Shown: piece by piece, positions 1-64,000 of the stretch
How the letters are laid out: each line of letters starts with the position of its first letter
How positions within the stretch are numbered: position 1 is the stretch's first letter
The notes under the pieces: generated by a model
Databases searched by the model: none
What the model was told of the DNA's origin: nothing
The model's input: the letters and a program-made list of their open reading frames with translations, nothing else
Made by a program: the position numbers and the translations under genes
NCBI GenBank assembly: GCA_016929135.1
Contig: JAFGJK010000065.1
Location: 71,970 to 135,969 of the forward strand
Length of the DNA: 64,000 bases
Origin: Spirochaetota bacterium
GTDB taxonomy: Bacteria > Spirochaetota > UBA4802 > UBA5550
Direction: 5' to 3'

Positions 1-66
1 AACACGCAGCGGATATAGCGATATACAATTTTTTATCGTTATCGAACGGAATAATTGAAAACTTTA

Positions 67-96
67 TTGACATTGCTGCGAGCGCTTTTTTAATCT
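67..96 (+). promoter_or_regulatory. candidate sigma70-type promoter upstream of SET-domain gene
   Basis: TTGACA (67-72), 18-nt spacer, TAATCT (91-96). It lies about 26 nt upstream of the ATG at 123, in an AT-rich leader. Confidence 0.4.
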
Positions 97-122
97 TTCT
101 GAATAATATCAGGAACGGTACA

Positions 123-662
123 ATGAAAGAATCGGCAGCGACGCATTTAAAGACAAGCCGCATAATCAAACATACCACAGACAACAATGACTTCGAAATC
201 TGGGAACAACCGGGAACCGGGCACAAGGCGCTCCATTCGCTCAGCAGGTTCGCCCCCGGGGACAGACTCGACAACTTCGGCGCCAGGCTGAAGCTGCAGC
301 AGCCCAGCTACCTTTCTGTCCAGATCAGCGCCGATGACCACATCCTTCTCAAACCGGAATACCTCCAGTACATGAACCACAGCTGTCAGCCGAATGCCCT
401 GCTGGACACCAGGGAGATGGAGGTCAGGGCGATCACCGCGATCCGGCCGGGCGATGAGATAACTTTTTTTTATCCCTCCACGGAGTGGTCCATGGCCCAG
501 GCCTTCTCCTGCCACTGCAGGTCAAGGCACTGCCTGAAGTATATCCAGGGTGCCGCCTATCTCTCCGCCGATATCTTGGAATATTACTACCTGGCAGATC
601 ATATCGAGGAGATGCTCAGGGAGCGGTCCCTCGGCGATCTCTTCGAAGAGGAGCCGGCGTAG
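123..662 (+). CDS. stand-alone SET-domain protein (putative lysine methyltransferase)
   Basis: 179-aa ORF. SET signature YMNHSCQPN, then GDEITFFY and a Cys-rich post-SET-like CHCRSRHC. AGGAA lies upstream of the ATG. Confidence 0.85.
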   Translation: MKESAATHLKTSRIIKHTTDNNDFEIWEQPGTGHKALHSLSRFAPGDRLDNFGARLKLQQPSYLSVQISADDHILLKPEYLQYMNHSCQPNALLDTREMEVRAITAIRPGDEITFFYPSTEWSMAQAFSCHCRSRHCLKYIQGAAYLSADILEYYYLADHIEEMLRERSLGDLFEEEPA

Positions 663-814
663 GGACGAGTGGGGTTTTTCAATTCATGTGCGCCTTCGGC
701 TTCTCAGCAAGCTTTTCCGGTTCCCCCCAGCGCTCGTAACGCGTGATTGTATCCGGATAAATGACCCTGAGGCTGGCGGTGGTGTCGAGCCGCGGTATCG
801 CCGCCGGGGCGATT

Positions 815-2284
815 CTATCGTCCGGCCGCCTTTCTCCTGTTCTTGACGTAATCTGAGAGGTGATCGCCGTATTTTTCCACCGCCTCCGTGAGGAAATCCG
901 TGCCGCGGATGATCCCCCTGCAGATGGGGGAGCCGCAGGTACAGGTGAAATCCTGCATCTCCTCGTTGCAGAAGGTGGCGTAATCCACGGTAATCTCCTC
1001 CCCCCGGGCGATCCTTCTCCTGGCAGTGAGGTTCAGGCCGTCGAGCCAGGCGTTGGGGTCGCATGAATGGTTGATGGGCTTCCATTCCATGGGATCGCTG
1101 CTCCACATCACCCATACCTCGTCGGTCAGTGGATAGGCGTACCGGTGGAACCAGGATTTCATCTCCCCGTCCCAGAGCCTCTCCACATGGCTTCTGCTCA
1201 CCAGGACATGCGCCTTTTCCTCGTAGTCTTCGATGACCTCCCCCTCCTCTATGTCGCAGGCGGCAGAGAGGCCGTAATGACGGTTCGGTTCGTAGGTGAG
1301 GCACCATTTCCGTTCCTGCCGGGCCCCCCGGGAGAGGGCGGCGTGGAGTATCCTCTCGATGAACCCCCTGTGCCCCTGCGAGTCGCGCATGAGGACATAA
1401 TCGGCGCTTCCCGGGGCGTCCAGAGGGCCGAAGACCGCGCAGTTGGGGTTGATCTCCAGCATGTAGGCCTCTCCGGCACCGTTGACGCGTATGTCGCAAC
1501 GTCCGTAGCCGGAGCCGTTTATACCTGCGAAGAAGCGGCATGACACCTCCTTCAGCCGCTCCGCCAGTGCTTCGTCGTCGCAGGGGGAGCATTCCATCCG
1601 CTCGTACTCTATCCACTTGAGGTCGAAATGCTTGAAGGATTCACCGTGGGGGAAGATGAATTCCACCGGTTCGTAGGCGTGGGGCGTCCGCGGATCATCG
1701 GCATTTTCCGCTACCAGGACGGTGAACTCCCTCCCCTCGATGAATTCCTCGATCAGGGCCCCTCCGTAGGCGCCGATCATGGCCCGCCCCTGCTCCACCA
1801 GGGCCGTCGGATCCTGTACGAGGGATCGTTTCGTCATGCCGATGCTGCTGTAGCTGCTGGGATGCTTGACGATCAGCGGGAAGTGCAGGGACTCCGCTGC
1901 CTGGGAAAGGCCTGCATCGTCTGATGCGAAGCAGTAGGGTGGGGTGTTGATGTCGAAGTAGCGGCAGACGCGTTTCATCGTCTCCCTGGATGGCTCGTAG
2001 AACCCCGAGGTGGCGCCGGTAAAGGGGAGCCTCATCCCCTCCAGGGCCCGCACCACGTCGATCCCGGCGCGGTCCTCGTCCCAGGCGCCGTCGCAGAGGT
2101 TCACGAACACATCGTATCCCATTTTCGACAGCTCCACTATCTGCTGCACCGACGTGGATTTGAGGAGCGGCGCGACATCCCACCGGAATCCGGAGAAGTG
2201 CCGCTCCAGGTGATGTCTGGTGTCATAGTCTTTGAAGGGGGTTGCGGATCCCTCGTAGGATGAATGGAGGATGCAGAGTTTCAT
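815..2284 (-). CDS. ATP-grasp (D-Ala-D-Ala-ligase-like) :: SET-domain fusion protein
   Basis: ORF-track 815..2464 trimmed to the ATG at 2284 (MKLCILHSSYEG), which aligns with the start of the paralog at 2374..3354. The N-terminal ~320 aa carry ATP-grasp motifs (LIVKHPSSYSSIG, LIEEFIEGREFTVLV, YMLEINPNC). The C-terminal SET domain has INHSCDPN, EEITVDY and post-SET CTCGSPICRG. Confidence 0.85.
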   Translation of the reverse strand: MKLCILHSSYEGSATPFKDYDTRHHLERHFSGFRWDVAPLLKSTSVQQIVELSKMGYDVFVNLCDGAWDEDRAGIDVVRALEGMRLPFTGATSGFYEPSRETMKRVCRYFDINTPPYCFASDDAGLSQAAESLHFPLIVKHPSSYSSIGMTKRSLVQDPTALVEQGRAMIGAYGGALIEEFIEGREFTVLVAENADDPRTPHAYEPVEFIFPHGESFKHFDLKWIEYERMECSPCDDEALAERLKEVSCRFFAGINGSGYGRCDIRVNGAGEAYMLEINPNCAVFGPLDAPGSADYVLMRDSQGHRGFIERILHAALSRGARQERKWCLTYEPNRHYGLSAACDIEEGEVIEDYEEKAHVLVSRSHVERLWDGEMKSWFHRYAYPLTDEVWVMWSSDPMEWKPINHSCDPNAWLDGLNLTARRRIARGEEITVDYATFCNEEMQDFTCTCGSPICRGIIRGTDFLTEAVEKYGDHLSDYVKNRRKAAGR

Positions 2285-2373
2285 GACGGCTCCGGCGTGG
2301 TTCCCCCTATGGTTTTTCGAAAGAGGGGGGGCGTTCCCGTGGTAGTACTGTCGGTCTGCATGGTTCCGCGCGT

Positions 2374-3354
2374 TTACAATTGCACTCTGCGGTGGGCCGC
2401 CCTGAATATGCGGTCCATGAATCCCTGGAAGCCCGAGGATTCGTTGAGTATAATATAGTCGCAACTGTAGGGCCCGGGGTACTCCAGGGGGCCGAAGATG
2501 CTGCAGTTCGGATTAATCTCCAGTACATAGGCCTCGTTTTTATCATTCAGGCGCAGATCGCACCGCCCGTAGCCGGTCCCCTGAAGGCTGGTGAAGAAGT
2601 CGCCGCAGACATCCTGCAGATACCTGCCCAGTTCCGGTTCCACCGGGGGGCCGAATTCGACCCCGATGGTGCTGTCGGACCATTTCATCGCGAAATGATC
2701 GAACGTTTCATTCTCCGGAAAGAGTATCTCCAGGGGCGGATAGACGTAGGGGGCGGAGGGATTTTCGGCATTCTCCACCACCAGGACGTTGAATTCCCTC
2801 CCTTCGATGAATTCCTCGATCAGGGCCCCCTTGTAGGTATCGATCATCTTCATCGCCTGGGTGTAGAGCTCCTCGGCGGTCTCCACACGGGAGTCCCTGG
2901 AGGTTCCGATACTTCCGTAGCTGTTCCAGTGCTTCACGATCATGGGATAGGCCAGGTTGTTGGCGGCCCAGCAGACGTCCTCCTCCTTGAAGGCCAGCTT
3001 GAAGCGGGGGGTTTGTATGTGTGCCCTGCCGCAGGCCTCCTTCATATACAGGCGAGAGGGGTCATAGAAGTCGGAATTGGCCCCCGTGAAGGGGACGTCG
3101 AGGCGCTCCAGGGTATGGACCACCTCTATCCCCGCCCTGTCTTCGTCGGCCGCGCCGTCACAGAGGTTGATGAAGAGATCGAAGCCCCGGCTCGCCATGT
3201 CCTCCACCTGCGCCACCGCCGTGTTTTTATGGATCTCGTGCATCTCCCACTGGTGGTCCTGCAGGTGGGGATCCAGGAAAAACGGATCGGTGTCATATTC
3301 AGAAAATTGCGATGAAGACTGCTCGTAGGAACTTGTGAGGACGCATAATTTCAT
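2374..3354 (-). CDS. ATP-grasp protein (D-Ala-D-Ala-ligase-like), paralog of the N-terminal part of 815..2284
   Basis: 326-aa ORF starting MKLCVLTSSYEQ. Motifs: PMIVKHWNSYGSIG, LIEEFIEGREFNVLV, YVLEINPNCS. Colinear with the neighbouring fusion protein but lacks a SET domain. Confidence 0.85.
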   Translation of the reverse strand: MKLCVLTSSYEQSSSQFSEYDTDPFFLDPHLQDHQWEMHEIHKNTAVAQVEDMASRGFDLFINLCDGAADEDRAGIEVVHTLERLDVPFTGANSDFYDPSRLYMKEACGRAHIQTPRFKLAFKEEDVCWAANNLAYPMIVKHWNSYGSIGTSRDSRVETAEELYTQAMKMIDTYKGALIEEFIEGREFNVLVVENAENPSAPYVYPPLEILFPENETFDHFAMKWSDSTIGVEFGPPVEPELGRYLQDVCGDFFTSLQGTGYGRCDLRLNDKNEAYVLEINPNCSIFGPLEYPGPYSCDYIILNESSGFQGFMDRIFRAAHRRVQL

Positions 3355-3384
3355 TCAGACCAACCCTGCTTTTGCGGAAAAATT

Positions 3385-3413
3385 TTTTTATTCACAATCA
3401 TTATTTCTGTCAA
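3385..3413 (-). promoter_or_regulatory. candidate promoter for the ATP-grasp genes
   Basis: On the minus strand: TTGACA (3413-3408), 17-nt spacer, TAAAAA (3390-3385). About 30 nt upstream of the ATG at 3354. Confidence 0.45.
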
Positions 3414-4059
3414 AGCGCTATACTTAATTATTTTTCAATTAAAAAATGAGAATCGATGGGCAAAATATAAAAAAAAATCATATCTCTATGCCGCGCGACG
3501 GCGACTCGCCGGAGCAGCCTGGCGCCTTCACCTGGGGGATCCCCCGCCTTCAATGGGCGGCAGGCATGTCGCGATGGATCCATTCTCCTCACGGAAATAC
3601 GTCATGCCTGCGGTCCCTCGTCCCTGCCGCACCCTGGGGAATCGAAAACGCCGTGGGTAATGGAGCGATATCTCCCCCAATGATCGGAACATGGACCATG
3701 GTGCTCAATGGTAAGGGAGATAATTATCTGACCGCTCCCCTGAGGGGGGGAGGTTCTCCTTTTTCATCAACCGGAGGGGGATTCAGGGTGTTTCCGGGAT
3801 CGACATTGCAGATAAGGGGCCGGTGATATCACGCGACGGTGGGGAACGCGCTGTATTTGCACCGAGAGACGCCGGAAACGCCCTTTTCCTGGAGTCCTCC
3901 TTGGGTGATAGGGCTGTACCCCGGAGGTATGCCCTGGATATATATGTACAACAATGCCATTTCCGGGCATATTAATATTGACATATATAACGGCTTTATC
4001 AAAATGTTCCCTGACCTCGTAAAGTGTTTTTATCAAAAAATCAAAAAAGGGGTGGAGAG

Positions 4060-4830
4060 ATGAAGATAGTTGTCTGCTTAAAACAGGTTCCAGACATGGA
4101 ATCAAAGTTCAAAATCATCGATGAAAAGAAGATCGATGAGTCCCAGATAGCCTTTAAAATCAATGATTTCGATAACTATGCCGTTGAAGCAGCCCTTCAG
4201 CTGAAAGAGAAGCTCGGCGGCGAGGTTGTCATCGTCAGCGCCGGCCCCGCGCGTGCCCAGAAGGACGTCCGCCAGGCCTTCGCCATGGGAGCCGACTGGG
4301 GTATCCAGATCGACGACCCGGCGGTGGAAGCAGGCGATAATTACGTAATCGCCGAGGCCCTCCAGAAGGCGATCGCCAGCATCGGCGACGTCGAGCTGGT
4401 GCTCACCGGAGTACAGGCCGAGGACGATCAGGCATCGGTTACGGGCGTCATGATGGCGCATCTGATGGACGCTCCCCATGTCACCAACGTGGTGAAGCTT
4501 GAAGTGAACGGCAAGGATCTCACGGTAAACAGAGAGCTCGCCGGCGGCAAGAACGAGGTCATCAACCTGTCAATCCCGGCGGTGCTGGCGATCCAGTCCG
4601 GTATCAATGAGCCCAGGTATCCCACACTTCCCGGCATCATGAAGGCCAAGAAGAAACGCCTTGACGTCAAGAAGGCGGCGGATTTCGGGGCCTCCGCAGC
4701 GGCGAAGACGGAATTCATCAAGATGTTTATCCCGGTTTCCGAGCACAAGGCCGAGATCATCCAGGGCGATCCCAAGACTGCGGCCGCCACGCTTGTCAAC
4801 AAGCTGAAAAACGAAGCGAAGGTATTATAG
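4060..4830 (+). CDS. etfB: electron transfer flavoprotein beta subunit
   Basis: MKIVVCLKQVPD... is a typical EtfB N-terminus. GGTGGAGAG RBS lies before the ATG at 4060. The longer ORF-track start at 4024 was rejected. Confidence 0.9.
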   Translation: MKIVVCLKQVPDMESKFKIIDEKKIDESQIAFKINDFDNYAVEAALQLKEKLGGEVVIVSAGPARAQKDVRQAFAMGADWGIQIDDPAVEAGDNYVIAEALQKAIASIGDVELVLTGVQAEDDQASVTGVMMAHLMDAPHVTNVVKLEVNGKDLTVNRELAGGKNEVINLSIPAVLAIQSGINEPRYPTLPGIMKAKKKRLDVKKAADFGASAAAKTEFIKMFIPVSEHKAEIIQGDPKTAAATLVNKLKNEAKVL

Positions 4831-4841
4831 GAGGAGCGACC

Positions 4842-5792
4842 ATGGCTAAGATATTGATAATCGCAGAACATTTTGACGGCAAAGTCGAGGACAGCACGCT
4901 GGAGCTTTGCAAGGCAGCAAAGTCGTTGGCCTCAGCGCTCGGTGCCGAACCAGCCGCGGCCGTCTTCTCGAAAGACGGTGCCGTGGCAAACGAGGTTGCA
5001 AAGTACATACCCGCGGTCTTCTCGGTGGAGGACGCGAATCTTGAGAAGTATTCGGCCGACGGCTACACCGCGGCGGCGAAGGCGGTGGTGGAGTCCCAGG
5101 ACGTGAAGGGCGTGCTCATCGCGCACAGCTACTACGGTGTTGACTTCGCGGCGAAGCTGGCACTGGCCCTGGATTGCGGCATCGTGTCGAACTGCAACAA
5201 GGTTGCGGTTGAGGGGGGCGCCCCGGTGTTCACCAGGAACACCTACAACGGCAAGATCCAGGAGAACAAGAAGGTGAAGACCGACAAATTCGTCGCCACC
5301 TTCGAAAAGGGCGCCTTTGACATGGAGGCGGCCGGCGGGGCCGGCGCGGTCACCAAGGTGGCAGCGACGATCGGCGCCGTCCGCACCACGGTAAAGGAAA
5401 TCGTCGAGACCATGGCCGGGGCGGTCGATATCTCCCAGGCGAAGGTCATCGTGGCCGGCGGACGCGGCCTGAAGGACGGCGACAAGTACAAAGACGTCAT
5501 CATACCGCTGGCGAAGAAGGTGGGGGGCGAGTATGCTGCCTCCAGGCCGGTGGTGGACTCCGGTTGGACCGAAGCGGCCCGCCAGGTGGGGCAGTCAGGA
5601 AAGAGCGTGACTCCGGACCTGTACATCGCCGCCGGCATCTCCGGCGCCATCCAGCATGTGGCCGGCATGAAGGGATCCAAGTGCATCGTCGCGATCAACA
5701 AGGACCCGGAAGCGCCGATCTTCAATATTGCCACCTACGGGATCGTGGGAGACCTCTTTGAGGTCATCCCCGCGATGATGGAAAACCTGTAG
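4842..5792 (+). CDS. etfA: electron transfer flavoprotein alpha subunit
   Basis: 316 aa. AGGAGG RBS, 11 nt after etfB. C-terminal FAD-binding region PDLYIAAGISGAIQHVAGM is typical of EtfA. Confidence 0.9.
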   Translation: MAKILIIAEHFDGKVEDSTLELCKAAKSLASALGAEPAAAVFSKDGAVANEVAKYIPAVFSVEDANLEKYSADGYTAAAKAVVESQDVKGVLIAHSYYGVDFAAKLALALDCGIVSNCNKVAVEGGAPVFTRNTYNGKIQENKKVKTDKFVATFEKGAFDMEAAGGAGAVTKVAATIGAVRTTVKEIVETMAGAVDISQAKVIVAGGRGLKDGDKYKDVIIPLAKKVGGEYAASRPVVDSGWTEAARQVGQSGKSVTPDLYIAAGISGAIQHVAGMKGSKCIVAINKDPEAPIFNIATYGIVGDLFEVIPAMMENL

Positions 5793-5816
5793 TACGCGAA
5801 CTGATCGAAACCACGA

Positions 5817-5849
5817 GGGGGCCGCGGGGGACCGCGGCCCCCTTTTTTT
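5817..5849 (+). terminator. Rho-independent terminator after etfA
   Basis: Perfect 11-bp GC stem GGGGGCCGCGG / CCGCGGCCCCC with loop GGGA, followed by T7 (5843-5849). Confidence 0.85.
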
Positions 5850-5858
5850 GTCCGGACA

Positions 5859-7250
5859 TCAGGGATTCATGCCCTTCTCCCCTCGTTCGATGGATTGTAC
5901 CATCAGCCGGTGTGCCGACGCGTCGATGGAATAGAAGGAGAGCAGCACCATCCCCAGGGCAAGGAAGGCCATGGGGACCACCGTGAGGATTCCACGGATG
6001 CCGCCGAGGGTCGCGACGCTTTGCTGCGCATTCGGCACGTACCCGATCAGCGTCAGGGCGGTCCCCACGATGAAACCGGCCATGGCGGTCCCCACCTTGA
6101 AGACGAAGTAATAGGCGCCGTACAGCGTCGCCTCGCGTCGGAGCCCCGTTTTGAGCTCGGAGAACTCGACGGTGTCGGGGATCATCGCCCAGGGGGACAG
6201 CCAGTTCGTGGAAAGGCCGATACCGGCGAACACGAAGAGGACCAGCGTTCCCTTCAGGCCGGCGTCTTTCATGAGGAGGGTGATTCCCAAAATCAGGATC
6301 ACCATACCCATGCCGGTCATGTAGGCTCCCTTCTTGCCGATCCTGCCGGAAAGCCACACGAAGACGGGGAGGGCGCACCCCGCGGTCACGAAAATGCAGA
6401 TGAAGGCCAGCGGGATGGAGGATTCCGCCCCGAGGCAGTACTTGAAGTAGTAGTTCACCACCAGCGCCATCACGTTCATTCCTATCATGAACATGAACAT
6501 CGCGCCGGTGAGGAAGAGGAAGGGGGGATTCGAAGCGATAACCCTGACGGTGTCCCGGAGAGACGGCTTCTGCATCTTTGGCGATGCGACCCGCTCACGC
6601 ACCGAGGCGAAGGCCACGAGCGTCGTGAGGGCCGCCGCGAGTCCGAAGAGAAGCCCCGTTCCCCGGAAGCCGTATCCCTGTTCACCGCCCCCCAGGAGGC
6701 CCACCAGGGGGAGCGTCGCGCCGGCCGCCGTCAAGGTCCCCGCTAGGGCGAACCCGGCCCTGATCCCGGTGAGCCGCGAGCGCTCGTTGAAATCGACCGT
6801 GAGGGACGCGGTGAGGGACAGGTAGGGGATGTCCACCACGGTTATGGCCGTGCAGAAGAGCATGTAGGAGAAGAGGCCGAAGATGAAGCGGTATGGTGCG
6901 GCCATGGGGGGGGCGCTGAACAGAAGGAACATTGAAAGGCCCATGGGGAGCGCCCCCAAGAGGAGGTAGGGCCGCTTCCGACCCCAGCGGCTCGTTGTGT
7001 GGTCCGATATCATCCCCATGAGGGGGTCGGAGACCGCGTCCCATACCTTCGACGACAGGAGGATGATGCCCGCCTGCGCCGGCGGAATGCCGAAGACGTC
7101 GGTGAAGAAGAAGAGTAGATAGATGTTCGCCGTCTGGATGATCAGATTGGCGCCGAGGTCCCCGGTGCCGTATCCCAGCTTCATGGCCAGGGGCACCATG
7201 TCGGTTCCGCCGGCGTTTTGAGCTTCCTCGGATGGTGCATTTGCTCTCAT
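5859..7250 (-). CDS. glycoside-pentoside-hexuronide (GPH)/MFS-type cation symporter
   Basis: 463-aa polytopic membrane protein. GPH-like motif DAVSDPLMGMISDHTTSRWGRKRPYLL. AGGAGGG RBS 5 nt upstream of the ATG at 7250. Confidence 0.85.
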   Translation of the reverse strand: MRANAPSEEAQNAGGTDMVPLAMKLGYGTGDLGANLIIQTANIYLLFFFTDVFGIPPAQAGIILLSSKVWDAVSDPLMGMISDHTTSRWGRKRPYLLLGALPMGLSMFLLFSAPPMAAPYRFIFGLFSYMLFCTAITVVDIPYLSLTASLTVDFNERSRLTGIRAGFALAGTLTAAGATLPLVGLLGGGEQGYGFRGTGLLFGLAAALTTLVAFASVRERVASPKMQKPSLRDTVRVIASNPPFLFLTGAMFMFMIGMNVMALVVNYYFKYCLGAESSIPLAFICIFVTAGCALPVFVWLSGRIGKKGAYMTGMGMVILILGITLLMKDAGLKGTLVLFVFAGIGLSTNWLSPWAMIPDTVEFSELKTGLRREATLYGAYYFVFKVGTAMAGFIVGTALTLIGYVPNAQQSVATLGGIRGILTVVPMAFLALGMVLLSFYSIDASAHRLMVQSIERGEKGMNP

Positions 7251-7301
7251 GTGTCCCTCCTGTAATCGAGATGCCGGGGGCCGCCGAAGCCCCCCTGCCG
7301 T

Positions 7302-8684
7302 TTAACCGAGAAACATGCCGTCCCGGCGCAGCGTCTCCTGCAGTAGGGGCACCGATAGCTGCCGCGGCGCGGCCTTCCCCTGGATGCACAGGGCCGCAGC
7401 GGTCCCCGCGGCCTGACCCGTCTTGTAGCACATGGGCATGATAGCCCAGGTGGCCATGGCAATGTACTGGCCGGAGATGGCGCTGCCGGCCACCATGACG
7501 TTTTCCAGCCCCCGGGGAAGCATGCACCGGAAGGGGATGGTGTACCAGGTGCCGGAGAGATGGTTGAACCGTACGTTTGTCCCCTCCGGCTCCCATACCT
7601 CGAGCCGATAGGTGCCGGTGGCGATGACGTCCTCAAATTTCTTTGCCTCCAGGATGTCCCGCTGGGTCAGGAAATAGTCCCCCCTGATCCGTCTGGTGCC
7701 GATCATGCCGACGGAGACCCCTGTATTTATCAGCCTGCTGTTGCGGAAGGCCGGGATCTCCTTTTTCAGAAAACCGGCGATCTCCCTGATCTGGCGGCGC
7801 TGCTCCATCTCACCCTGCGCCGCGTTTTCAGGATCCAACGGGTTGACATTGAAGACCCTGGTGCCGAATATCTGTATCACCCCATGGCACACCACCTGCC
7901 AGAAGAGGCCCTCCAGGGGCACGTTCAGCTCCCCCCTGCGCCGGTGCTCTTCATAGATCACCGCGGTTTCGTACATGTCCAGGTGTTCGGTGTCCACCCC
8001 GGCGATCCGGAAGGTGGTGGACGTCGGCATGATGAGGCCGGCGGGGACGCCGTCATTGTCGCCGGACCCGTACACCGCGGGTGCGCCGGCACGGGCGACT
8101 ATGTCCGCGCTCCCTGTGGCGTCGATGAAAATTCTTCCCCTGATCTGCTCCCGCCGCGTGAGCGTCTCCGCCACGATGGCCTCGACGGCGCCGTCCCGGA
8201 CGACGGTGTCGACGACGAGCGAGTTCACCCGGAGCTTCACGCCGGCCTCGTGGAGCATGTCGAAGTAGAGGAACTTCAGCTCCTCGGGATCGAAGAGGTA
8301 CCATTTGCTCGTGGCGACGTTGTCATTTTCGCCGGCGATCGGCACGAAGCGTTCCACCCCGTCGCGGAGCACCGTCTTGAGCTCAATGGCGCCAAGTTTC
8401 TGCAACCGCTCCAGTACCTCCCCCAGTATCCCGTCGTAGGGCATATCCATCTCCCCGGTCTCCACCGCGGTGTTCAGCGGCCAAGTGGCGATGGGGATCT
8501 GTGTCGACATTCCGCCGAGAAAGGGGAAGCGCTCAACAAGAACCACGCTCATGCCCCGGCGCCTGGCCGCGAGGCATGCCGCGATCCCCGCAGGTCCGCT
8601 CCCCGCCACCACCACGTCCGCCTCGGCGCCCACGGGGAGCGTCTCACCGCGGTTGCTGGTTACTTCAGTTTTTTTTCGTGCCAT
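7302..8684 (-). CDS. FAD-dependent oxidoreductase
   Basis: Rossmann dinucleotide motif VVVAGSGPAGIAACLAARRRG...LVERFPFLGG. Start set at the ATG at 8684 (MARKKTEV), which has an AGGAGGG RBS. Confidence 0.85.
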   Translation of the reverse strand: MARKKTEVTSNRGETLPVGAEADVVVAGSGPAGIAACLAARRRGMSVVLVERFPFLGGMSTQIPIATWPLNTAVETGEMDMPYDGILGEVLERLQKLGAIELKTVLRDGVERFVPIAGENDNVATSKWYLFDPEELKFLYFDMLHEAGVKLRVNSLVVDTVVRDGAVEAIVAETLTRREQIRGRIFIDATGSADIVARAGAPAVYGSGDNDGVPAGLIMPTSTTFRIAGVDTEHLDMYETAVIYEEHRRRGELNVPLEGLFWQVVCHGVIQIFGTRVFNVNPLDPENAAQGEMEQRRQIREIAGFLKKEIPAFRNSRLINTGVSVGMIGTRRIRGDYFLTQRDILEAKKFEDVIATGTYRLEVWEPEGTNVRFNHLSGTWYTIPFRCMLPRGLENVMVAGSAISGQYIAMATWAIMPMCYKTGQAAGTAAALCIQGKAAPRQLSVPLLQETLRRDGMFLG

Positions 8685-8753
8685 TGTCGTCCCTCCTGGT
8701 TTTATTCCGGCATGGTGCACCCGGTGGTGAAGAGGATCGGACGCCGGGACCCT

Positions 8754-9410
8754 TCATCGCCCCCCGGCAGGACCTCTCCTTCCGCCCTTTTTTCCGGCCT
8801 TCGGGGTCTCCCGCTGTGCATCGAGCAGTCCCTTCAATATCAGGTCGATGCCGGCCCGGTACATACCCTGCGCCGTGTGCCCTTCCGACTTAACGTATGT
8901 TTTGATGATAAACATGCAGTAGACTGAATAGAGGAAACCCGCGACCTGGTCGATATCGACCCGGCGGAAAACCCCCTCATCAACCCCCCGCTGGATTATT
9001 CCCCGCAGCATTGCGTAGGATGCCTGGCCGATGCTGGGGAAGCGGTCCTCTGACGGGGTCACCGACTGGATCGCCGGGTCGTTCATTATTATGCTGCGGA
9101 GCGTGTCATCCTCGGAGAGGTACTCGTAGGATTTCAGGCCCAGGGCCGTGAATTTATCCATGATGTCCTCTTCTCGCTCCACGGCGTCCCGCACCCTGTT
9201 CTGCCAGCGCAGGAGACCAAGGGCGACGGATTTCTCGTACAGATCGAGCTTGTTGCGGCAGTAGAAGTAGAGGTTCCCCTTGGTCATTCCCAGCCTGTCG
9301 GCGATATCCTCCATGGAGGCCTTACGGTAGCCGTACTGTGCGAACACCGCCAATGATGCCTCCAGTATCCGGTTGAGTCTGTCGCTGTCCTGCATGGCGC
9401 CCCCGCTCAT
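8754..9410 (-). CDS. TetR/AcrR-family transcriptional regulator
   Basis: N-terminal HTH RILEASLAVFAQYGYRKASMEDIADRLGMTKGNLYFYCRNKLDLY. The start is ambiguous (ATG at 9416, 9410 or 9395). The ORF-track start at 9500 was rejected. Confidence 0.8.
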   Translation of the reverse strand: MSGGAMQDSDRLNRILEASLAVFAQYGYRKASMEDIADRLGMTKGNLYFYCRNKLDLYEKSVALGLLRWQNRVRDAVEREEDIMDKFTALGLKSYEYLSEDDTLRSIIMNDPAIQSVTPSEDRFPSIGQASYAMLRGIIQRGVDEGVFRRVDIDQVAGFLYSVYCMFIIKTYVKSEGHTAQGMYRAGIDLILKGLLDAQRETPKAGKKGGRRGPAGGR

Positions 9411-9482
9411 CCCCATCGTCCGACGTAATCCGGCCGGATCCCCGCCGTCCGGGGGATGTCCAACCTCAGGAAAGGCTGAATT

Positions 9483-9520
9483 ATTGACTATATTATTCAA
9501 AAGATATAATATATGTCAAT
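9483..9520. promoter_or_regulatory. imperfect inverted repeat overlapping a promoter-like element (candidate TetR operator)
   Basis: ATTGACTATATT ... AATATATGTCAAT (arms 12/13 nt). On the minus strand: TTGACA (9519-9514), 18-nt spacer, TAATAT (9495-9490), pointing at tetR. A third TGTCAAT copy lies at 9534-9540. Confidence 0.5.
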
Positions 9521-9559
9521 CGGCGGACGGACCTGTCAATACAATAATCCGGCCCTCCG

Positions 9560-9584
9560 CTGAATATTGGAGTTGAATATTCAG
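9560..9584. promoter_or_regulatory. perfect 9-bp inverted repeat (operator or hairpin)
   Basis: CTGAATATT-ggagttg-AATATTCAG, in the divergent region between tetR and the aminopeptidase gene. Confidence 0.45.
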
Positions 9585-9818
9585 TCTTGATGTTCAGTGG
9601 CAAGCATTTGTTGTGCGGCACTGTCCCAGCGGCACCTGCATCCGGTGTCCGACCGGCAGGACGCTGTCTCGCGGGATAAAAAATGTCAGGCATTCGGGAA
9701 ATTCAGGTGGACAGGGGCGGTGGGTAGTGATACATAACCTCTTTACGGGAAAAGGCGTGCCCCCCGCGGCGCGGACTGACCCTGCACTCACAATCCCGAT
9801 CGAAAACAGGAGGAGCCC

Positions 9819-11018
9819 ATGCTCACCAAAGTGCAGCTGGAACGCTACGCCGATGTGCTGATTTGGGGGCTGGAAACAGCGAGGACGAAAAAGTACAGGC
9901 CCTACGATGTCATCCTTCTCCGGTACGAACTGCCGGCACTGGCGCTCGCCGAGGTGCTGCACCGCAAACTGCTGGACCGGAGATGGCACGTGATCGTCCG
10001 CGGCCTCCTCAGTCCGGGCATGGAACGGGATTTCTTCATGCACACCGATTCGAGGCAGAGGAAATACACAGGCCGCTGGGAGGAGGCATTCATGAAAAGC
10101 CTCAACGGCAACATCTTCCTCACGGCCCCGGAATCGCTGACCCACCTGAAGGACGTGGACCCGAAGAGGATCAATGAGCTCGCCCTGGCGAGAAAGCCGA
10201 TGCGGAAGATCATGGAACGCCGTGAGGAGCAGGGGCACTTCGGCTGGACCCTCTGTACCTATCCCACCGAGGAGCCGGCGCTCCGGGCGCGGCTCACCCT
10301 GGAGGAGTACGCGGTTCAGATCGTCAAGGCGTGCTTTCTCAACACGGCGGACCCTGTTGCGAAGTGGGAGGAGATCCACGGGAGCGCCGGTGAGATCAAG
10401 AGGTGGCTGAATGCGATGCCGGTGGAGACCCTCAGGGTGGAATCGAGATCGTGCGATCTCTCCATCAGGCTCGGGAACCGCCGGCGCTTCATCGGAATCT
10501 CGGGTCACAACATCCCCTCCTTCGAGATTTTCACCTCCCCCGACTGCCGAGGGACCACGGGGAGATATCACGCGAACCTCCCCTCATATCGGAGCGGGAA
10601 CTATATCGAGGGGATAACCCTGGAGTTTCGGAAGGGGAACGTGGTGGAGTCCCATGCCCGGAAGGGGGAGGATTTCCTGAAAAAGATGCTCGCCATGGAC
10701 ACCGGGGCCAGGAGGCTCGGCGAGTTTTCCCTGACCGACAGGCGCTTTTCCCGCATCAACTCCTTCATGGCGGACACGCTTTTCGACGAGAACTTCGGTG
10801 GCGACCACGGCAACTGCCACATAGCCGTCGGATCGTCTTACTCGGATACCTTCGCCGGAAATCCCGCGTCTCTGACCCCCCAGGTGAAGCGCTCCCTGGG
10901 CTACAACGACTCGGCGCTCCACTGGGATATGGTGAATACCGAGGACAAGATTGTCACCGCCGCCCTGAGGGGGGGGAAGTCGCTGGTGATCTACGAAAAG
11001 GGGATGTTCCGGTACTGA
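9819..11018 (+). CDS. aminopeptidase, M29 (AmpS/PepS/aminopeptidase T) family
   Basis: 399 aa. GGAGGAG RBS. The C-terminal region FDENFGGDHGNCHIAVGSSY...ALHWDMV is typical of thermophilic-metalloprotease M29 enzymes. Confidence 0.88.
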   Translation: MLTKVQLERYADVLIWGLETARTKKYRPYDVILLRYELPALALAEVLHRKLLDRRWHVIVRGLLSPGMERDFFMHTDSRQRKYTGRWEEAFMKSLNGNIFLTAPESLTHLKDVDPKRINELALARKPMRKIMERREEQGHFGWTLCTYPTEEPALRARLTLEEYAVQIVKACFLNTADPVAKWEEIHGSAGEIKRWLNAMPVETLRVESRSCDLSIRLGNRRRFIGISGHNIPSFEIFTSPDCRGTTGRYHANLPSYRSGNYIEGITLEFRKGNVVESHARKGEDFLKKMLAMDTGARRLGEFSLTDRRFSRINSFMADTLFDENFGGDHGNCHIAVGSSYSDTFAGNPASLTPQVKRSLGYNDSALHWDMVNTEDKIVTAALRGGKSLVIYEKGMFRY

Positions 11019-11687
11019 TCAGCGGCCTGTGAGGAGGCCCGTTCTGAACAGGAATCCTACGGAGCCGCGGTAGTCGTAAAGGTTGGCGATGGTTCCCCTG
11101 CGCTTGATGAAGAGGTCAGTGAGGTAGTAGGAGGCGGTTCCGCCGACGACGAAATCGCTGTACTGTGTCAAGGGGAACCTGAACATGACGCCCCCGGTGA
11201 GCCCGAAGTTGCTGCCGTTGATATAGGGGAGGAGATTCGCGGTGTACCTCCACTCCGTGCTCTTCATGTGTCCCCGGGATGTCAGGGTCTGGGCGAAGAT
11301 GATGCCGGAGAGGAACTGCACGCTGCAAAAGCTCGTGTGGACCGCAGCGACCAGGCATAGGGGGATCTCCAGGGTGGTGGAGTACGTCCTTGTGTACGAT
11401 GGGTTGGTCGCGATGAGATCCCTGAACGACAACTCGCGGTAGGTGAAGTTGACGCCGCTGTGGATCCCCAGGAGTCCGGTGAACATGTATTCGACGATGA
11501 GCCCGCCGCCGTAGAACGGCTTCGCCTCCCATGCGCCGCTGCCGTGGCGCTGGTTCACATCGTTCATCCCGGCCTGGAGTGTGAAGCCGATGGAGGCGCC
11601 GGGAGTGTCGGACTCCCGCGCCATCAGAGGGGAGACGAGAAGGACCGACGCCAGTACAAGTATGAGCGCAAGCCCCGTGCGTTTCAT
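11019..11687 (-). CDS. outer-membrane beta-barrel protein (porin-family-like)
   Basis: Signal peptide MKRTGLALILVLASVLLVSPLMA. Alternating aromatic/Gly-rich beta-strand pattern through to the C-terminus. Confidence 0.7.
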   Translation of the reverse strand: MKRTGLALILVLASVLLVSPLMARESDTPGASIGFTLQAGMNDVNQRHGSGAWEAKPFYGGGLIVEYMFTGLLGIHSGVNFTYRELSFRDLIATNPSYTRTYSTTLEIPLCLVAAVHTSFCSVQFLSGIIFAQTLTSRGHMKSTEWRYTANLLPYINGSNFGLTGGVMFRFPLTQYSDFVVGGTASYYLTDLFIKRRGTIANLYDYRGSVGFLFRTGLLTGR

Positions 11688-11689
11688 GC

Positions 11690-12046
11690 TCAGTCTTTTT
11701 CTTCCATGATGCAGGTCCCGTTGAAGAGGGATCCCGGCTCGATGTGCAGGTCCGGCGTGATGATGTCGGCGTTGATCCTGCTTTTCTTGAACAGCTCTAT
11801 TTTCTGTTTTGCTTTGATCTTGCCGTTCAGACTGCCGCTCACCGATACCTCGTTCGCCTCGATGTCGGCGCTCACCGTGGCCTCTCGCCCGATGATCAGG
11901 CTTCCGTCTGTTTCGATCTTACCTTCGAAGAGCCCCTTTATCTTCAGCGAGTTCTTGAAGCGCAGCGTGCCCCGGAACGTAATATCGTCGGCGATCACCG
12001 TGTCGATCTTGTTTTCATCCTCGACTATTTCTTTAATATCCGCCAT
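11690..12046 (-). CDS. bactofilin (polymer-forming cytoskeletal protein)
   Basis: Start at the ATG at 12046 (MADIKEIV) with a GGAGA RBS. Beta-helical bactofilin repeat pattern: GTLRFKNSLKIKGLFEGKIETDGSLIIG...VSGSLNGKIKA...IEPGSLFNGTCIM. Confidence 0.85.
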   Translation of the reverse strand: MADIKEIVEDENKIDTVIADDITFRGTLRFKNSLKIKGLFEGKIETDGSLIIGREATVSADIEANEVSVSGSLNGKIKAKQKIELFKKSRINADIITPDLHIEPGSLFNGTCIMEEKD

Positions 12047-12169
12047 TTCCAGTCTCCGTGAGATGTATACGCCGGTTAGTATAGTGAGTGTGCCGGAATA
12101 TGTCAAACAAATTTGGCGGCCCTATTTAAAATGCTTGCTAACGGCAATGCTCCGGTGTAGCACTTGACC

Positions 12170-12514
12170 ATGGAAGAGCGCGGGGTTGATGCAATTCTTG
12201 AAATGGCCAACCGGCTGGGGCTGATGATCCGGGAGACAGAGGTCTACGGTGAATACCGGCGGTGCGCAGAGGCGCTGGAGTCCGATCCCGAGGCATCGGC
12301 CCTCCTGGCTCGCTACGAGGAGGCGCTCGGCGAGATCGAGCGGAAGCGGGGGGCGGCGGATATTGTCGAGCGCTACGAGCTCGAGGCGGCTCGGGATATG
12401 TCCGGGGAGATCAAAGACAGCCCGCTGATCATGGAGTACCTCGATGCCAAGCGTGACTACATCCGTTTCCTTGAGGAGATCCAGGAGGCGCTCGTTGAAC
12501 CTGATGAGCCGTGA
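12170..12514 (+). CDS. YlbF/YmcA-like (DUF964-type) helical protein
   Basis: ANRLGLMIRETEVYGEYRRCAEALESDPEASALLARY resembles the YlbF N-terminal helix pattern (AEMILQSETAENYRNCYKRLQEDEEA). ATG at 12170, two codons after the TTG of the ORF track. Confidence 0.65.
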   Translation: MEERGVDAILEMANRLGLMIRETEVYGEYRRCAEALESDPEASALLARYEEALGEIERKRGAADIVERYELEAARDMSGEIKDSPLIMEYLDAKRDYIRFLEEIQEALVEPDEP

Positions 12515-12654
12515 GATCCGCGGACCGCTCGAGCCATCATGCCATCCCGACCGCCCCGGGTTGGCGCCACTATTACGGTGATATCGAAACGATAGGGGAC
12601 CGTTTCGCCAGGGATGCCCGGGGCGTTGCTGACCCATAAAATTATTATTATCTC

Positions 12655-12683
12655 TTGACGGATTTATGGAAATATGCTATTAT
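12655..12683 (+). promoter_or_regulatory. near-consensus sigma70-type promoter of the 12716-18567 operon
   Basis: TTGACG (12655-12660), 17-nt spacer, TATTAT (12678-12683). 32 nt upstream of the ATG at 12716, within a short AT-rich patch. Confidence 0.65.
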
Positions 12684-12715
12684 CTTTTCAATAAAATCAA
12701 CAAAAGAGTAAGCCT

Positions 12716-13243
12716 ATGCAACCAGATCTTGACAAGTTGAAAAACAGGGTCCAGCAGAACAGGGACCTGGTGGCCCGCATCACGACCCATGTGCCGGGAT
12801 TCACCGGGTATGTGGAAAAGGCGGAACTCTACGACACCGACGCCATCGTCAGGGGATTTCTCGCCGACAGGATACAGGAGATGAAGGGGGAGATATCCTC
12901 TCTTTCGGCTGAGCTGGTACGGCGGGGAGAGCACGGCGCGGTCTCGGAGATGGAAACGCTCAACGTCGCCCTGGAGCGATTGTTCAAGAAATGCCGCCAC
13001 ACGGATTTCGGGAAGCCGGCGGAGCTGTCGCACGTCGCCATAGGCGACGAGGAGACGAACAGGCTCCTGGAGTACGACTGGAGGCTCATCTCGACGCTGG
13101 ATGAGATACTCCCGGCGGTGCGCGGTCTCGCCTCGGCTGATCCGGGCGCCCTGGGGGGTGCGATTCGGGACGTCGCCGCCAAGTTGAAAGAATTCGAGAA
13201 ATCCTTCGATGAGAGGAAAAACGTGATCCTGGAGGTTATATAG
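12716..13243 (+). CDS. hypothetical all-helical/coiled-coil-like protein (first gene of operon)
   Basis: 175 aa, charged and Leu/Glu/Arg-rich with heptad-like stretches (DRIQEMKGEISSLSAELVRRGE, AAKLKEFEKSFDERKNV). No family recognised by eye. The stop codon abuts the next ATG. Confidence 0.7.
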   Translation: MQPDLDKLKNRVQQNRDLVARITTHVPGFTGYVEKAELYDTDAIVRGFLADRIQEMKGEISSLSAELVRRGEHGAVSEMETLNVALERLFKKCRHTDFGKPAELSHVAIGDEETNRLLEYDWRLISTLDEILPAVRGLASADPGALGGAIRDVAAKLKEFEKSFDERKNVILEVI

Positions 13244-14374
13244 ATGGCACTGATAGATGTTGTCGACTGGAAGAACAAGCAGGGGGAGATCATCTACCGA
13301 TTCCCGGAGGGGGCGGTGTCCATGGGGGGGCAGCTCATCGTCATGGAACACCAGGAGGCGATCCTCTTCAAGGAGGGGCGTGCACTGGACGGCTTCGGCC
13401 CGGGCAGGCACACGCTGAAGACTGGGAACATCCCGATCCTCGAGAAGCTGGTAAACCTCCCATTCGGGGGGAAGACCCCGTTTCCGGCCGAGATCTATTT
13501 CATCAATAAAACCGAGATACCGAACTTGAAGTGGGGGACCAAGCAGCCGATACAGCTCCTGGATCCCACCTATAATATCGCGATACCCATCAGGGCCTTC
13601 GGCGCCTACTCGATCCGCATCAAAGACACCAAGTCGTTCCTCACCATGGCCATCGGCACATGGCAGGCCTTCACCACCGATGCCGTGGGCACGGCGCTGC
13701 GGGATCAGATCATCCTCCCCAAGCTCCAGGACCTCATCGCCGAGTTCATGCTGAAGCAGAACGTCACCATCCTGAAGCTCGCCGCCTACTACGACGAGAT
13801 CGGCACCTCCGGGAAGGCCAAGATCGCCGACGATTTCACCACCTTCGGCATCGAGCTGGTGCGCTTCGCGGTGGAATCCATCAACATTCCGGAAGAGGAC
13901 GAGTCGGTGAAGCGCCTGAAGAAGGCCCTGGCGGACAAGGCGGAGATCAACATCATGGGCGGCGACGATTACAGGATGCGCCGCACCTTCGACACCATGG
14001 AGAAGGCCGCCTCGAGCGAGGGGGGCGCCGGCAACATGATGGGGGCCGGTATGGGCTTCGCCATGGGCGGGCAGATGGGCCAGATGATGGGACAGCAGAT
14101 GGGCAGCGCCCAGGGCGGGCAGCAGGCCGGCGGCCAGGTGGCCTGCCCTCACTGCAACGCCATGAACCCGGCGAACGCGAAATTCTGCTCCTCCTGCGGC
14201 AAGGAGATGGTGGTGCAGAAGGAGTGCCCGGCCTGTAAGGCCAAGATGCCGGCGGACGCGAAGTTCTGCCCGTCCTGCGGCGCCAACATGCAGGGGGGGA
14301 AGTGCTCGAAGTGCGGTGCCGCGCTGGCGGCCGGCGCCAAGTTCTGCCCCGAATGCGGAGAGAAACAGGCATAA
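13244..14374 (+). CDS. SPFH/Band-7-like protein with Gly/Met-rich linker and three C-terminal zinc ribbons (B. subtilis YdjI-like)
   Basis: The N-terminus (VDWKNKQGEIIYRFPEG...FKEGRALDGFGPGRHTL...WGTKQPIQL) is colinear with YdjI as I recall it. Then GM-rich GAGNMMGAGMGFAMGGQMGQMMGQQMG, then three CxxC-x10-12-FCxxCG units (14144-14361). Confidence 0.85.
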   Translation: MALIDVVDWKNKQGEIIYRFPEGAVSMGGQLIVMEHQEAILFKEGRALDGFGPGRHTLKTGNIPILEKLVNLPFGGKTPFPAEIYFINKTEIPNLKWGTKQPIQLLDPTYNIAIPIRAFGAYSIRIKDTKSFLTMAIGTWQAFTTDAVGTALRDQIILPKLQDLIAEFMLKQNVTILKLAAYYDEIGTSGKAKIADDFTTFGIELVRFAVESINIPEEDESVKRLKKALADKAEINIMGGDDYRMRRTFDTMEKAASSEGGAGNMMGAGMGFAMGGQMGQMMGQQMGSAQGGQQAGGQVACPHCNAMNPANAKFCSSCGKEMVVQKECPACKAKMPADAKFCPSCGANMQGGKCSKCGAALAAGAKFCPECGEKQA

Positions 14375-14377
14375 CGG

Positions 14378-14980
14378 ATGCCGTCGCTCCAGTGCACATC
14401 CTGCGGCGCACCGGTGGAGATCAAAAACCGGTTCAGCAAGGTCTTTGTCTGCGGCTACTGCGGTACCCACCTGAGGGTCACCGATGAGGGACTCGATATC
14501 ACCGGCAAGCACCCGAAGCTCGCCGAGTTCCCGTCGATCCTCTCCGTCGGGTGCCGGGGGACAATCCTGGGGAAGCCCTTCACGGCCCTGGGAAGAATGC
14601 GGTACGACTATGGCGGCGGCCATTTCGACGAGTGGTTCCTGGAATACGACGGGGAGACGGCGTGGCTTTCCGAGGACGAGGGGACCTTCGCCCTCTATAC
14701 CGAAATGGAGGAGGCGGAGGAATTCCCCGACGTGACATCGGTGCGGGCCGGTCAGACCGTCGCCGTGGACGGCAGGAGGGTGATGATCAAGGAGAAGGGG
14801 AGGGCCAGGATTGCCGGCGGGGAGGGGGAGCTCTCCTTCTATATGGAACCCGGCACCGAGGTGGTATATATCGACGGCATCTCCGAGGGGAAAAAGATCT
14901 CCATAGAATGCACCGAGGAGGAGATCGAGCTCTTCACGGGAAGGGTGCTGCTGAAACGGGACATTGTCGTGGAGGGATAA
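14378..14980 (+). CDS. zinc-ribbon + DUF4178-like domain protein
   Basis: N-terminal CTSCGAPV...CGYCG zinc ribbon. The domain GKPFTALGRMRYDYGGGHFDEWFLEYDGETAWLSEDEG matches my recollection of DUF4178 and is paralogous to the next gene. Confidence 0.8.
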   Translation: MPSLQCTSCGAPVEIKNRFSKVFVCGYCGTHLRVTDEGLDITGKHPKLAEFPSILSVGCRGTILGKPFTALGRMRYDYGGGHFDEWFLEYDGETAWLSEDEGTFALYTEMEEAEEFPDVTSVRAGQTVAVDGRRVMIKEKGRARIAGGEGELSFYMEPGTEVVYIDGISEGKKISIECTEEEIELFTGRVLLKRDIVVEG

Positions 14981-16382
14981 TCACGTGCCCCAGGAGTCGG
15001 GTCAGATAAAACCGCAGAAATGCGGCGGCTGCGGGGCCGATCTCGTGAAGAGTTACCGTTCCCACTATGACGCCGAGGAGGAGGAGACCGTCACGATCCC
15101 GGTGGCGAAGTGCGTCTCCTGCGGCAGGGAATACGACCAGCATACCGAAGAGTACTACAGGGTCTTCGCCGACAGCTTCATTCAGGACAAGGATAACTCG
15201 GCATTCAAGCTCGGGCTCAAGGGGAGCATCAGCGGCGTCGGGTACGAGATCATCGGGCGCCTACGCTACCAGGACGAGGACGAGTACGAACGCGCCGTAT
15301 GGGACGAATGGGTGGCAGTTTCCGACGAGGGGAGCTACCACTACTTCGTGGAGGAGGAGGGGGAGGTCTATTCCTACGAGGAATACGTGCCCTCCTCCAT
15401 AGACCTTGAAGCAGGACCCGACAGCTTCGAGTTCGAGGGACGGACAATATCAAAGCGGAACGCCTATACCGGCCGCATCGTCTTCGCCGAGGGCGAGCTC
15501 CCCTGGAGGCCGGCGATCGGGGAGCCGGTGCGATGCTACGACTTCAAGAAGGACGGCGTTCATTTCACCATCGAGCATTCGGAGGACGAGGTCTCCATCA
15601 CCAGGGGCGAGAAGATAGAGTACGACACGGTGATCGGCGCCTTCGGCGGCGAGTCCGAAAAGGACAAGTACGCCCGCACCATGGGCAGGCGGAAGAGCTA
15701 TAAGAGGAGGGCGGCCCTGTACCTCGCCGCGTCGGTCCTCTCCCTGGCGGCAGCGGTGATGAACTGCGTCACCGGCGACGAGGTGCCGGGCGTGCTGACC
15801 GCCTCGCAGATCCTCTCGTCAAACCAGTACCAGTCCGAAGGGGGGAGCGCCAGCTACTTCAGCCAGGTGCTCTACGGGCCCTTCAGGATCGAACAGGGCG
15901 ACAGTCTGTACGATGTCACCGTCTTCGCCGATACCTCGGCGGAGCCGCTCCGGCTCGGATGGGAGTCCTTCAGGCTCATGCTGGTGAAGGAGGAGCGGCT
16001 TGCCCGGGTGACCGGCGCGGGGTCGGACCCCGCATCACTCAGGGCGCTTTTCAGTGACATCGACTCCTTCGGGGAGCCGGTGGAATCCTACGCGGTGACC
16101 GGGGACTTCTGGGATGAGGAGGGGCGCGACGACGAGGGATACTGGCACGAGAACGACCTCTCCGCATCCTCCTCCTTCGTGCTTGACGAGCCGGGGAACT
16201 ATTATGCATACCTGGAGCTGTACAACAACCAGCCCAGGAACCCGGCATCGGTGAGGTTCAGGATCGAGCGCACCAGCAGCTACCGCTACTACCTGGTGCT
16301 GGTGGCCGTATTTCTGGTGCTGATGTTCGTGAACAGGAGCAAGGCCAGGAGCTACAACGAGCTCCCCTTCATGATGGCCTGA
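14964..16382 (+). CDS. zinc-ribbon + DUF4178-like domain membrane protein
   Basis: CGGCGADL...CVSCG ribbon. GVGYEIIGRLRYQDEDEYERAVWDEWVAVSDEGSYHYF domain. TM helices AALYLAASVLSLAAAVMNC and YYLVLVAVFLVLMFV. An alternative GTG start at 14985 has a GGAGGG RBS. Confidence 0.8.
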   Translation: MSWRDNHVPQESGQIKPQKCGGCGADLVKSYRSHYDAEEEETVTIPVAKCVSCGREYDQHTEEYYRVFADSFIQDKDNSAFKLGLKGSISGVGYEIIGRLRYQDEDEYERAVWDEWVAVSDEGSYHYFVEEEGEVYSYEEYVPSSIDLEAGPDSFEFEGRTISKRNAYTGRIVFAEGELPWRPAIGEPVRCYDFKKDGVHFTIEHSEDEVSITRGEKIEYDTVIGAFGGESEKDKYARTMGRRKSYKRRAALYLAASVLSLAAAVMNCVTGDEVPGVLTASQILSSNQYQSEGGSASYFSQVLYGPFRIEQGDSLYDVTVFADTSAEPLRLGWESFRLMLVKEERLARVTGAGSDPASLRALFSDIDSFGEPVESYAVTGDFWDEEGRDDEGYWHENDLSASSSFVLDEPGNYYAYLELYNNQPRNPASVRFRIERTSSYRYYLVLVAVFLVLMFVNRSKARSYNELPFMMA

Positions 16383-16407
16383 GTTTTTCTGCGGAGGTGA
16401 CGGTGCA

Positions 16408-16602
16408 ATGATTCGAAGCCTACTGGTGGTGCTCCTGCTGGGCGGCGGCGTCTTCGCCCTGTCTCAGTGGCACGTGGGATACCCGCGCGCCGGAATACGG
16501 TACATCACCTCCCAGAAAGAGGAGCGGCGATCCATCAGGCCCGGGAGCCATTACTATTACGGGAGCCACTACGGTACCAGGGGCTTCCGGGGCGGAAAGT
16601 AG
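16408..16602 (+). CDS. small single-TM protein with Tyr/Gly-rich tail
   Basis: 64 aa. GGAGGTGA RBS. TM segment LLVVLLLGGGVFAL. Tail GSHYYYGSHYGTRGFRGGK. Sits inside the operon. Confidence 0.5.
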   Translation: MIRSLLVVLLLGGGVFALSQWHVGYPRAGIRYITSQKEERRSIRPGSHYYYGSHYGTRGFRGGK

Positions 16603-16659
16603 GATCGAGGGGGTGCGGGGCACTTGTCCGCACCCGATACAGCAGGCAAGGAGGATTGT

Positions 16660-17028
16660 ATGAACTGGAACACGGTACTGAGCGGCATCATAGACACCGC
16701 CATCTTTTCCTTCGTGGGCATCGTGATGATGGCGATAGGATTCCTGCTCATCTGCCTCATCTCCCCGTTCTCCATAAAAAAGGAGATCGAGGACGATCAG
16801 AACACTGCGCTGGGGATCATCATCGGCTCGGTGATCCTGGGGATCTCCATAATCATCGCTTCGGTGATAGCATCGCCGTCGACCCCCGCCCAGGAGCCGC
16901 CGCAGGCGGTCCAGGTCGAGCAGCAGGAGGCGCAGCCGGCGCCGGCCCAGGGCAAGGCGACGCAACCGGTAAAGATGAAGGCGCCGCAGCCGGTACAGAC
17001 GAAGACCCCGGCGGCGCCGGCACAGTAG
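16660..17028 (+). CDS. DUF350 (YjfL-like) membrane protein with Pro/Gln/Ala-rich tail
   Basis: ATG at 16660 after a GGAGGA RBS. Two or three TM segments (AIFSFVGIVMMAIGFLLICLI; ALGIIIGSVILGISIIIASVI) with the KKEIEDDQNTA loop typical of DUF350. Confidence 0.78.
   Translation: MNWNTVLSGIIDTAIFSFVGIVMMAIGFLLICLISPFSIKKEIEDDQNTALGIIIGSVILGISIIIASVIASPSTPAQEPPQAVQVEQQEAQPAPAQGKATQPVKMKAPQPVQTKTPAAPAQ
16957..17004 (+). repeat. tandem 24-nt coding repeat (2 copies, 20/24 identical)
   Basis: GCGACGCAACCGGTAAAGATGAAG / GCGCCGCAGCCGGTACAGACGAAG, encoding ATQPVKMK/APQPVQTK in the tail of the DUF350 protein. Confidence 0.8.
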
Positions 17029-17040
17029 CCGCATCGCTCC

Positions 17041-18567
17041 GTGAAAGAATCATATACCCGTGCCGAGGGGAGGGTGCTCCTCTTCTCGGTCTTCGTGCTG
17101 TCCCTCTGCGGGATCACCTACGAGCTTGTCCTGGGTTCCCTGGCCACCTATCTCCTGGGAAACCCGGTACTGCAGTACTCCATCACCATCGGCGTGTTCT
17201 TGAGCTCCATGGGGCTCGGTTCGTTCCTGTCCAAGTACATCACCGGGAACCTGGCGGCCGCCTTCGTACGGATCGAGATAGCCCTGGGACTCGTCGGTGG
17301 ACTCTCGGTGATGGTGCTGAGCGCCCTCTTCTCCTTCTCCTCCTCCTACTACCTGCTCCAGGTCTTCTTCCTGGTGGTGATCGGCGCCATGGTGGGGCTC
17401 GAGATACCGCTGCTCACCAGGATGCTGAAGAGCTCCGGCTCTCTCAAGGATGTTCTGGCGGGGGTTCTCTCCCTGGACTACCTGGGGGGACTCGCGGGAT
17501 CGCTCCTCTTCCCGCTCCTCCTCTTTCCCTACGCGGGGAGACTCCTCACCAGCATCCTCATCGGCATCGCCAACGTTCTGGTGGCGCTGCTGGTGATGGC
17601 CAGGGTGCAATATGAAGGGAAGAGCCGCGCTGACGTCGCCGTGGCGGTCGTCGCGGTGCTGGCCCTGGGGATGATCGCCTTCAGGTCCGAGCAGATCGGC
17701 ACGATCTTCCAGAAGCGCCTCTACTACGACGACATAGTCTACACCAGGCGGTCCCGCTACCAGGAGATCGTGCTCACCAGGAACGAGGACGATTTCCGTC
17801 TCTACCTCTCCGGATCGCTGCAGTTCTCCACGGTGGACGAATACCGCTACCACGAGATGCTGGTTTACCCGCCGCTCCTCCTCTGCCGCGGTGAGCCCGG
17901 GGAGGTGCTGGTGATGGGGGGCGGCGACGGCCTGGCGGTGCGTGACATACTGAAGTCGGACCGGGTGAGGTCGGTAACGCTGGTGGAGCTGGACAGGGCG
18001 ATGATATCTCTGGCCACGGGGAATCCCTCGATGGTGCGAATCAACAGGGGCTCCCTCTCGGACGGGAGGGTTCGCGTGGTGGTCGAGGACGCCTACAGTT
18101 ACCTGGTTCGAGAGCGGAAGCGGTTCGACGTGATCGTCGCCGACTTCCCGGATCCCCACGACGAGACAACGGCGAAGCTCTACACCACGGAATTTTTCGG
18201 TCTGGTGAAGAGGTCGCTGAAACCGGGGGGTATCTTCGTCACGCAGTCCACGTCACCTCTTTTCGCCTCCAGCGCCTTCTGGTGCATCAACGCCACCATG
18301 AAGCAGGTCTTCGCAGCGGTGGTTCCTTACCACGCCTACGTCCCCACCTTCGGGGACTGGGGGTTCAACATCGCATCGTCGGGGCCGATCGATCCCGGGG
18401 CCATGAGGGAACCCCCCGGGGGCTGCCGTTTTTTTTCCAGGGATGCCTTTACCGCGGCGATGCACTTCACCGAGGATATCGCGGAACGCGAGGTGAAGAT
18501 CAACACCTTCAACAGGCCGGTGCTGTACACCTACTATCTGAAGGGATGGAGGATCAGCGTCGATTGA
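17041..18567 (+). CDS. membrane-anchored spermidine-synthase-like polyamine aminopropyltransferase homolog
   Basis: 508 aa. About 7 N-terminal TM helices, then a SpeE-like domain (VLVMGGGDGLAVRDILK, VIVADFPDPHDETTAKLYTTEFF, GGIFVTQSTSP). GTG start. Confidence 0.85.
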   Translation: MKESYTRAEGRVLLFSVFVLSLCGITYELVLGSLATYLLGNPVLQYSITIGVFLSSMGLGSFLSKYITGNLAAAFVRIEIALGLVGGLSVMVLSALFSFSSSYYLLQVFFLVVIGAMVGLEIPLLTRMLKSSGSLKDVLAGVLSLDYLGGLAGSLLFPLLLFPYAGRLLTSILIGIANVLVALLVMARVQYEGKSRADVAVAVVAVLALGMIAFRSEQIGTIFQKRLYYDDIVYTRRSRYQEIVLTRNEDDFRLYLSGSLQFSTVDEYRYHEMLVYPPLLLCRGEPGEVLVMGGGDGLAVRDILKSDRVRSVTLVELDRAMISLATGNPSMVRINRGSLSDGRVRVVVEDAYSYLVRERKRFDVIVADFPDPHDETTAKLYTTEFFGLVKRSLKPGGIFVTQSTSPLFASSAFWCINATMKQVFAAVVPYHAYVPTFGDWGFNIASSGPIDPGAMREPPGGCRFFSRDAFTAAMHFTEDIAEREVKINTFNRPVLYTYYLKGWRISVD

Positions 18568-18573
18568 ACTCGG

Positions 18574-18762
18574 TCAGATCGCCTTCTTGATCCTGCCGGA
18601 GCGGATGCAGCTGGTACAGACGTATCTGCGGACGGGCCTCTTGTCTTCCATAATCCTGATCTTCTTGACATTGGGCCGCCATACCTTCGCGGTTTTTTTA
18701 TTGGAGTGGCTCACGTTGTTTCCGAACTGGACCGATTTGCCGCATATTTCACATTTCGCCAT
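18574..18762 (-). CDS. rpmB: 50S ribosomal protein L28
   Basis: MAKCEICGKSVQFGNNVSHSNKKTAKVWRPNVKKIRI... is the canonical L28 sequence, in the Cys-containing (zinc-ribbon) form. Confidence 0.92.
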   Translation of the reverse strand: MAKCEICGKSVQFGNNVSHSNKKTAKVWRPNVKKIRIMEDKRPVRRYVCTSCIRSGRIKKAI

Positions 18763-18895
18763 GGTTGTTTCCTCGCCCTTGATCTGGAGTTGACACTCTT
18801 GAATGTATCGTCTTTTTTTTCAAGTATTTTATCGGAGCGGTACGATATTTTGCTTGTAATCGCCGGGCATCGCCGGTCCCATTTATCACAGGGTA

Positions 18896-19108
18896 ATGGA
18901 GGAGTATCGATCGATGGAAATAGACGAGAAAACCAGCATGGCGGACCTGATGGGCAGAACCCAGGCGCTGTCGAAGGTATTCAAGAAATATGGCCTGGAC
19001 TGCCTCACCTGCCGCGGCCTGGCCGAGGAGACGGTGGCGCAGCTGGCGGTGCGCAACGGCCTTGACGTGAAGGCCTTTACCGAGGAAATCCGCAGGGTCC
19101 TGGGCTGA
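18896..19108 (+). CDS. DUF1858 / hybrid-cluster-protein-associated redox-disulfide-like small protein
   Basis: 70 aa. MADLMGRTQALSKVFKKYGLDCLTCRG with a CxxC motif, as in the DUF1858 family. The start could be an internal ATG. Confidence 0.65.
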   Translation: MEEYRSMEIDEKTSMADLMGRTQALSKVFKKYGLDCLTCRGLAEETVAQLAVRNGLDVKAFTEEIRRVLG

Positions 19109-19114
19109 TGCCCC

Positions 19115-19696
19115 GTGAGCACCATCCGTGTCATCGCGGGGTCCCTGAAGGGGAGAGTGATCCCCTTTTCCCTGAAGCGCTTCGGGAACGCCGACATCAC
19201 CCCGCAGAAGATCAAGGAGGCTTTTTTCTCGATCGTCGGTGACATCGGGGGGGCGGTGTTCCTGGATCTCTGCGCCTGCTCCGGGCAGATGGGGATCGAG
19301 GCCCTGAGCCGCGGCGCTGGCCTGGCGGTGATGAACGACCGGGACCCCCGCCGGTCCCGCTTTCTCAGGGAGGCACTGCGTGAACTGGACGTGGGGGATC
19401 GCGCCCTGGTGTTGCAGGAGCGCTATTCCCGCGCGCTCTCACTGCTACGGGAGCGGGAGATCGCCGCGGACATCATCTACGCCGATCCCCCCTACCCGGA
19501 GGGCCGCGACACCTCCATTTACGATACGCTCCTTTCGGCGGTGGCCGAGAGCGGGGTGCTGAAGACCCTGGGGGTTCTGGCGGTACAGCACCGGAGCGGC
19601 CTGGCGATGCGGGAGCGCGTCAGCGATCTCGTTCTCGTTGAGACCAGGGAATACGGGTCCAATGCGGTCTCCTTCTACCGGCGTGCGGAATCCTGA
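19115..19696 (+). CDS. rsmD: 16S rRNA (guanine966-N2)-methyltransferase RsmD
   Basis: IRVIAGSLKGR N-terminus, SAM motif FLDLCACSGQMGIEALSRGA, catalytic DPPY (IIYADPPYPEG). GTG start. Confidence 0.85.
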   Translation: MSTIRVIAGSLKGRVIPFSLKRFGNADITPQKIKEAFFSIVGDIGGAVFLDLCACSGQMGIEALSRGAGLAVMNDRDPRRSRFLREALRELDVGDRALVLQERYSRALSLLREREIAADIIYADPPYPEGRDTSIYDTLLSAVAESGVLKTLGVLAVQHRSGLAMRERVSDLVLVETREYGSNAVSFYRRAES

Positions 19697-19742
19697 GAGC
19701 CTTCATCCGTCGTTTACCTCCGGTGTTATGCCGGGGATCCTC

Positions 19743-20546
19743 CTACCTGATGTAGGTCACCGTGAGGTCCTGGATGGCCGATACCGCCCTGAGGTAGGAG
19801 AGGGGGGATTCGGTACGAAGGCTGTGGTATGCGAAGGCGATGTAGCGGTTCCGGTGCCGTTCCCCCGGCACCGTGGCGTCCACCATCCGCCAGCGGCCGC
19901 GGTAGTACGCCTCGGCCCACATGTGATAGACAAAGACGTCCCGCTCCCCCCCGTACTCCCTGACCAGCACCATCCCCACCACGGCCCTGGTGGGCACTCC
20001 CATCCTTCTGAGCAACGCCACGGCCAGCACCGCGTGTTCCGTGCAGTCGCCGGACCCTGTGGAAAGAACCCGTGCGGCCGGGAGGAGCGGGATACCCGTG
20101 GTTGGTCGGGTGATCCTCCCCTTGACAAAGGACTCCACGCTCGCAAGGATGTCCCCGGTCCTCCCGATAGCGGCGGCGGCCCCCCTGATCTCCGGAGATT
20201 CCAGGTTGAGGAAGGGGGAGTCGTAGAGGTGCTCCTCCGGGGCACCGGCGGCGGTCCCGTCGCCTGCGGCCAGGAGGATCGTCTTCCTCCCGTCACGAAA
20301 CGACGAGGAGAGGACTCTCTGGTTCGCTGCGTCGATGAGGGAGAATATCTCCTGCGACGATTCCACGCGGTATCTGGATTCGTCTTCACTGTAGACGGAT
20401 TCCTCCGCGCCGATCAGCGGCACCGTGTAGCGCATGGGATCGCGGCCGGCCGGTTCGGCAGCGCCGTGCAGCGGGAGGGCGAGGGACAGGAGGACAGCCG
20501 TCCCCCCCAGGAGGTGCATCGCGGTGATGGCGACGCTCCCGCTCAC
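19743..20546 (-). CDS. secreted transglutaminase-like domain protein
   Basis: Signal-like N-terminus. Transglutaminase core GSGDCTEHAVLAVALLRRMGVPTRAVVG...YHMWAEAYY. The GTG start overlaps the upstream stop (GTGA). Confidence 0.8.
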   Translation of the reverse strand: MSGSVAITAMHLLGGTAVLLSLALPLHGAAEPAGRDPMRYTVPLIGAEESVYSEDESRYRVESSQEIFSLIDAANQRVLSSSFRDGRKTILLAAGDGTAAGAPEEHLYDSPFLNLESPEIRGAAAAIGRTGDILASVESFVKGRITRPTTGIPLLPAARVLSTGSGDCTEHAVLAVALLRRMGVPTRAVVGMVLVREYGGERDVFVYHMWAEAYYRGRWRMVDATVPGERHRNRYIAFAYHSLRTESPLSYLRAVSAIQDLTVTYIR

Positions 20547-21226
20547 TTCAGCACCAGCTCGATGGTGTTGTTCATGAACCGCTGGACGATCCTCTCCGCC
20601 ACGCCCTCATCGTTGATGTAGTAGTCCGCCTGCTTGACCGATTCCATGAAGAAGGCGACGTGGTGGAGGCTCCTGGAGCGTTCCTTCACCCGCACCGTCT
20701 CCCTCCCCAGGACGGTGCAGGTCACCGAAAAGGCCGCCGACGTCTCTATGGAGGGGTGGTAGATCCTGGCCTGCACCGCGGTCCCCGCGGCGAAATTCTT
20801 CTTCGAGAGCTGGGCATAGAAGTAGTTGCCGTCCAGCATGAAGGGGCCGTCGATCCTGTGGGTCTGCACCATGCCGCCGGCGCGCACGGTCACGGTGTTG
20901 CCGGTGAACTCGGCCACCGTGTTCATGGCTGTGACGTCGGCGCCGTTTTTCACCGATTGGTACACCTCGCACCGCACCGGCTCGAAGGATTTCGTCTCGG
21001 TCACCACCTGCTTCATGGTGGTGACCACCGTCCCCATGGCGAGCACCATGTCCGATGTGCTCACGCAGCGGTCGCCGGTGACGGCGGAGGTGACGATGCT
21101 GGTGCCGATGCGCACGCCGTTCAGATAGACCAGGTATTCCCATCGCCCTTCACCGGTCTCCCGTGACGCCGCAGGTACCGGGAGCGCGAGACACAGGACG
21201 ATGGCAGCGAAGAGGTGTCGTTGCAT
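20543..21226 (-). CDS. hypothetical secreted protein
   Basis: Start at the ATG at 21226 (MQRHLFAAIVLCLALPVPAAS signal peptide). Beta-rich composition. Same operon as the transglutaminase-like gene. Confidence 0.65.
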   Translation of the reverse strand: MQRHLFAAIVLCLALPVPAASRETGEGRWEYLVYLNGVRIGTSIVTSAVTGDRCVSTSDMVLAMGTVVTTMKQVVTETKSFEPVRCEVYQSVKNGADVTAMNTVAEFTGNTVTVRAGGMVQTHRIDGPFMLDGNYFYAQLSKKNFAAGTAVQARIYHPSIETSAAFSVTCTVLGRETVRVKERSRSLHHVAFFMESVKQADYYINDEGVAERIVQRFMNNTIELVLK

Positions 21227-21236
21227 GGTCGGCCCT

Positions 21237-22676
21237 TCACGTTTTTTCACAGAATGCCTTGATGCAGTACTGGATGCGCTTCCTGCAGGCCTCGATGCCG
21301 ATGAGGGGGATGCTGGCCTTCAGGTCCGGGCCCTGCAGCATTCCGGTGAGCATGGCCCGGACCGGGTAGAAGAGCGATTTTCCTCCGGCGCCGGTGGCCT
21401 TCTTCACCGCGGCGATGAGCCGCTCGCCGAAATCATCCCCCTCCAGCGGCCCCATCGCTTCAGCCGCCGCCAGTATGATCTTCCGGGAGTTCTCCTCCCG
21501 GAGGATCGCCGAGGCCTCGTCGCTGTAGCGCGGTACCTCGTCGAGGAAAATGCCGGCGAACTGCCCGATGTCGGCCAAAAGCTCGCAGTTGGCCCTGAGA
21601 AGCAGGATGATCTCCTCGATCCGCTTCCGCTCGATGCCGTCGGTGTCGTAGCCCGCCCCCCTGATGAAGGGGACAAAGAGATCATGGAGACGCTCCGGTG
21701 CGTAGTTGTGCAGGTGGACGCCGTTCATCCACTTCAGCTTCTGGAAATCGAATACGGCGGCGCTCCTGGCGAGCCCGGTAAGCTCGATTTGGGATACGAT
21801 CTGGTCCGCGGTGAATATCTCCTCCCCGGACTCGGCGGCCCAGCCGAGCATGGCCAGGTAGTTCACCAGTGCCTCCGGAAGGTAGCCGCTGTCACGGTAG
21901 TTCACCACCGAGGTTATGCCGTGCCGCTTCGAGAGCTTCGAGCGGTCCGGGCCGAGCACCAGGGCCAGATGGGTGTACTCCGGCACCGGGAGCCCCAGGG
22001 CCCGCGCCACCAGCACCTGCTTCGGGGTGTTGGGGAGATGGTCCTCTCCCCTGATGACGTGGCTGATCTGCATCAGGGCGTCGTCAATGATGACGATGTA
22101 GTTGTACACCGGCATGCCGTCGGAGCGGACGATGATGAAGTCGCCCCCGATGTTATCGCTGTTGAACTCCACGGTCCCCTTGATGTGGTCCTTCACCCGC
22201 ACAATCTCGTTCTCCGGTACGCGGAAGCGCACCGCGAAGGTCTTCCCCGCCTGCGCCATGCGCTCGGCCTCGGCTGCCGGAAGATCTCTACAGGGGTCGC
22301 GGAAGGCCCTTCGGGATCCTTCCGCCTCTTTCTTCAGGGCTTCGGTCTCCTCCTTGCCGCAGAAGCAGCGGTAGGCGCTGCCTGAGGCAAGGAGCCTGTC
22401 CGTGTATTCACGGTAGATACCCAGTCGCTCGGACTGGCGGTAGGGACCGAAGTCGCCCCCCTTGTCGGGACCCTCGTCCCATGATATCCCGAGCCAGCGG
22501 AGGTTTTCCATGATCGATTCCTCGGATTCCTTCGAGCTCCGCTCCAGGTCGGTATCCTCGATTCTGAGCACCAGCGTGGCGTCGTATTTCCTGGCGATTA
22601 GGTAGTTGACGACCGCGGTCCTGGCGTTTCCTATGTGCAGGTACCCGGTGGGGCTGGGGGCGAAACGGACTCTCAT
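21237..22676 (-). CDS. gltX: glutamyl-tRNA synthetase
   Basis: MRVRFAPSPTGYLHIGNARTA (HIGH motif) at the ATG at 22676 with an AAGGAGAG RBS. KLSKRHG (KMSKS motif). The 92-codon 5' extension in the ORF track was rejected. Confidence 0.93.
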   Translation of the reverse strand: MRVRFAPSPTGYLHIGNARTAVVNYLIARKYDATLVLRIEDTDLERSSKESEESIMENLRWLGISWDEGPDKGGDFGPYRQSERLGIYREYTDRLLASGSAYRCFCGKEETEALKKEAEGSRRAFRDPCRDLPAAEAERMAQAGKTFAVRFRVPENEIVRVKDHIKGTVEFNSDNIGGDFIIVRSDGMPVYNYIVIIDDALMQISHVIRGEDHLPNTPKQVLVARALGLPVPEYTHLALVLGPDRSKLSKRHGITSVVNYRDSGYLPEALVNYLAMLGWAAESGEEIFTADQIVSQIELTGLARSAAVFDFQKLKWMNGVHLHNYAPERLHDLFVPFIRGAGYDTDGIERKRIEEIILLLRANCELLADIGQFAGIFLDEVPRYSDEASAILREENSRKIILAAAEAMGPLEGDDFGERLIAAVKKATGAGGKSLFYPVRAMLTGMLQGPDLKASIPLIGIEACRKRIQYCIKAFCEKT

Positions 22677-22770
22677 GGATCTCTCCTTTGCGCTGTGGTC
22701 ATGCGGCATTGACGCACTGGCCACCTCATTTTGCAAATAAAAAAAAGCGATGCGGCCGCCGCTCCGCCCT

Positions 22771-24165
22771 TCACCGCTTCCTCCTGAAGGACATCTGGAA
22801 ACAGGGCGCCGTAATCCGCACCGCATCCTCGTCTCCCCGAACCTCCGCCGTGACACACCCCTCGGTACCGAAGAGGGCACTTGTCGTGGACCCCGCCGAT
22901 GCGGCGGCCGGTGCCGCCAGCGTCCCCGTCGCACGAAAGCCCCCCTTTGCACCCCGCCGGGAGCGCCGGAGGAACAGCGGTATGTCCACTATGGTATCCC
23001 CGGATACGATCCGGACCGTCCCCCCCTCACAGAGGAAGGAAAAATCGAGGAGCTCCGCCGTGCCGCTCCAGGTGCCGCAGGTACACCGCACGGCTCCGCT
23101 GTAGTCGCCGGTGATCCTTGGCCCCGGGGGGGCCGCTGCGGATGAGAGCATCCGCCCCCGCAGCCTGTGGCCCGTCTTCACGAATTCCCATGCCCCCTGC
23201 AGCACTGGCTTGCGGTAGTAGCCGGAGCTGCCGGAGCGGTCGATCCCCTCCACGCGGAGCTCCCTGGCGGCGTTCCCTTCGCCGTTCTGGACTATGGTGA
23301 TGGCATCGGTGATCCGCCCGTTGATCCTCGGCTGTCGGCGCCAATCCTCAGCCGGCAGGGCCCGCTTGTTCCGCAGACCCGTGGGGCGCAGGGGGAGGCG
23401 CTCGTAGGTATAGGGGAGGAGCGGGTTCTCGCCGGCGGTGTCGTAGTCGTAGAGACGCGTGTACATCTCGCCGCCGGCCCCTATGACGAAGACGGTGGAG
23501 GCGCTGGCCGCCAGGTTCGCCGCGACGAAGCGGCCACGCAGGGGGAGGCAGAGGTGGTGGCCGAATACCGGCGGGAGCCACGGGTCCGCGTAGAGACACC
23601 GGTCTCCCTGGGACCGCAGTAGGTACAGGGTGGTGACACCGGCGGACATGGCGTGCTGCTGGCCGAACCGATCCTCGTAGTATTTTGCCCCCCCTCTTCC
23701 GCGGTGGGATATCGCCAGGGCCAGCACCCCCTCCGGGACCACCAGGTGTCCCTTCGGGACCAGGCCCCAGCGGTCGGTCCAGGTGAAATCGTGGAGCTTC
23801 GCGTAATAGACGACGTCGTCGTCACCTTGGGCGATGAGATTGTCGCCGTCGGCCGATATACGCACCACCCTGCGGGGCGGGGGGAACCCGAGAATGCCGC
23901 TGCGCCCCGGAAGGCCGCCGGGCGGAAAGAGGAGCCATCCGCCGCTCCCGGTATTGGGCCTGTAGTAGATTTTTCCGTCCAGGATCGCGAAGCTGTACCG
24001 GGAGGTGAAGGTCTCGGTGGCCGTTTTGATGTAGATCCTGTCGGGGAGGCCACGGCCGCTGGGAATACCTGCGTCCATGGCCAGGAGGAGCATCGCCGCG
24101 GCGATCGCCGGCAGGATCCATCCCCGCCTCTCTGCGCGCTGACTGTGCCGATCCATCAGGGGCAT
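22771..24165 (-). CDS. hypothetical exported protein, no recognised family
   Basis: 464 aa. N-terminal anchor WILPAIAAAMLLLAM. Ordinary amino-acid composition, unlike the Arg/Pro-rich shadow ORFs around it. Its start overlaps the stop of the upstream PP2C gene. Confidence 0.65.
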   Translation of the reverse strand: MPLMDRHSQRAERRGWILPAIAAAMLLLAMDAGIPSGRGLPDRIYIKTATETFTSRYSFAILDGKIYYRPNTGSGGWLLFPPGGLPGRSGILGFPPPRRVVRISADGDNLIAQGDDDVVYYAKLHDFTWTDRWGLVPKGHLVVPEGVLALAISHRGRGGAKYYEDRFGQQHAMSAGVTTLYLLRSQGDRCLYADPWLPPVFGHHLCLPLRGRFVAANLAASASTVFVIGAGGEMYTRLYDYDTAGENPLLPYTYERLPLRPTGLRNKRALPAEDWRRQPRINGRITDAITIVQNGEGNAARELRVEGIDRSGSSGYYRKPVLQGAWEFVKTGHRLRGRMLSSAAAPPGPRITGDYSGAVRCTCGTWSGTAELLDFSFLCEGGTVRIVSGDTIVDIPLFLRRSRRGAKGGFRATGTLAAPAAASAGSTTSALFGTEGCVTAEVRGDEDAVRITAPCFQMSFRRKR

Positions 24166-26261
24166 TCGACGCAGACGATGCAGACGTCGTCCTCGAAGCT
24201 GTCGCCGCCCCGGAACTCCACCAGCGAGCCGTACAGCCGGTCCACCGAGACCCGGCAGTCCGTATCGCGGATCCGATCCAGCACGGAGGGCATCACGCTC
24301 TCGAACATCACCGACGTGGCCGCCGGGTGCACCGCCTCGGTGAGGCCGTCGGTGTACATCAGTATCTTTGACGCCGGGGGGATGGATACGACGGCGTTCC
24401 GGAAGGGCTTGCCGATCTCCTCCAGCGATCTGTTGGGGAAGGCGGCCATTGGTATCGTCTTTTCGCCGCAGATCTGCGATATCCCGCCGCGGGATATACA
24501 GAAGGGATCGTTGTGCCCTGCGTTACAGAAGACCATGGATCGACCGGCGAAATCGATGATGCCGTAGAAGGCGGTGATGAAATTGTCCCCCGTCTGGCCG
24601 AAGAGCGCCTCGTTCAGCAGTTCGAAGAGCGACGCCGGGTCTTCCCGGCGCGGACCGGCCTGGTACATCGTCATCTTCAGCATCGAGGTGATCAGGGCCG
24701 CCGGGATGCCGTGCCCCGAGACGTCGCTGATGATGAAGCCCATACGGCCGTCGTCGAACCGTATGAAATCGTAGAAATCACCGCCCACCTGGTACATGGG
24801 CCGGTAGAGGGAGCAGATGCTCGACAGGGGATCGCGCGAGGGGATCAGCTGCTGCTGGATTCTTCTCGCCATGGCGATCTCGGCATCGATCTCCCGGTTC
24901 CTGTCCTCCAGTATCCTGTTCTTGGCGTTCAGCTCGGTGTTCTTTTCCAACAGCTCCTCGGTACGCTCCTGCACCTTCTCCTCCAGTGTCCTGTTGAGCT
25001 CCTGGAGGATTCCCGATTTCTCCTCCAGTTCCTCGGAGTAGCGCTTCAGCTTCCGCTGCGCCGATTCGAAGGCCCGGAAGAGCAGGTACCCCAGCATCAG
25101 AATGAAGATGAAGAACCCCCAGTGAAGATAGGCCCGATCGAAGTGCGGCGCCCCGTGCCAGGTCAGCTCATCGGCCAGGGCCGATGCGCCGAAGATGATG
25201 AGGCCGATGCTGATGACCCTGGCCGGTCTGTTCCCCTTGACGATGGCGCGCAACAGCTCCGCGAAGGCGGCCAGGATCGCGATGGCCAGCAGGATGCCCC
25301 GCCCCACAAGCACGAACACCATGGGGGGGCGGATCCCCGTGGCGAAGGAGAGGGCGGAGAGGAGCGTGATGCCCAGGAAGACCTGCCAGGAACGACGGAC
25401 GACTGATTTGTATCCCGGGCCGATGGTCTGGTCGATGAAGAGGAAGAGGCCCACGGGGAAGAAGAGGATCGCCGGGACGGTGATGAGCTGGGCGGTCGGC
25501 GGATCGATGAAAAATAGGATGGTCAGGTCCGAGAGGAGGATGACGAAGATCCCCACCGAGGCGCTCATGATGGAATAGGCAAGGACCGAGTGGGCCCTGG
25601 CCGTGCGGCTTATCAGGAAGATGAACAGCGATATCAGGGAGCTGAAGAGGAAGATGAATCCCAGAATGAGGCGGTCCGCCTGGCTCTTGATGATCCGCTT
25701 GACCAGGGCCATCTCCGATCCCAGGAACACCCGCGAGTTGATGCCCATGGGACCGGGCTCCCCGGTCTGGAACCGGAGGTAGAGCGTGTGATCCCAGTAA
25801 TTATTGGGGAGAGGGATGATGAGGGGCAGGAAGAAGAGGCGCACGTCTTTTTCCCTGTTCCTGGATGCCAGGCTGAAGATCCTCTCGCCCCCCAGGTAGA
25901 TGTCGAAGTCCTGTGAGTAGCTTTTCGCGGGGAAGAAGAGCACCGGGTCCTTCAGCCTCCGCTCCGGGAGCGCCGTCTTCAGCCAGAGCACCGTACTGCC
26001 GCCCCGGTTGATGACCGGCCGGCGGAGTCTGAAGGGACTCCAGGCATCGGGATCAACAGGGCGCCCGTCACGCCGGGGTGTGCCGTTGCGGGCGATGGTG
26101 AGATCACCCCGGAGGTACATCAGGCTCCGGGAGATGTCTCCGGCGGGTACCTCGTGCCTGTCGTGGTAGATGCCGCCGCAGCCGAGCGCCGCGGCTGCGA
26201 TGCCCATGGCGATCATAACCGGAATCCTTCGGCGTGCGGAGATGGTATCGTCTCTTCTCAT
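24156..26261 (-). CDS. 7TMR-DISM-type receptor fused to a PP2C/SpoIIE-family phosphatase
   Basis: 701 aa. Periplasmic N-terminal domain, about 7 TM helices, coiled coil (ELEEKSGILQELNRTLEEKVQERTEEL), then the SpoIIE motif GGDFYDFIRFDDGRMGFIISDVSGHGIPAALITSMLK. Confidence 0.85.
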   Translation of the reverse strand: MRRDDTISARRRIPVMIAMGIAAAALGCGGIYHDRHEVPAGDISRSLMYLRGDLTIARNGTPRRDGRPVDPDAWSPFRLRRPVINRGGSTVLWLKTALPERRLKDPVLFFPAKSYSQDFDIYLGGERIFSLASRNREKDVRLFFLPLIIPLPNNYWDHTLYLRFQTGEPGPMGINSRVFLGSEMALVKRIIKSQADRLILGFIFLFSSLISLFIFLISRTARAHSVLAYSIMSASVGIFVILLSDLTILFFIDPPTAQLITVPAILFFPVGLFLFIDQTIGPGYKSVVRRSWQVFLGITLLSALSFATGIRPPMVFVLVGRGILLAIAILAAFAELLRAIVKGNRPARVISIGLIIFGASALADELTWHGAPHFDRAYLHWGFFIFILMLGYLLFRAFESAQRKLKRYSEELEEKSGILQELNRTLEEKVQERTEELLEKNTELNAKNRILEDRNREIDAEIAMARRIQQQLIPSRDPLSSICSLYRPMYQVGGDFYDFIRFDDGRMGFIISDVSGHGIPAALITSMLKMTMYQAGPRREDPASLFELLNEALFGQTGDNFITAFYGIIDFAGRSMVFCNAGHNDPFCISRGGISQICGEKTIPMAAFPNRSLEEIGKPFRNAVVSIPPASKILMYTDGLTEAVHPAATSVMFESVMPSVLDRIRDTDCRVSVDRLYGSLVEFRGGDSFEDDVCIVCVECP

Positions 26262-26322
26262 TCTGCTGTCGGCCCCGTGCCTACCAGATCACAGTACAGT
26301 GCATCCCGCCGGGAATTTCAAT

Positions 26323-26346
26323 AAAAAAAGCGGCTCCGGAGGCCGC
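26323..26346 (-). terminator. possible Rho-independent terminator after the radical-SAM gene
   Basis: Minus strand: GCGGCCTCCGGAGCCGC (short GC stem) followed by T7. Confidence 0.45.
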
Positions 26347-26437
26347 CCTCCCATCTGTCGCTTCCCGTTATTTGATGTCACCGTCGGGACTTTGTTACAA
26401 GAATCGGCCGTGCCCTTCCTGGCGGGGACCGCCGCCG

Positions 26438-27316
26438 TCAGAGGCCGCGCATCCCCTCGGGCCTGAGCATCTCCGGGTTGCGGGACTCCAGGACCGAGTC
26501 AAGGAGACGGAGCATGGTTTCGCGGTCCCGCGGCAGGGTGCCGTTCACCGGAAGGTAGTTCGAGGCGTGGATCCCCACGAATCTCAGGCCCTCCACATGG
26601 AGGTTTGCCAGGATCGTCCGCATCTCCTCCAGCGTCTCGAAGGGGTCCAGGGGGAGGAACTCCCCTGCCTCGATCCGGCGGTGCAGGATCGTTCCCGGCA
26701 CCGGGGTGACGGTGAGGGCAGCAAGGTACTGCGGCCCCATCTCGTTGGTGATCTGCGCCGTGGCCAGGGCGTGCTCCCGGGAGCGGGGCCCCCTGCCGGC
26801 AAGCCCCAGGAGCACCATGGAGGAGAGGTTGATACCGGCGGACAGGAGGTTGCGTCCCGCCCGGAGCATCTCGTCACGGTTCACGCCCTTCTTCACCTCC
26901 GCCAGGAGCGCGTCGTCCCCGGTCTCAACCCCCAGATAGGCCTTGGTCAGTCCGGCCCCGCGGAGCGCGGCGAGATCCCCGGCGCTCTTCCGGAGGGTGC
27001 TCGCCGGGCCGACGTAGGTGCCCACATGGCGGAGCGAGGGGAACGTATCCTTCAACTGGCGCAGTATCGCCAGGAGATCGCCGGTGTCGATGTCGATGGC
27101 GTCGCCGTCGCAGAGGAAGACCTTCTCAATGTCACCGTAGTGCTCTCCGGCCATGCGGATGTCCTCCATAATCTCACCGAGCTCGCGCACCCGGTATCGC
27201 TTGTCCTTGTACATGCCGCAGAAGGTGCACTTATTGTGCGAGCACCCGACGGTGCACTGCAGCAGATAGCTGTTGGCCTCGCTGAAGGGGCGGAAGATGT
27301 TGCCCTCATATCTCAT
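26438..27316 (-). CDS. radical SAM protein
   Basis: CSHNKCTFCGMY is a CxxxCxxC cluster near the N-terminus. Elp3/COG1032-like body (FLCDGDA, GVETGDD). Confidence 0.85.
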   Translation of the reverse strand: MRYEGNIFRPFSEANSYLLQCTVGCSHNKCTFCGMYKDKRYRVRELGEIMEDIRMAGEHYGDIEKVFLCDGDAIDIDTGDLLAILRQLKDTFPSLRHVGTYVGPASTLRKSAGDLAALRGAGLTKAYLGVETGDDALLAEVKKGVNRDEMLRAGRNLLSAGINLSSMVLLGLAGRGPRSREHALATAQITNEMGPQYLAALTVTPVPGTILHRRIEAGEFLPLDPFETLEEMRTILANLHVEGLRFVGIHASNYLPVNGTLPRDRETMLRLLDSVLESRNPEMLRPEGMRGL

Positions 27317-27548
27317 GGTCTTTCCTCTGTGTCATCCAGTCTTGTCCGGGACATTTTATCCCGGGCCGCCGTGGCGTCAAGAAAAGTGCCTGTGGATTGT
27401 GTTTAAATGGAAGGAGGATTCCAGTCTGGGGGTGGGGGGGGGCTCCTCGCTGATAACTTTGTAAGGATGCAGGTTTGCGGGAGTATCGGATGATTTTTGG
27501 AATTTCTCCGTGCTGACACATGTGGATCGATATGCTGTAATGTCCCTA

Positions 27549-28174
27549 TCATGGGTTTATCACCGGTTTGACAAGGGATAACCACAATTGTTGTCCCGAG
27601 GTGTTGAGATGCAGCTCGTCCAGCGACAGATCAAGTTTCAGCGCTGCCCCGTCATAGATACTTTCAAAGACGTCGATGTAGGTCACTCCCTTCTCGGCAC
27701 AGATCTGTTTGATCACGGGATTCCATTCTTCGACCCTGTATTCCCATTCGGTACGCTGGGGCAGAATAGATACGCAGTACACTTCAGGTGTAATCGATAT
27801 ATAGATGTCGACGAGCTGCCGGTATTTCGACTCGAATTCTGCGGTAGTATCATAGGGCGCGTCATTGGTCCCTATCATAACTATGATTCGTGAGGGTTTG
27901 ACAAATTTTATATACTCGGTGCTGATATACAATCCTCGACTTTTGATCCTCCCACGGCCCTGTTGCACGTGGGTTCGGAGAAATATGTCCGCATCATAAA
28001 CATCATTTCCGTGTTGCTGTCGCCCTCGAATACCTGTGCTCCGGAGGTGCAGGATTTATTGATTAGGTACGCCTTCTGGATGAAATCGATGTATTCTTCC
28101 GATGTGCTCTTCGAATTGTAACATGCCCAGGTAGCAACGGGAATACACAGGATTATCAAAGCATACCGTTTCAT
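27549..28174 (-). pseudogene. SGNH/GDSL-family hydrolase lipoprotein interrupted by a 1-nt frameshift (or assembly error)
   Basis: Frame A (28174..27908): signal/lipobox MKRYALIILCIPVATWAC, block I VFEGDSNTE, block II NRAVGGSKVEDC, then a stop. Frame B (27968..27549): continues YISTEYIKFVKPSRIIVMIGTNDA (block III). The frames switch near 27925-27945. AT-richer than the flanks. Confidence 0.65.
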
Positions 28175-28478
28175 TACATGGCCGTATTCCGCTCGGGATA
28201 GCATGCGTGCATCTATCGCAATAATATAATACCAAATTTCAAAGCATGTAACAAGGTCTCTTTGCTGTTACTGGCGTGATACAGCCTTCATGTATGGCGA
28301 ACTCGCATGGCCAGGGGTGGTATTACCACCCATCAATTAAAATGATAATCACCTTCGTCTGGGTATGTACTGGAGGTGTTTCCGTCATCTCCAGATATGC
28401 GGTAAATGTGGTTGATTTAAAATTACGATGCTTCTACCTTGGTACGGATCGATACGGCGGCAGGGAAGGCAGAGGACC

Positions 28479-29141
28479 ATGGACCAGTACACATCTCGCA
28501 CCTATTTCATAGAAAGTGACGATCCCTCGATCGTCGATTTCGCCCGGTCGCGGTCATCCGGCGCCGGCGACGACACCGGCCGCGCCGTGAAAATTTTCTA
28601 CGCGGTGCGCGATGAGGTCCGCTACAATCCCTATTGCTATTCCTTCCATCGGGACCAGTACCGGGCGGGCCTCTGCCTGGAGCGCATGGAGGGCTTCTGC
28701 ATCCAGAAGGCGATCCTGCTGGCCGCCGTATCCCGGGCCCTGGGAATCCCCTGCCGCCTGGGCTTCGCCAACGTGGTGAACCACCTGGCCACGGAGCGCA
28801 TGAAGGAGCTCATGCGGACGGACCTTTTCGTCTTCCACGGGTACAACGAATTTTTCCTGAAGGGGAGGTGGGTCAAGGCCACGCCGGCCTTCAACATCGC
28901 CCTGTGCGAGAAGTTCGGCATCCTCCCGCTGGATTTCGATGGGGAGCATGACTCGGTGTTCCATCCCTTCGACAAATCGGGCCAGCGGCACATGGAGTAC
29001 GTGCACGACTACGGCCCCTTCGCCGATTTTCCGTTCCAGATGATGATCGACGAGTCCCTGAAATACTATCCCCACCTGGCGCAGTTCATGAAGAGCGGGG
29101 TGGAGGCCGCCATGGAAGGGGGCGCCGACCCGGAGCTGTAG
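28479..29141 (+). CDS. transglutaminase-like cysteine-protease-fold protein
   Basis: Start at the ATG at 28479 (MDQYTSR). Core motifs GFCIQKAILLAAVSRALGIPCRLGF and FVFHGYNEFF give a Cys/His arrangement. Confidence 0.8.
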   Translation: MDQYTSRTYFIESDDPSIVDFARSRSSGAGDDTGRAVKIFYAVRDEVRYNPYCYSFHRDQYRAGLCLERMEGFCIQKAILLAAVSRALGIPCRLGFANVVNHLATERMKELMRTDLFVFHGYNEFFLKGRWVKATPAFNIALCEKFGILPLDFDGEHDSVFHPFDKSGQRHMEYVHDYGPFADFPFQMMIDESLKYYPHLAQFMKSGVEAAMEGGADPEL

Positions 29142-29255
29142 GGGGCTGCAGCCTCCACCGGGCCCTCCGGTTCGGCTCCATCAACAGGACGGCCTGCCCC
29201 TGGCGCAATCATTTCAAGGCCTCGATGGACGGGGCTGCGCCACGGCCTATCCCGC

Positions 29256-29284
29256 TTGACAGTATTCATCCGATGGAGTACGAT
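29256..29284 (+). promoter_or_regulatory. sigma70-type promoter placing the transcription start at or next to the ATG at 29291
   Basis: TTGACA (29256-29261), 17-nt spacer, TACGAT (29279-29284). The ATG at 29291 lies 7 nt after the -10 element. Confidence 0.5.
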
Positions 29285-29290
29285 GGGGTC

Positions 29291-29905
29291 ATGAGATACG
29301 CGCTGGTACTCCTGACCATCCTGTGCGCGGCCGCCCTCCCGGTGTGCCGGGGGGAACAGATGCCGGTCATCGCGGTGCAGCCCCTGGGCCCGGTTGACAG
29401 GGGGACAGTGGAACTGGTGATGCGGGGCGTACGGGAATACTACCGCCTGGAGGCGGTCCTGCTCCCTCCCATCCCTCTCCCCCCGCATGCCTATTATGCA
29501 CACCGAAACCGCTATCGTGCCGAGAAGCTGCTCGCCCATCTCGACTCGCTCCACGGAGCGGCCTATCGCGCGGTTCTGGGGATCACCGCGAGCGACATAT
29601 CCACGACCAAGGGTGATATCCCCGACTGGGGGATCTTCGGCCTCGCCATCCTGGGGGGGCGGGCCTGCGTGGTTTCCACCTTCCGTCTCCGCCGGGGCGC
29701 CGGGGAGGCGAAAATCAACGAGCGGCTGGTGAAGGTGGCGAACCACGAGCTGGGGCATGCCTTCGGACTCCCCCACTGCCCCACGCCGCGCTGCCTCATG
29801 AACGACGCGAAGGGGACGATCGCCACGGTGGATTACTCGACGGGGCGGCTCTGCGACAGGTGCAGGGAGAAACTGCTGCGCTCCGTCGCCGGGGGGGTGC
29901 GCTGA
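29291..29905 (+). CDS. archaemetzincin-like zinc metallopeptidase (M54) with signal peptide
   Basis: HELGHAFGLPHCPTPRCLMNDAKGTIATVDYSTGRLCDRC fits HExxHxxGx3Cx4CxMx17CxxC exactly. The N-terminus MRYALVLLTILCAAALPVC is signal/lipobox-like. An upstream ATG at 29225 is possible. Confidence 0.82.
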   Translation: MRYALVLLTILCAAALPVCRGEQMPVIAVQPLGPVDRGTVELVMRGVREYYRLEAVLLPPIPLPPHAYYAHRNRYRAEKLLAHLDSLHGAAYRAVLGITASDISTTKGDIPDWGIFGLAILGGRACVVSTFRLRRGAGEAKINERLVKVANHELGHAFGLPHCPTPRCLMNDAKGTIATVDYSTGRLCDRCREKLLRSVAGGVR

Positions 29906-29961
29906 GGCCGCAGCCCGTGCCCCCGGCGGACGGGTTTCATCGAAGCCCGCAGTGCATCGCC

Positions 29962-31086
29962 TTACAGTACGGTGGTGCCGAGTAGATGCCCGATGGCGAA
30001 GGTCACGGCGGCGGTCGCCAGGCCGAAGGCCATCTGCCGCAGTCCGGAGAGGATCGGGTTCCGTCCCGTCATCAGGGTGATGGCGGCGCCGATGGCGAAG
30101 AGCCCCAGGGTGCTGGACACGGCGCTGGCGATGATGCCGGCGGTGCCGGTGAGGAATACGTAGGGGATCACAGGGACGACGGCTCCCGCCGTGAATAGGA
30201 CGAAGGAGGTGAGAGCCGCCTCCCAGGCCGACCCGCCGAGCTCCTTGGGATCGATGCCGAGCTCCTCCCGGGCCAGGGTGTCCAGCGCCGTTGCCGGATC
30301 CGAGATGAGCCTGTCGGCCATGGCGCGGGCGGTTGCCGCGTCGATCCCCTTGGCCTGGTAGATCAGCGCAAGCTCCTCCACCTCCTCCTCCGGGATCTCC
30401 GCCAGCTCCCGTTTCTCCACGTCCAGCTGGTGGGTGTAGAGCTCCCGGGAACTCTGCACCGAAAGCCATTCTCCCAGTGCCATGGAGAGTGCCCCGGCCA
30501 GCAGCCCCGCCAGCCCGGTCATCAGGATGGCGCCGGAGGAGACGCCGGCACCGGCAACGCCCATCACCAGGCAGAAGACCGAGACCAGCCCGTCGTTCGC
30601 CCCCAGAACCGCGGCGCGGAGAGCATTGCCGCCGGCGGCGCGGTGCCGCCCCTCGAAGCGTGCCAGGTCGCTCCCCTGGAGGCCCCCTGAGGTGCGCGTC
30701 AGGTAGCCGAATACGCGGGCATGAGACTGCTCGTCCGCCGGCATGTTCACGCCCTCGGCGTCTGCCTGGCCCGCGTAGCCTGCGGCGGCGGAACGTTCGA
30801 TCGACGCGATCGTGGGGAGTATGAACGCCGGCCCGAACCTGCCGGCCATCCACCGGAAGATCCTGGTGCGCAGAGAGGGCCTGAAGGCCGGTATTGCGGC
30901 GCCGGTCTCCCTGAGCCTCTCCTTCCAGAATTCGGCGTGCCTCCGTTCGGTTTCCATGAGTTTCCGGTAGATTTCCGCCAGATCGGCGTTCTCCTCCGCC
31001 TCGGCGAGGCGTTCGTACAGGGTGATGGCCTCCTGTTCCGCCCTGAGGTTCTGTCGGTAGCGCTTGATGTCGTCCTGTTCCGTCAT
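29962..31086 (-). CDS. VIT1/CCC1-family iron/manganese transporter with N-terminal ferritin-like domain
   Basis: N-terminal ferritin/rubrerythrin-like helices (EQEAITLYERLAE...METERRHAEFW). C-terminal VIT motif ANDGLVSVFCLVMGVAGA and several TM helices. Confidence 0.85.
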   Translation of the reverse strand: MTEQDDIKRYRQNLRAEQEAITLYERLAEAEENADLAEIYRKLMETERRHAEFWKERLRETGAAIPAFRPSLRTRIFRWMAGRFGPAFILPTIASIERSAAAGYAGQADAEGVNMPADEQSHARVFGYLTRTSGGLQGSDLARFEGRHRAAGGNALRAAVLGANDGLVSVFCLVMGVAGAGVSSGAILMTGLAGLLAGALSMALGEWLSVQSSRELYTHQLDVEKRELAEIPEEEVEELALIYQAKGIDAATARAMADRLISDPATALDTLAREELGIDPKELGGSAWEAALTSFVLFTAGAVVPVIPYVFLTGTAGIIASAVSSTLGLFAIGAAITLMTGRNPILSGLRQMAFGLATAAVTFAIGHLLGTTVL

Positions 31087-31153
31087 GGTCTTTCCCTTAT
31101 AATAGTTTTATCGCGCCCTGTGGCGCCCGTGATCTGCTGCGCCGCAGATGCGG

Positions 31154-31552
31154 TCATCCCGCCCGGGGAGGGGAGGCCCATCGCCTCAGGGCGTACACCG
31201 CGGCTCCGCAGAGCAGGGCGTAGAGGACCAGCACCGCGGCAAGAGATGCGCCGCCCCCCAGGATCGCACCGCCGTACTCGAAGAGCACCAGGAGAAAGCG
31301 GTTGCATGTCTCGGCAACCGCGAAAAAGGCCCAGGAGGCAATCATGGAGACGGCTGCCGGCCGGTGTCGCAGCAGCCGCGTCCAGGCGAGGATCCACAGG
31401 AAACCGGCGGCGTGGACAGGCAGGCTCCACTGCCAGGGGGAGATCCTTTCGAAATGCCAGAGGTGCAGGGGGGAGCCGGCGCTCCCCAGGATCAGCTCGG
31501 CGGCGAGTATGGCGGCACCGTAGGCGCAGGCGATGGGCACAACGCGCATCAT
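31154..31552 (-). CDS. hypothetical 4-TM membrane protein
   Basis: Hydrophobic ORF with start chosen at MMRVVPIACAYGAAILAAEL. Same strand as the VIT1 gene and 67 nt upstream of it. No family recognised. Confidence 0.5.
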   Translation of the reverse strand: MMRVVPIACAYGAAILAAELILGSAGSPLHLWHFERISPWQWSLPVHAAGFLWILAWTRLLRHRPAAVSMIASWAFFAVAETCNRFLLVLFEYGGAILGGGASLAAVLVLYALLCGAAVYALRRWASPPRAG

Positions 31553-31708
31553 GACGGTGCAGGATAGAGGAAAAACCGCCGCAGGGCAAGAAGAATTTCC
31601 CTTGACCGCCGGCCCACGGAGGCCCACAATGAAGGCGGCCGGAGGAGGGTTCACGCTCCGGGATCATGGGGGGTACCGATGGGGGCACCGGACGGCTGGC
31701 ACGGCGCG

Positions 31709-32185
31709 ATGACGGAATACCGGATGCTGATGGGCCTCGAGCTCTTCATCGCCATGGTCATAGCCGCAGGGTACCCCCTGCTGGCCGCACCGAAGATCGC
31801 GCGGGGGAGCCTCCTCCATATCGCGATCTGGCTTGCCGCTGTCACTCTGTCGTTCATCCCTCTGTATGTCACCGCGGTGCGGAACAGGGAGGAGAAGCAC
31901 GGCATCAGGCGATGCTTCGATTTCCACCTGGAGGAGGGGCTCGCCGCCCTGTCCCGGATGCTGGAGGCCGAGGGTACGCACTACAGCCTGGACCGGATAG
32001 CCTCGCGGTTTCACTATGGGGGGTACTGCCACCTGTTCTGTATCCCCCTGACCGGCGGGGACCTCTTCCTTAAGATCTATTCGGACAAATACTCCCGCCG
32101 GCACGTAGCGCTCTATCCGATAAGGGAGGGCACCGCGGCGACGGCCATCGACCTCGCCTGGAGGATGAACGGTCTCTTCCGCTGA
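31709..32185 (+). CDS. hypothetical membrane-anchored protein
   Basis: Two N-terminal TM helices (LELFIAMVIAAGYPLLAA; LLHIAIWLAAVTLSFIPLYV) and a soluble C-terminal domain. The start could be 31679. Confidence 0.5.
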   Translation: MTEYRMLMGLELFIAMVIAAGYPLLAAPKIARGSLLHIAIWLAAVTLSFIPLYVTAVRNREEKHGIRRCFDFHLEEGLAALSRMLEAEGTHYSLDRIASRFHYGGYCHLFCIPLTGGDLFLKIYSDKYSRRHVALYPIREGTAATAIDLAWRMNGLFR

Positions 32186-32328
32186 CGCCACGCGCCGGCG
32201 AAGACCTATTTTTTTCCTTGATGCGCCCGGCCGCCGGGGGGTAGTATGGGCGACGGCACGGCGTCGCTACCAATACGGCCGCCGTGTTGAAAGGGTGACC
32301 CTGCTGGTCACCCGGGGAGGTGGGTCAT

Positions 32329-32799
32329 ATGAGACTTCATACAGAACAGGAACGGGATCGCTGCACAGCGGCGCGACGCCTGTCGGCTGCCGCGGCCCTG
32401 GCGGTATCACTTCTGGCGCTCTCCTGCACCGTCGGCACGCGGCAGGAGACCTCCGCCCTCGGGTGGATCGACGACAGCACCTACGTGGTGGAGGCGGCCG
32501 GGCTCGCCGCGGGCCCGGCGTCGAACCGTGAGGCCGCCAGGAAGAGCGCCCGGGAGTCGGCCGTCGCGGCGGCCAGGAAGATCGCCAGGGAGAGATTCGT
32601 GGGTGAGCGGATCGGGGCGGGCTTCGATTCCGGGCAACGCTACGTCGCGGAGGTGCTGGGGCCCCTCATCGACCGCGGTGAGGTCATCCGTGAGACCTGG
32701 GAGGGGGACGGCGCCTGCCAGGTCCGCTACCGCGTCAGCTCGCCGGGGCTGAAGGACCGGCTCCTGCGGATGAGCCCCCGGGGCGGCGAGGCGCCGTGA
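32329..32799 (+). CDS. hypothetical lipoprotein
   Basis: Lipobox LLALSC. GGGGAGG RBS 8 nt before the ATG at 32329. An 8-bp hairpin GGGTGACC/GGTCACCC (32293-32313) sits just upstream. Confidence 0.55.
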   Translation: MRLHTEQERDRCTAARRLSAAAALAVSLLALSCTVGTRQETSALGWIDDSTYVVEAAGLAAGPASNREAARKSARESAVAAARKIARERFVGERIGAGFDSGQRYVAEVLGPLIDRGEVIRETWEGDGACQVRYRVSSPGLKDRLLRMSPRGGEAP

Positions 32800-33004
32800 C
32801 CCCGGCGCACTCCCCGTTGCGCGGTTATCGGCACCATGACCGGTCCCCGGCGTGTATCGGATGAATACATTGAACCGATGAATCGGAAAAAAACCGGGCA
32901 CCCTTACGGATCGATTCCTCATGGTCTGGATCGGTTATATATGTTAACAACAAGGCAAATGGTAGATAAAATAATTAACGATTTTTTATTTAAGGAGAAA
33001 GACC

Positions 33005-33427
33005 ATGCCGTACCCATCTGAATACCAGCGTGCGTCGGACCATTTCGCGAAATTCCTTATGGACGCCAAAGAGGAGGCCGGATTCGGCTCCGCCCACCAG
33101 GCCTACACCATGGTCCAGGGGGTCTTCCAGGCGTTCCGCCGACGGCTGGACATCAGGGATTCCATCATCTTCACCTCGGTCATGAACGTCGGAATGCGGG
33201 CGCTCTACATTGCCGACTGGAACCCCGACGAGAAGAGGGTTCCCTTCGGTTCCCTGGAGGACATGAACCGGGACGTGAAGACGCTGCGACCCCTGCACAA
33301 TTTTTCCCCCGATAACGCCATCGCGTACGTGGCGAGGGCCCTGCGGAAGAATGTCGACGAAGAGAGATTCGATGCCATCCTGGCGCTGCTCCCCCCCGAG
33401 GCGAGGGAGTTCTGGATGGTTCGCTGA
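33005..33427 (+). CDS. DUF2267-like protein
   Basis: 140 aa. AAGGAGA RBS. The helical pattern YQRASDHFAKFLMDA...AYTMVQGVFQAFRRRL resembles DUF2267. Confidence 0.6.
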   Translation: MPYPSEYQRASDHFAKFLMDAKEEAGFGSAHQAYTMVQGVFQAFRRRLDIRDSIIFTSVMNVGMRALYIADWNPDEKRVPFGSLEDMNRDVKTLRPLHNFSPDNAIAYVARALRKNVDEERFDAILALLPPEAREFWMVR

Positions 33428-33483
33428 TGCACTGCCGGATTGTCATCAACAGACGTTAACGAATACGCCATTACCCTGTTCAT

Positions 33484-33523
33484 GAAAAAAACAGAGACCC
33501 CATGGGAACATCGGGATCTCTGT
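33484..33523 (-). terminator. Rho-independent terminator (minus strand; possibly bidirectional)
   Basis: Stem ACAGAGACCC / GGGATCTCTGT (10 of 11 positions pair) with A7 on the plus-strand 5' side, giving U7 after the hairpin on the minus strand. Downstream of the 33607..34491 gene. Confidence 0.6.
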
Positions 33524-33606
33524 TCGGTGTGTTTCTTCAAATGGAACTGACGCGCCGGAGAATCCGGCTTCGTTGAAGAATTCCGGTCTCCGGCTTTGCG
33601 TGCTCT

Positions 33607-34491
33607 CTATTGCCGCGTGTGTGCCCTCGAGGCCGACGCGGTCATGTGGGCCTTCGCTCGCGAGATAACGCTGTTTGCCGCGTTCGCCGTCTGCAATGCC
33701 GTACCGCGGACGCCGGCGACCATCAGCCGCGCGATTGCGTTCTCGTTCCTGTTCTTTGCGGCGTTGACCAGATTCATGCGGTTCGCATTCATATAGGAGC
33801 GGAACGCGTTCAATTCAGCAGATGAGCGGAATTCGTATACACTTATGAACTTCCCCCAGGGATCTTCCGGATTTGGTCTGTCATCATCATCGTCCGGCTC
33901 GTCCGGGGGAGGACTGTCGTCGCAGGTGGAGCTGTAATACGAGGTGGTGTCTCCATCAGAATCGGTCACGTCTGAGGTCGTTGTTGTTGTACCCGTCGAA
34001 CTGTCATAATGCTGATTCACTGTCTGGCTTGATCCATCCGAACTTGAATAGTGTTCAGAGGTTGTTACGGTATGATGTTCAACATTGCCGTGCTGGCTCG
34101 AGTGAGTGACAACGGAGACCACACAGGAAAAGGTTTCCATTCTCGAATAGATCCGGGCGAATACCCTCGCCTTTGCGGCGCCCATGTGCAATACGCGATC
34201 CAACACCCTAAACCTGTCGGTTGTACCGAACCATTTGGTTCGAAAGGCGTTGGACTGGCTGATATTGATGCGTGAGAATCGTTTACCCGTTGCGGTGTCC
34301 CTCACAACCTGAGGTATGGCCGTTTGATTTGCCGTGTACTCCTTTCCTGCAGCGGGTCTTCTCCTCACTGTTCTTTCAGAATAAATCGGGACTGCGAAGA
34401 TGAGGATTAAACAAAGAATGAAAGCGTATTTCAATGCAACAACCGTTGAGGGGGAAAACAGGGTGCTGATTCTTTGACAATACCTTCTCAT
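33607..34491 (-). CDS. hypothetical secreted protein with Ser/Thr/Asp-rich low-complexity region
   Basis: 294 aa. N-terminal TM/signal YAFILCLILIFAVPIYS. Central region SSSDGSSQ...TGTTTTTSDVTDSDGDTT...PPPDEPDDDDDRP. AT-richer DNA. No family recognised. Confidence 0.55.
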   Translation of the reverse strand: MRRYCQRISTLFSPSTVVALKYAFILCLILIFAVPIYSERTVRRRPAAGKEYTANQTAIPQVVRDTATGKRFSRINISQSNAFRTKWFGTTDRFRVLDRVLHMGAAKARVFARIYSRMETFSCVVSVVTHSSQHGNVEHHTVTTSEHYSSSDGSSQTVNQHYDSSTGTTTTTSDVTDSDGDTTSYYSSTCDDSPPPDEPDDDDDRPNPEDPWGKFISVYEFRSSAELNAFRSYMNANRMNLVNAAKNRNENAIARLMVAGVRGTALQTANAANSVISRAKAHMTASASRAHTRQ

Positions 34492-34704
34492 GTCGTACCT
34501 CCTTTAGCATTGTTCAAATGACACATATCGAAAATTCGAAGTAAACGCAGGAATGTCTCATGATTGCAATCACCACACAGACTACCAGAGTGTCGAAGGA
34601 TATTCAAGAAAAAAATTGTAAGGACAGATGTATAGCGGTTATTCGATATGCTTTCTGTCCATGGGTCCCTGCATGATTCGCTTCTGTCTATGAAAGGCCT
34701 TTAT

Positions 34705-34995
34705 TCAGTCGTTGAAATCGATCACTATGTGGAACTTCCCCTCGTCTCCCGGACCTGCCGCGCAGCTCCGCAGCACCGTCCCCTCGCATCGCACCGTCTT
34801 TGCGCCTTTTTCGTCGGAAACCGGGAGCTGGAATATGACGTAGGTGCCCAGCGGGATGTCCGTATCCGTCTGACACATCATGCCCCCTTCGCTCAAGTTT
34901 ATTCCCCGGGCCTGGACGATCTCACCGTCACTCGTGGCGAGCTCGAAGGTTCGTGATATCGGAAAGCGCTTGCGTCGCCGTCTCTCTTTTTCCAT
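34705..34995 (-). CDS. PilZ-domain protein (c-di-GMP binding)
   Basis: RRRRKRFPI (RxxxR) and GINLSEGGM (D/NxSxxG) motifs at the correct spacing. 96 aa. Confidence 0.75.
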   Translation of the reverse strand: MEKERRRRKRFPISRTFELATSDGEIVQARGINLSEGGMMCQTDTDIPLGTYVIFQLPVSDEKGAKTVRCEGTVLRSCAAGPGDEGKFHIVIDFND

Positions 34996-35267
34996 GCATA
35001 TTCACTCCCTTCGTTTGTGGATACGTACGGCCACTGATGAGGAGAGTACCTATCGGGTCAATTGTCAAGGACCTTTTATGATTGTTCGTCTGGTGCGTAT
35101 CCTTCCAGTTATTGGGGAATCCTCCGCATTATCCTGGACAGGCGGGTAAGTTTTAAAAAAAAGCTACGAGATGGGATTCCGGATAATCCCCCGAAGCCCA
35201 CCTCTTGCAGAACGGGGAGATCGCCGTCTTCTCTCCGGCAACCCCCCGTTCCTCCCCATCCCCGTGC

Positions 35268-35930
35268 TTACGATGCCCTTCTGATCGATCCCGGATTCAG
35301 GCAGCCCTTGATGTCCTTCAGCGCCCGCCGGTAGTTGATCTCCGCCCGCTTCCAGTTGATCAACCTCCAGAAGGCCATGATGTAGTCGGGCCTCCTGTTC
35401 TGGTATGTCAGGTAGTAGGCGTGCTCCCACACGTCCAGGCCGATCACCGGGATGAGCCCCTCCATGATGGGGCTGTCCTGATTCGCCGTGGAGTGCACCA
35501 CCAGTTCCCCCAGGGCGTTCACCGAGAGCCACGCCCATCCGGATCCGAAGCGCTGTGCCGCGGCATTCTCGAACTCCTTCCGGAAGTTTTCGATGGAGCC
35601 GAAGCGCTTCACCAGTGCATCGGCGAATTCGCCGGCAGGGGCGCTCCCCTCATGGCCCCCCAGTATCTCCCAGAAGAGCGAGTGGTTCAGGTGTCCGCCC
35701 CCGTTGTTACGGACGTCGTTCCTGATCTCCTCGGGCAGGCTTGCCAGGTTCGCCAGCAGGTGCTCCAGCGACAGGTCGAATAGATGCGGGTGCTTTTCCA
35801 GGGCCGCGTTCAGCTTCGTGACGTAGGTACCGTGGTGCTTGCCGTGGTGGATCTCCATGGTCTTGGCGTCGATATACGGTTCCAGTGCGTTATATGCGTA
35901 GGGCAGGTCGGGTAATGAATGTCTGCTCAT
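35268..35930 (-). CDS. Fe/Mn-family superoxide dismutase
   Basis: [28 protein letters not shown] ... [20 protein letters not shown] are canonical SOD motifs. AAGGAGG RBS. Confidence 0.93.
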
Positions 35931-35949
35931 CGTTTGCCTCCTTGTTGAA

Positions 35950-36000
35950 TTAGAAAATTCTAAATTACTAAAATATAATGAATCCCCCTGCAGGAGTCAA
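35950..36000 (-). promoter_or_regulatory. sod promoter with an inverted repeat at the transcription start
   Basis: Minus strand: TTGACT (36000-35995), 17-nt spacer, TATATT (35977-35972). The inverted repeat TTAGAA-N2-TTCTAA (35950-35963) lies immediately downstream. Confidence 0.55.
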
Positions 36001-36051
36001 CCCGTTCCATTGAAAAAACACGGGGACGGTGGACGGCGGGAATGGACCGGT

Positions 36052-37605
36052 CTAACGGGACGGAGCCTCCATCACCTTCAGGGCGTTCAGCAGCGGCTCC
36101 TTCTCCACCGATATGGGCCCGTTAAAGGGGTTGTCCAGATGGACGATGAGCAGCAGGATCATGGAGATGAGAATCGCCATCATGGCGGTCATGGTGATCT
36201 GCGCCTTCAGGTTGAGGCTCCCGAAGAAGAAGGGGTATGCGATGGTAAAGACCGCCCCCAGTATCAGGACGAACCACATGAATCCCGGGATAAGCGTCTG
36301 GCTGGAGAGCATCCGGTGGTGGCGGGCCGACTGGAAGTCGCCGAGCACTGAGAGGGACTCGGCGTGGACCGCCTTTTCATACTCCCGGTGCGGCGCGTAC
36401 TTCAGGCAGGAGGTCCATATCCTTGCCGCCAGCTCCCTGGTCCTGGGGCTCTCCTCGCCGTGCTGCAGAAGGGGCCATTCGTCACGAATGACCGAGCGCG
36501 TGTAATCCCGCAGCTCATTCCTCAGCTCGCTCCTGTGGGGCTCCGCGAAGGCTCCCGCGTAGCGGTGGAGGGCGATCAGCGAGGCGGTTTCGTTCTGTAT
36601 CGTTGCGCGTCCCTGTTTGAATTCTTCGTAGATGGCCATGGTCATGAAGGCCAGCAGCATGCTGTACACTGCGCCCAGCACTGCGTAGTTGAACCCCGCC
36701 ACCTCGTTGTTCTGCTTCAGTTTTTCGTGCGCGACGCTGCGGCGGATGAGGACGAGTATCAGTGCGACGAGACCGCCGCTGATGGTGATGAACAGGGCAA
36801 TGGATAGCCAGAGTGGCATCTGCAGAATCATGTTACCCATATTCTCACATCCCCCCTCCCCGTGCATGGTCAGCGGCGGCGGGCCAACGCGGCAGCCCGT
36901 GGTGTTTCGTGCGGGCCGGCGACATGCCCCGGGAGAAAAAGTATAGAACGGGCGCTGCCGCGGTGCAACACATTTTTTGTCACGCCGCGATTTCGTAGGG
37001 GAGTGGGGGGATGACGAGGGGTATCGGCTCATTTCGCCGACCGGAGCGTCCTGTCGATCCTCTTGGCCAGGGGGGGTGTCCTCCAGTGTCTTCCCGATGG
37101 TCCTCAGGGAGGTGATGCAGGTGTTGCGGATACCGGCGTCCCTGTCTCCCAAAGCCTCCAGGAGATACCCTGCCGCCTCGGCACCGCCGATGTCCGCCAG
37201 AGCATAGGCGGCCCTGTGGCAAACGTCGTTCAATGAGACCCCATCGGGGCTTTCAGCACCGCCGGTCTCCAGGAGTATCTCGCCGAGACGTTTCTCAGAG
37301 GGCCGGTGCCGTAGGCGGCCCGGGGAGCGTATCGCGGCCTTTTTGATGAAATAATCCTCCTCATCCAGGGCCGCCTCCACCGTCGCAAGGACCCTTTCCT
37401 CCTGGATGCTCCCCAGGGCCATGGCGGCCAGCTGTCGTATGCCCGTTGACCTTTCACCCAGTGCCTCTACAAGGATGCCGGCCGCCGCAGGCTCTCTGAC
37501 CTCCCTGACTATTTCGGAGAGGGCATCGATGGATACCTGGTTTTTCCGGTAGTCTCCGTACCTGCCGGAGAGCTCCCTGTTCGCCTCCATGAGCCGCGTC
37601 ACCAT
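36052..37605 (-). CDS. HEAT-repeat protein ORF running in frame, with no stop, into a 3-TM membrane protein (DUF4239-like); possibly two genes
   Basis: HEAT/PBS-lyase-like repeats (ILVEALGERSTGIRQLAAMALGSI; GYLLEALGDRDAGIRNTCITSLRTIG) from the ATG at 37605. The membrane protein begins at the ATG at 36840 (MGNMILQMPLWLSIALFITISGG), preceded by a GGAGGGGGG RBS and a promoter-like element. The 5' extension to 37824 was rejected. Confidence 0.6.
   Translation of the reverse strand: MVTRLMEANRELSGRYGDYRKNQVSIDALSEIVREVREPAAAGILVEALGERSTGIRQLAAMALGSIQEERVLATVEAALDEEDYFIKKAAIRSPGRLRHRPSEKRLGEILLETGGAESPDGVSLNDVCHRAAYALADIGGAEAAGYLLEALGDRDAGIRNTCITSLRTIGKTLEDTPPGQEDRQDAPVGEMSRYPSSSPHSPTKSRRDKKCVAPRQRPFYTFSPGACRRPARNTTGCRVGPPPLTMHGEGGCENMGNMILQMPLWLSIALFITISGGLVALILVLIRRSVAHEKLKQNNEVAGFNYAVLGAVYSMLLAFMTMAIYEEFKQGRATIQNETASLIALHRYAGAFAEPHRSELRNELRDYTRSVIRDEWPLLQHGEESPRTRELAARIWTSCLKYAPHREYEKAVHAESLSVLGDFQSARHHRMLSSQTLIPGFMWFVLILGAVFTIAYPFFFGSLNLKAQITMTAMMAILISMILLLIVHLDNPFNGPISVEKEPLLNALKVMEAPSR
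36940..36968 (-). promoter_or_regulatory. promoter-like element inside the HEAT/membrane ORF linker
   Basis: Minus strand: TTGCAC (36968-36963), 17-nt spacer, TATACT (36945-36940). About 100 nt upstream of the ATG at 36840. Confidence 0.5.
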
Positions 37606-37841
37606 GCGGCATCGTTGATCTTCCGCAGCTCCAGACAGGCCTCTTCGCACTCGCGGTCGTTGCCCCGAAGCACCAGGACCATGAGCTCTCCGGTCTTCTT
37701 CTCCACGTCCACCGCATCCTGGTGCACCAGCTGCAGGGACACCTGGTACTCCGAGCCGCAGTGGGGGCAGCGCATGATGAAATCGCGCTCGGCGCCGGTG
37801 AGCGTCGCGCCGCAGTTGAGACATTTCTGCTCCTGCGTCAC
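37599..37841 (-). CDS. small zinc-ribbon protein
   Basis: 80 aa. CLNCG...CPHCG ribbon. Its stop overlaps the HEAT-gene start (ATGGTGA). Confidence 0.6.
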   Translation of the reverse strand: MTQEQKCLNCGATLTGAERDFIMRCPHCGSEYQVSLQLVHQDAVDVEKKTGELMVLVLRGNDRECEEACLELRKINDAAW

Positions 37842-37857
37842 TGTGGATTCTTCGTGT

Positions 37858-38277
37858 TCACCTTACTGCAGGCGCCAGCTGGACAAGAAAGACCTGCGGC
37901 TCGATCTCCTTGTAGTCCCAGTAGGTTGTGTAGGCGGTCTCGTAGCCTTCGCGGGAGACACGAAGGCCCACCCGCAGCTTCACGGAGGGTATCGAGTAGT
38001 CCCTGAGATCAAAGATCCCCTTATCGTCGGTGAGGATGGACCGCTTCCAGGTGCTCTCAGCCTCCGGCGTACCGTCCTCCTTCAGTTCGTAAAACAGCGT
38101 CACCTCCGCTCCCGGCACCGGCATGCCGGTCTGCGGCATTTCCTTGCCGGTGACCTCGGTGATTGAGGAGGCAGCGGCCTGCATCGTCACGACGCGTCCC
38201 CGGACGTGGTACTCCCTGCCGCAGCCGAAGAGCAGGGCCGCCAGGGCGGCCAATAGGATGACGCCTGATTTCTTCAT
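37858..38277 (-). CDS. lipoprotein with carboxypeptidase-regulatory-like beta-sandwich pattern
   Basis: Start MKKSGVILLAALAALLFGC (lipobox). VRGRVVT...GAEVTLFY...TDDKGIFDL pattern. Confidence 0.6.
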   Translation of the reverse strand: MKKSGVILLAALAALLFGCGREYHVRGRVVTMQAAASSITEVTGKEMPQTGMPVPGAEVTLFYELKEDGTPEAESTWKRSILTDDKGIFDLRDYSIPSVKLRVGLRVSREGYETAYTTYWDYKEIEPQVFLVQLAPAVR

Positions 38278-38403
38278 GGGTACTCCGCCATATCCCCGTG
38301 TAATGCAGGTTTCGGAAAAAGTCAATAGAAATACGTGCAGCCGGCGCCGTCGTTTTTGGCTGCTCGGTGAGCGTCCCTCCTTTCATTAAAAGGGGAGCAC
38401 CGT

Positions 38404-38429
38404 ACGGTGTATACGGTGGGTTGACGGTG
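38404..38429. repeat. three direct ACGGTG repeats spaced 9 and 11 nt apart
   Basis: ACGGTG at 38404, 38413 and 38424. The first is part of the perfect palindrome CACCGTACGGTG. They lie in the 490-nt ORF-free region between the lipoprotein gene and glnS. Confidence 0.6.
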
Positions 38430-38768
38430 CAGTGGAGAAATCAGAGTTGCCGGCGGTTGTGGAGTATGTGCGGCGGAAGGCCAAAGCGGCACCGTCCGAG
38501 GATGCGAAATGACTTCGTCGGGTTCTTCCTGGCGGGCTTTAGACCGGGCAGGGGCGTGGGGATTCCGTCGCACCAGTACTGTCCGGGATTCCCTGCTCGG
38601 GAGGGCTCCTCGGCGAGGTTACGGCAGTGTAAATTTGCTGCGGTGCTCCGCCGGCGGGAAAAATAGTATTGTCTTTTCGCGGTGCCGATTGAAAATATGT
38701 CCCCGGCGGGGCACAGACATTTGCCCATGTTGAAAATTCTTGCTGCGGCATTGCATCCAGAGGTACCC

Positions 38769-40457
<1,689 letters not shown>

Positions 40458-40461
40458 GGGG

Positions 40462-40698
40462 CTACCGGTAATCGTACAGGTTCGTCGAGGGGACGCCGGA
40501 GACGATCTCGGCGGTGTCCCGTTCGATCCTGTTCACCAGCTTCTGTATCCTCTCCACCACCTCCTCGGTGAAGAGGATCTTGTCGCAGCGGGTGCATTTA
40601 TAGGCGGGGATGTTGTCCAATATGAAGGAAAAGTTGTCCCTGCTTACGCTGTATGAGCTCTTCCCCTCGATCAGTGCGCCGCCGCATGTGCATTCCAT
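40462..40698 (-). CDS. YgiT-type (MqsA N-terminal-like) zinc-finger protein
   Basis: MECTCGG...YKCTRCDKILFT, the two Cys pairs bracketing the 'SYSVSRDNFSFILDNIPAY' beta pattern typical of the YgiT finger. No HTH domain. Confidence 0.65.
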   Translation of the reverse strand: MECTCGGALIEGKSSYSVSRDNFSFILDNIPAYKCTRCDKILFTEEVVERIQKLVNRIERDTAEIVSGVPSTNLYDYR

Positions 40699-40847
40699 CG
40701 GTCCACCCCTCACATCGATCACCCCATTTCTTCCAGCCTCCGGGAAGTCCTGTCAAGTGATATATTCGGGGAAGGGCACTTTTTAATTGACAGGACTCTT
40801 CGGGAGGGGGGATACTGAGCCCGCGGACCACTGACAGGAGAAAAACC

Positions 40848-41591
40848 ATGAACGACAATATACGCAAGGCAGCGGACGTCATCCGCAGGTCGCAGCACAT
40901 GATATCCCTCACCGGCGCCGGTATCTCCACGGAGAGCGGCATCCCGGATTTCAGGAGCACCGGCGGGCTCTGGGAAAAATACGATCCCTCGATATACGCC
41001 TCCATCGAGACCTTTCATCATAATCCGGAAAAGGTATGGCAGATGATCTTCGACATGCTCGAGCTGACCTCCGGCGCAGTGCCGAATCCGGGGCACAGGG
41101 CCCTGGCAAGACTCGAGGCCATGGGCCTCCTGAAGGCCATCATCACCCAGAACATCGACAACCTCCATCAGGAGGCGGGGAGCGAGAGGGTCATCGAGTA
41201 CCATGGCAACGCCAGCAGGCTTGAGTGCCTCGCCTGCGGCAGGGAGTACGAGGTGGCCGGTTTCCCGGTACAGGAGAAGGTGCCCCCGCGGTGCGGCGAC
41301 TGCGGGAAGATACTGAAGCCGTCGGTGGTATTCTTCGGCGAGATGATCCCTCACGAGGCGTTGTCTCGCTCGCAGCTCCTGGCCGAACAGGCCGACGTGG
41401 TGATGGTGGTGGGGACCTCTGCCGTGGTGTACCCGGCGGCCGGTATTCCCATTGTCGCCAAGAGGAACGGCGCCGCCATCATCGAGTTCAACGTATCCGA
41501 AACCGATTTCACCAGGTCCATCACGGACATCTTCATCCAGGGCAAGGCCGGCGAGACGCTTCCGGTCCTGCTGGATCAACTGGCGGAGTAG
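40848..41591 (+). CDS. cobB: NAD-dependent protein deacylase (Sir2 family)
   Basis: GAGISTESGIPDFRS, QNIDNLH, zinc site CLACG...CGDCG, VVGTSAVVYPAA. Confidence 0.9.
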   Translation: MNDNIRKAADVIRRSQHMISLTGAGISTESGIPDFRSTGGLWEKYDPSIYASIETFHHNPEKVWQMIFDMLELTSGAVPNPGHRALARLEAMGLLKAIITQNIDNLHQEAGSERVIEYHGNASRLECLACGREYEVAGFPVQEKVPPRCGDCGKILKPSVVFFGEMIPHEALSRSQLLAEQADVVMVVGTSAVVYPAAGIPIVAKRNGAAIIEFNVSETDFTRSITDIFIQGKAGETLPVLLDQLAE

Positions 41592-41600
41592 GAGCGTCAG

Positions 41601-43355
41601 GTGAAGCGGATCCGCGTACTCCCCGACAGCGTCAAGAACAAGATCGCCGCGGGAGAGGTCATCGAGGGACCCTTCTCCGTGGTGAAGGAGCTGCTGGAAA
41701 ACGCCCTTGACGCCGGTGCCTCGAGGATCGAGGTGAAGGTCGAGGAGGCGGGACTCAGGCGCATCCTGGTGCGGGACGACGGAGAGGGGATCCCTGCGAA
41801 GGACCTCCCCCTTGCCGTGGTAGAGCATGCCACGAGCAAGATCGACCGGATCGAGGACATCGAGCGGATCGGCAGCTACGGGTTCCGCGGCGAGGCCCTC
41901 TCCAGCATGGCGGCGGTCTCCGAGCTCACCATCCTCTCTCGGACTAGGGGGGAGGAGACCGGCGCCAGGCTGGAGTGGCGCGGCGGGGAGGCGTCGGTGC
42001 AGGGGTACGCCGGGCCCGCCGGTACCACCGTGATCGTGGAGAATCTCTTCTACAACATCCCGGCGAGGAAGAAGTTTCTGAAGAGCAGGAGCACCGAGGC
42101 GCGGTACCTTCGCGAGGCCTTCCTCCGGGCCGCTCTGCCGCACCAGGACGTGGAGTTCTCGTTGGAGACGGACGGGAGGCGCGCCGTCACCCTTGTGCCC
42201 TCGGACTCGATGGATGAGCGCATTGCCGCAATCTACGGCACCGAGGCCGCCGAATCGCTCTTCAGAGAGGAGCTGCAGGATCTTAAGGTGAAGCTCACCG
42301 GCTACCTCTCCATGCCCCATTACATGAAATCCTCCCGCTCCATGCAGCTCCTCTACGTGAACCGGCGGCCCGTGGAGTACCGCTATCTGGGTATGCTCCT
42401 CTCCCGGGCCTACGAGGCGGTGTCCCGGAAGGGGGAGCACCCGGCGGCCCTGATATTCATAGAGATAGATCCGTCACTGGTGGATGTGAACATACACCCC
42501 GCGAAGCGGGAGGTGAAGTTTTTCGACCAGCGATATCTCGATGGCCTGATCTTTTCCCTGGCGAGGAAGGGGCTTTCGGGCCCCCAGCGGATGCCGGGCG
42601 GCCTGCTGCGGGCCGACGGGGAGGTGCGCAGGGCGATGGAGGTGCCGGTACCGGATGCCGTCGGGGCGGGGGACCGGGAGGCGGCGCTCTTTCACGGCGG
42701 CGGAGGATTCTCCGCCGCGCACGGGGGAGCCCCGGCGGGCACAGTGCGATCCCTCGTCAGGGAATCAGCGGAGATCCTGGCCTCCGGCGGCGAACGGTCC
42801 TTCACACTCATGGGCGTCGCCTTCGGCACCTACTGCGTCGTCGAGGCCGGCGAGGCCCTCCATGTCATCGACATACACGCGGCGCACGAGCGGGTCATCT
42901 ACGACTCGCTGATGCGGCGGAGCCAGGGGCGCGAGGTGCAGGAGCTGCTCTTCCCGAAGGTGGTGCAGCTTTCCGCCGTCGACCACGCCATCGTGATGGA
43001 CAATCTGGAGGGACTCGAGTCGATGGGCTTCCGCATCGAGGATTTCTCCGATGGCGCGGTGGTGATCAGGGGGGTGCCCATGATCACCGGCGCCGCGGTG
43101 CCGGAAAAGATGCTGGAGGAGTTCATCAGCGCGGTGAAGGAGGAACGCCCCTCCGGTTCGGCGGAGAGCCTGATCGCCGCCTCGGTGGCGTGCCATTCGG
43201 CCTGGCGCGCCGGCGATTTGATTCCGTCGGGTGAGCTGGCGGCGCTGGTGGAGTCCTCACTTGAGGAGGGGAGGGAGAAGCGGTGTCCTCACGGGCGGCC
43301 ATATCTTTACACCGTCCATAAAAACGATCTTGAGAGGATGTTCAAACGGCAATGA
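41601..43355 (+). CDS. mutL: DNA mismatch repair protein MutL
   Basis: IAAGEVIEGPFSVVKELLENALDAGA, DDGEGI, YGFRGEAL. 584 aa. GTG start. Confidence 0.93.
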   Translation: MKRIRVLPDSVKNKIAAGEVIEGPFSVVKELLENALDAGASRIEVKVEEAGLRRILVRDDGEGIPAKDLPLAVVEHATSKIDRIEDIERIGSYGFRGEALSSMAAVSELTILSRTRGEETGARLEWRGGEASVQGYAGPAGTTVIVENLFYNIPARKKFLKSRSTEARYLREAFLRAALPHQDVEFSLETDGRRAVTLVPSDSMDERIAAIYGTEAAESLFREELQDLKVKLTGYLSMPHYMKSSRSMQLLYVNRRPVEYRYLGMLLSRAYEAVSRKGEHPAALIFIEIDPSLVDVNIHPAKREVKFFDQRYLDGLIFSLARKGLSGPQRMPGGLLRADGEVRRAMEVPVPDAVGAGDREAALFHGGGGFSAAHGGAPAGTVRSLVRESAEILASGGERSFTLMGVAFGTYCVVEAGEALHVIDIHAAHERVIYDSLMRRSQGREVQELLFPKVVQLSAVDHAIVMDNLEGLESMGFRIEDFSDGAVVIRGVPMITGAAVPEKMLEEFISAVKEERPSGSAESLIAASVACHSAWRAGDLIPSGELAALVESSLEEGREKRCPHGRPYLYTVHKNDLERMFKRQ

Positions 43356-43888
43356 AAAAGAAAATAATTCTTGGTATCACCTCATCCATCGCCGCCTACA
43401 GGGCTTGCGACCTGGTGCGGCTCTTCGTGAAGGACGGCCATTCGGTCTTCCCCGTTCTGACGATGCACGCGGAGCACCTGGTGTCCCCCCTGGCGCTGGA
43501 GACCCTTTCGGGGAATCCGGTCTTCTCTGACATGTATACGGGGGATCGCCGCGGCATGGGGCACATCGATCTCAAACGGGACGCCTCGCTCCTCCTGGTG
43601 GCCCCCGCCACGGCGAACATCATCGGCAAGTTCGCATGCGGGATCGCCGACGACCTTCTGAGCACCACCTACCTCTCGGTGACCTGCCCGGTGCTGATCG
43701 CCCCGGCCATGAATCCGAACATGTACGCACACCCGGCGGTGCGGGAGAATATCGCCCGCCTCAAGTCCTGGGGCGTGCGATTCATAGAGCCGGAGGAGGG
43801 TGAGGTGGCCTGCGGCGACTGGGGAGCCGGCAAACTCGCCGACAACGAGACCATCTACAGGGCTGCCGTCGATGTCATTGCGAGATAG
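43352..43888 (+). CDS. coaC: phosphopantothenoylcysteine decarboxylase (flavoprotein, CoaC)
   Basis: ILGITSSIAAYRACDLVR, PATANIIGKFACGIADDLL, PAMNPNMY. ATGA overlap with the mutL stop. Confidence 0.85.
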   Translation: MKKKIILGITSSIAAYRACDLVRLFVKDGHSVFPVLTMHAEHLVSPLALETLSGNPVFSDMYTGDRRGMGHIDLKRDASLLLVAPATANIIGKFACGIADDLLSTTYLSVTCPVLIAPAMNPNMYAHPAVRENIARLKSWGVRFIEPEEGEVACGDWGAGKLADNETIYRAAVDVIAR

Positions 43889-44537
43889 GAAGATCGTGGT
43901 AACGGGCGGCCCCACCAGAGAGTGGATAGACCCGGTGCGGTACATCTCGAATCCCTCCTCGGGGAAGATGGGTGCGGCCCTGGCGGACGCCGCTGCCCCA
44001 CTGGCCAGGGAGACCGTCTTTATCCACGGACCGGTCTCCCCGGTTCTTGTGCAGGGGAAGCCCTACCGGTGCGTTTCGGTCTCCACCACCAGGGACATGC
44101 TGGATGCGGTCCTCGGGGAGATGGAAGACCAGGCGGTGCTCATCATGGCGGCGGCGCCGGCCGACTACAGGCCCGCAGAGACGCTTACGGAGAAGATGAA
44201 AAAGGGTGGCGATGAGATCACCCTGCATCTGGTGAAGAATCCTGACATCCTCATGGAGGTGGCGGAGCGCAGGAAGGGGGGGGCGTGGAATGACCTCTTC
44301 GTGGCCGGCTTCGCCGCGGAGACCACGGACACCGAGTCCTATGCGATGGAGAAGCTGGTGAAGAAGAACCTGGACATGATATGCCTGAACGACGTTTCCG
44401 CCGCCGGGGCCGGCTTTGCCGGCGACACCAACATCATCACCATCTTCACCCGGGTGGGATCGCGAATCGAGCTGCCGGTGCAGGCCAAGGGGTCTGCCGC
44501 GGCGAGGATCATCGACTGTATCATGGAGGCGCTCTAG
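43872..44537 (+). CDS. coaB: phosphopantothenate--cysteine ligase (CoaB)
   Basis: KIVVTGGPTREWIDPVRYISNPSSGKMG and AAAPADYRP motifs. The ATG at 43872 overlaps the coaC end by 17 nt in another frame. Confidence 0.85.
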   Translation: MSLRDRKIVVTGGPTREWIDPVRYISNPSSGKMGAALADAAAPLARETVFIHGPVSPVLVQGKPYRCVSVSTTRDMLDAVLGEMEDQAVLIMAAAPADYRPAETLTEKMKKGGDEITLHLVKNPDILMEVAERRKGGAWNDLFVAGFAAETTDTESYAMEKLVKKNLDMICLNDVSAAGAGFAGDTNIITIFTRVGSRIELPVQAKGSAAARIIDCIMEAL

Positions 44538-44608
44538 GGCCATGCGTATCCCGGTCTCTTGGATCGGGGTTATCGTGAGCGGGATCATCATTTTTTTTAA
44601 GGTAACCA

Positions 44609-45418
44609 GTGGACACGATCACTATCACGATCACTGAGACAGAGAGAAAACGCCTGATATTGTTGGCGGAAGATGTGATCAAGAGCGGACATTGGGGTAA
44701 CGCTGTAGTTGAGATACCCGAAGAGTCTCGGCTCTTTGAGGTTTTCCAGCGGTCTGCCGGAACTATCGAGATGTCCGTTAGCCAGGTAGCTTTGCTGATG
44801 AACTGGTTAATGGAGGGAACCGGTTACGGTATGATTCTGTTGGGCGAAGATGTTTCGATTCTCCAGAAGATTGCATACAAACTCTATAGGTTTTATAATT
44901 ACCGCAAGGAAGCATGTATTCGTGAACTTGAGAATGTATCTGAACTTATCAAGAAATCCGAGAATCTGCTGCCGGGTAAAGGCTTTAATCTTCCCCTGGA
45001 GCACTTGCGGGAGTTAGAGGATGTTGAAAGAAACGAAGCATACAGACGGCTCAGGCAGAGTATCGATTCATATGAAGCGAGAGAGGACGATGTTGGATCT
45101 GTAGAAGCGGAAAATGTGAGTGATAACGATGCATCGTTTCATAACGGGGCAGTGAAGGAAAGGTACGAAACGGGCATCAATCGCTCTCGCAATACTGGTG
45201 TAACCTTGGGGAAAGTGTATACCGAAGGTGAAGATTTAAATCCAGACAGCGATGGAATAGAAACATCCGGTAAGTCTTTTTTTTCTCGTATCTTTAGTAC
45301 GAAAAAGAAAACAAAAAAAGCTCTCGATACAAATTCAATCGGGGAATCCATCAATGCAAAGGAGTTAGTCCAAAAAACCGAAAAAATTGCGAAAAGGATT
45401 GGTAAAAGGGGGAGATAG
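44609..45418 (+). CDS. hypothetical protein (AT-richer orphan)
   Basis: 269 aa, GTG start. Charged/helical with a Lys-rich C-terminus. No family recognised. The DNA is visibly AT-richer than its neighbours. Confidence 0.5.
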   Translation: MDTITITITETERKRLILLAEDVIKSGHWGNAVVEIPEESRLFEVFQRSAGTIEMSVSQVALLMNWLMEGTGYGMILLGEDVSILQKIAYKLYRFYNYRKEACIRELENVSELIKKSENLLPGKGFNLPLEHLRELEDVERNEAYRRLRQSIDSYEAREDDVGSVEAENVSDNDASFHNGAVKERYETGINRSRNTGVTLGKVYTEGEDLNPDSDGIETSGKSFFSRIFSTKKKTKKALDTNSIGESINAKELVQKTEKIAKRIGKRGR

Positions 45419-45553
45419 GACATATTATTACGCTTCATTGAAGTCAAGAGTAATAGAGATTTGTTTCAAGATGTGCCTTGCCAGATACATGCACGATGTT
45501 GTTGCTTTTCATTCCGCGAACCTGCGGGAATCCATCACACAGGAGGTCATAAT

Positions 45554-46489
45554 ATGAAGAAAGCACTTATTAGCCTTTCGGTCGCCCTGGGTGCGCTGGC
45601 GGTGATTCTCGTGGGCGTCTATTATCTCCTTCCCGGAGCGGTGCTCGGGGTTATGGTGAAGGCCATGAGATTGAATGCCGGTGTCGAATTGAAGACGGTC
45701 ACCGTGGAGGGCATGACCTGGCCCTATCTCGAGGGCGGTACCGGGGACACGGTGCTCATAATCCACGGTTTCGGCGCGGAGAAGGACATGTGGGGAGAGC
45801 TCCTGCCGGCATTGACGAAGAAATACAGGGTGATAGCTCCAGACCTGCCGGGTTTCGGAGAGAATTCCAGGAACCCCTCTGCCGACTATAGTATACCGGC
45901 CCAGGCCGAACGGGTACACGCCTTCGCACAGAAAATCGGCCTGAAACGATTCAACCTGATCGGACATTCCATGGGAGGGGCCATATCCGCATATTACGCG
46001 TCCCTTTACCCCGAGACGGTCGGCGGGCTCGTGCTGATGAACTCCTTCGGCCTTCGGACGCCTTTGGTGAGCGACGGAGAGGTCCTTCTGAAGAAGGGGA
46101 AAAGGTTCCTGCTGTACCGAAACGAGTCCCAGTACGACAGGACAATGGGGATTGTGTTCCTGCATCCCCCCGCACTCCCGAGTCATTTCAAGCGGTATCT
46201 CGCGGCAATTGGTGCAAAAAACTTTCAAGTCCACAGTAGGATATTCGACTCGCTCTCCCGTGAGGGATTCGATTTTCTGAGAAGTCGGTTGCCGATGATA
46301 AAGGCGCGGACCCTCGTCCTGTGGGGCGAGAAGGACCGGGTCTTTGACGTGAGCTGCGCCGCGGAGTACTGCAAGGGGATCCGGTCGTGCAGGGCCGTCG
46401 TCGTCCCGGAGAGCGGGCACATGGTATTCATGGATACACCGGCAGAATCGATCGCGGCGGTGACCGCCTTTCTCGGAGAGGTGAAGTAA
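45554..46489 (+). CDS. alpha/beta-fold hydrolase with N-terminal membrane anchor
   Basis: ATG at 45554 after AGGAGG. VLIIHGFGAEKDMW, nucleophile elbow GHSMGG, C-terminal SGHMVFMD. Confidence 0.85.
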   Translation: MKKALISLSVALGALAVILVGVYYLLPGAVLGVMVKAMRLNAGVELKTVTVEGMTWPYLEGGTGDTVLIIHGFGAEKDMWGELLPALTKKYRVIAPDLPGFGENSRNPSADYSIPAQAERVHAFAQKIGLKRFNLIGHSMGGAISAYYASLYPETVGGLVLMNSFGLRTPLVSDGEVLLKKGKRFLLYRNESQYDRTMGIVFLHPPALPSHFKRYLAAIGAKNFQVHSRIFDSLSREGFDFLRSRLPMIKARTLVLWGEKDRVFDVSCAAEYCKGIRSCRAVVVPESGHMVFMDTPAESIAAVTAFLGEVK

Positions 46490-46785
46490 TCGCCGCAGCG
46501 GCATAGCCCCTTTCTGCCGGTACCGGTTTTTGGGGAGGGTCAGAGCCGACCGATCCCCCTGGGCACCGATGACTGACCGGCAATGCCCTGTCATGGGGTC
46601 AGGGCCCCGGGGGGCAGTTTCCCGCGGATAACGATTGCCGCTCCAGAGAGCCTCAACGCGGGGATGCCCGACAACCCGATCATATCAGCAATGTCTGCCA
46701 GGGCTTTGTATTCAAAAAACTCTTTTTGAACACGTTTTGTCATACACATTATTTATTGTTGTACCTATTTTTGCGAAAAAAACTA

Positions 46786-46813
46786 TTGACATGGATCATT
46801 TTATCACTATTTT
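46786..46813 (+). promoter_or_regulatory. candidate promoter of the HATPase-like/HDOD gene
   Basis: TTGACA (46786-46791), 16-nt spacer, TATTTT (46808-46813). Confidence 0.45.
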
Positions 46814-46883
46814 GGAGTTACATCTATCTGTTAGAGAGAGGGGATAGACATATTATCCTAACCCTGTATATTGGAGTTTTTTA

Positions 46884-48365
46884 ATGAGTGCGGAGAAATC
46901 CTCTATGATCACCACAATGGTCGAGCGTGGTGAACCGGTCAGTATCTCGTTCCATTATCCCTCCGGGACCACCTTAAAGTTCCTCAACTCTATCATCATA
47001 AAACTGCTTGAACGGGACAACAAGGTCTTCCTGCAGAACACTCTGATGACGGTGCTGCGCGAGATGATCGTGAACGCAGTGAAGGCGAATTCCAAGAGGG
47101 TGCTTTTCGAGAAGATGAAGCTCAACATCAACGATCGGAGGGACTACAATCGCGGCATGGAGGCGTTCAAGTCGTACATCGTCGAATGCGAGAACTCAGA
47201 GAAGGAGCTGAAGAACGCGAACCGGCGCGTGATCTTCGGCCTGAAGAAGATCGATCAGGGGATCAAGGTGATCATACAGAACACCTCCCGCATCCATCCC
47301 GAGGAGCTCGAGCGCATCAGGCAGAGGATTGAACGGGCCAAGAAGTACCAGGAATTCATGGAGATATACGAGGACATCAGCGACGACACCGAGGGGGAGG
47401 GGCTGGGGATTCTCCTGACCATGCTCTTCCTCAGGAACTCCGGTATCGGCGAGGAGTCCTTCCGGGTGGTATCGGACGGCGAACTCACCCAGTCTTCCTT
47501 CGTGATACCCCGCGTGCTGAAGCCTGTGGAGATCACGAACGAGATCAAGGATCGGATTCTGAGAGAGGTCGACGAACTCCCCACCTTCCCCGAGAACATA
47601 CATCTGCTCATGAATCTGTGCAAGGACCCCGACGCGTCGATCAAGGAGATAGCGGACAGAATCATCCTCGACCCGTCGCTGTCGGCGTCGGTGCTCCGTC
47701 TCTCCAATTCTGCGGGTTTCATAACCGGCAAGAGGATCGAGTTCATCGACGAGGCCATCATGGTGATCGGCCTGAAGAACCTCTACGGCCTGCTGATCGC
47801 ATCGAGCGCAAAGAAGATACTGGAGGAGCGCTATTCCTCGTTTAAATCGATATGGGATCACTGCAACAAGACCGCGGTGTACGCCAGGGTCATCGCCGCA
47901 CGGCTCGGTCGCCGCGAGACCATGGAGCAGTCGGCGATCGCCGGGCTCCTGCACGATCTCGGGAAGATCGTGCTCCTCTCTATCAATGCCTCGCTCTCCG
48001 AATGGATCGCTGAGATGACGATCAATCGGAAGATACGGACCTCCACGGTGCTGGAGGAGACCGCCATCGGCATGTGCCATTCCACCATCGGCGAGCTCAT
48101 CGCGAGGAAATGGAACCTGCCGGGGTATCTCGTCGACACCATACGATGGCATCACGCGCCACTCTCGGCAGGGGACGAATTCAAGGACATCGTCTTCTCC
48201 ATCTACCTGGCCAACAAGCTCTGCGGCATCGAGGACAAGCGGTACGATTTCTTCTCGATCGAGGACAGGGTGCTGGATCACTTCAAAATCGAGGGGGAGA
48301 TCGAATTCGCCAGGATTCACGACGAGTGCAAGGAGCGCTTCGCCATCACCTCTGCCGACTACTGA
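46884..48365 (+). CDS. HATPase-like domain + HDOD domain signalling protein
   Basis: N-terminal kinase/anti-sigma-like ATPase boxes (REMIVNAVKAN; DDTEGEGLGILLTMLFL). C-terminal HDOD (LPTFPENIHLLMNLCKDPDASIKEIADRIILDPSLSASVLRLSNSAGF; GLLHDLGKIVL). Confidence 0.85.
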   Translation: MSAEKSSMITTMVERGEPVSISFHYPSGTTLKFLNSIIIKLLERDNKVFLQNTLMTVLREMIVNAVKANSKRVLFEKMKLNINDRRDYNRGMEAFKSYIVECENSEKELKNANRRVIFGLKKIDQGIKVIIQNTSRIHPEELERIRQRIERAKKYQEFMEIYEDISDDTEGEGLGILLTMLFLRNSGIGEESFRVVSDGELTQSSFVIPRVLKPVEITNEIKDRILREVDELPTFPENIHLLMNLCKDPDASIKEIADRIILDPSLSASVLRLSNSAGFITGKRIEFIDEAIMVIGLKNLYGLLIASSAKKILEERYSSFKSIWDHCNKTAVYARVIAARLGRRETMEQSAIAGLLHDLGKIVLLSINASLSEWIAEMTINRKIRTSTVLEETAIGMCHSTIGELIARKWNLPGYLVDTIRWHHAPLSAGDEFKDIVFSIYLANKLCGIEDKRYDFFSIEDRVLDHFKIEGEIEFARIHDECKERFAITSADY

Positions 48366-48410
48366 CACCGCCGTCCCTCGGAGCGACACCGGCGTTACCG
48401 GGGCGGATCC

Positions 48411-49649
48411 CTATATATTCATGGGCAGATTCACCGAGACGCTGACTCTTGTCTCCGAACCCTCCGAGAGCGTTGAATAATCCCGTATGTTTCCGATCTT
48501 GACCGAGCCGTTGTGTTTTTTCACGATGGTCTCCACCAGGGTGAGACCGAGGCCGAAGTCCAGGGTCTGGTATTTGTCCTGGCTTGTCTTCGTGAGGCGG
48601 TAGAAGGGCTCGAAGACGATATTCTCGTATTCCATCGGTATTCCCGTTCTCCCCTCCTGGTCCTTGGCGGGGGTGTTGATGATGGTAAGATTCAGCAGGT
48701 CGTCTTCGATCCCGGTCATCACCACGATCCCGGTCTTCGGCTGGGAAAACTTGAAGGCGTTGAGGAACAGCTCCTGGAGCACCTTTTTAAAGTATACGGC
48801 GTTTATGCTGAAGGCCTTTTTATCGTGCCCCTGCTTCATGTCGCTGAGCATCATGTGATGCTCCTTTATCGTTGCCATCGCCTCCATCTCATGCACCGTT
48901 TCCAGAACCATGGCGTGGAATTGGGGATATGAGATTTCATTGAAATCGATCGCGTTTGAGTTGAGGATGTCGATTTCCTTGAAGGTGTCTATGGTCTTCT
49001 CGATCATCCGAAGATTGTCCTGGAAGTAATCGAAGATCTGGCCGTCCACGATATAGTTCTGACCCTCCTTCTTCGCACCGGAGGCCATGATCATGCCGAT
49101 TGAGAGTACCGTTCCGAAGCCGATCCCCTGGCTGAAGCTTGTATGCATGCTGTGGAAAAGGGCCTGCCCGGTCTGTGATTTGATCTCCTTGCTGGTCAGC
49201 CTGCTTTCAAATCGGTACCATTCCAGCTGCTGTTCCAGCCTGAGAACCTTTTCCCGTTCCATGATCGCCTTCATTCTCTGGAGCTCGGCGATCTCGAAGG
49301 ATCGATGTACCTTGATTACCAGGTCCACCAGGTCAAGGGGCTTGATGAGATAGTCGTGTACACCGATCTTCATGAGATTGATGATGACGTCCGGCTCTGC
49401 ATGCACCGTTTCAACGAAAATCACCGGGTGCACGGTCGATTCGTTGAGGTGCTCGATGAGCTCCCTGCCGTCCATGACCGGCATCTCCAGGTCGGTGATG
49501 ACCACCGGGTATGGATTCTTCCTGAACAGCTCAAGGGCCTCCTTGCCGTTGACCGCAAGGGTCACCGAGTAGCCTTCACCCACAAGAAGCTCCTTCAGCA
49601 TCTTGCCGGAATTCGGATCATCTTCAGCTACTAGAATTCGTTTTTCCAA
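48411..49649 (-). CDS. response-regulator receiver + histidine-kinase-like ATPase protein, no obvious H-box
   Basis: REC domain (ILVAEDD...VVITDLEMPVMDG...IKP). C-terminal N-box ELFLNAFKFS, FEPFYR, GLGLTLVETIVKKHNGSV. Confidence 0.85.
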   Translation of the reverse strand: MEKRILVAEDDPNSGKMLKELLVGEGYSVTLAVNGKEALELFRKNPYPVVITDLEMPVMDGRELIEHLNESTVHPVIFVETVHAEPDVIINLMKIGVHDYLIKPLDLVDLVIKVHRSFEIAELQRMKAIMEREKVLRLEQQLEWYRFESRLTSKEIKSQTGQALFHSMHTSFSQGIGFGTVLSIGMIMASGAKKEGQNYIVDGQIFDYFQDNLRMIEKTIDTFKEIDILNSNAIDFNEISYPQFHAMVLETVHEMEAMATIKEHHMMLSDMKQGHDKKAFSINAVYFKKVLQELFLNAFKFSQPKTGIVVMTGIEDDLLNLTIINTPAKDQEGRTGIPMEYENIVFEPFYRLTKTSQDKYQTLDFGLGLTLVETIVKKHNGSVKIGNIRDYSTLSEGSETRVSVSVNLPMNI

Positions 49650-49676
49650 TGCATCCTCCCCATCGCTCGGATTGTG

Positions 49677-52600
49677 TTACTCGATTATCGGCAGTGTTAC
49701 CGTGAACTCGCTTCCGCTCCCCTCGATACTGTGCACTATAATCGAACCCCCGTGAAAATCAATGATCTTTTTTGTTATTGCGAGCCCCAGCCCGGCCCCT
49801 TGGTTCTTCACCGCCTCGTCGACGGAGACCTGCTCGAAGGGCTCGAATATCCGATCCCAGTGCTCCCGGGGGATTCCCGGCCCCTGGTCCCATACGGTAA
49901 TCTCGGCGGACTTCTCCTTTTTCGACGCGATGATGCCGATCGACGTACCCTCGCCGGTGAATTTGATCGCGTTGGAAAAGAGGTTCGAGACCACCTGCCT
50001 GAGGCGGGTGGCATCGCCTCTGACCAAGCCGAGGTTCCGGTCGATGGAGGACTCCACCACCAGCCGTTTCTCCACCGCCAGCGGCATTATCGCGGCGACG
50101 GACCTGGTGAGCAGCTTGCTCAGGTCGATGCTTGCGCGCTCCATCTTCATGGTGCCTGCATGGATCTTTGATATGTCCAGCAGCTCCTGTATGATGTCCA
50201 GCAGGTGATGGCCGCTCTCGTCGATGCTCCTGATGTATTCCATCTGCTTGCTGTTGATCGCCCCGATCCGCTGCATCTCCAGCAGCCTGCAGTATCCCAG
50301 TATGCTGTTAAGCGGGGTCTTCAACTCGTGGCTTATATTGGCTATGAAGGCGCTCTTCGCGTGATTTGCGGCCTTCGCGGCGTTCATCGCCTCGATGATC
50401 TGGCGCTGTATCTCCTTGATCTCAGTCACATCCGTTACCACCCCCCTGAAACCGGAGGGTATTCCCGATTCGTAGATGATAGAGTTGCTTATGAGCACGT
50501 GAACCATGGACCCGTCGCTGCGGATCAGCTCGTACTCCACCGGATTGATCCTTCCCATGGTGAGAAGATCCTGGGTGTCCAGGGTCAGACGCCGGTAGTC
50601 GTCCGTCGAGAAGAAGGCCGAGATGTGAATGCCCCGGTCGAATTCCTCCCGGGAGTATCCGGTCAATTCGATCGCATGGTCGTTCACATACAGTATGTTC
50701 CCCTTCCTGTCCGTCTCGTAGATGATCGCCGGCAGGAGGTCCGCCAGGTCCCGGAACCGTTTTTCGCTCGCCCTGAGCAGTTCCTCAGCGTTCTTTTCCA
50801 TTGTGATATCGATGATTACGCCCCTGATGCCGGTGACGGCGCCGGTCTCGTCGAGGATGGGAGACGAATGGGCGACGATGGGAAAGCGGGCTCCGTCCTT
50901 TTTGATGGCGGTGTACTCCGAGGTTATGAACCGTTCGCCAGCCATGGCCCTCTTGAAATTGTCCCACAGCCGTTCGTGTTCTTCCGGGGCGATTATCCTG
51001 TCGATCCTCAGCCCCGCATCGATGTCCTGCAGGGAGTAGCCGGTTAACTCGCTGCCGATGCGGTTGGTGTATCTGATGATCCCCTCGGTGTCCGTTTCGT
51101 AGACGATGTCCGGGAGCTGGTTCACCAGGTCCCGGAACCGCTTCTCGCTTTTCTGCCGCATCCGCTCCGCGCGCCTGATCTCGGTCAGGTCGACCACCAC
51201 GCCCCGCATCCCCCGGTTCCTGCCGTCGAGATAAAAAATGGAAACCTGGACGAGCACGGGATACCGCGTGCCGTCCTTCTTGATCGCGATGTATTCCCGC
51301 CAGGTCACCGTCCCCTTGGTGATCAAAGAGCCGATATTCATGAACAGCTTTTCGTGGTCCTCCGGCGCGACAAAGTCCTGCGGATGGAGCCCCGAGTAGA
51401 TGTCCTCCCTCGTAAAGCCGGTGATCTCGAGCCCGGCCCTGTTTATGTAGTTGATTCTTCCCCCGGCGTTCCCCTCGAAGACGATTACCGGCAGCATGTC
51501 GGTCATCTCGCGGAATCTGGACTCGCTCTCCTTGAGCAGCTCCTCGGTTTTTTTCCTGAACTGGATCTCGTATTCAAGCTTTCCTATCGTTTCGGTGAGG
51601 CGCGCGGTGCGGTCCTTGACCTGTGCCTCCAGGTTCTCGTGGTATTCCTCCAGCACCTCAATCATCCGCTTGTCTTCGTCGATGTCGCGGATAATCGCCA
51701 GGACGCTCTCTTTCGACTGTCCCTCGATCGTGCTCAGCTTGATTTCGGTATAGAACCTGCCGCGGGCCGGGGTCGACATGACCAGCTCGAATGACTGGGG
51801 GCGGCCGCGCAGCGTTTCGGCGATACAGGCCCCTATAAGGTCCTTGGCGAGCACCCCACCCGGCTGTGCCGCCGAGGAGAAGGAATCCAGCGTGGTGCCG
51901 ATAACCTCCTTCCGCGAGAGCCCCAGCGTCGTATAGGTCATCTCGTTGCAGGTTCTGATCTTGCCGTCTTGAAGGATCAGCATTGCGTCGTTGGCCGACT
52001 GAAACACCGAGAGGAAAGAGCTGGTGATGTCGGAAAGGGCCTTGTGCATGACCGATATCTGCATCATTTCATCGGCGTAGGACATTGCCATGATGGAGAC
52101 GATTCCCAGATAGGCGTATTCCGTGAGATACACGAAGTGGTACAGGTCTATGCCCACCATGAAGTCATTGAGCATCATGAGAAACCCGATACCCAGGGCG
52201 ATCAGCAGAGGTCCCGCCTTTCGCCGGTCACCGGTTTTATACATGAGGAAGGAGCGGTAGATAAGGTAGATGTATGTGGCAAAGGAAAACAGGAGCTGCA
52301 GGACGCCCAACGACCCGTATGCCGATTTTACTATCCGGAATCGGATCCCCCCGGGAAGATCGACGGTTTTTATCACCTCCTCGCCGGTCAGCCATTGCAG
52401 CCCGTTGATGTCGAGTATGCCGAGCACTATACAAATCCCGAAGAGAAACGAGAGGGCGTAGAATGTTTTCAGCCGGATAAGGACTGAGTGCTCGCGCAGG
52501 AACCACAGGAATGTCGGCATGATGACGGCGATGCAGATGAATTTCATTCGTTGTATCAGGATGGCCGCGTCGATAGCATCGGTATTGTACGATAGGCCCG

Positions 52601-52766
52601 ACAGAATGCCGTAGGCACCCATTATCAGACAGGTTATTGAGAAGAAGATGAAATCCCTGCGGTCCCGTCTTCGTATGTATATGATGAAATAGAATATTCC
52701 GGTGGCAATGGTTACGCCGGCCAGGAGTATCGGGGGTAGGGCCTGTAGCTTCATAGATGAATACAC
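49677..52766 (-). CDS. 7TMR-DISM multi-PAS sensor histidine kinase
   Basis: 1029 aa. About 7 N-terminal TM helices, four or five PAS/PAC repeats, H-box ISHELKTPLNSILGY, and N/G boxes (NLFSNAIKFT, GAGLGLAITKKIIDFHGG). Confidence 0.9.
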   Translation of the reverse strand: MYSSMKLQALPPILLAGVTIATGIFYFIIYIRRRDRRDFIFFSITCLIMGAYGILSGLSYNTDAIDAAILIQRMKFICIAVIMPTFLWFLREHSVLIRLKTFYALSFLFGICIVLGILDINGLQWLTGEEVIKTVDLPGGIRFRIVKSAYGSLGVLQLLFSFATYIYLIYRSFLMYKTGDRRKAGPLLIALGIGFLMMLNDFMVGIDLYHFVYLTEYAYLGIVSIMAMSYADEMMQISVMHKALSDITSSFLSVFQSANDAMLILQDGKIRTCNEMTYTTLGLSRKEVIGTTLDSFSSAAQPGGVLAKDLIGACIAETLRGRPQSFELVMSTPARGRFYTEIKLSTIEGQSKESVLAIIRDIDEDKRMIEVLEEYHENLEAQVKDRTARLTETIGKLEYEIQFRKKTEELLKESESRFREMTDMLPVIVFEGNAGGRINYINRAGLEITGFTREDIYSGLHPQDFVAPEDHEKLFMNIGSLITKGTVTWREYIAIKKDGTRYPVLVQVSIFYLDGRNRGMRGVVVDLTEIRRAERMRQKSEKRFRDLVNQLPDIVYETDTEGIIRYTNRIGSELTGYSLQDIDAGLRIDRIIAPEEHERLWDNFKRAMAGERFITSEYTAIKKDGARFPIVAHSSPILDETGAVTGIRGVIIDITMEKNAEELLRASEKRFRDLADLLPAIIYETDRKGNILYVNDHAIELTGYSREEFDRGIHISAFFSTDDYRRLTLDTQDLLTMGRINPVEYELIRSDGSMVHVLISNSIIYESGIPSGFRGVVTDVTEIKEIQRQIIEAMNAAKAANHAKSAFIANISHELKTPLNSILGYCRLLEMQRIGAINSKQMEYIRSIDESGHHLLDIIQELLDISKIHAGTMKMERASIDLSKLLTRSVAAIMPLAVEKRLVVESSIDRNLGLVRGDATRLRQVVSNLFSNAIKFTGEGTSIGIIASKKEKSAEITVWDQGPGIPREHWDRIFEPFEQVSVDEAVKNQGAGLGLAITKKIIDFHGGSIIVHSIEGSGSEFTVTLPIIE

Positions 52767-52873
52767 CGAACTCTCCCGGGGAGTCTACCATCCTTGATAA
52801 ATAATTCAACAATAATATACAGAAATTGATGAACATTTCCTGTCCGCATTCCCGTAGAAAATTGAGCGCGGTG

Positions 52874-52902
52874 TTGCTGGTACATTGTAATTTTTGTATA
52901 TT
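52874..52902 (+). promoter_or_regulatory. candidate promoter of the J-domain gene
   Basis: TTGCTG (52874-52879), 17-nt spacer, TATATT (52897-52902). Confidence 0.45.
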
Positions 52903-52929
52903 AATATTTAATGAATTTATAGAATATTG

Positions 52930-53562
52930 ATGGCCAGGGATCATTACAAAACACTGGGTGTTTCGCGAGATGCCACTGATGCTGCCATAAAGGAAGCCTA
53001 CCGGAGGTGTGTTAAGAGGCATCATCCCGACCTGCACTGCGATCATGCCTGTCAGGAGCGGATACGGGAGATCAACGAGGCCTATGAGGTGCTGGGCAAC
53101 AGCGAGCGGCGGGACCAATATGACATATATTTAAGCGCCCATGAGCGGCGTGCCGCCTCCTCCCGGGATTTCGGGAAATCGGAGCGATATCGAGCTTATT
53201 CCGGGTGGGGGGGCGATGTCGGGGGGTGGAGCCGTGACGGTGCCGCCCGGGGCATCACTGATCCGTGGGATTGCTTCGAGATGCCCTATGAGCTGTTGGT
53301 CTATCTTTCACGCCGGGAGGCTGGAGAGGGTGTCCGCGCCACCATCGCAGTGACATATCCCCTGCGATGCACCCAGTGTGGCGGTACCGGGACCTGGTAC
53401 GGCATCATACCCTGCTCATCCTGTCTGGGGCAGGGTTTTAGTGAGAATACTGTCCCGGTCCGTGTGGAAGTCCCTCCCGGTACGGAGCATGGCGATATCA
53501 TTAGGGCCAGGGGTGGTTTCTACGGGGATATGATGTTTCACTGCAGGATTATCATCGAATAG
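52930..53562 (+). CDS. J-domain protein with a single CxxCxGxG zinc-finger unit (truncated DnaJ-like)
   Basis: DHYKTLGVSRDATDAAIKEAYRRCVKRHHPD (HPD motif). CTQCGGTG...CSSCLGQG. Confidence 0.8.
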   Translation: MARDHYKTLGVSRDATDAAIKEAYRRCVKRHHPDLHCDHACQERIREINEAYEVLGNSERRDQYDIYLSAHERRAASSRDFGKSERYRAYSGWGGDVGGWSRDGAARGITDPWDCFEMPYELLVYLSRREAGEGVRATIAVTYPLRCTQCGGTGTWYGIIPCSSCLGQGFSENTVPVRVEVPPGTEHGDIIRARGGFYGDMMFHCRIIIE

Positions 53563-53613
53563 ATTCGCCTTTCCGAAAAAAAGCACAATAACAGAAAAAA
53601 ACTAGCACAGAAC

Positions 53614-53642
53614 TTGACGTTCCAATGGAGAAGCAGTATATT
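53614..53642 (+). promoter_or_regulatory. near-consensus sigma70-type promoter of hsp20
   Basis: TTGACG (53614-53619), 17-nt spacer, TATATT (53637-53642). Confidence 0.65.
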
Positions 53643-53656
53643 GTTATTACAAGTTG

Positions 53657-53683
53657 TTAGCACTCATTAAAGATGAGTGCTAA
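53657..53683. promoter_or_regulatory. CIRCE operator (HrcA binding site)
   Basis: TTAGCACTC-ATTAAAGAT-GAGTGCTAA is a perfect match to the consensus TTAGCACTC-N9-GAGTGCTAA. The palindrome extends to GTTGTTAGCACTC...GAGTGCTAACAAC (53653-53687), 14 nt after the -10 element. Confidence 0.88.
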
Positions 53684-53711
53684 CAACTGGCTTGATTAAA
53701 GGAGGTTTGTC

Positions 53712-54164
53712 ATGAAATGGGGTTTAGTCAGGAGAGCTGATGATTACAACAGGGTAGTTGATCCTTTCCGCTGGGATATCGACAGGTTCTTTGATGACTT
53801 CTTCTCCTCAAAACCTTTGAGCACCGGGGAATGGAATCCCAGGGTTGATGTAGCTGAAGACGAAAAATCGATTCAAGTTACCGCCGAGATTCCGGGATTG
53901 ACCGAGAACGATATCAAGGTGACCATAGAGAAGAATGTCCTTACGATATCCGGTGAAAAAAAGGAAGAGAAAGAAGAGAAGGACGAAAAGAAGAACACCG
54001 TCTTATCCGAGCGGCGGTACGGGTCCTTTTGCAGGTCCATGGCCCTGCCAGAGGGGATTAAGGCGGATGCGGTCAGCGCCGAGTTTAAGAACGGCGTGCT
54101 TAAGATAGCGTTGCCCAAGGAAGAGGCCGCACAGCCGAAGAGAATCGAGGTGAAGGTTCACTGA
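53712..54164 (+). CDS. Hsp20/alpha-crystallin small heat-shock protein
   Basis: WNPRVDVAEDEKSIQVTAEIPGL...VTIEKNVLTISGEKK...RSMALPEGI...EFKNGVLKIALPK is a canonical ACD. GGAGG RBS. Confidence 0.92.
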   Translation: MKWGLVRRADDYNRVVDPFRWDIDRFFDDFFSSKPLSTGEWNPRVDVAEDEKSIQVTAEIPGLTENDIKVTIEKNVLTISGEKKEEKEEKDEKKNTVLSERRYGSFCRSMALPEGIKADAVSAEFKNGVLKIALPKEEAAQPKRIEVKVH

Positions 54165-54192
54165 GTCCACGAATACCCGGTTTTCATTTGCA

Positions 54193-54226
54193 CGGGGAAG
54201 GTCGCTTCGGCGGCCTTTCCCGTTTT
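54193..54226 (+). terminator. probable Rho-independent terminator after hsp20
   Basis: Stem CGGGGAAGGTCGC-ttcg-GCGGCCTTTCCCG (imperfect) followed by TTTT. Confidence 0.55.
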
Positions 54227-54436
54227 ACATATATGGCCTTATTAATCCTGAATATCTGAGCGGTATTGCCAGGGACATTTCCCACCGGCCCGCACACCGA
54301 TGCCGGATCGTTAAGGCTTATACTCCGTCACGGGCAGTCGCAATGCACCCCGCTGCCGGTACCGGGGAGTGCCGATATTTCTGATTGACATAATGATTCG
54401 TTTAAATGTTTAATGATATGATACGGCGGGCATGGT

Positions 54437-55507
54437 GTGATTGCCATTGACCGACCGCACAAATATACATACAGAGTGAGTCTTGAGATGATGAATACCA
54501 TCTACCGCCTGAAAAGGCGAGCGGCAGAATTCCTCATTGCGCTGGGGAACCGTCGGCATCCCTTTCACCTGTCCGAGGCGGAAAACCACCGCCTCCCCCA
54601 GGGAGCACCGGACCACTACAACGACAGCTATTATTTTACCGGCCACAATGAGCGGGGGAACTCCATCATCCTTCGCCTCGGCTTCCGTGGTGACGGAGAG
54701 AGCGAGGCCTGGTGCGCACTCCATTTCGAGGGTAAAAAGTACAACCTTGAGGGGGAAGGATGCAGGATGCCGGGGGATCGAAGCATTGGTGAACTGGCGG
54801 TGAAATGCCGTGAACCCGGCTCGAGATGGTCGCTCTCCTTTGAAGGTGGCCTCAGGTCAGACGGATCCAGGGTGGTGGTATCCCTCGACGCAGAATTCTC
54901 TTCACCGTTCCCGGTGTTCCACTTCAACACGGATATGCCCCCGAGCACCATGGCCTCCGCCATGGCGGCGGAGCGCTGGACCGGCCGGTGGTTCAGGCAG
55001 CTTTCCGGCTGGCACCAGACACATTATGAACAGTGCGGTGAAATACGGGGGCGCCTCCTCATCGGCAAGAAAACTCATACCCTGGCGATGCGTGCCATAC
55101 GGGACCACTCCTACGGGCCCAGAAGATGGAGCGACATGAACAGACACGTGTGGCTCGCCATAACCCTGGATGACGGCAGGTTCGTCAACTACAGCCTGGT
55201 CTCCTATCCGATATTGAGGCACATCAGGGCCGGTTTCCTGCAGGATGGGAACCGTTTTGTTCCCGTTACGGGTGGCTCTTCCCTGGATGACCTGAACCGG
55301 GGCGGGGAGCCGCCGGCGGAATTCGGTTTCCAGATCCAACTGGCGGACGGCTCCTTCGCCGAGGCGACGTGTCGCAACAGGGCGGCGTTCAGCTGGCTCA
55401 TGGGGGGGAGTTACCGGGTTACCGAGGCGATAGCACACTTTTCCCTCGCCGGGGTGCCCGGTTGCGGAATCTGCGAGTTCGGGTACCGCATCGGGGAGGG
55501 GATATGA
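54437..55507 (+). CDS. hypothetical protein coupled to the PEP-utilising enzyme
   Basis: 356 aa. Beta-rich, with motifs HYNDSYYFTGH and IRDHSYGPRRW. The stop overlaps the next start (ATGA). No family recognised with certainty. The start could be the ATG at 54488. Confidence 0.65.
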   Translation: MIAIDRPHKYTYRVSLEMMNTIYRLKRRAAEFLIALGNRRHPFHLSEAENHRLPQGAPDHYNDSYYFTGHNERGNSIILRLGFRGDGESEAWCALHFEGKKYNLEGEGCRMPGDRSIGELAVKCREPGSRWSLSFEGGLRSDGSRVVVSLDAEFSSPFPVFHFNTDMPPSTMASAMAAERWTGRWFRQLSGWHQTHYEQCGEIRGRLLIGKKTHTLAMRAIRDHSYGPRRWSDMNRHVWLAITLDDGRFVNYSLVSYPILRHIRAGFLQDGNRFVPVTGGSSLDDLNRGGEPPAEFGFQIQLADGSFAEATCRNRAAFSWLMGGSYRVTEAIAHFSLAGVPGCGICEFGYRIGEGI

Positions 55508-57894
55508 TGAACACCGGTATATCCTCTCCGCGCTGCGTCACTCTGGGAGATGACGATGCCCTGAATGCCGGGGGCAAGGCGGCGGGGCTCACCAGGCTGA
55601 TCAATGCCGGCCTCAGGGTACCCGAGGGATTCGTCGTGATGGGAGCGGACCCCGGGGCGCTCCCGCCGGAGCTCCCGGAGCGGTACCGCGCCATGGGGGG
55701 AGGGGCGGTGGCGGTCCGCTCCTCCGCCACGGGGGAGGACGGGGCCGATTTTTCACATGCAGGGCAGTACGAGACGTTTCTCGACATCACCGGCATCGAT
55801 TCGCTTGCCGATGCGGTGACCCGCTGCATGAATTCGCTCCAGGGTGAGCGTTCACGCGGATACCGTTCCCTCTTCGACGGCGGATTTCCGGAGAGCATGT
55901 CCGTGGTGGTGCAGCGGCTCGTACGGGCCTCCAGGTCGGGGGTCCTGTTCACCGCGGATCCGCTGGGGGGCAGTGGCGATCTCATCACCATCAACGCCGT
56001 GAGAGGGCTCGGAGAGGCCCTGGTGAGCGGTACCGCCAGATCTGATCAGTATCTCTATACCCCCGACGGGACACTGCAGCAGGAGATTCTTCAGGGCGAT
56101 CTGCCGGTCCTGGAGGCCGGTGAGTGCAGGCTGCTCGTTGAGGAGGCCCTGGCGGCCGAAAGGCACTTCGGCCATCCCCTGGACATGGAGTGGGCCTTTG
56201 ACGGGGAGGGGGTGCTCTACTGGCTTCAGGCGAGGCCCATCACCACGGCCGATGAGGCCGGAATTGACGAGCTTGATACGCCGGTACCCTCAGATGATAC
56301 GGTCTTCACCCGCTGCAATATCGGCGAGATGCTCCCCGGTGCCGTGACGCCCCTATCCATATCGATCTTCGCCGAGGCGATCGATTTCGGCATGCGGGAC
56401 ATGTACCGCTACGCCGGGGCGATCACAAAGAGGGAGAGCGACAGGTTCATCTGCAGCTACAGCAACCATCTCTTCATGAACTTTTCGCTGATGCACACCA
56501 TAACCGGCTGCGTCTGGGGTTCCTCGAGGGACGCCCTCAATCTGAGCATTCTGGGAAGGGCCAAGGGGGAGGCCATCGAGGTGCCCCGGAAACCGCTTCC
56601 GGTGAGGCTCCTGAACAGCATCAAGTATTTCCATTACGTGAGCCGGTGGAAGGGGCGCATCAGGGAGTTGGAGAGGACGGCCGTTGGCTTTCGCATCGAC
56701 GTCGACCGCGACGATCCCGCCGCGATCTACCGTGATATCCACAGCAACATTCCGCTCCTCTTCCGGCAGTACATCAACCACTACATCACATCGGCCTACT
56801 CCGGTGTGATGAACGGTATCCTGATGGCGGTACTGGCAGAAGGCGGCAAGCCAGTGCTGGAGCATCACGAGAGGGCCGCCTCGCTTCTGGTAAACATCGA
56901 GGGGATCGAGAGCGCCGATGTGGTGACCTCCATGAAGCGCATGGCCTCCGTCATCGCCGGGTACGGAGCGGCGGCGGCACGCTTTGCCTCCATGGAGCCG
57001 GCTCTGGCGCTGCGGTGGATCTCGGAGAGCGGGCAGGAGGCGGTGGGATTCGACAAATTCCTGAAACGCCACGGGCACCGCTGCATCCGTGAAGCGGAGC
57101 TCCGCGAACGGGAGTGGGCCGACGACCCCGAGGGTCTCGTGGAAACGATCCAGTCCATGGTCCGTGCAAAGCTGGCGGGGACAGGATCTGTCGGAGATGA
57201 CGGCAGGGAAAATGGCGGTGATGCCCCGCTGCCGGAGTCGCGGGCCTTCCGCTGGGCGCTGAAGAAGGCACGCAGCGGGGTGGGTGCCAGGGAGTATTCG
57301 AAGGCCCTGGTGATCCGTGTGCAGCACCAGATCAAGATCGCCTACCGGCGGATGGGAACCCTCCTGGCGGAGCGGGGAGCGATTCCCGACGGTGACCTGG
57401 TCTACTTCTTCACCCACCAGGAGCTGGGACGATTGCTGCAGGGGGAACGGCCGCTGGTGAAGAGGGCGATGAAACGCCGCAGGCTTCTGCCGGAGCAGAT
57501 GGCCCTCTACTTCCCCGACATCTGCCGCGGCAGGCCGGTTCCGGTGACGCCGGGGAGCGGTGTCGAGGGGGACGGGACGGTCTTCCGGGGAATCCCGGTG
57601 AGCCGCGGCATGGCGGAGGGGAGCGCCAGGGTCGTTCTGACGCAAGAGGACGCCCGATCGCTTCAGCCTGGCGAAATCATGGTGGCACGGTTCACCGACA
57701 TCGGTTGGACCCCCTTCTACGGCATGGCGGCCGGGCTGGTCACCGAGATCGGGAGCGCCCTCTCCCACGGGGCCGTGGTGGCCAGGGAGTACGGGCTTCC
57801 CATGGTGGTGAATGTTGCCGGTGCCACCGCCCGCATCGTCACCGGCGAGAGGTTACGACTGAACGCCTACGAGGGGACGCTGGTCAAGCTCTGA
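55504..57894 (+). CDS. PEP-synthase / rifampicin-phosphotransferase-like enzyme (N-terminal PPDK_N ATP-grasp, C-terminal PEP-utiliser swivel His domain)
   Basis: GGKAAGLTRLINAGLRVPEGFVV, VAVRSSATGED, MEWAFDGEGVLYWLQARPIT. C-terminal GIPVSRGMAEG...MVARFTDIGWTPFY...GLVTEIGSALSHGAVVAREYGLPMVV. Confidence 0.85.
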   Translation: MMNTGISSPRCVTLGDDDALNAGGKAAGLTRLINAGLRVPEGFVVMGADPGALPPELPERYRAMGGGAVAVRSSATGEDGADFSHAGQYETFLDITGIDSLADAVTRCMNSLQGERSRGYRSLFDGGFPESMSVVVQRLVRASRSGVLFTADPLGGSGDLITINAVRGLGEALVSGTARSDQYLYTPDGTLQQEILQGDLPVLEAGECRLLVEEALAAERHFGHPLDMEWAFDGEGVLYWLQARPITTADEAGIDELDTPVPSDDTVFTRCNIGEMLPGAVTPLSISIFAEAIDFGMRDMYRYAGAITKRESDRFICSYSNHLFMNFSLMHTITGCVWGSSRDALNLSILGRAKGEAIEVPRKPLPVRLLNSIKYFHYVSRWKGRIRELERTAVGFRIDVDRDDPAAIYRDIHSNIPLLFRQYINHYITSAYSGVMNGILMAVLAEGGKPVLEHHERAASLLVNIEGIESADVVTSMKRMASVIAGYGAAAARFASMEPALALRWISESGQEAVGFDKFLKRHGHRCIREAELREREWADDPEGLVETIQSMVRAKLAGTGSVGDDGRENGGDAPLPESRAFRWALKKARSGVGAREYSKALVIRVQHQIKIAYRRMGTLLAERGAIPDGDLVYFFTHQELGRLLQGERPLVKRAMKRRRLLPEQMALYFPDICRGRPVPVTPGSGVEGDGTVFRGIPVSRGMAEGSARVVLTQEDARSLQPGEIMVARFTDIGWTPFYGMAAGLVTEIGSALSHGAVVAREYGLPMVVNVAGATARIVTGERLRLNAYEGTLVKL

Positions 57895-57951
57895 GCCGAC
57901 CCCGTCCAGGGATGACGGGCGCGCCTCTGCGAGATGAGGTGATCGGGAGAG

Positions 57952-58719
57952 TCATTTTACCGCCAGGTGTATGGCCGCCGCCCCGAAGAACAGCCTCCTG
58001 AAGGAGACGGTCTGGAATCCCGCCTCCAGGAGCATGATCCGGAGCTCCTCCGGGGTGTGGAAGTGGGCCGCCGAATAGGCGAGGTATCGGTAGGCGCCGC
58101 GGTCACCCGAGAGAAGCCCCCCGAGGAATCCCACGGTGAAGGCCAGGTATCGCCGGAAGAAAAAGCGGATCAGGCGGTTTGCCGGCTGGCTGCTCTCCAC
58201 GATCACCAGCCTTCCGCCCGGTTTGAGCACCCTCAGTATCTCCCGGATGGCCGGGTCCCTTCTGCTGTTCCTGAAGGTGAGGTTCCTGAAGGCGAAGGCG
58301 ATGGCCACTGCGCCGAAGGTCTCATCGGGGAAGGGGAGGGATGCGGCGTCACCCGTGACGAAGCGTATGGGGCCGGTTTTTTTCAGTGAGGATTTTTTCA
58401 CCGCCACCTCGAGCATGGCGCCGCTGAAGTCGAGCCCGGTGACTGACAGATCGTATCCTGCGGTTACCGCGAGCAGTATCGCCAGGTCCCCGGTGCCGCA
58501 GCACAGGTCCATAACTGAGGCGGGCCTCTTTTCGAGACAGATCCGGGCGGCCCGGCGGCGCCACCACTGGTCCATGCCGAGGGTCATGAGCCGGTTCATG
58601 GCATCGTAGGAGGCCGGTATTGCATCGAAGATTTCTTTAAGCGGGTATTTCGCCTTCACGTCAATGACCTGTTCGGGAGAACAACCGCTCCCTTTCGTCA
58701 ATGGAGGCGGGCGATTCAT
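57952..58719 (-). CDS. ubiE: UbiE/MenG-type class I SAM-dependent methyltransferase
   Basis: FDAIPASYDAMNRLMTLGMDQWWRR, SAM motif VMDLCCGTGDL, LKPGGRLVIVE. Confidence 0.82.
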   Translation of the reverse strand: MNRPPPLTKGSGCSPEQVIDVKAKYPLKEIFDAIPASYDAMNRLMTLGMDQWWRRRAARICLEKRPASVMDLCCGTGDLAILLAVTAGYDLSVTGLDFSGAMLEVAVKKSSLKKTGPIRFVTGDAASLPFPDETFGAVAIAFAFRNLTFRNSRRDPAIREILRVLKPGGRLVIVESSQPANRLIRFFFRRYLAFTVGFLGGLLSGDRGAYRYLAYSAAHFHTPEELRIMLLEAGFQTVSFRRLFFGAAAIHLAVK

Positions 58720-58841
58720 TCCGGCAGCGTCCGTTGCGCCGGCGGGACTCTGAATCCCCGGGACCTGATCTCTGCTGCATATGAGGATCCTTCCCTCTCC
58801 TTTTTATCCTTGGTATCATAACCGGAGACGATACTCCGCTG

Positions 58842-59303
58842 TCAAGGAATTCGCGTCACCGCAGGAGACATCCGACCGAATTCCGTATTCATAGATTCCC
58901 CCTGCGCGGCGATTCGGCGGGCGATTCTGTAGCCGAAAACATAGAGCGGCCCGGCGATCCCGTAGAAAACCCACAGCGGCACGAGTCTCTCAACGGGAAA
59001 GGCGGCCGCCGCCGCTGCGGCGATGGAAGCGGCAATGAGGCCGACCAGCACCGGCACAAGGGTCAACAGAATGACCCCGCGCCGCTCCACCGGTTTCCTG
59101 TCCGCCCACAGAAGCAGTGCGGTCCATCCCGCCATGAGAGAGGCGCCGACCCTTCCAATATAGAGAAAATCGTTGCCTACCGACGCCGGGTTGATACCGA
59201 ACATCGCCCCGGCCACCTCCGGGAAGAGGAGCGGCAGGACCGCGATGGCGTCAACGATCGCACCAAACCAGTAGCAAGTCCGTAAAAAGGTGATCTCTCT
59301 TTT
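58842..59303 (-). CDS. hypothetical 4-TM membrane protein
   Basis: Start MKREITFLRTCYWFGAIVDAIAVLPLL with a GGAGGA RBS. Hydrophobic throughout. Confidence 0.55.
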   Translation of the reverse strand, partial: KREITFLRTCYWFGAIVDAIAVLPLLFPEVAGAMFGINPASVGNDFLYIGRVGASLMAGWTALLLWADRKPVERRGVILLTLVPVLVGLIAASIAAAAAAAFPVERLVPLWVFYGIAGPLYVFGYRIARRIAAQGESMNTEFGRMSPAVTRIP

Positions 59304-59472
59304 CATCTGTATATCCTCCAATTTTTGTTATTCAATCGCACGCTAGCCTTGCGTACTCTCCTTATGGAGCGACAGCTCGTGACCTACTCCCAACGATGGG
59401 ATGAGTGGTGGCCGGTGTTTGGGCTTGTATGTATCTTCTTTAAAATTGTATCACCGGTGAAACATACTGATT

Positions 59473-59524
59473 CGTGGGGGTCAGAGCCCCAATATACCGA
59501 GTTCTGTATTTAGATACTAAATAC
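59473..59524. promoter_or_regulatory. left repeat block: GC-rich motif plus perfect palindrome GTATTTAG-ATA-CTAAATAC
   Basis: CGTGGGGGTCAGAGCC (59473-59488). Palindrome at 59506-59524. TTCTGTATTTAGAT (59502-59515) is the exact inverse of 60026-60039. Confidence 0.6.
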
Positions 59525-59539
59525 TGAATCAAAAAAAAT

Positions 59540-59989
59540 TCACTCCAGCTCATCAACAAGGCCCTCCATATCCGCCAGATATTTCATCACCGCATCCCTT
59601 TCCACCTGTGAATAACCCTGCAATCGGGCGATGATGTCCTTCTGCTGGGAATCCCGTGATGCGCGGTATTTCCCGTAGCTCGTCTTTCCTGCGGCGGTGA
59701 ATTGCACCGTGAGCCGGTTTTTATCATAACGGTCCTTGACCGTGGTGATTATCCCCTTTTTTACGAGCCTCTGAAGGGTCTGCGATACCGCCCCCTTGGT
59801 CACGCCGAGAATCTCCGCCATATCGGTGGCGCTGAGACCGGGATCGAGATGGACCACGTCCAGCAGGTGCAACTCCGAAGGATAGAGGGGTGATCCGTCG
59901 GTGATCATGAAAGGGCGCTCCTGCAGGAAGAGGAATTTGTTGATGATACGCATCTGTCGTTGCAAGATAGATGAGAGGCTTTCGTCCAT
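59540..59989 (-). CDS. MarR-family transcriptional regulator
   Basis: Winged-HTH LSATDMAEILGVTKGAVSQTLQRLVKKGIITTVKDRYDKNRLTVQFT. Confidence 0.85.
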   Translation of the reverse strand: MDESLSSILQRQMRIINKFLFLQERPFMITDGSPLYPSELHLLDVVHLDPGLSATDMAEILGVTKGAVSQTLQRLVKKGIITTVKDRYDKNRLTVQFTAAGKTSYGKYRASRDSQQKDIIARLQGYSQVERDAVMKYLADMEGLVDELE

Positions 59990-60018
59990 GTCGTCAAACC
60001 AACGATATAATGATTAGA

Positions 60019-60111
60019 GTATAGCATCTAAATACAGAAATGTCAAGTACTGAGGGAGGATTTTTCTGTTTTCCAGGCTCATCTGTATCTCTGCCAGGCT
60101 CTGACCCCACG
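60019..60111. promoter_or_regulatory. right repeat block: half-palindrome and inverted GC-rich motif upstream of marR
   Basis: GTATAGCATCTAAATAC (60019-60035), including ATCTAAATACAGAA. GGCTCTGACCCCACG (60097-60111) is the inverse of 59473-59488 minus one G. Confidence 0.55.
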
Positions 60112-60387
60112 CAATTTTACAGTACCCCTGGCAAACCGGGAAAATTCAAACCAGAAATGGAACATAAAGAGTGCACTCCTTGACCCTTGGAGGATTTTGC
60201 ACATTTTTTAAACCCTGGTGAAACATGACATACCGGTGTCATGGTTTTCTGGTATATTTCATGTAAAGACTGGAAGCCTTGGTCTGGAAAGGTATGTTCT
60301 ATCGGGAAAGGGCCTTGCTCCCGGCAGAAGCCTCAATATGAGGTTTGCTTCGTTACAATATTTTTTACAGAATCGGAGGATTGTGCA

Positions 60388-60966
60388 ATGAGTAGAGGAT
60401 TGAAGATCGTCATTATTATCGCCATCGTCATCGGGACCCTCGTCGCCGGTGTGGCGGGGTATCTCTGCTACCTGGGAGTCTTTTCGTCTCCCCAGGTATC
60501 GGTGAGTTTTACCGGTCCCTATACCTTTGCCTACGAGGAGTTCGTCGGCGACTACAAGGAGAGCGGTCCGGTCTTCGACAGGGTCTACAGGGCGCTCGCA
60601 ACCGCGGGATTCAATACCACAAGGGGTATCGGGGTGTATTTCGACAACCCGGCGGAGGTGCCGGCGGACAAGCTGCGAAGCCACTGCGGGGTGCTCATCG
60701 ACAGGGGTGATGCGGCCAGGATTAACCTTCTGGAGAAACAGTTCAAGATCGGCAGGATCGGTCTGCAGAGGAGCATGGTGGCGGAGTTCCCCATCAAGGG
60801 AACCCTGTCGTACATGATCGGCCCCATGCGGGCCTACCCTGCGCTGGCGGACTACGCCAAGGGGAAGGGCTACGGGATTCATGTCAGCTACGAGGTCTAT
60901 GACGAGAACAGCAAGACGATCTACTATATCGTCCCCATAGCGGATGGTGCGGGCGAGCAGCACTGA
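60388..60966 (+). CDS. GyrI-like/SOUL-like small-molecule-binding domain protein with N-terminal TM anchor
   Basis: ATG at 60388 after GGAGGA. TM segment IVIIIAIVIGTLVAGVAGYLCYLGVF. The body (YEEFVGDYKESGPVFDRVY...GIGVYFDNP...RSHCGVLI) fits the GyrI-like fold pattern. Divergent from marR. Confidence 0.7.
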   Translation: MSRGLKIVIIIAIVIGTLVAGVAGYLCYLGVFSSPQVSVSFTGPYTFAYEEFVGDYKESGPVFDRVYRALATAGFNTTRGIGVYFDNPAEVPADKLRSHCGVLIDRGDAARINLLEKQFKIGRIGLQRSMVAEFPIKGTLSYMIGPMRAYPALADYAKGKGYGIHVSYEVYDENSKTIYYIVPIADGAGEQH

Positions 60967-60978
60967 GACTCGGCTCTG

Positions 60979-61020
60979 CCGCCGCGCTCCGCCTCTCCCG
61001 GGGTGAGCGCGGCGGTATTT
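60979..61020 (+). terminator. possible terminator hairpin
   Basis: 11-bp stem CCGCCGCGCTC / GAGCGCGGCGG with a 15-nt loop, followed by TATTT. Confidence 0.4.
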
Positions 61021-61115
61021 GCAGTCAGACGGTCCATCGTCACCTCGCCTATTTTTCCATGGGCCCGTATTAATTTCTTGAAGAAAAAGGCCGAATTCCG
61101 CACTATCGCCACTCT

Positions 61116-61577
61116 ATGAGATACTTCAGGATCAACCTGTACCTTCTGGCCGCCTTCACCGTCTGCCTGGCGCTCCTGTTGCCGTCGTGCAAGGAAGAGC
61201 ATTTTCCCGAACCGGCACAGGTCTTCTCACGATGGTCATCGGCGCTGAAAAACCTCAATTACGGTGAGTACCGGCAATGCGAGGCCTTTCCGAAGGAGGA
61301 GGGTGTCTTCCGTGACATGTACCGCTTTACCTATTATACCGACTGTGCGGTCCGGGAGTTCGAGGACCTGGACAGGGATGACGTGAAGAAGAACAGCAAG
61401 GGGGAGCGGTACCTCCAGAGAAGGGTATGGTTTGAGTGCGCCGAGGTCCGCCGTGAGACAGGGCGTCAGACGCAGATTCTCCGCGGCGAGGTATCATTCA
61501 TTAAATATCTGAGCGGCGACAGGACCGGTGACGGCTGGTTGATGTGGAACAGGTCCCTGTACCGCATGGAACCGTAG
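61116..61577 (+). CDS. hypothetical lipoprotein
   Basis: Lipobox LLLPSC. 153 aa. Sits 9 nt upstream of the lolC-like gene. Confidence 0.65.
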   Translation: MRYFRINLYLLAAFTVCLALLLPSCKEEHFPEPAQVFSRWSSALKNLNYGEYRQCEAFPKEEGVFRDMYRFTYYTDCAVREFEDLDRDDVKKNSKGERYLQRRVWFECAEVRRETGRQTQILRGEVSFIKYLSGDRTGDGWLMWNRSLYRMEP

Positions 61578-61586
61578 GACCGGACA

Positions 61587-62891
61587 ATGAGACTCTACGA
61601 GCTCTTCATCGGCTTCAGGTACCTGAAATCCAAGAAAAACCAGGTGTCCATATCCTCAAACACCCTGCTCTCCATCTTCATCGTGTTCCTTGGCGTCTTC
61701 ATCCTTATCGTGGTGAATTCGGTCATGAACGGCTTCCAGGCCGCCATCAAGGACAAGATACTGGACATCGATTCCCACGTCACCGTCTCCAAGACGTATA
61801 ACGGCGGGACCGGCGCGGGGATACGTCACTATCAACGGCTGGCCAAGCAGATACTGGCGATCCCGGAGGTGCGGTCAGCGGATCCCATTATTCAGGGGCA
61901 GGGGATCATCCGCTTCCGCAGCTTCATCTCACCGGTGATGATCCGCGGCATCGGTACGATGCAGTCCTTCCCCAGCGATGTGCGGAAGTTCGTACGACAG
62001 GGGCCGAAGGACCCGGGGGGGAAGGCCGGGGTCTACATCGGCGAGGAGATGGCCAGGGACAACAACATCTTCCTGGGCGACCGGATCGAGCTGATCGTTC
62101 CCAAGGGACAACTGGCCGCCAGCACCGGCCTCGTCCCCGGCATCGGCACCTTTCAGGTGCTGGGCCTTTTCAAGACCGGGTATTACGATTTCGACACCAA
62201 GATGGTGGTGATGCCGCTGCCGCTGGCGCAAAACCTCTTCGAGATCGGTGATTCCGTATGGGGGATCGGCGTGAAGATCCACGATGTCTACCGCATGCGC
62301 GATGTCGCCTCGATGATCCGTTCCACCATCGGTTTCCACTACATGACCCTCACGGCAGAGGAGCGGAACCAGAACCTCTTCTACGCCCTGAGGCTGGAGA
62401 AGCTCATCATGACGATCATTCTGCTCCTGATCATCATATCGGCCGGGTTCACCATCATGGGTACGCTGGTGATGGTGGTAATGGAGAAACGGAAGGCCGT
62501 GGGGATACTGAAGTCCATGGGGGCGGGGCCCAATTCCATCATGGTGATCTTTGTCCTGGAGGGTTTCTTCATCGGTGTGATCGGTGCGCTGTCAGGTGCG
62601 GTGGTCGGGATGGCTACGGCCATCAACCTCGGCGGGATCATCCAGTGGATCGAGGACGTGGTGAACAGCGTCGCCGCCTATGTGTACGAGCTGTTCGATC
62701 TGGGATTCTTCTATCATATCAACATCGTCCCCAGACATGTCTATTATATTGAAGGGATCCCCACGGAGGTGGTCCCGGAATTCGTGGTGTTCATCACCGT
62801 CTTCGCCGTGTTTCTCTGCACCGTGGCGGCGATATTTCCGGCCTGGAACGCGTCGCGCATGAGTCCGGTCGAAACCATACGGTACGAATAG
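61587..62891 (+). CDS. lolC: lipoprotein-releasing ABC transporter permease (LolC/LolE family, FtsX-like)
   Basis: FIGFRYLKSKKNQ N-terminus, MacB-like periplasmic domain, C-terminal FtsX TM bundle (GILKSMGAGPNSIM...). Confidence 0.88.
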   Translation: MRLYELFIGFRYLKSKKNQVSISSNTLLSIFIVFLGVFILIVVNSVMNGFQAAIKDKILDIDSHVTVSKTYNGGTGAGIRHYQRLAKQILAIPEVRSADPIIQGQGIIRFRSFISPVMIRGIGTMQSFPSDVRKFVRQGPKDPGGKAGVYIGEEMARDNNIFLGDRIELIVPKGQLAASTGLVPGIGTFQVLGLFKTGYYDFDTKMVVMPLPLAQNLFEIGDSVWGIGVKIHDVYRMRDVASMIRSTIGFHYMTLTAEERNQNLFYALRLEKLIMTIILLLIIISAGFTIMGTLVMVVMEKRKAVGILKSMGAGPNSIMVIFVLEGFFIGVIGALSGAVVGMATAINLGGIIQWIEDVVNSVAAYVYELFDLGFFYHINIVPRHVYYIEGIPTEVVPEFVVFITVFAVFLCTVAAIFPAWNASRMSPVETIRYE

Positions 62892-62900
62892 GAGGCCGGC

Positions 62901-63599
62901 GTGACGGGAGAACCGATAATCGTCGCCCGGGGCCTGGAAAAGATCTACGGCTTCGGCAGGGGGGCCCTCAGGGTGCTGAAGGGGATAGATCTGGTAATAA
63001 TGAGGGGGGAGATGGTCTCCATCGTCGGGCCCTCTGGCGCCGGAAAATCCACCCTCCTGAACCTCGTCGGCTGCCTGGACCATTTCCAGAAGGGGAGCCT
63101 CGTGCTCATGGGCCGGGACGTGTCGCACCTCACTGTGGAGGATCTAGCCGGATTCAGGAACAGGACACTGGGCTTCATCTTCCAGCAGCACAACCTGCTT
63201 CCGGAATTCTCCGCGCTGGAAAATATCATGATGCCCCTCCTGATACGCAGGGAGCGATGGCACGAGGCCAGAACCGCGGCACTGGCGATGCTGGAGCAGT
63301 TCGGACTCTCCGATCGAGCGCACCACAAGCCGTCGGAGCTCTCGGGGGGCGAGTGCCAGAGGATAGCCGTGGGCCGGGCCATCGTCGGGAAGCCGGACAT
63401 CATTCTGGCCGACGAGCCCACCGGCAGCCTGGACAGCGTGAATTCCAGGAACCTCACCGAGATTCTGCTCAGGCTTGGCCGCGAGAGGGGATGCACCATT
63501 ATCATCGTCACCCACGATAAATCAATTGCATCGATGATGGACCGCACTATTTCCCTCGTGGACGGCTCGATCCAGACCGACACTAGAAAACCTGAATAA
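62901..63599 (+). CDS. lolD: lipoprotein-releasing ABC transporter ATP-binding protein
   Basis: Walker A GPSGAGKSTLLN, signature LSGGECQRIAVGRA, Walker B ILADEPTGSLD. GTG start. Confidence 0.9.
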   Translation: MTGEPIIVARGLEKIYGFGRGALRVLKGIDLVIMRGEMVSIVGPSGAGKSTLLNLVGCLDHFQKGSLVLMGRDVSHLTVEDLAGFRNRTLGFIFQQHNLLPEFSALENIMMPLLIRRERWHEARTAALAMLEQFGLSDRAHHKPSELSGGECQRIAVGRAIVGKPDIILADEPTGSLDSVNSRNLTEILLRLGRERGCTIIIVTHDKSIASMMDRTISLVDGSIQTDTRKPE

Positions 63600-64000
63600 A
63601 GAGATTTGAAAGGGCGTGGGTCACCAGCGCCGGGTAGAGGGCCCTCCTGGCATGGCAGAGCGCGCAGAGGGCAAGGCCGGAGGCCAGGTAGGCAGCGAAG
63701 GCCAGGGCAGAGTCAGGTACATGGATCACCGAGAAGAGCAGCGACGATACCGCCGCCGCCGCACCGTGGCCGATTGTCTCCCCCAGGAGCCTGAAGAGAA
63801 GGTGCCTGAATACCAGCTCCTCAACAGCCGGGCCGGCGGTGACCGACAGCAGCAGGGTGACGATTCTCAACGGCGGATCCGAGTACCCGCCACCACCCTC
63901 CGGGAGCAGGAGGAAGAGAGCGGCGAGGCAGAGCCCGCCGCAAGCGGCGAGTGCCGTGTCCAGCAGGCGGTTGTGTGAGGAGAAGAGTACCGCCGGGGGA
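63583..64000 (-). CDS. CPBP-family (CAAX-type) intramembrane glutamic protease, 5'-partial at window edge
   Basis: EELVFRHLLF, FSVIHV and THALSN motifs. I read the frame upstream of the ORF-track TTG at 63870, and it stays open and hydrophobic to position 64000. The 3' end overlaps lolD by 17 nt. Confidence 0.75.
   Translation of the reverse strand, partial: PPAVLFSSHNRLLDTALAACGGLCLAALFLLLPEGGGGYSDPPLRIVTLLLSVTAGPAVEELVFRHLLFRLLGETIGHGAAAAVSSLLFSVIHVPDSALAFAAYLASGLALCALCHARRALYPALVTHALSNLFIQVF

What the first reader, a model, noticed from the sequence alone, without database searches (positions are those of the whole stretch)
123..3354. Cluster of a stand-alone SET-domain protein, an ATP-grasp::SET fusion and a paralogous ATP-grasp
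**Seen in the sequence.**
- Three adjacent genes.
- A 179-aa SET protein on the plus strand (NHSCQPN + CHCRSRHC).
- Converging on it, two Ddl-like ATP-grasp paralogs that start almost identically (MKLCILHSSYEG / MKLCVLTSSYEQ).
- The distal ATP-grasp carries a complete C-terminal SET + post-SET domain (NHSCDPN, CTCGSPICRG).

**Established knowledge.**
- SET domains are protein lysine methyltransferases and are sporadic in bacteria.
- ATP-grasp enzymes ligate amino acids to peptides, proteins or metabolites (Ddl, RimK, TTL-type).

**Inference.**
- The physical fusion plus duplication suggests a two-step modification system acting on one substrate (ligation plus methylation).
- I am not aware of a characterised ATP-grasp/SET system.
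Basis: partly seen in the sequence, partly recalled or inferred. Interest (0 to 1): 0.75.

Follow-up and report, generated by a model that had tools for sequence, protein, structure and literature searches.

The report
Amino-acid ligase fused to SET methyltransferase
Three adjacent genes in a spirochaete genome encode two D-Ala-D-Ala-ligase-like ATP-grasp enzymes, one fused to a SET methyltransferase, plus a small SET enzyme related to BurB, the one solved SET enzyme that methylates a free amino acid. They belong to a widespread, uncharacterised module that probably builds a methylated amino-acid-derived small molecule rather than modifying a protein.

Summary
Window 123-662 (+) encodes a 179-aa SET protein (SET1). 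815-2284 (-) encodes a 489-aa Ddl-like ATP-grasp::SET+post-SET fusion (FUS). 2374-3354 (-) encodes a 326-aa paralogous ATP-grasp (AG2, 48% identical to the FUS ligase half).

FUS belongs to a large, highly conserved, uncharacterised family. It was found in at least 274 species-level genomes of Acidobacteriota, Chlorobium, Methylococcales, Rhodothermales, Chloroflexota, Gemmatimonadota, Spirochaetota and cyanobacteria, and in green algae.

- A SET1-type gene lies next to FUS in about 25 of 80 loci from seven or more phyla, and is fused to FUS in several proteins.
- Extra ATP-grasp genes and exporters (a shared ABC family, MATE) recur beside the pair.
- The ligase keeps the ATP-grasp catalytic residues but fails the Ddl tests (about 80 vs 243 bits; Tyr216 replaced by Trp).
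- By sequence profile and fold, SET1 is closest to BurB, a SET enzyme that S-methylates free methionine.

The most likely function is a ligation-plus-methylation pathway to a small, sometimes exported, metabolite (confidence about 0.5). The substrate is unknown. A protein or peptide target is not excluded. I found no published characterisation.

The parts
123..662 (+). SET1: stand-alone 179-aa minimal SET + post-SET methyltransferase of the BurB-like family
   Evidence: Pfam SET E 8.9e-10. The best PDB sequence hit is BurB 9l4t, E 1.4e-13. The family profile hits BurB at E 2.1e-23 over its full length, against 1.6e-8 for the best lysine methyltransferase. The AF2 model (pLDDT 91.9) best matches BurB, TM 0.70-0.73. 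Invariant family motif: FFYPSTEW.M...F.C.C....C.
1319..2284 (-). FUS, N-terminal Ddl-like ATP-grasp ligase domain (about residues 1-322)
   Evidence: Pfam Dala_Dala_lig_C E 5.9e-16. NCBIfam Ddl models score 79.5 bits against a cut-off of 243. This part of the AF2 model has pLDDT around 90, and the top 50 PDB fold hits are all Ddl or the related D-Ala-D-Lac ligase (TM 0.65-0.80, 16-23% identity). The catalytic residues Lys223, Arg262, Asp264, Glu277 and Asn279 are invariant. Ddl Tyr216 is replaced by an invariant Trp224.
815..1318 (-). FUS, C-terminal SET + post-SET domain with a conserved C-terminal helical extension (about residues 323-489, plus stop codon)
   Evidence: Pfam SET E 6.4e-11 at residues 337-435. 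NHSCDPN, the DY435 tyrosine and C448-x-C450-x4-C455 are invariant in 32 homologues. The profile hits BurB (E 3.5e-14, C-terminal half only) and KMT2A (E 2e-13, full domain). hhalign against the SET1 family gives probability 99.1%, E 7.9e-19 over 138 columns, including the extension after post-SET.
2374..3354 (-). AG2: stand-alone 326-aa paralogous Ddl-like ATP-grasp ligase, upstream of FUS on the same strand (89-nt gap)
   Evidence: Pfam Dala_Dala_lig_C E 2.4e-17. 48% identical to FUS residues 1-319. It keeps 84 of 101 FUS-invariant positions, including the catalytic ones. It differs consistently at 11 positions, among them W68 to A/S, and K218 to D/N and D221 to A/G in the lid (omega-loop) motif. 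Orthologues lie next to FUS in the sister MAG (67% identical) and in L095 (55% identical).

Best explanation
The cluster encodes a small-molecule pathway that couples ATP-dependent amide-bond formation to SAM-dependent methylation.

**Proposed mechanism**
1. The core is the bifunctional FUS enzyme. Its Ddl-like ATP-grasp domain activates a carboxylate as an acyl phosphate and joins it to an amine. The substrates are most likely two amino acids or amino-acid-like metabolites.
2. The fused SET domain methylates a nucleophilic N or S atom of that substrate or product.
3. SET1, a BurB-like minimal SET enzyme, adds a further or different methylation.
4. AG2, whose lid and pocket residues differ from those of FUS, adds a second ligation step.
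5. The product would be a methylated, possibly onium (sulfonium or quaternary ammonium), di- or tri-peptide-like metabolite. In lineages where ABC or MATE exporters are attached, it would be exported.

**Shown**
- Domain identities.
- Intact catalytic motifs.
- Non-Ddl substrate residues.
- BurB-likeness of SET1.
- Co-conservation, gene fusions and exporter linkage.

**Inferred**
- That the substrate is a small molecule.
- The order of steps.
- The nature of the product.
For: 1. The ligase domains belong to the Ddl structural clade, whose characterised members ligate small molecules. The top 50 fold hits are all Ddl or the related D-Ala-D-Lac ligase. The catalytic Lys, Arg, Asp, Glu and Asn are invariant.
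2. SET1 is specifically BurB-like. BurB is the free-methionine S-methyltransferase (PMC12542666). Profile E 2.1e-23 over the full length against 1.6e-8 for the best lysine methyltransferase. The fold hit to BurB has E 1.5e-10 and TM about 0.7, against about 1e-5 for lysine methyltransferases.
3. The FUS SET domain is homologous to the SET1 family across the whole domain, including the extension after post-SET (hhalign 99.1%). Its catalytic half scores best against BurB.
4. Functional linkage. A SET1-type gene is adjacent to FUS in about 25 of 80 loci in Spirochaetota, Rhodothermales, Methylococcales, Chlorobiaceae, Chloroflexota, a delta-proteobacterium and others. Fused forms exist: ATP-grasp::SET::SET1, SET1::ATP-grasp, ATP-grasp::SET::SET1::ATP-grasp, and 4xSET1+FUS in Mesostigma.
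5. Exporters recur.
   - One ABC exporter family follows FUS in 11 Chlorobium and Methylococcales loci and precedes AG2-like plus FUS in L095, where it is 40% identical.
   - MATE follows the pair in Nostoc.
   - An ABC membrane protein follows the set in L097.
6. A SET1 homologue lies next to an NRPS, as BurB does in its PKS-NRPS cluster.
7. In Acidobacteria FUS stands alone with no conserved neighbour. This fits a self-contained enzyme acting on common metabolites.
8. No conserved small ORF that could be a precursor peptide is seen in the operons.
Against: - No substrate is identified, and nothing here measures chemistry.
- The FUS SET domain is a complete canonical SET (N-SET, I-SET insert, C-SET, post-SET). 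It is about as similar to KMT2-type histone methyltransferases over its whole length as to BurB over half.
- The AF2 model of the FUS SET half is poor (pLDDT about 40-70), so no pocket analysis was possible.
- Some relatives fuse the ligase to a clostripain-type peptidase C11, which could point to peptide or protein substrates.
- The high conservation (55-60% identity across phyla) would also fit a universal protein target.
- This window contains no orthologue of the ABC exporter. Only a generic ABC ATPase at about 62.9 kb was found.
Confidence: 0.5

Rival explanations
1. A protein or peptide modification system. The ATP-grasp domains add amino acids to a protein or peptide, in the manner of RimK or TTL. 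The SET domains methylate lysines of the same target.
For: - Apart from BurB/MSMT, characterised SET domains are protein-lysine methyltransferases. The FUS SET domain matches KMT2A/KMT2D and ASH1L over its full length (E about 1e-12).
- Strong cross-phylum conservation fits a conserved target.
- ATP-grasp::peptidase C11 fusions exist.
- TTLL12 shows that SET-like and ATP-grasp modules can be paired in a protein implicated in histone and tubulin modification.
Against: - The ligase is of the Ddl type, not the RimK or TTL type. To my knowledge no Ddl-clade enzyme is known to modify proteins.
- SET1 is BurB-like.
- No candidate substrate gene is co-conserved.
- Exporters and an NRPS are the recurrent neighbours.
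Confidence: 0.25
2. A specific sulfonium version, nested within the best explanation. SET1, and perhaps the FUS SET domain, S-methylate methionine or a methionine residue as BurB does. The ligases build an S-methylmethionine-containing peptide or a related sulfonium osmolyte or precursor.
For: - BurB is the closest solved relative of SET1.
- The aromatic pocket tyrosine is kept: BurB Tyr124 corresponds to SET1 Tyr117 and FUS Tyr435. The SAM-binding histidine of the (N/L)HSC motif is kept too.
Against: - SET1 is only about 27-33% identical to BurB. BurB binds methionine through main-chain atoms, so specificity cannot be read from the sequence.
- No BurI/BurD/BurE-type decarboxylase, aminotransferase or aldehyde dehydrogenase is linked.
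Confidence: 0.12
3. The ATP-grasp genes are ordinary or spare D-Ala-D-Ala (or D-Ala-D-X) ligases for cell-wall synthesis, and the SET parts are incidental.
For: The best family and fold matches are Ddl.
Against: - Scores are far below every Ddl cut-off (79.5 and 76.7 bits against 243).
- Ddl Tyr216 is replaced by an invariant Trp. The Ser150 equivalent is variable. The HGRGGEDG loop is replaced by CDGAWDEDR.
- There is no mur/ftsQ context.
- The SET fusion is conserved in thousands of sequences.
Confidence: 0.03
4. Chance adjacency of unrelated or decaying genes.
For: In the window SET1 is convergent with FUS rather than co-transcribed.
Against: - All ORFs are intact with invariant catalytic motifs.
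- The trio is conserved in the sister MAG.
- The pair is conserved across phyla and is also found fused.
Confidence: 0.02

Closest known systems
BurB / MSMT (SET-domain L-methionine S-methyltransferase of the DMSP methylation pathway; PDB 9l4t, 9l4v; PMC12542666)
   Same: SET1 has the same size (179 vs 172 aa), the same minimal SET + post-SET fold (TM about 0.7) and full-length profile homology (E 2e-23). It keeps the pocket Tyr and the SAM-binding His. The FUS SET domain shares the catalytic half and the extension after post-SET.
   Different: Identity is only about 27-33%. SET1 has its own invariant FFYPSTEW motif. It is linked to Ddl-like ligases, not to the BurI/BurD/BurE decarboxylase, aminotransferase and dehydrogenase set. 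Its substrate is untested.
D-alanine-D-alanine ligase (Ddl) and the related L-amino-acid ligases of the ATP-grasp superfamily
   Same: Same three-domain ATP-grasp fold (TM 0.65-0.80). The catalytic Lys, Arg, Asp, Glu and Asn for acyl-phosphate chemistry are kept.
   Different: 16-23% identity, far below the Ddl family cut-offs. The substrate-site residues are changed (Tyr216 to Trp; HGRGGEDG to CDGAWDEDR). The ligase is fused to a SET domain and has no cell-wall gene context.
Ngg, the bifunctional GNAT + ATP-grasp enzyme that makes the osmolyte N-acetylglutaminylglutamine amide (recalled from Sagot et al. 2010 PNAS; not checked here)
   Same: The logic is the same: one polypeptide joins a dipeptide-forming ATP-grasp ligase to a group-transfer domain that modifies the same small molecule.
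   Different: The tailoring domain is an acetyltransferase, not a SET methyltransferase. The ATP-grasp belongs to a different clade. This is an analogy only.
TTLL12 (eukaryotic SET-like + tubulin-tyrosine-ligase-like protein; PMC3520985)
   Same: It pairs a SET-type module with an ATP-grasp-type module in one protein.
   Different: The domain order is reversed. The ATP-grasp is of the TTL clade, not the Ddl clade. According to the abstract it does not catalyse histone methylation. It is implicated in histone and tubulin (protein) modification. No homology beyond superfamily level was tested here.
Canonical SET protein-lysine methyltransferases (KMT2/MLL, SETD2, ASH1L)
   Same: The FUS SET domain has NHSC, the (E/D)xxxDY tyrosine and the post-SET CxCx4C motif. 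It matches KMT2A over the full domain (E 2e-13).
   Different: There are no chromatin-reader or partner domains. The domain is fused to a small-molecule-type ligase. Its partner SET1 is BurB-like. No protein substrate is known.

Membership tests
D-alanine-D-alanine ligase (Ddl, housekeeping) | Scores above the curated NCBIfam/TIGRFAM Ddl cut-offs | tested here: not met
   Best model NF002378: 79.5 bits (FUS) and 76.7 bits (AG2) against a cut-off of 243. TIGR01205: 71 and 68.5 bits against 245.65.
D-alanine-D-alanine ligase (Ddl, housekeeping) | ATP-grasp catalytic residues (E. coli DdlB Lys215, Arg255, Asp257, Glu270, Asn272) | tested here: met
   The equivalents Lys223, Arg262, Asp264, Glu277 and Asn279 are invariant in 32 FUS homologues and present in AG2.
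D-alanine-D-alanine ligase (Ddl, housekeeping) | D-Ala site triad Glu15-Ser150-Tyr216 and the HGxxGEDG loop | tested here: not met
   Tyr216 is replaced by an invariant Trp224 (His in the Nostoc-type FUS). The Ser150 equivalent varies (S/G/A/N). The loop reads CDGAWDEDR.
D-alanine-D-alanine ligase (Ddl, housekeeping) | Location in a cell-wall/division (mur-ftsQ) context | tested here: not met
   The neighbours are etfBA, an MFS transporter, a FAD oxidoreductase and TetR. Just outside the window lie a TauE-like gene and proS.
BurB/MSMT-type SET small-molecule methyltransferase (tested for SET1) | Full-length sequence-profile homology to BurB, clearly better than to lysine methyltransferases | tested here: met
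   Profile against PDB: BurB E 2.1e-23 (profile positions 18-149). The next hit is KMT2D, E 1.6e-8, C-terminal half only.
BurB/MSMT-type SET small-molecule methyltransferase (tested for SET1) | Same minimal SET fold | tested here: met
   The AF2 model (pLDDT 91.9) has 9l4t and 9l4v as its top three hits (E 1.5e-10, TM 0.70-0.73). Lysine methyltransferases score about 1e-5.
BurB/MSMT-type SET small-molecule methyltransferase (tested for SET1) | Pocket Tyr (BurB Tyr124) and SAM-binding His (His93) | tested here: met
   Tyr117 is invariant and His86 nearly invariant in the SET1 family. Their roles are taken from PMC12542666.
BurB/MSMT-type SET small-molecule methyltransferase (tested for SET1) | Catalyses Met to S-methylmethionine | not testable with these tools
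   BurB binds methionine through main-chain atoms, so specificity cannot be inferred from the sequence.
BurB/MSMT-type SET small-molecule methyltransferase (tested for SET1) | Linked to SMM decarboxylase, aminotransferase and aldehyde dehydrogenase genes (BurI/BurD/BurE) | tested here: not met
   None were found next to SET1 or FUS in the window, the sister MAG or 80 other loci.
SET-domain protein-lysine methyltransferase | SET domain with the NHSC motif, the catalytic-pocket Tyr and the post-SET Cys cluster | tested here: met
   Pfam SET scores 39-43 bits against a cut-off of 22.4. The motifs are invariant.
SET-domain protein-lysine methyltransferase | Methylates lysine of a protein substrate | not testable with these tools
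   No co-conserved candidate substrate gene was found. The model of the FUS SET half is of low confidence.
TTLL12-type SET + TTL protein | N-terminal SET-like domain followed by a TTL-family ATP-grasp | tested here: not met
   The order here is ATP-grasp then SET. The ligase matches Dala_Dala_lig_C. TTL is not among the Pfam matches with E-value up to 0.01.

The most novel reading that the evidence does not exclude
SET-domain methyltransferases, fused or paired with Ddl-like ligases, define a widespread and so far unrecognised route to a new class of methylated (sulfonium or quaternary-ammonium) amino-acid or dipeptide metabolites. The producers would include soil Acidobacteria, green sulfur bacteria, methanotrophs, cyanobacteria and green algae. 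If so, small-molecule chemistry would be a major, not exceptional, role of bacterial SET domains.
Probability: 0.4. Interest if true: 0.78.

Novelty: new variant of a known kind. Interest (0 to 1): 0.62.

Why it matters
Bacterial SET proteins are usually read as histone-mimicking effectors or protein-lysine methyltransferases. Here a SET domain is welded to a dipeptide-type ligase in thousands of environmental sequences. Its recurrent partner is the closest relative of BurB, the one solved SET enzyme known to methylate a free amino acid.

If the product is a methylated onium compound, it could be an unrecognised osmolyte, signal or secreted metabolite. The lineages involved are abundant and hard to culture: Acidobacteriota, Chlorobium, Methylococcales and cyanobacteria. 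It would also bear on methyl-group and possibly sulfur cycling.

The family is compact, one to three genes. It occurs in a cultured strain, Chlorobium ferrooxidans DSM 13031, so it can be tested directly.

Tried and rejected
- **Regulatory signals.** Promoter and terminator scans of 1-4100 gave no more sites than shuffled sequence. Rfam scans of the window region and of five related loci found no riboswitch or leader that could hint at a ligand.
- **Neighbourhood mining.** ORF clustering and a Pfam scan of 132 immediate neighbours covered the 80 loci. Beyond SET1 and the ABC exporter, everything was lineage-specific synteny, for example GCV_T in Bryobacterales.
- **RiPP idea.** The operons have no conserved small ORF. 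The 52-aa ORF between two ligase genes in L092 looks spurious.
- **Full-length FUS model.** It was meant to show how the two active sites relate. The ligase half is good but the SET half has pLDDT about 40-70, so it was used only for the Ddl fold match.
- **Plasmid collection.** It gave a single 25%-identical Ddl-like hit, next to a KamA-family gene. This was not informative.
- **Literature.** Searches found no paper on this architecture. Iyer et al. 2009 (Mol BioSyst), the ATP-grasp amidoligase survey most likely to mention it, is not held.
- **DMSP pathway.** Rejected as a whole-pathway reading because the downstream genes are absent.
- **Housekeeping Ddl.** Rejected on scores, residues and context.


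Full report
**1. What is there**

The window's first 3.4 kb holds three intact genes.
- SET1: 123-662 (+), 179 aa.
- FUS: 815-2284 (-), 489 aa.
- AG2: 2374-3354 (-), 326 aa.

AG2 and FUS are co-directional with an 89-nt gap. FUS and SET1 converge, with a 152-nt gap. Pfam finds SET in SET1 (E 8.9e-10), Dala_Dala_lig_C (residues 124-280) plus SET (337-435) in FUS, and Dala_Dala_lig_C in AG2.

The mechanical ORF for FUS extends to a TTG at 2464. The ATG at 2284 gives the N-terminus shared by all homologues and by a 100%-identical 489-aa database protein. NCBI names that protein 'SET domain-containing protein-lysine N-methyltransferase [Spirochaetes bacterium]'.

AG2 is 48% identical to the FUS ligase half. 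SET1 is 33% identical to the FUS SET half over 91 aa.

**2. The ligase domains**

NCBIfam Ddl models hit both proteins, but at about 70-80 bits against cut-offs of about 245. A model of FUS is confident for the ligase half (pLDDT about 90). Its top 50 PDB fold matches are all Ddl or the related D-Ala-D-Lac ligase (TM 0.65-0.80, 16-23% identity).

I compared alignments to P. aeruginosa DdlB and to E. coli DdlB.
- The acyl-phosphate machinery is invariant. Lys215, Arg255, Asp257, Glu270 and Asn272 correspond to Lys223, Arg262, Asp264, Glu277 and Asn279.
- The substrate-site residues differ. Tyr216 is an invariant Trp. The Ser150 equivalent is variable. The HGRGGEDG loop reads CDGAWDEDR.

These are therefore active-looking carboxylate-amine ligases of the Ddl clade, but not D-Ala-D-Ala ligases. 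The genomic context is etfBA, an MFS transporter, a FAD oxidoreductase, TetR and peptidase M29, not cell-wall genes.

AG2 keeps 84 of 101 FUS-invariant positions. It differs consistently, together with its orthologues, at 11 positions. These include W68 to A/S, and K218 to D/N and D221 to A/G in the lid (omega-loop) motif, where FKHFDLKW becomes FDHFAMKW. This suggests the same chemistry on a different substrate (inference).

**3. The SET domains**

Both have the NHSC motif, the pocket tyrosine (SET1 Tyr117, FUS Tyr435) and a post-SET CxCx4C cluster.

SET1's closest solved relative is BurB, a 172-aa SET enzyme that S-methylates free L-methionine to S-methylmethionine (PMC12542666).
- Single sequence against PDB: E 1.4e-13.
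- Family profile: E 2.1e-23 over the full length, against 1.6e-8 for the best lysine methyltransferase, which matches only the C-terminal half.
- A confident SET1 model (pLDDT 91.9) best matches the BurB crystal structures: E 1.5e-10, TM 0.70-0.73, 27-28% identity. Lysine methyltransferases follow at about 1e-5.

The FUS SET domain is a complete canonical SET with an I-SET insert.
- Its profile matches BurB over the catalytic half (E 3.5e-14) and KMT2A over the whole domain (E 2e-13) about equally.
- It aligns with the SET1 family across the whole domain, including a conserved helical extension after post-SET (hhalign probability 99.1%, E 7.9e-19).

**4. Distribution**

FUS belongs to a large family.
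- More than 4,500 of the 8,000 scored candidates had E below 1e-3. The top 120 all share the same architecture at 55-69% identity.
- The 50%-identity representative library gave 320 clusters at E below 1e-30.
- A pattern-limited scan of one genome per species found 274 loci. They come from Bryobacterales, Pyrinomonadaceae, Blastocatellia, Chloracidobacterium, Rhodothermales/Balneolaceae, Caldilineales/Anaerolineae, Gemmatimonadota, Chlorobium (including the cultured C. ferrooxidans DSM 13031), Methylococcales, Spirochaetota, Actinomycetota and Rifleibacteriota.
- Cyanobacteria (Nostoc) and green algae (Volvox, Mesostigma) also carry it.
- Mean column identity among 32 homologues is 72%, which indicates a strongly constrained function.

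**5. Linkage**

- In Acidobacteria FUS stands alone, and its neighbours are only lineage-specific synteny.
- A SET1-type gene lies directly beside FUS in about 25 of 80 loci from at least seven phyla, with 30-49% identity to SET1.
- The trio AG2-FUS-SET1 is conserved in the sister MAG, where FUS is 69%, AG2 67% and SET1 49% identical.
- L095 has ABC exporter, then an AG2 orthologue (55%), then FUS (57%, cut by the contig end).
- L097, a 44%-GC contig, has SET1 (46%), then a different and more divergent Ddl-like ligase, then FUS (39%), then an ABC membrane protein.
- Single polypeptides combine the parts.
  - ATP-grasp::SET::SET1 occurs in four representative clusters, two of them seen on several contigs.
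  - SET1::ATP-grasp also occurs.
  - ATP-grasp::SET::SET1::ATP-grasp also occurs.
  - Mesostigma has four SET1 domains plus FUS in one protein.
- In Chlorobium and Methylococcales (11 loci) the operon is SET1, FUS, then an MsbA-like ABC exporter. That exporter is 40% identical to the one in L095.
- In Nostoc a MATE transporter follows the pair.
- One SET1 homologue sits beside an NRPS and a C39-ABC exporter. Another sits in an acyl-CoA gene set.

**6. Interpretation**

The evidence points to one pathway that couples amide-bond formation with methylation. FUS is the self-sufficient core. SET1, extra ligases and exporters are add-ons.

I favour a small-molecule substrate for five reasons:
- the ligase clade is one that joins small molecules;
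- SET1 is BurB-like;
- the FUS SET domain is related to SET1;
- exporters and an NRPS recur as neighbours;
- no co-conserved protein or precursor-peptide gene is found.

My working model, all of it inference, is as follows.
1. The ligase joins two amino-acid-like substrates.
2. The SET domains methylate a side-chain or terminal N or S, possibly to an onium group.
3. AG2 adds a further residue.

I cannot name the substrates. A protein or peptide target remains a serious rival (about 0.25). The FUS SET domain is canonical, the family is very conserved, and some relatives fuse the ligase to a clostripain-type peptidase.

**7. Known or new**

Full-text searches found no description of a bacterial ATP-grasp::SET enzyme. 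A review of bacterial SET proteins does not mention one. The survey most likely to have predicted it, Iyer et al. 2009, could not be read.

[quoted passage not shown] Databases label family members either 'D-alanine-D-alanine ligase' or 'protein-lysine N-methyltransferase'. Both labels are probably misleading.

I rate this a new variant of known kinds: an ATP-grasp amino-acid ligase with a tailoring methyltransferase, and a BurB-type small-molecule SET enzyme. Interest is 0.62. The architecture is real, widespread, compact and testable, but the chemistry is unresolved.

Noticed in passing
L001:5739-6134 and L002:12562-12957 (just beyond window position 1, divergent from SET1): A 131-aa TauE/SafE-family membrane protein gene lies immediately upstream of SET1 in both spirochaete MAGs, followed by proS. 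It is half the usual TauE length. It could be the exporter counterpart of the ABC and MATE genes seen elsewhere, or simply a neighbour.
   Followed up: partly
L071:11707-12069 (also L067, L072-L074, L081, L082 and, more weakly, L086): In Chlorobium loci a third, 120-aa minimal SET gene follows the ABC exporter downstream of SET1-FUS (Pfam SET E 3e-11 for L071). All loci are from Chlorobium or Chlorobiaceae, so the linkage may be mere synteny.
   Followed up: partly
P0344 (Mesostigma viride, gene model next to the 4xSET1+FUS protein P0267) and P0345: ATP-grasp of this family is fused to a clostripain-type peptidase C11 domain. This may be a synthetase/amidase pairing, or a hint of peptide substrates.
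   Followed up: partly
L092:4788-6993: Two tandem stand-alone ligase genes of this family (50% identical to each other) with no SET gene nearby, so ligase-only versions of the system exist.
   Followed up: no
window 3355-4023: A roughly 670-nt stretch between AG2 and etfB holds only low-GC3 ORFs. The sister MAG has a 298-aa gene with no Pfam match, and a signal-peptide-like N-terminus, in the corresponding position (L002:7610-8506).
   Followed up: no
window 17041-18567 (+): A 508-aa protein has a spermidine/spermine synthase domain only in residues 268-446. The N-terminal 260 aa have no Pfam match at the threshold used.
   Followed up: no
window 44001-46000 and 52001-54000: GC drops to 0.50-0.52 against about 0.60 elsewhere, with positive GC skew. 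These may be horizontally acquired segments.
   Followed up: no
L049:5578-5652 (-): A sub-threshold Rfam match to the group II intron domain (34.7 bits against a gathering score of 40, E 0.0045), about 2 kb upstream of the Methylococcales SET1-FUS-ABC operon.
   Followed up: no
Plasmid NC_019941.1 (Thioflavicoccus mobilis) 7778-8656: A distant (25% identical) Ddl-like ATP-grasp gene is annotated next to a KamA-family radical SAM (lysine aminomutase-like) gene. This is another Ddl-like ligase in an amino-acid-tailoring context.
   Followed up: no

Follow-up and report, generated by a model that had tools for sequence, protein, structure and literature searches.

The 64-kb stretch of Spirochaetota DNA analysed here (the window) carries seven co-directional open reading frames, g1 to g7, on the plus strand at positions 12716-18567, where an earlier note based on the letters alone had placed them. 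A sigma-70-like promoter candidate on the same strand (TTGACG-N17-(TG)C-TATTAT, 12655..12683) lies 33 nt upstream of g1. It matches 10 of 12 consensus positions, is extended by TG and falls within an AT-rich island, in a window whose GC content is 59.6%. The promoter-like site that the note had picked out is real, and its role as the operon promoter is suggestive, because comparable consensus matches barely exceed those expected from shuffles (4 found against 2.6 expected, a slight enrichment). The start codon of g2 abuts the stop codon of g1 (0 nt), and the following junctions measure 3 nt (g2/g3), 4 nt (g3/g4, if g4 starts at GTG 14985), 25 nt (g4/g5), 57 nt (g5/g6, if g6 starts at ATG 16660) and 12 nt (g6/g7, or 45 nt if g7 starts at GTG 17074), as the note had described, with the +4 form for g3/g4. 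Shine-Dalgarno-like motifs point to GTG 14985 for g4 (GGAGGG 8 nt ahead; alternative TTG start at 14964) and to ATG 16660 for g6 (preceded by AAGGAGG; alternative TTG start at 16624), and do not separate the g7 starts at 17041 and 17074. Downstream of g7, the convergent rpmB (18574-18762, minus strand) closes the unit. The short gaps (0-57 nt), the Shine-Dalgarno-like motifs, the presence of just one promoter-like site and the convergent gene that follows agree with the single transcription unit that the note had proposed, and, as judged from the sequence, g1-g7 form one operon.

The first three genes encode soluble proteins. The 175-aa product of g1 (12716..13243) is predicted by AF2 to be all-alpha, with five helices (residues 5-25, 35-69, 73-95, 111-140 and 143-174; pLDDT 88.6). 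It has zero Pfam matches, a weak match to the NCBIfam model LIMLP_15305_fam (51 bits, cut-off 210) and nothing below an E value of 0.1 in a Foldseek search of its model against the PDB; comparisons of structure and of sequence turned up no relative whose function is known. The 376-aa cytoplasmic SPFH protein g2 (13244..14374) combines Band_7_1 (7.4e-49), a Gly/Met/Gln-rich low-complexity linker and three C-terminal CxxC-x10-CxxC zinc ribbons (DZR, 3e-24), and a search for a hydrophobic segment or transmembrane (TM) helix saw none. This is the build of Bacillus subtilis YdjI (SamI), to which g2 had been likened: an SPFH domain, no anchor, a low-complexity linker and a C-terminal zinc finger, in a protein shown experimentally to be soluble and recruited by membrane partners (PMC8581546; bioRxiv 10.64898/2026.02.06.704340). 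The third protein, g3 (14378..14980, 200 aa), couples an N-terminal CxxC-x15-CxxC zinc ribbon to DUF4178 (1.3e-15, residues 57-191), has no predicted TM helix and is 58-84% identical across 46 related loci.

The remaining four proteins are membrane-bound. A 465-aa bitopic-loop protein, g4 (14985..16382), is composed of a cytoplasmic zinc ribbon with Cys13, 16, 43 and 46 invariant in 47 orthologues, DUF4178 (3.3e-14), a predicted TM helix (244-262), an extracytoplasmic beta-sandwich of ~170 aa and a second predicted TM helix (431-449); its AF2 model has a pLDDT of 88.3, and Foldseek returned only weak jelly-roll/CBM-like matches. The conserved 64-aa microprotein g5 (16408..16602) carries a single TM helix at its N-terminus and a basic/aromatic tail that closes with FRGGK, matches nothing in Pfam or NCBIfam, and recurs in about 40 loci as orthologues alike in length and motif. 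The 122-aa g6 (16660..17028) is a two-TM DUF350 (YjfL-type) protein (5e-14) with a Pro/Gln-rich low-complexity tail and weak direct similarity to Escherichia coli YjfL (phmmer, E = 0.0018). Last, g7 (17041..18567; 508 aa, or 497 aa from GTG 17074) is a polyamine aminopropyltransferase (Spermine_synth, 1.2e-36; full-length NCBIfam NF002956, residues 8-504, 582 bits against a cut-off of 472) whose N-terminal domain consists of about 7 predicted TM helices. Its catalytic domain most resembles thermospermine synthases and the polyamine synthases of thermophiles and, by alignment with PDB 6bq2 (8e-41), retains the aminopropyltransferase motifs DExxYHE, GGGDG and DxxDP. A scan of window ORFs revealed no gene for S-adenosylmethionine decarboxylase, which would supply the aminopropyl donor. 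The Pfam profile search thus confirms the families that had been assigned by eye to g2, g3, g4, g6 and g7 (Band_7_1, DUF4178 twice, DUF350 and Spermine_synth), and the topology proposed with them (two TM helices in g4, one in g5, two in g6 and about seven in g7) also stands.

The earlier note had named conservation of gene order in relatives as a check, and the same seven genes occur in identical order in 46 Spirochaetota loci, including Leptospira, with g1 37-71% identical across them. Flanking synteny is also common to most of these loci, so part of the gene-order conservation reflects simple relatedness; the g1-g7 block is nevertheless kept beside different flanks in five loci (L024, L031, L036, L039 and, from Leptospira, L047), and the arrangement exceeds chance.

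The family of g1, which no Pfam model covers, comprises at least 1283 clusters at 50% identity. Outside the spirochaetes, the DNA downstream of g1 was readable in 17 contexts, a small and non-random sample, and in 16 of them a Band_7_1/zinc-ribbon gene follows within two genes; these contexts span Coatesbacteria, Acidobacteriota, Chloroflexota and two apparently archaeal contigs. The label of helical orphan that g1 had been given does not hold for so large a family, a regular upstream partner of such genes. Between the g1-like and Band_7_1 genes lies PspA_IM30 in two loci (L064; L065, where it scores 6e-42 and Band_7_1 3e-64), a zinc-ribbon/Toastrack protein in a third (L052) and DUF4178 in a fourth (L067), and a single protein (P0216) fuses g1 to DUF4178. 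The description of the operon as Psp-like is borne out by these neighbourhoods, in which homologues of g1 and g2 flank PspA or Toastrack. The four clusters share with our operon a g1-family protein upstream of the same SPFH type, and two of them DUF4178, whereas they lack DUF350 and the TM-aminopropyltransferase, and two hold the true PspA that is absent here. We found no description of g1-(PspA/Toastrack/DUF4178)-Band_7_1 arrangements in the literature searched.

The novelty claimed for the link between Psp, DUF350, DUF4178 and a 7TM-spermine synthase was overstated, because Ravi et al. (2024, PMC11237479) had described computationally both the association of the latter three with Psp components and PspA-less variants that have a band-7 protein in place of the dyad. 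Closest in content is Shewanella SO_3762-SO_3767 (their Table S3), of the type that they call the "second major group" of PspA-CesT/Tir operons, with the order Ctha_1186 lipoprotein, DUF350, TM-Spermine_synth, CesT, PspA, DUF4178. Both operons contain a TM-fused Spermine_synth, a YjfL-type DUF350 protein and DUF4178, and the Shewanella sub-order of small exported protein, DUF350 and TM-SpeE is that of g5-g6-g7, with g5, which has no lipobox cysteine, in the place of the small lipoprotein. In contrast, the CesT/Tir-PspA dyad is missing here and g1 and the Band_7_1/zinc-ribbon SPFH protein are found instead; DUF4178 occurs twice, each time behind an N-terminal zinc ribbon, and one of the two proteins is anchored in the membrane and exposes a domain on the outside; the DUF350 protein, with 2 TM helices, falls short of the 4 to 8 found there; and the RHH regulator is absent. 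The B. subtilis pspA-ydjGHI (samGHI) operon shares the YdjI/SamI build of g2 and a zinc-ribbon protein that has a TM segment and may act as membrane recruiter (YdjG there, g4 here), although YdjG bears an NTF2-like domain and g4 DUF4178; PspA and the TPM-domain YdjH are absent from our operon, and a g1-like gene and a polyamine enzyme from the B. subtilis operon as described. Likewise, E. coli yjfIJKLMC combines a DUF350 protein (YjfL) with an enzyme that modifies polyamines and with components of the Psp family, but its enzyme, YjfC, is an ATP-grasp peptide-spermidine ligase rather than an aminopropyltransferase, it has the PspA paralogue YjfJ and the CesT-like YjfI, unlike our operon, and it lacks an SPFH protein, DUF4178 and g1. 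By its gene content, the operon is a PspA-less variant of a computationally catalogued class of putative membrane-stress operons.

That no PspA is visible, as noted earlier, holds well beyond the operon: none was found among its seven proteins (Pfam), among another 20 ORFs of the window that have a fitting size or among all 690 six-frame window ORFs (phmmer with E. coli PspA and YjfJ as queries), and a PspA HMM matched nothing in the window or in any fetched spirochaete locus, including the 46 related 20-kb loci (10 kb on each side of the operon). The operon could still be the accessory arm of a PspA-dependent response, in which g2 recruits a PspA encoded elsewhere in the genome that acts as effector. 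PspA membrane foci require YdjI in B. subtilis (PMC8581546), PspA sits between g1-like and Band_7_1 genes in two of the loci above, and Ravi et al. report pspABC in some spirochaetes and suggest that abbreviated band-7 operons may use a PspA encoded elsewhere (PMC11237479). Given its absence from the window and from the flanks of the 46 loci, the lack of a nearby PspA at 14 of 16 g1/Band_7_1 pairs in other phyla and the independence from PspA of some SamI phenotypes in B. subtilis, we consider this possible and somewhat unlikely.

It is less probable that g7 serves as a housekeeping synthase of spermidine or thermospermine, with functionally unrelated upstream neighbours kept in place by the wider synteny, even though g7 exceeds the curated cut-off for "polyamine aminopropyltransferase" and keeps its catalytic motifs. 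The tight junctions behind one promoter-like site, the persistence of the block where flanks change, the co-occurrence of DUF4178, DUF350 and 7TM-Spermine_synth in unrelated Proteobacteria and the g1-DUF4178 fusion all argue against mere neighbourhood, and cytosolic polyamine synthesis needs no seven-TM fusion.

We also searched for PspA in g1 itself and rejected it, as hhalign gives probabilities of 0.2-0.3% against PspA profiles. A cryptic, strongly diverged PspA/ESCRT-III-like membrane-remodelling protein, which would give the operon its PspA equivalent, would suit a soluble, all-helical protein encoded directly upstream of a YdjI-like SPFH gene, and PspA, where present, adjoins g1 homologues. 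That coexistence, however, argues that the role of g1 differs from that of PspA; in addition, none of 550 Foldseek matches of g1 reaches an E value of 0.001, the best 50 of them include no PspA, Vipp1 or ESCRT-III chain, and five helices of 21-35 residues contrast with the long PspA hairpin, which makes this reading very doubtful. An anti-phage defence or conflict system, as might be suggested by the occurrence, in some such systems, of SPFH domains and of functionally uncharacterised proteins rich in zinc ribbons, and by a weak PADLOC match of g7 to mad2 (7e-16) over the methyltransferase fold, is extremely improbable, with six of the seven proteins unmatched, the g7 match restricted to a generic Rossmann fold, stable chromosomal synteny beside housekeeping genes across a whole order and no signs of mobile elements.

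We favour, with a probability of about one half, an operon that joins two widespread modules. Module A would comprise the YdjI/SamI-type g2, its helical partner g1 and the soluble zinc-ribbon/DUF4178 protein g3; module B the anchored DUF4178 protein g4 with its outward beta-sandwich, the microprotein g5, the DUF350 protein g6 and the 7-TM aminopropyltransferase g7. The g1-DUF4178 fusion and the order g1, DUF4178, Band_7_1 outside the spirochaetes point to a link between module A and DUF4178. By analogy with SamG/SamH, which anchor SamI in B. subtilis, g4, possibly with g5 and g6, would tether g1, g2 and g3, as a soluble complex, to the cytoplasmic side of the membrane. Within this complex, g1 may serve as adaptor and join the SPFH oligomer to the DUF4178 domains, a role proposed from its context because g1 has no relative of known function. 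The assembled scaffold would then enclose or regulate g7, in a direction that we infer, as we do its substrate: a polyamine or a different amine would accept the aminopropyl group that g7 transfers, at the membrane, from decarboxylated S-adenosylmethionine. A candidate input for envelope state is the extracytoplasmic domain of g4. The suggestion in the note that the operon could couple membrane-damage sensing to local polyamine synthesis is speculative. As a whole, the operon would constitute a PspA-free membrane-homeostasis system in which an SPFH scaffold organises a membrane aminopropyltransferase.

The operon consists of seven co-directional open reading frames, g1–g7, at 12716–18567 on the plus strand of the window (GC content 59.6%). 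With g4 starting at GTG 14985 and g6 at ATG 16660, both of which are preceded by strong Shine–Dalgarno-like motifs, the gaps between the genes are 0, 3, 4, 25, 57 and 12 nt; g7 may start at GTG 17041 or at GTG 17074. The only good sigma-70-like match upstream of g1 is a promoter candidate on the plus strand (TTGACG-N17-TATTAT, 12655–12683) with a TG extension in an AT-rich island, and a convergent rpmB closes the unit downstream of g7. Genes, gaps and promoter site are all present as the earlier note had described them, and its observation as a whole is confirmed. There was no Rfam match at E up to 0.1 that would indicate a riboswitch or RNA leader in 11500–19500, and neither tRNA genes nor Rfam families at the gathering threshold were found in the whole 64-kb window. 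A 647-aa reading frame on the minus strand (12680–14623), antisense to g1 and g2 and longer than either, was taken as a high-GC artefact because it failed third-position-GC gene selection and is uncalled in the public annotations of the window contig and of a relative (locus L002). Upstream, 11019–12514 holds an outer-membrane beta-barrel gene and a bactofilin gene (both minus) and a Com_YlbF-like gene (plus), which ends 201 nt before g1. Elsewhere in the window, a rubrerythrin/EncFtn-like domain fused to a VIT1 iron-transporter domain (29962–31086, minus) and a reading frame whose N terminus reads, by eye, as Fe/Mn superoxide dismutase-like (35268–35930, minus) are iron/oxidative-stress genes, neither linked to the operon.

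Pfam matched every family proposed for g2 (SPFH with zinc ribbons), g3 and g4 (DUF4178), g6 (DUF350) and g7 (an aminopropyltransferase fused to transmembrane (TM) helices, TM-SpeE). The 376-aa g2 (13244–14374) has a Band_7_1 SPFH domain over residues 17–221 (E = 7.4e-49), a Gly/Met/Gln-rich, low-complexity linker and three C-terminal CxxC-x10-CxxC zinc ribbons over residues 298–374, with no hydrophobic segment or TM helix in the protein. Set against B. subtilis YdjI/SamI by description, it has the same build, that is, an anchor-less SPFH protein with a low-complexity linker and a C-terminal zinc finger. The 200-aa g3 (14378–14980) is soluble and combines a zinc ribbon with DUF4178 (E = 1e-15); solved-structure relatives were sought for g2 and g3 and none was found. 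The 465-aa g4 (14985–16382) adds to a zinc ribbon and DUF4178 (E = 3e-14) a TM helix, about 170 residues outside and a second TM helix. In its AlphaFold model (47-sequence alignment, pLDDT 88), a long TM helix parts two beta-rich domains, the outer one a predicted beta-sandwich whose structural neighbours are weak and generic, with a target-normalised TM-score of at most 0.37 in Foldseek and no fold assignment. The 64-aa g5 (16408–16602) has one TM helix and a basic/aromatic tail, and its length and the motif …RKSxRxGS…YY…FRGGK are kept in about 40 relatives, which marks it as a real gene. The 122-aa g6 (16660–17028) is a two-TM DUF350 protein (E = 5e-14) with a Pro/Gln-rich tail that is poorly conserved; tblastn matches in relatives often span only the first 50–90 residues, so that the tail differs between them in both length and sequence, whereas both TM helices are retained.

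Scanning one genome per species turned up 58 loci that encode a g1 relative. Across 46 Spirochaetota or 'Leptospirales' loci, Leptospira included, g1 is 37–71% identical (38% in the Leptospira loci L047 and L048), and the g1–g7 order is the same wherever the contig is long enough, a check that the earlier note had proposed. In Leptospira biflexa, L048 holds the beginning of the block. In most of these loci the flanking genes are the same as well (outer-membrane beta-barrel, bactofilin and YlbF upstream; rpmB, DUF1858 and rsmD downstream), so that the conserved order partly reflects relatedness; five of them (L024, L031, L036, L039 and L047) keep the whole seven-gene block without the shared flanks.

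The first gene, g1 (12716–13243), encodes a 175-aa protein that is 100% identical to JXA20_07910 and has no match in Pfam. It matches the Leptospira NCBIfam model LIMLP_15305_fam (NF047596) end to end (residues 6–172 on model positions 5–174 of 175) with 51.3 bits against a cut-off of 210 and, judged by sequence, is classed as a homologue within the LIMLP_15305 superfamily, below equivalog level. The earlier note had called g1 an orphan; when 1.84 billion representative proteins were searched with a profile, it instead fell into a family of at least 1283 clusters at 50% identity (E ≤ 1e-3; 566 at E ≤ 1e-10), the first count being a lower bound. Members are mostly stand-alone proteins of about 170 aa, none of 40 sampled has a Pfam match across the g1 domain, and homology between the spirochaete and distant subfamilies is clear (hhalign probability 100%, E = 8e-41). 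LIMLP_15305 of Leptospira interrogans gives its name to the NCBIfam family to which g1 has its weak match. A Leptospira peroxide transcriptome lists a predicted ncRNA, rh4345, which overlaps LIMLP_15310 and is up at 1 mM H2O2 (log2FC 1.77), and a significantly down-regulated LIMLP_15315 (PMC7567364).

Beyond Spirochaetota, in a small sample of 17 contexts with readable downstream DNA, a Band_7_1 gene lies within two genes downstream of g1 in 16, both in genome loci (L050, L052, L054, L055 and L057–L061) and on metagenome contigs (L064, L065, L067 and L069–L072), and its product carries zinc ribbons wherever the C-terminal part is readable. Two of these contigs, L071 and L072, have archaeal-type neighbours (LSM, Hjc and class I LysRS). 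The sole exception, L051, encodes a zinc-ribbon–linker–g1 fusion, and the g1-family protein P0219 is a fusion of the same kind. Both the L051 protein (9365–10522, Blastocatellia) and P0219, from an apparently archaeal contig, begin with a zinc ribbon and a Pro-rich/low-complexity linker that lead into the g1 domain, an arrangement that mirrors the linker and C-terminal zinc ribbon of the SPFH partner. The g1 family is thus paired almost constantly with SPFH genes of the YdjI type, among bacteria and, it appears, archaea.

What stands with this pair differs between contexts. On contig L064, g1 continues into a DUF4178 domain at its C terminus (the fusion protein P0216) and is followed by PspA_IM30 and then Band_7_1/DZR; in L065/L066, a g1 with a disordered tail is followed by PspA_IM30 (E = 6e-42) and Band_7_1/DZR (E = 3e-64). 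A zinc-ribbon/Toastrack (DUF4097) protein stands between g1 and Band_7_1 in a Pyrinomonadaceae locus (L052, 7736–8926), and a stand-alone DUF4178 protein does so in L067. PspA or Toastrack genes between the g1 and SPFH genes place the pair in the Psp network by context, usually without PspA. A gene of similar size lies in L054, the Pfam scan having covered L052. L065 has a predicted membrane protein of DUF2207 type (5929–7863) immediately upstream of its g1–PspA–Band_7_1 cluster, and L067 a 589-aa, weakly DUF2207-like protein (9186–10955, E = 0.006) immediately after g1–DUF4178–Band_7_1; proteins of this type may be another recurrent membrane partner.

The absence of PspA at the operon, which the earlier note had asserted, is borne out for the seven proteins, the window and the related loci. 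PspA_IM30 has no Pfam match among the operon proteins, and neither PspA nor AdoMet decarboxylase turned up when 20 further ORFs of the window, chosen for their plausible size, were scanned with Pfam. E. coli PspA, YjfJ and YjfI gave no phmmer match among all 690 six-frame ORFs of the window, and a small PspA HMM that picked up PspA easily in two unrelated loci detected no copy in the window or in the 46 related spirochaete loci. Nor do the seven proteins match Pfam models for PspB, PspC, PspF, LiaF or Toastrack, or CesT or DUF2170; the CesT fold is alpha/beta, unlike the all-alpha g1, and the operon is without a CesT/Tir–PspA dyad. PspA and Toastrack count among the hallmarks of Psp systems (Ravi et al. 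2024, PMC11237479). It is conceivable that a PspA is encoded elsewhere in the genome and recruited by g2, a rival reading that is compatible with much of the evidence and that we hold to be rather unlikely. In B. subtilis, YdjI/SamI is soluble and reaches the membrane through two co-encoded membrane proteins, the zinc-ribbon protein YdjG and YdjH; it influences membrane fluidity and acts as a recruiter of PspA, and some SamGHI phenotypes are PspA-independent (PMC8581546; bioRxiv 10.64898/2026.02.06.704340).

The last gene, g7 (17041–18567), encodes a 508-aa protein in which about seven N-terminal TM helices are fused to a Spermine_synth domain (E = 1.2e-36). It exceeds the cut-off of NCBIfam NF002956 (PRK03612 type; 581.9 bits against 472) over nearly its full length (residues 8–504 on model positions 17–519 of 522), and among solved structures it is closest to thermospermine synthase 6bq2 (E = 8e-41) and to polyamine aminopropyltransferases of thermophiles. 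The motifs DExxYHE, GGG[DE]G and DxxDP serve donor binding and catalysis in SpeE enzymes; g7, aligned with 6bq2 and the aminopropyltransferase 7xif, keeps them as DExxYHE, GGGDG and DxxDP. These features identify g7 as a full-length member of this polyamine aminopropyltransferase family. Such an enzyme could be a housekeeping polyamine synthase with unrelated neighbours, but the tight gene junctions, the recurrence of DUF4178, DUF350 and TM-SpeE together in Proteobacteria and the g1–DUF4178 fusion argue against this, and we judge it improbable.

That g1 is itself a cryptic PspA is a good deal less plausible still. Its AlphaFold model (pLDDT 88.6) is all-alpha, with five helices of 21–35 residues, and a PspA/ESCRT-III identity was rejected on the basis of hhalign (probability 0.2–0.3% against PspA profiles), of Foldseek against the PDB (no match below E = 0.1; PspA, Vipp1 and ESCRT-III chains absent from the 50 best matches listed) and of a sequence-profile search of PDB chains, which gave no match. 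[quoted passage not shown] A defence system is scarcely credible as an explanation of the operon, PADLOC having given nothing meaningful.

Parts of this gene set have been catalogued before. A Shewanella operon runs Ctha_1186 lipoprotein, DUF350, TM-Spermine_synth, CesT/Tir, PspA, DUF4178 and RHH, and related polyamine operons include variants in which a band-7 protein replaces the CesT–PspA dyad (Ravi et al. 2024, PMC11237479). The operon in the window shares with Shewanella the sub-order of small exported protein, DUF350 and TM-SpeE (g5–g6–g7); where Shewanella has CesT–PspA–DUF4178, the window has g1–SPFH–DUF4178–DUF4178. Compared by position and description, g5, a conserved small exported or TM protein, and the Ctha_1186-type lipoprotein both precede DUF350; g5 is without the lipobox cysteine. 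Relative to group 2 of Ravi et al., the operon has the multi-TM Spermine_synth, DUF350 and DUF4178 and is without the CesT/Tir–PspA dyad. In E. coli MG1655 (4413028–4414191), the RefSeq name of YjfC is 'peptide--spermidine ligase', which implies that the yjf polyamine enzyme conjugates spermidine rather than synthesising it, in functional contrast to g7. We take Rv2597–Rv2601 of M. tuberculosis to be a further PspA-less DUF4178/DUF350/TM-SpeE cluster. The earlier note's interpretation, a Psp-like membrane-stress operon without recognisable PspA, holds in part, with the novelty of the combination overstated, as its DUF4178/DUF350/TM-SpeE half was already described (PMC11237479). Operons of this kind are described computationally and experimentally untouched; new here are how large the g1 family is and in what contexts its genes lie, their near-constant pairing with SPFH genes of the YdjI type and the fusion to DUF4178.

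By analogy with YdjI/SamI, and from the fusion and neighbourhood evidence, we infer a possible mechanism in which g4, with g5 and g6, would form a membrane platform, g1 would bridge the SPFH oligomer of g2 to the DUF4178 domains of g3 and g4, and the assembly would organise or gate the membrane aminopropyltransferase g7, with the outside beta-sandwich of g4 as candidate sensor. In the broader reading that we put forward, at a probability of roughly 0.2, g1-family proteins would be ancient, so far unrecognised companions of the cytoplasmic SPFH proteins with zinc ribbons in bacteria and archaea, and would form with these and DUF4178 proteins a membrane-organising machine able to run without PspA. 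PspA, Toastrack or a polyamine enzyme would be its interchangeable clients; the spirochaete client, a membrane aminopropyltransferase, would modify a membrane or envelope amine or export its product, and not supply bulk cytosolic polyamine.

YdjI/SamI-type cytoplasmic SPFH proteins and membrane-fused aminopropyltransferases are widespread and functionally unexplained, and the link between Psp and polyamine enzymes has so far been a genomic correlation only. Our results point to g1 as a concrete, previously unremarked partner family of YdjI/SamI-type SPFH proteins, with at least 1283 clusters, and suggest that PspA is optional, an insert into the system and not its core. One g1–DUF4178 fusion protein and the arrangement of g1, DUF4178 and Band_7_1 point to DUF4178 as a putative physical bridge to the DUF350/aminopropyltransferase module. 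The g1–g7 locus offers a good way into a question that is open, if not high-profile. As the operon is found in Leptospira, the hypothesis would be testable in a cultivable organism, in a genus that includes pathogens for whose infection envelope stress matters.
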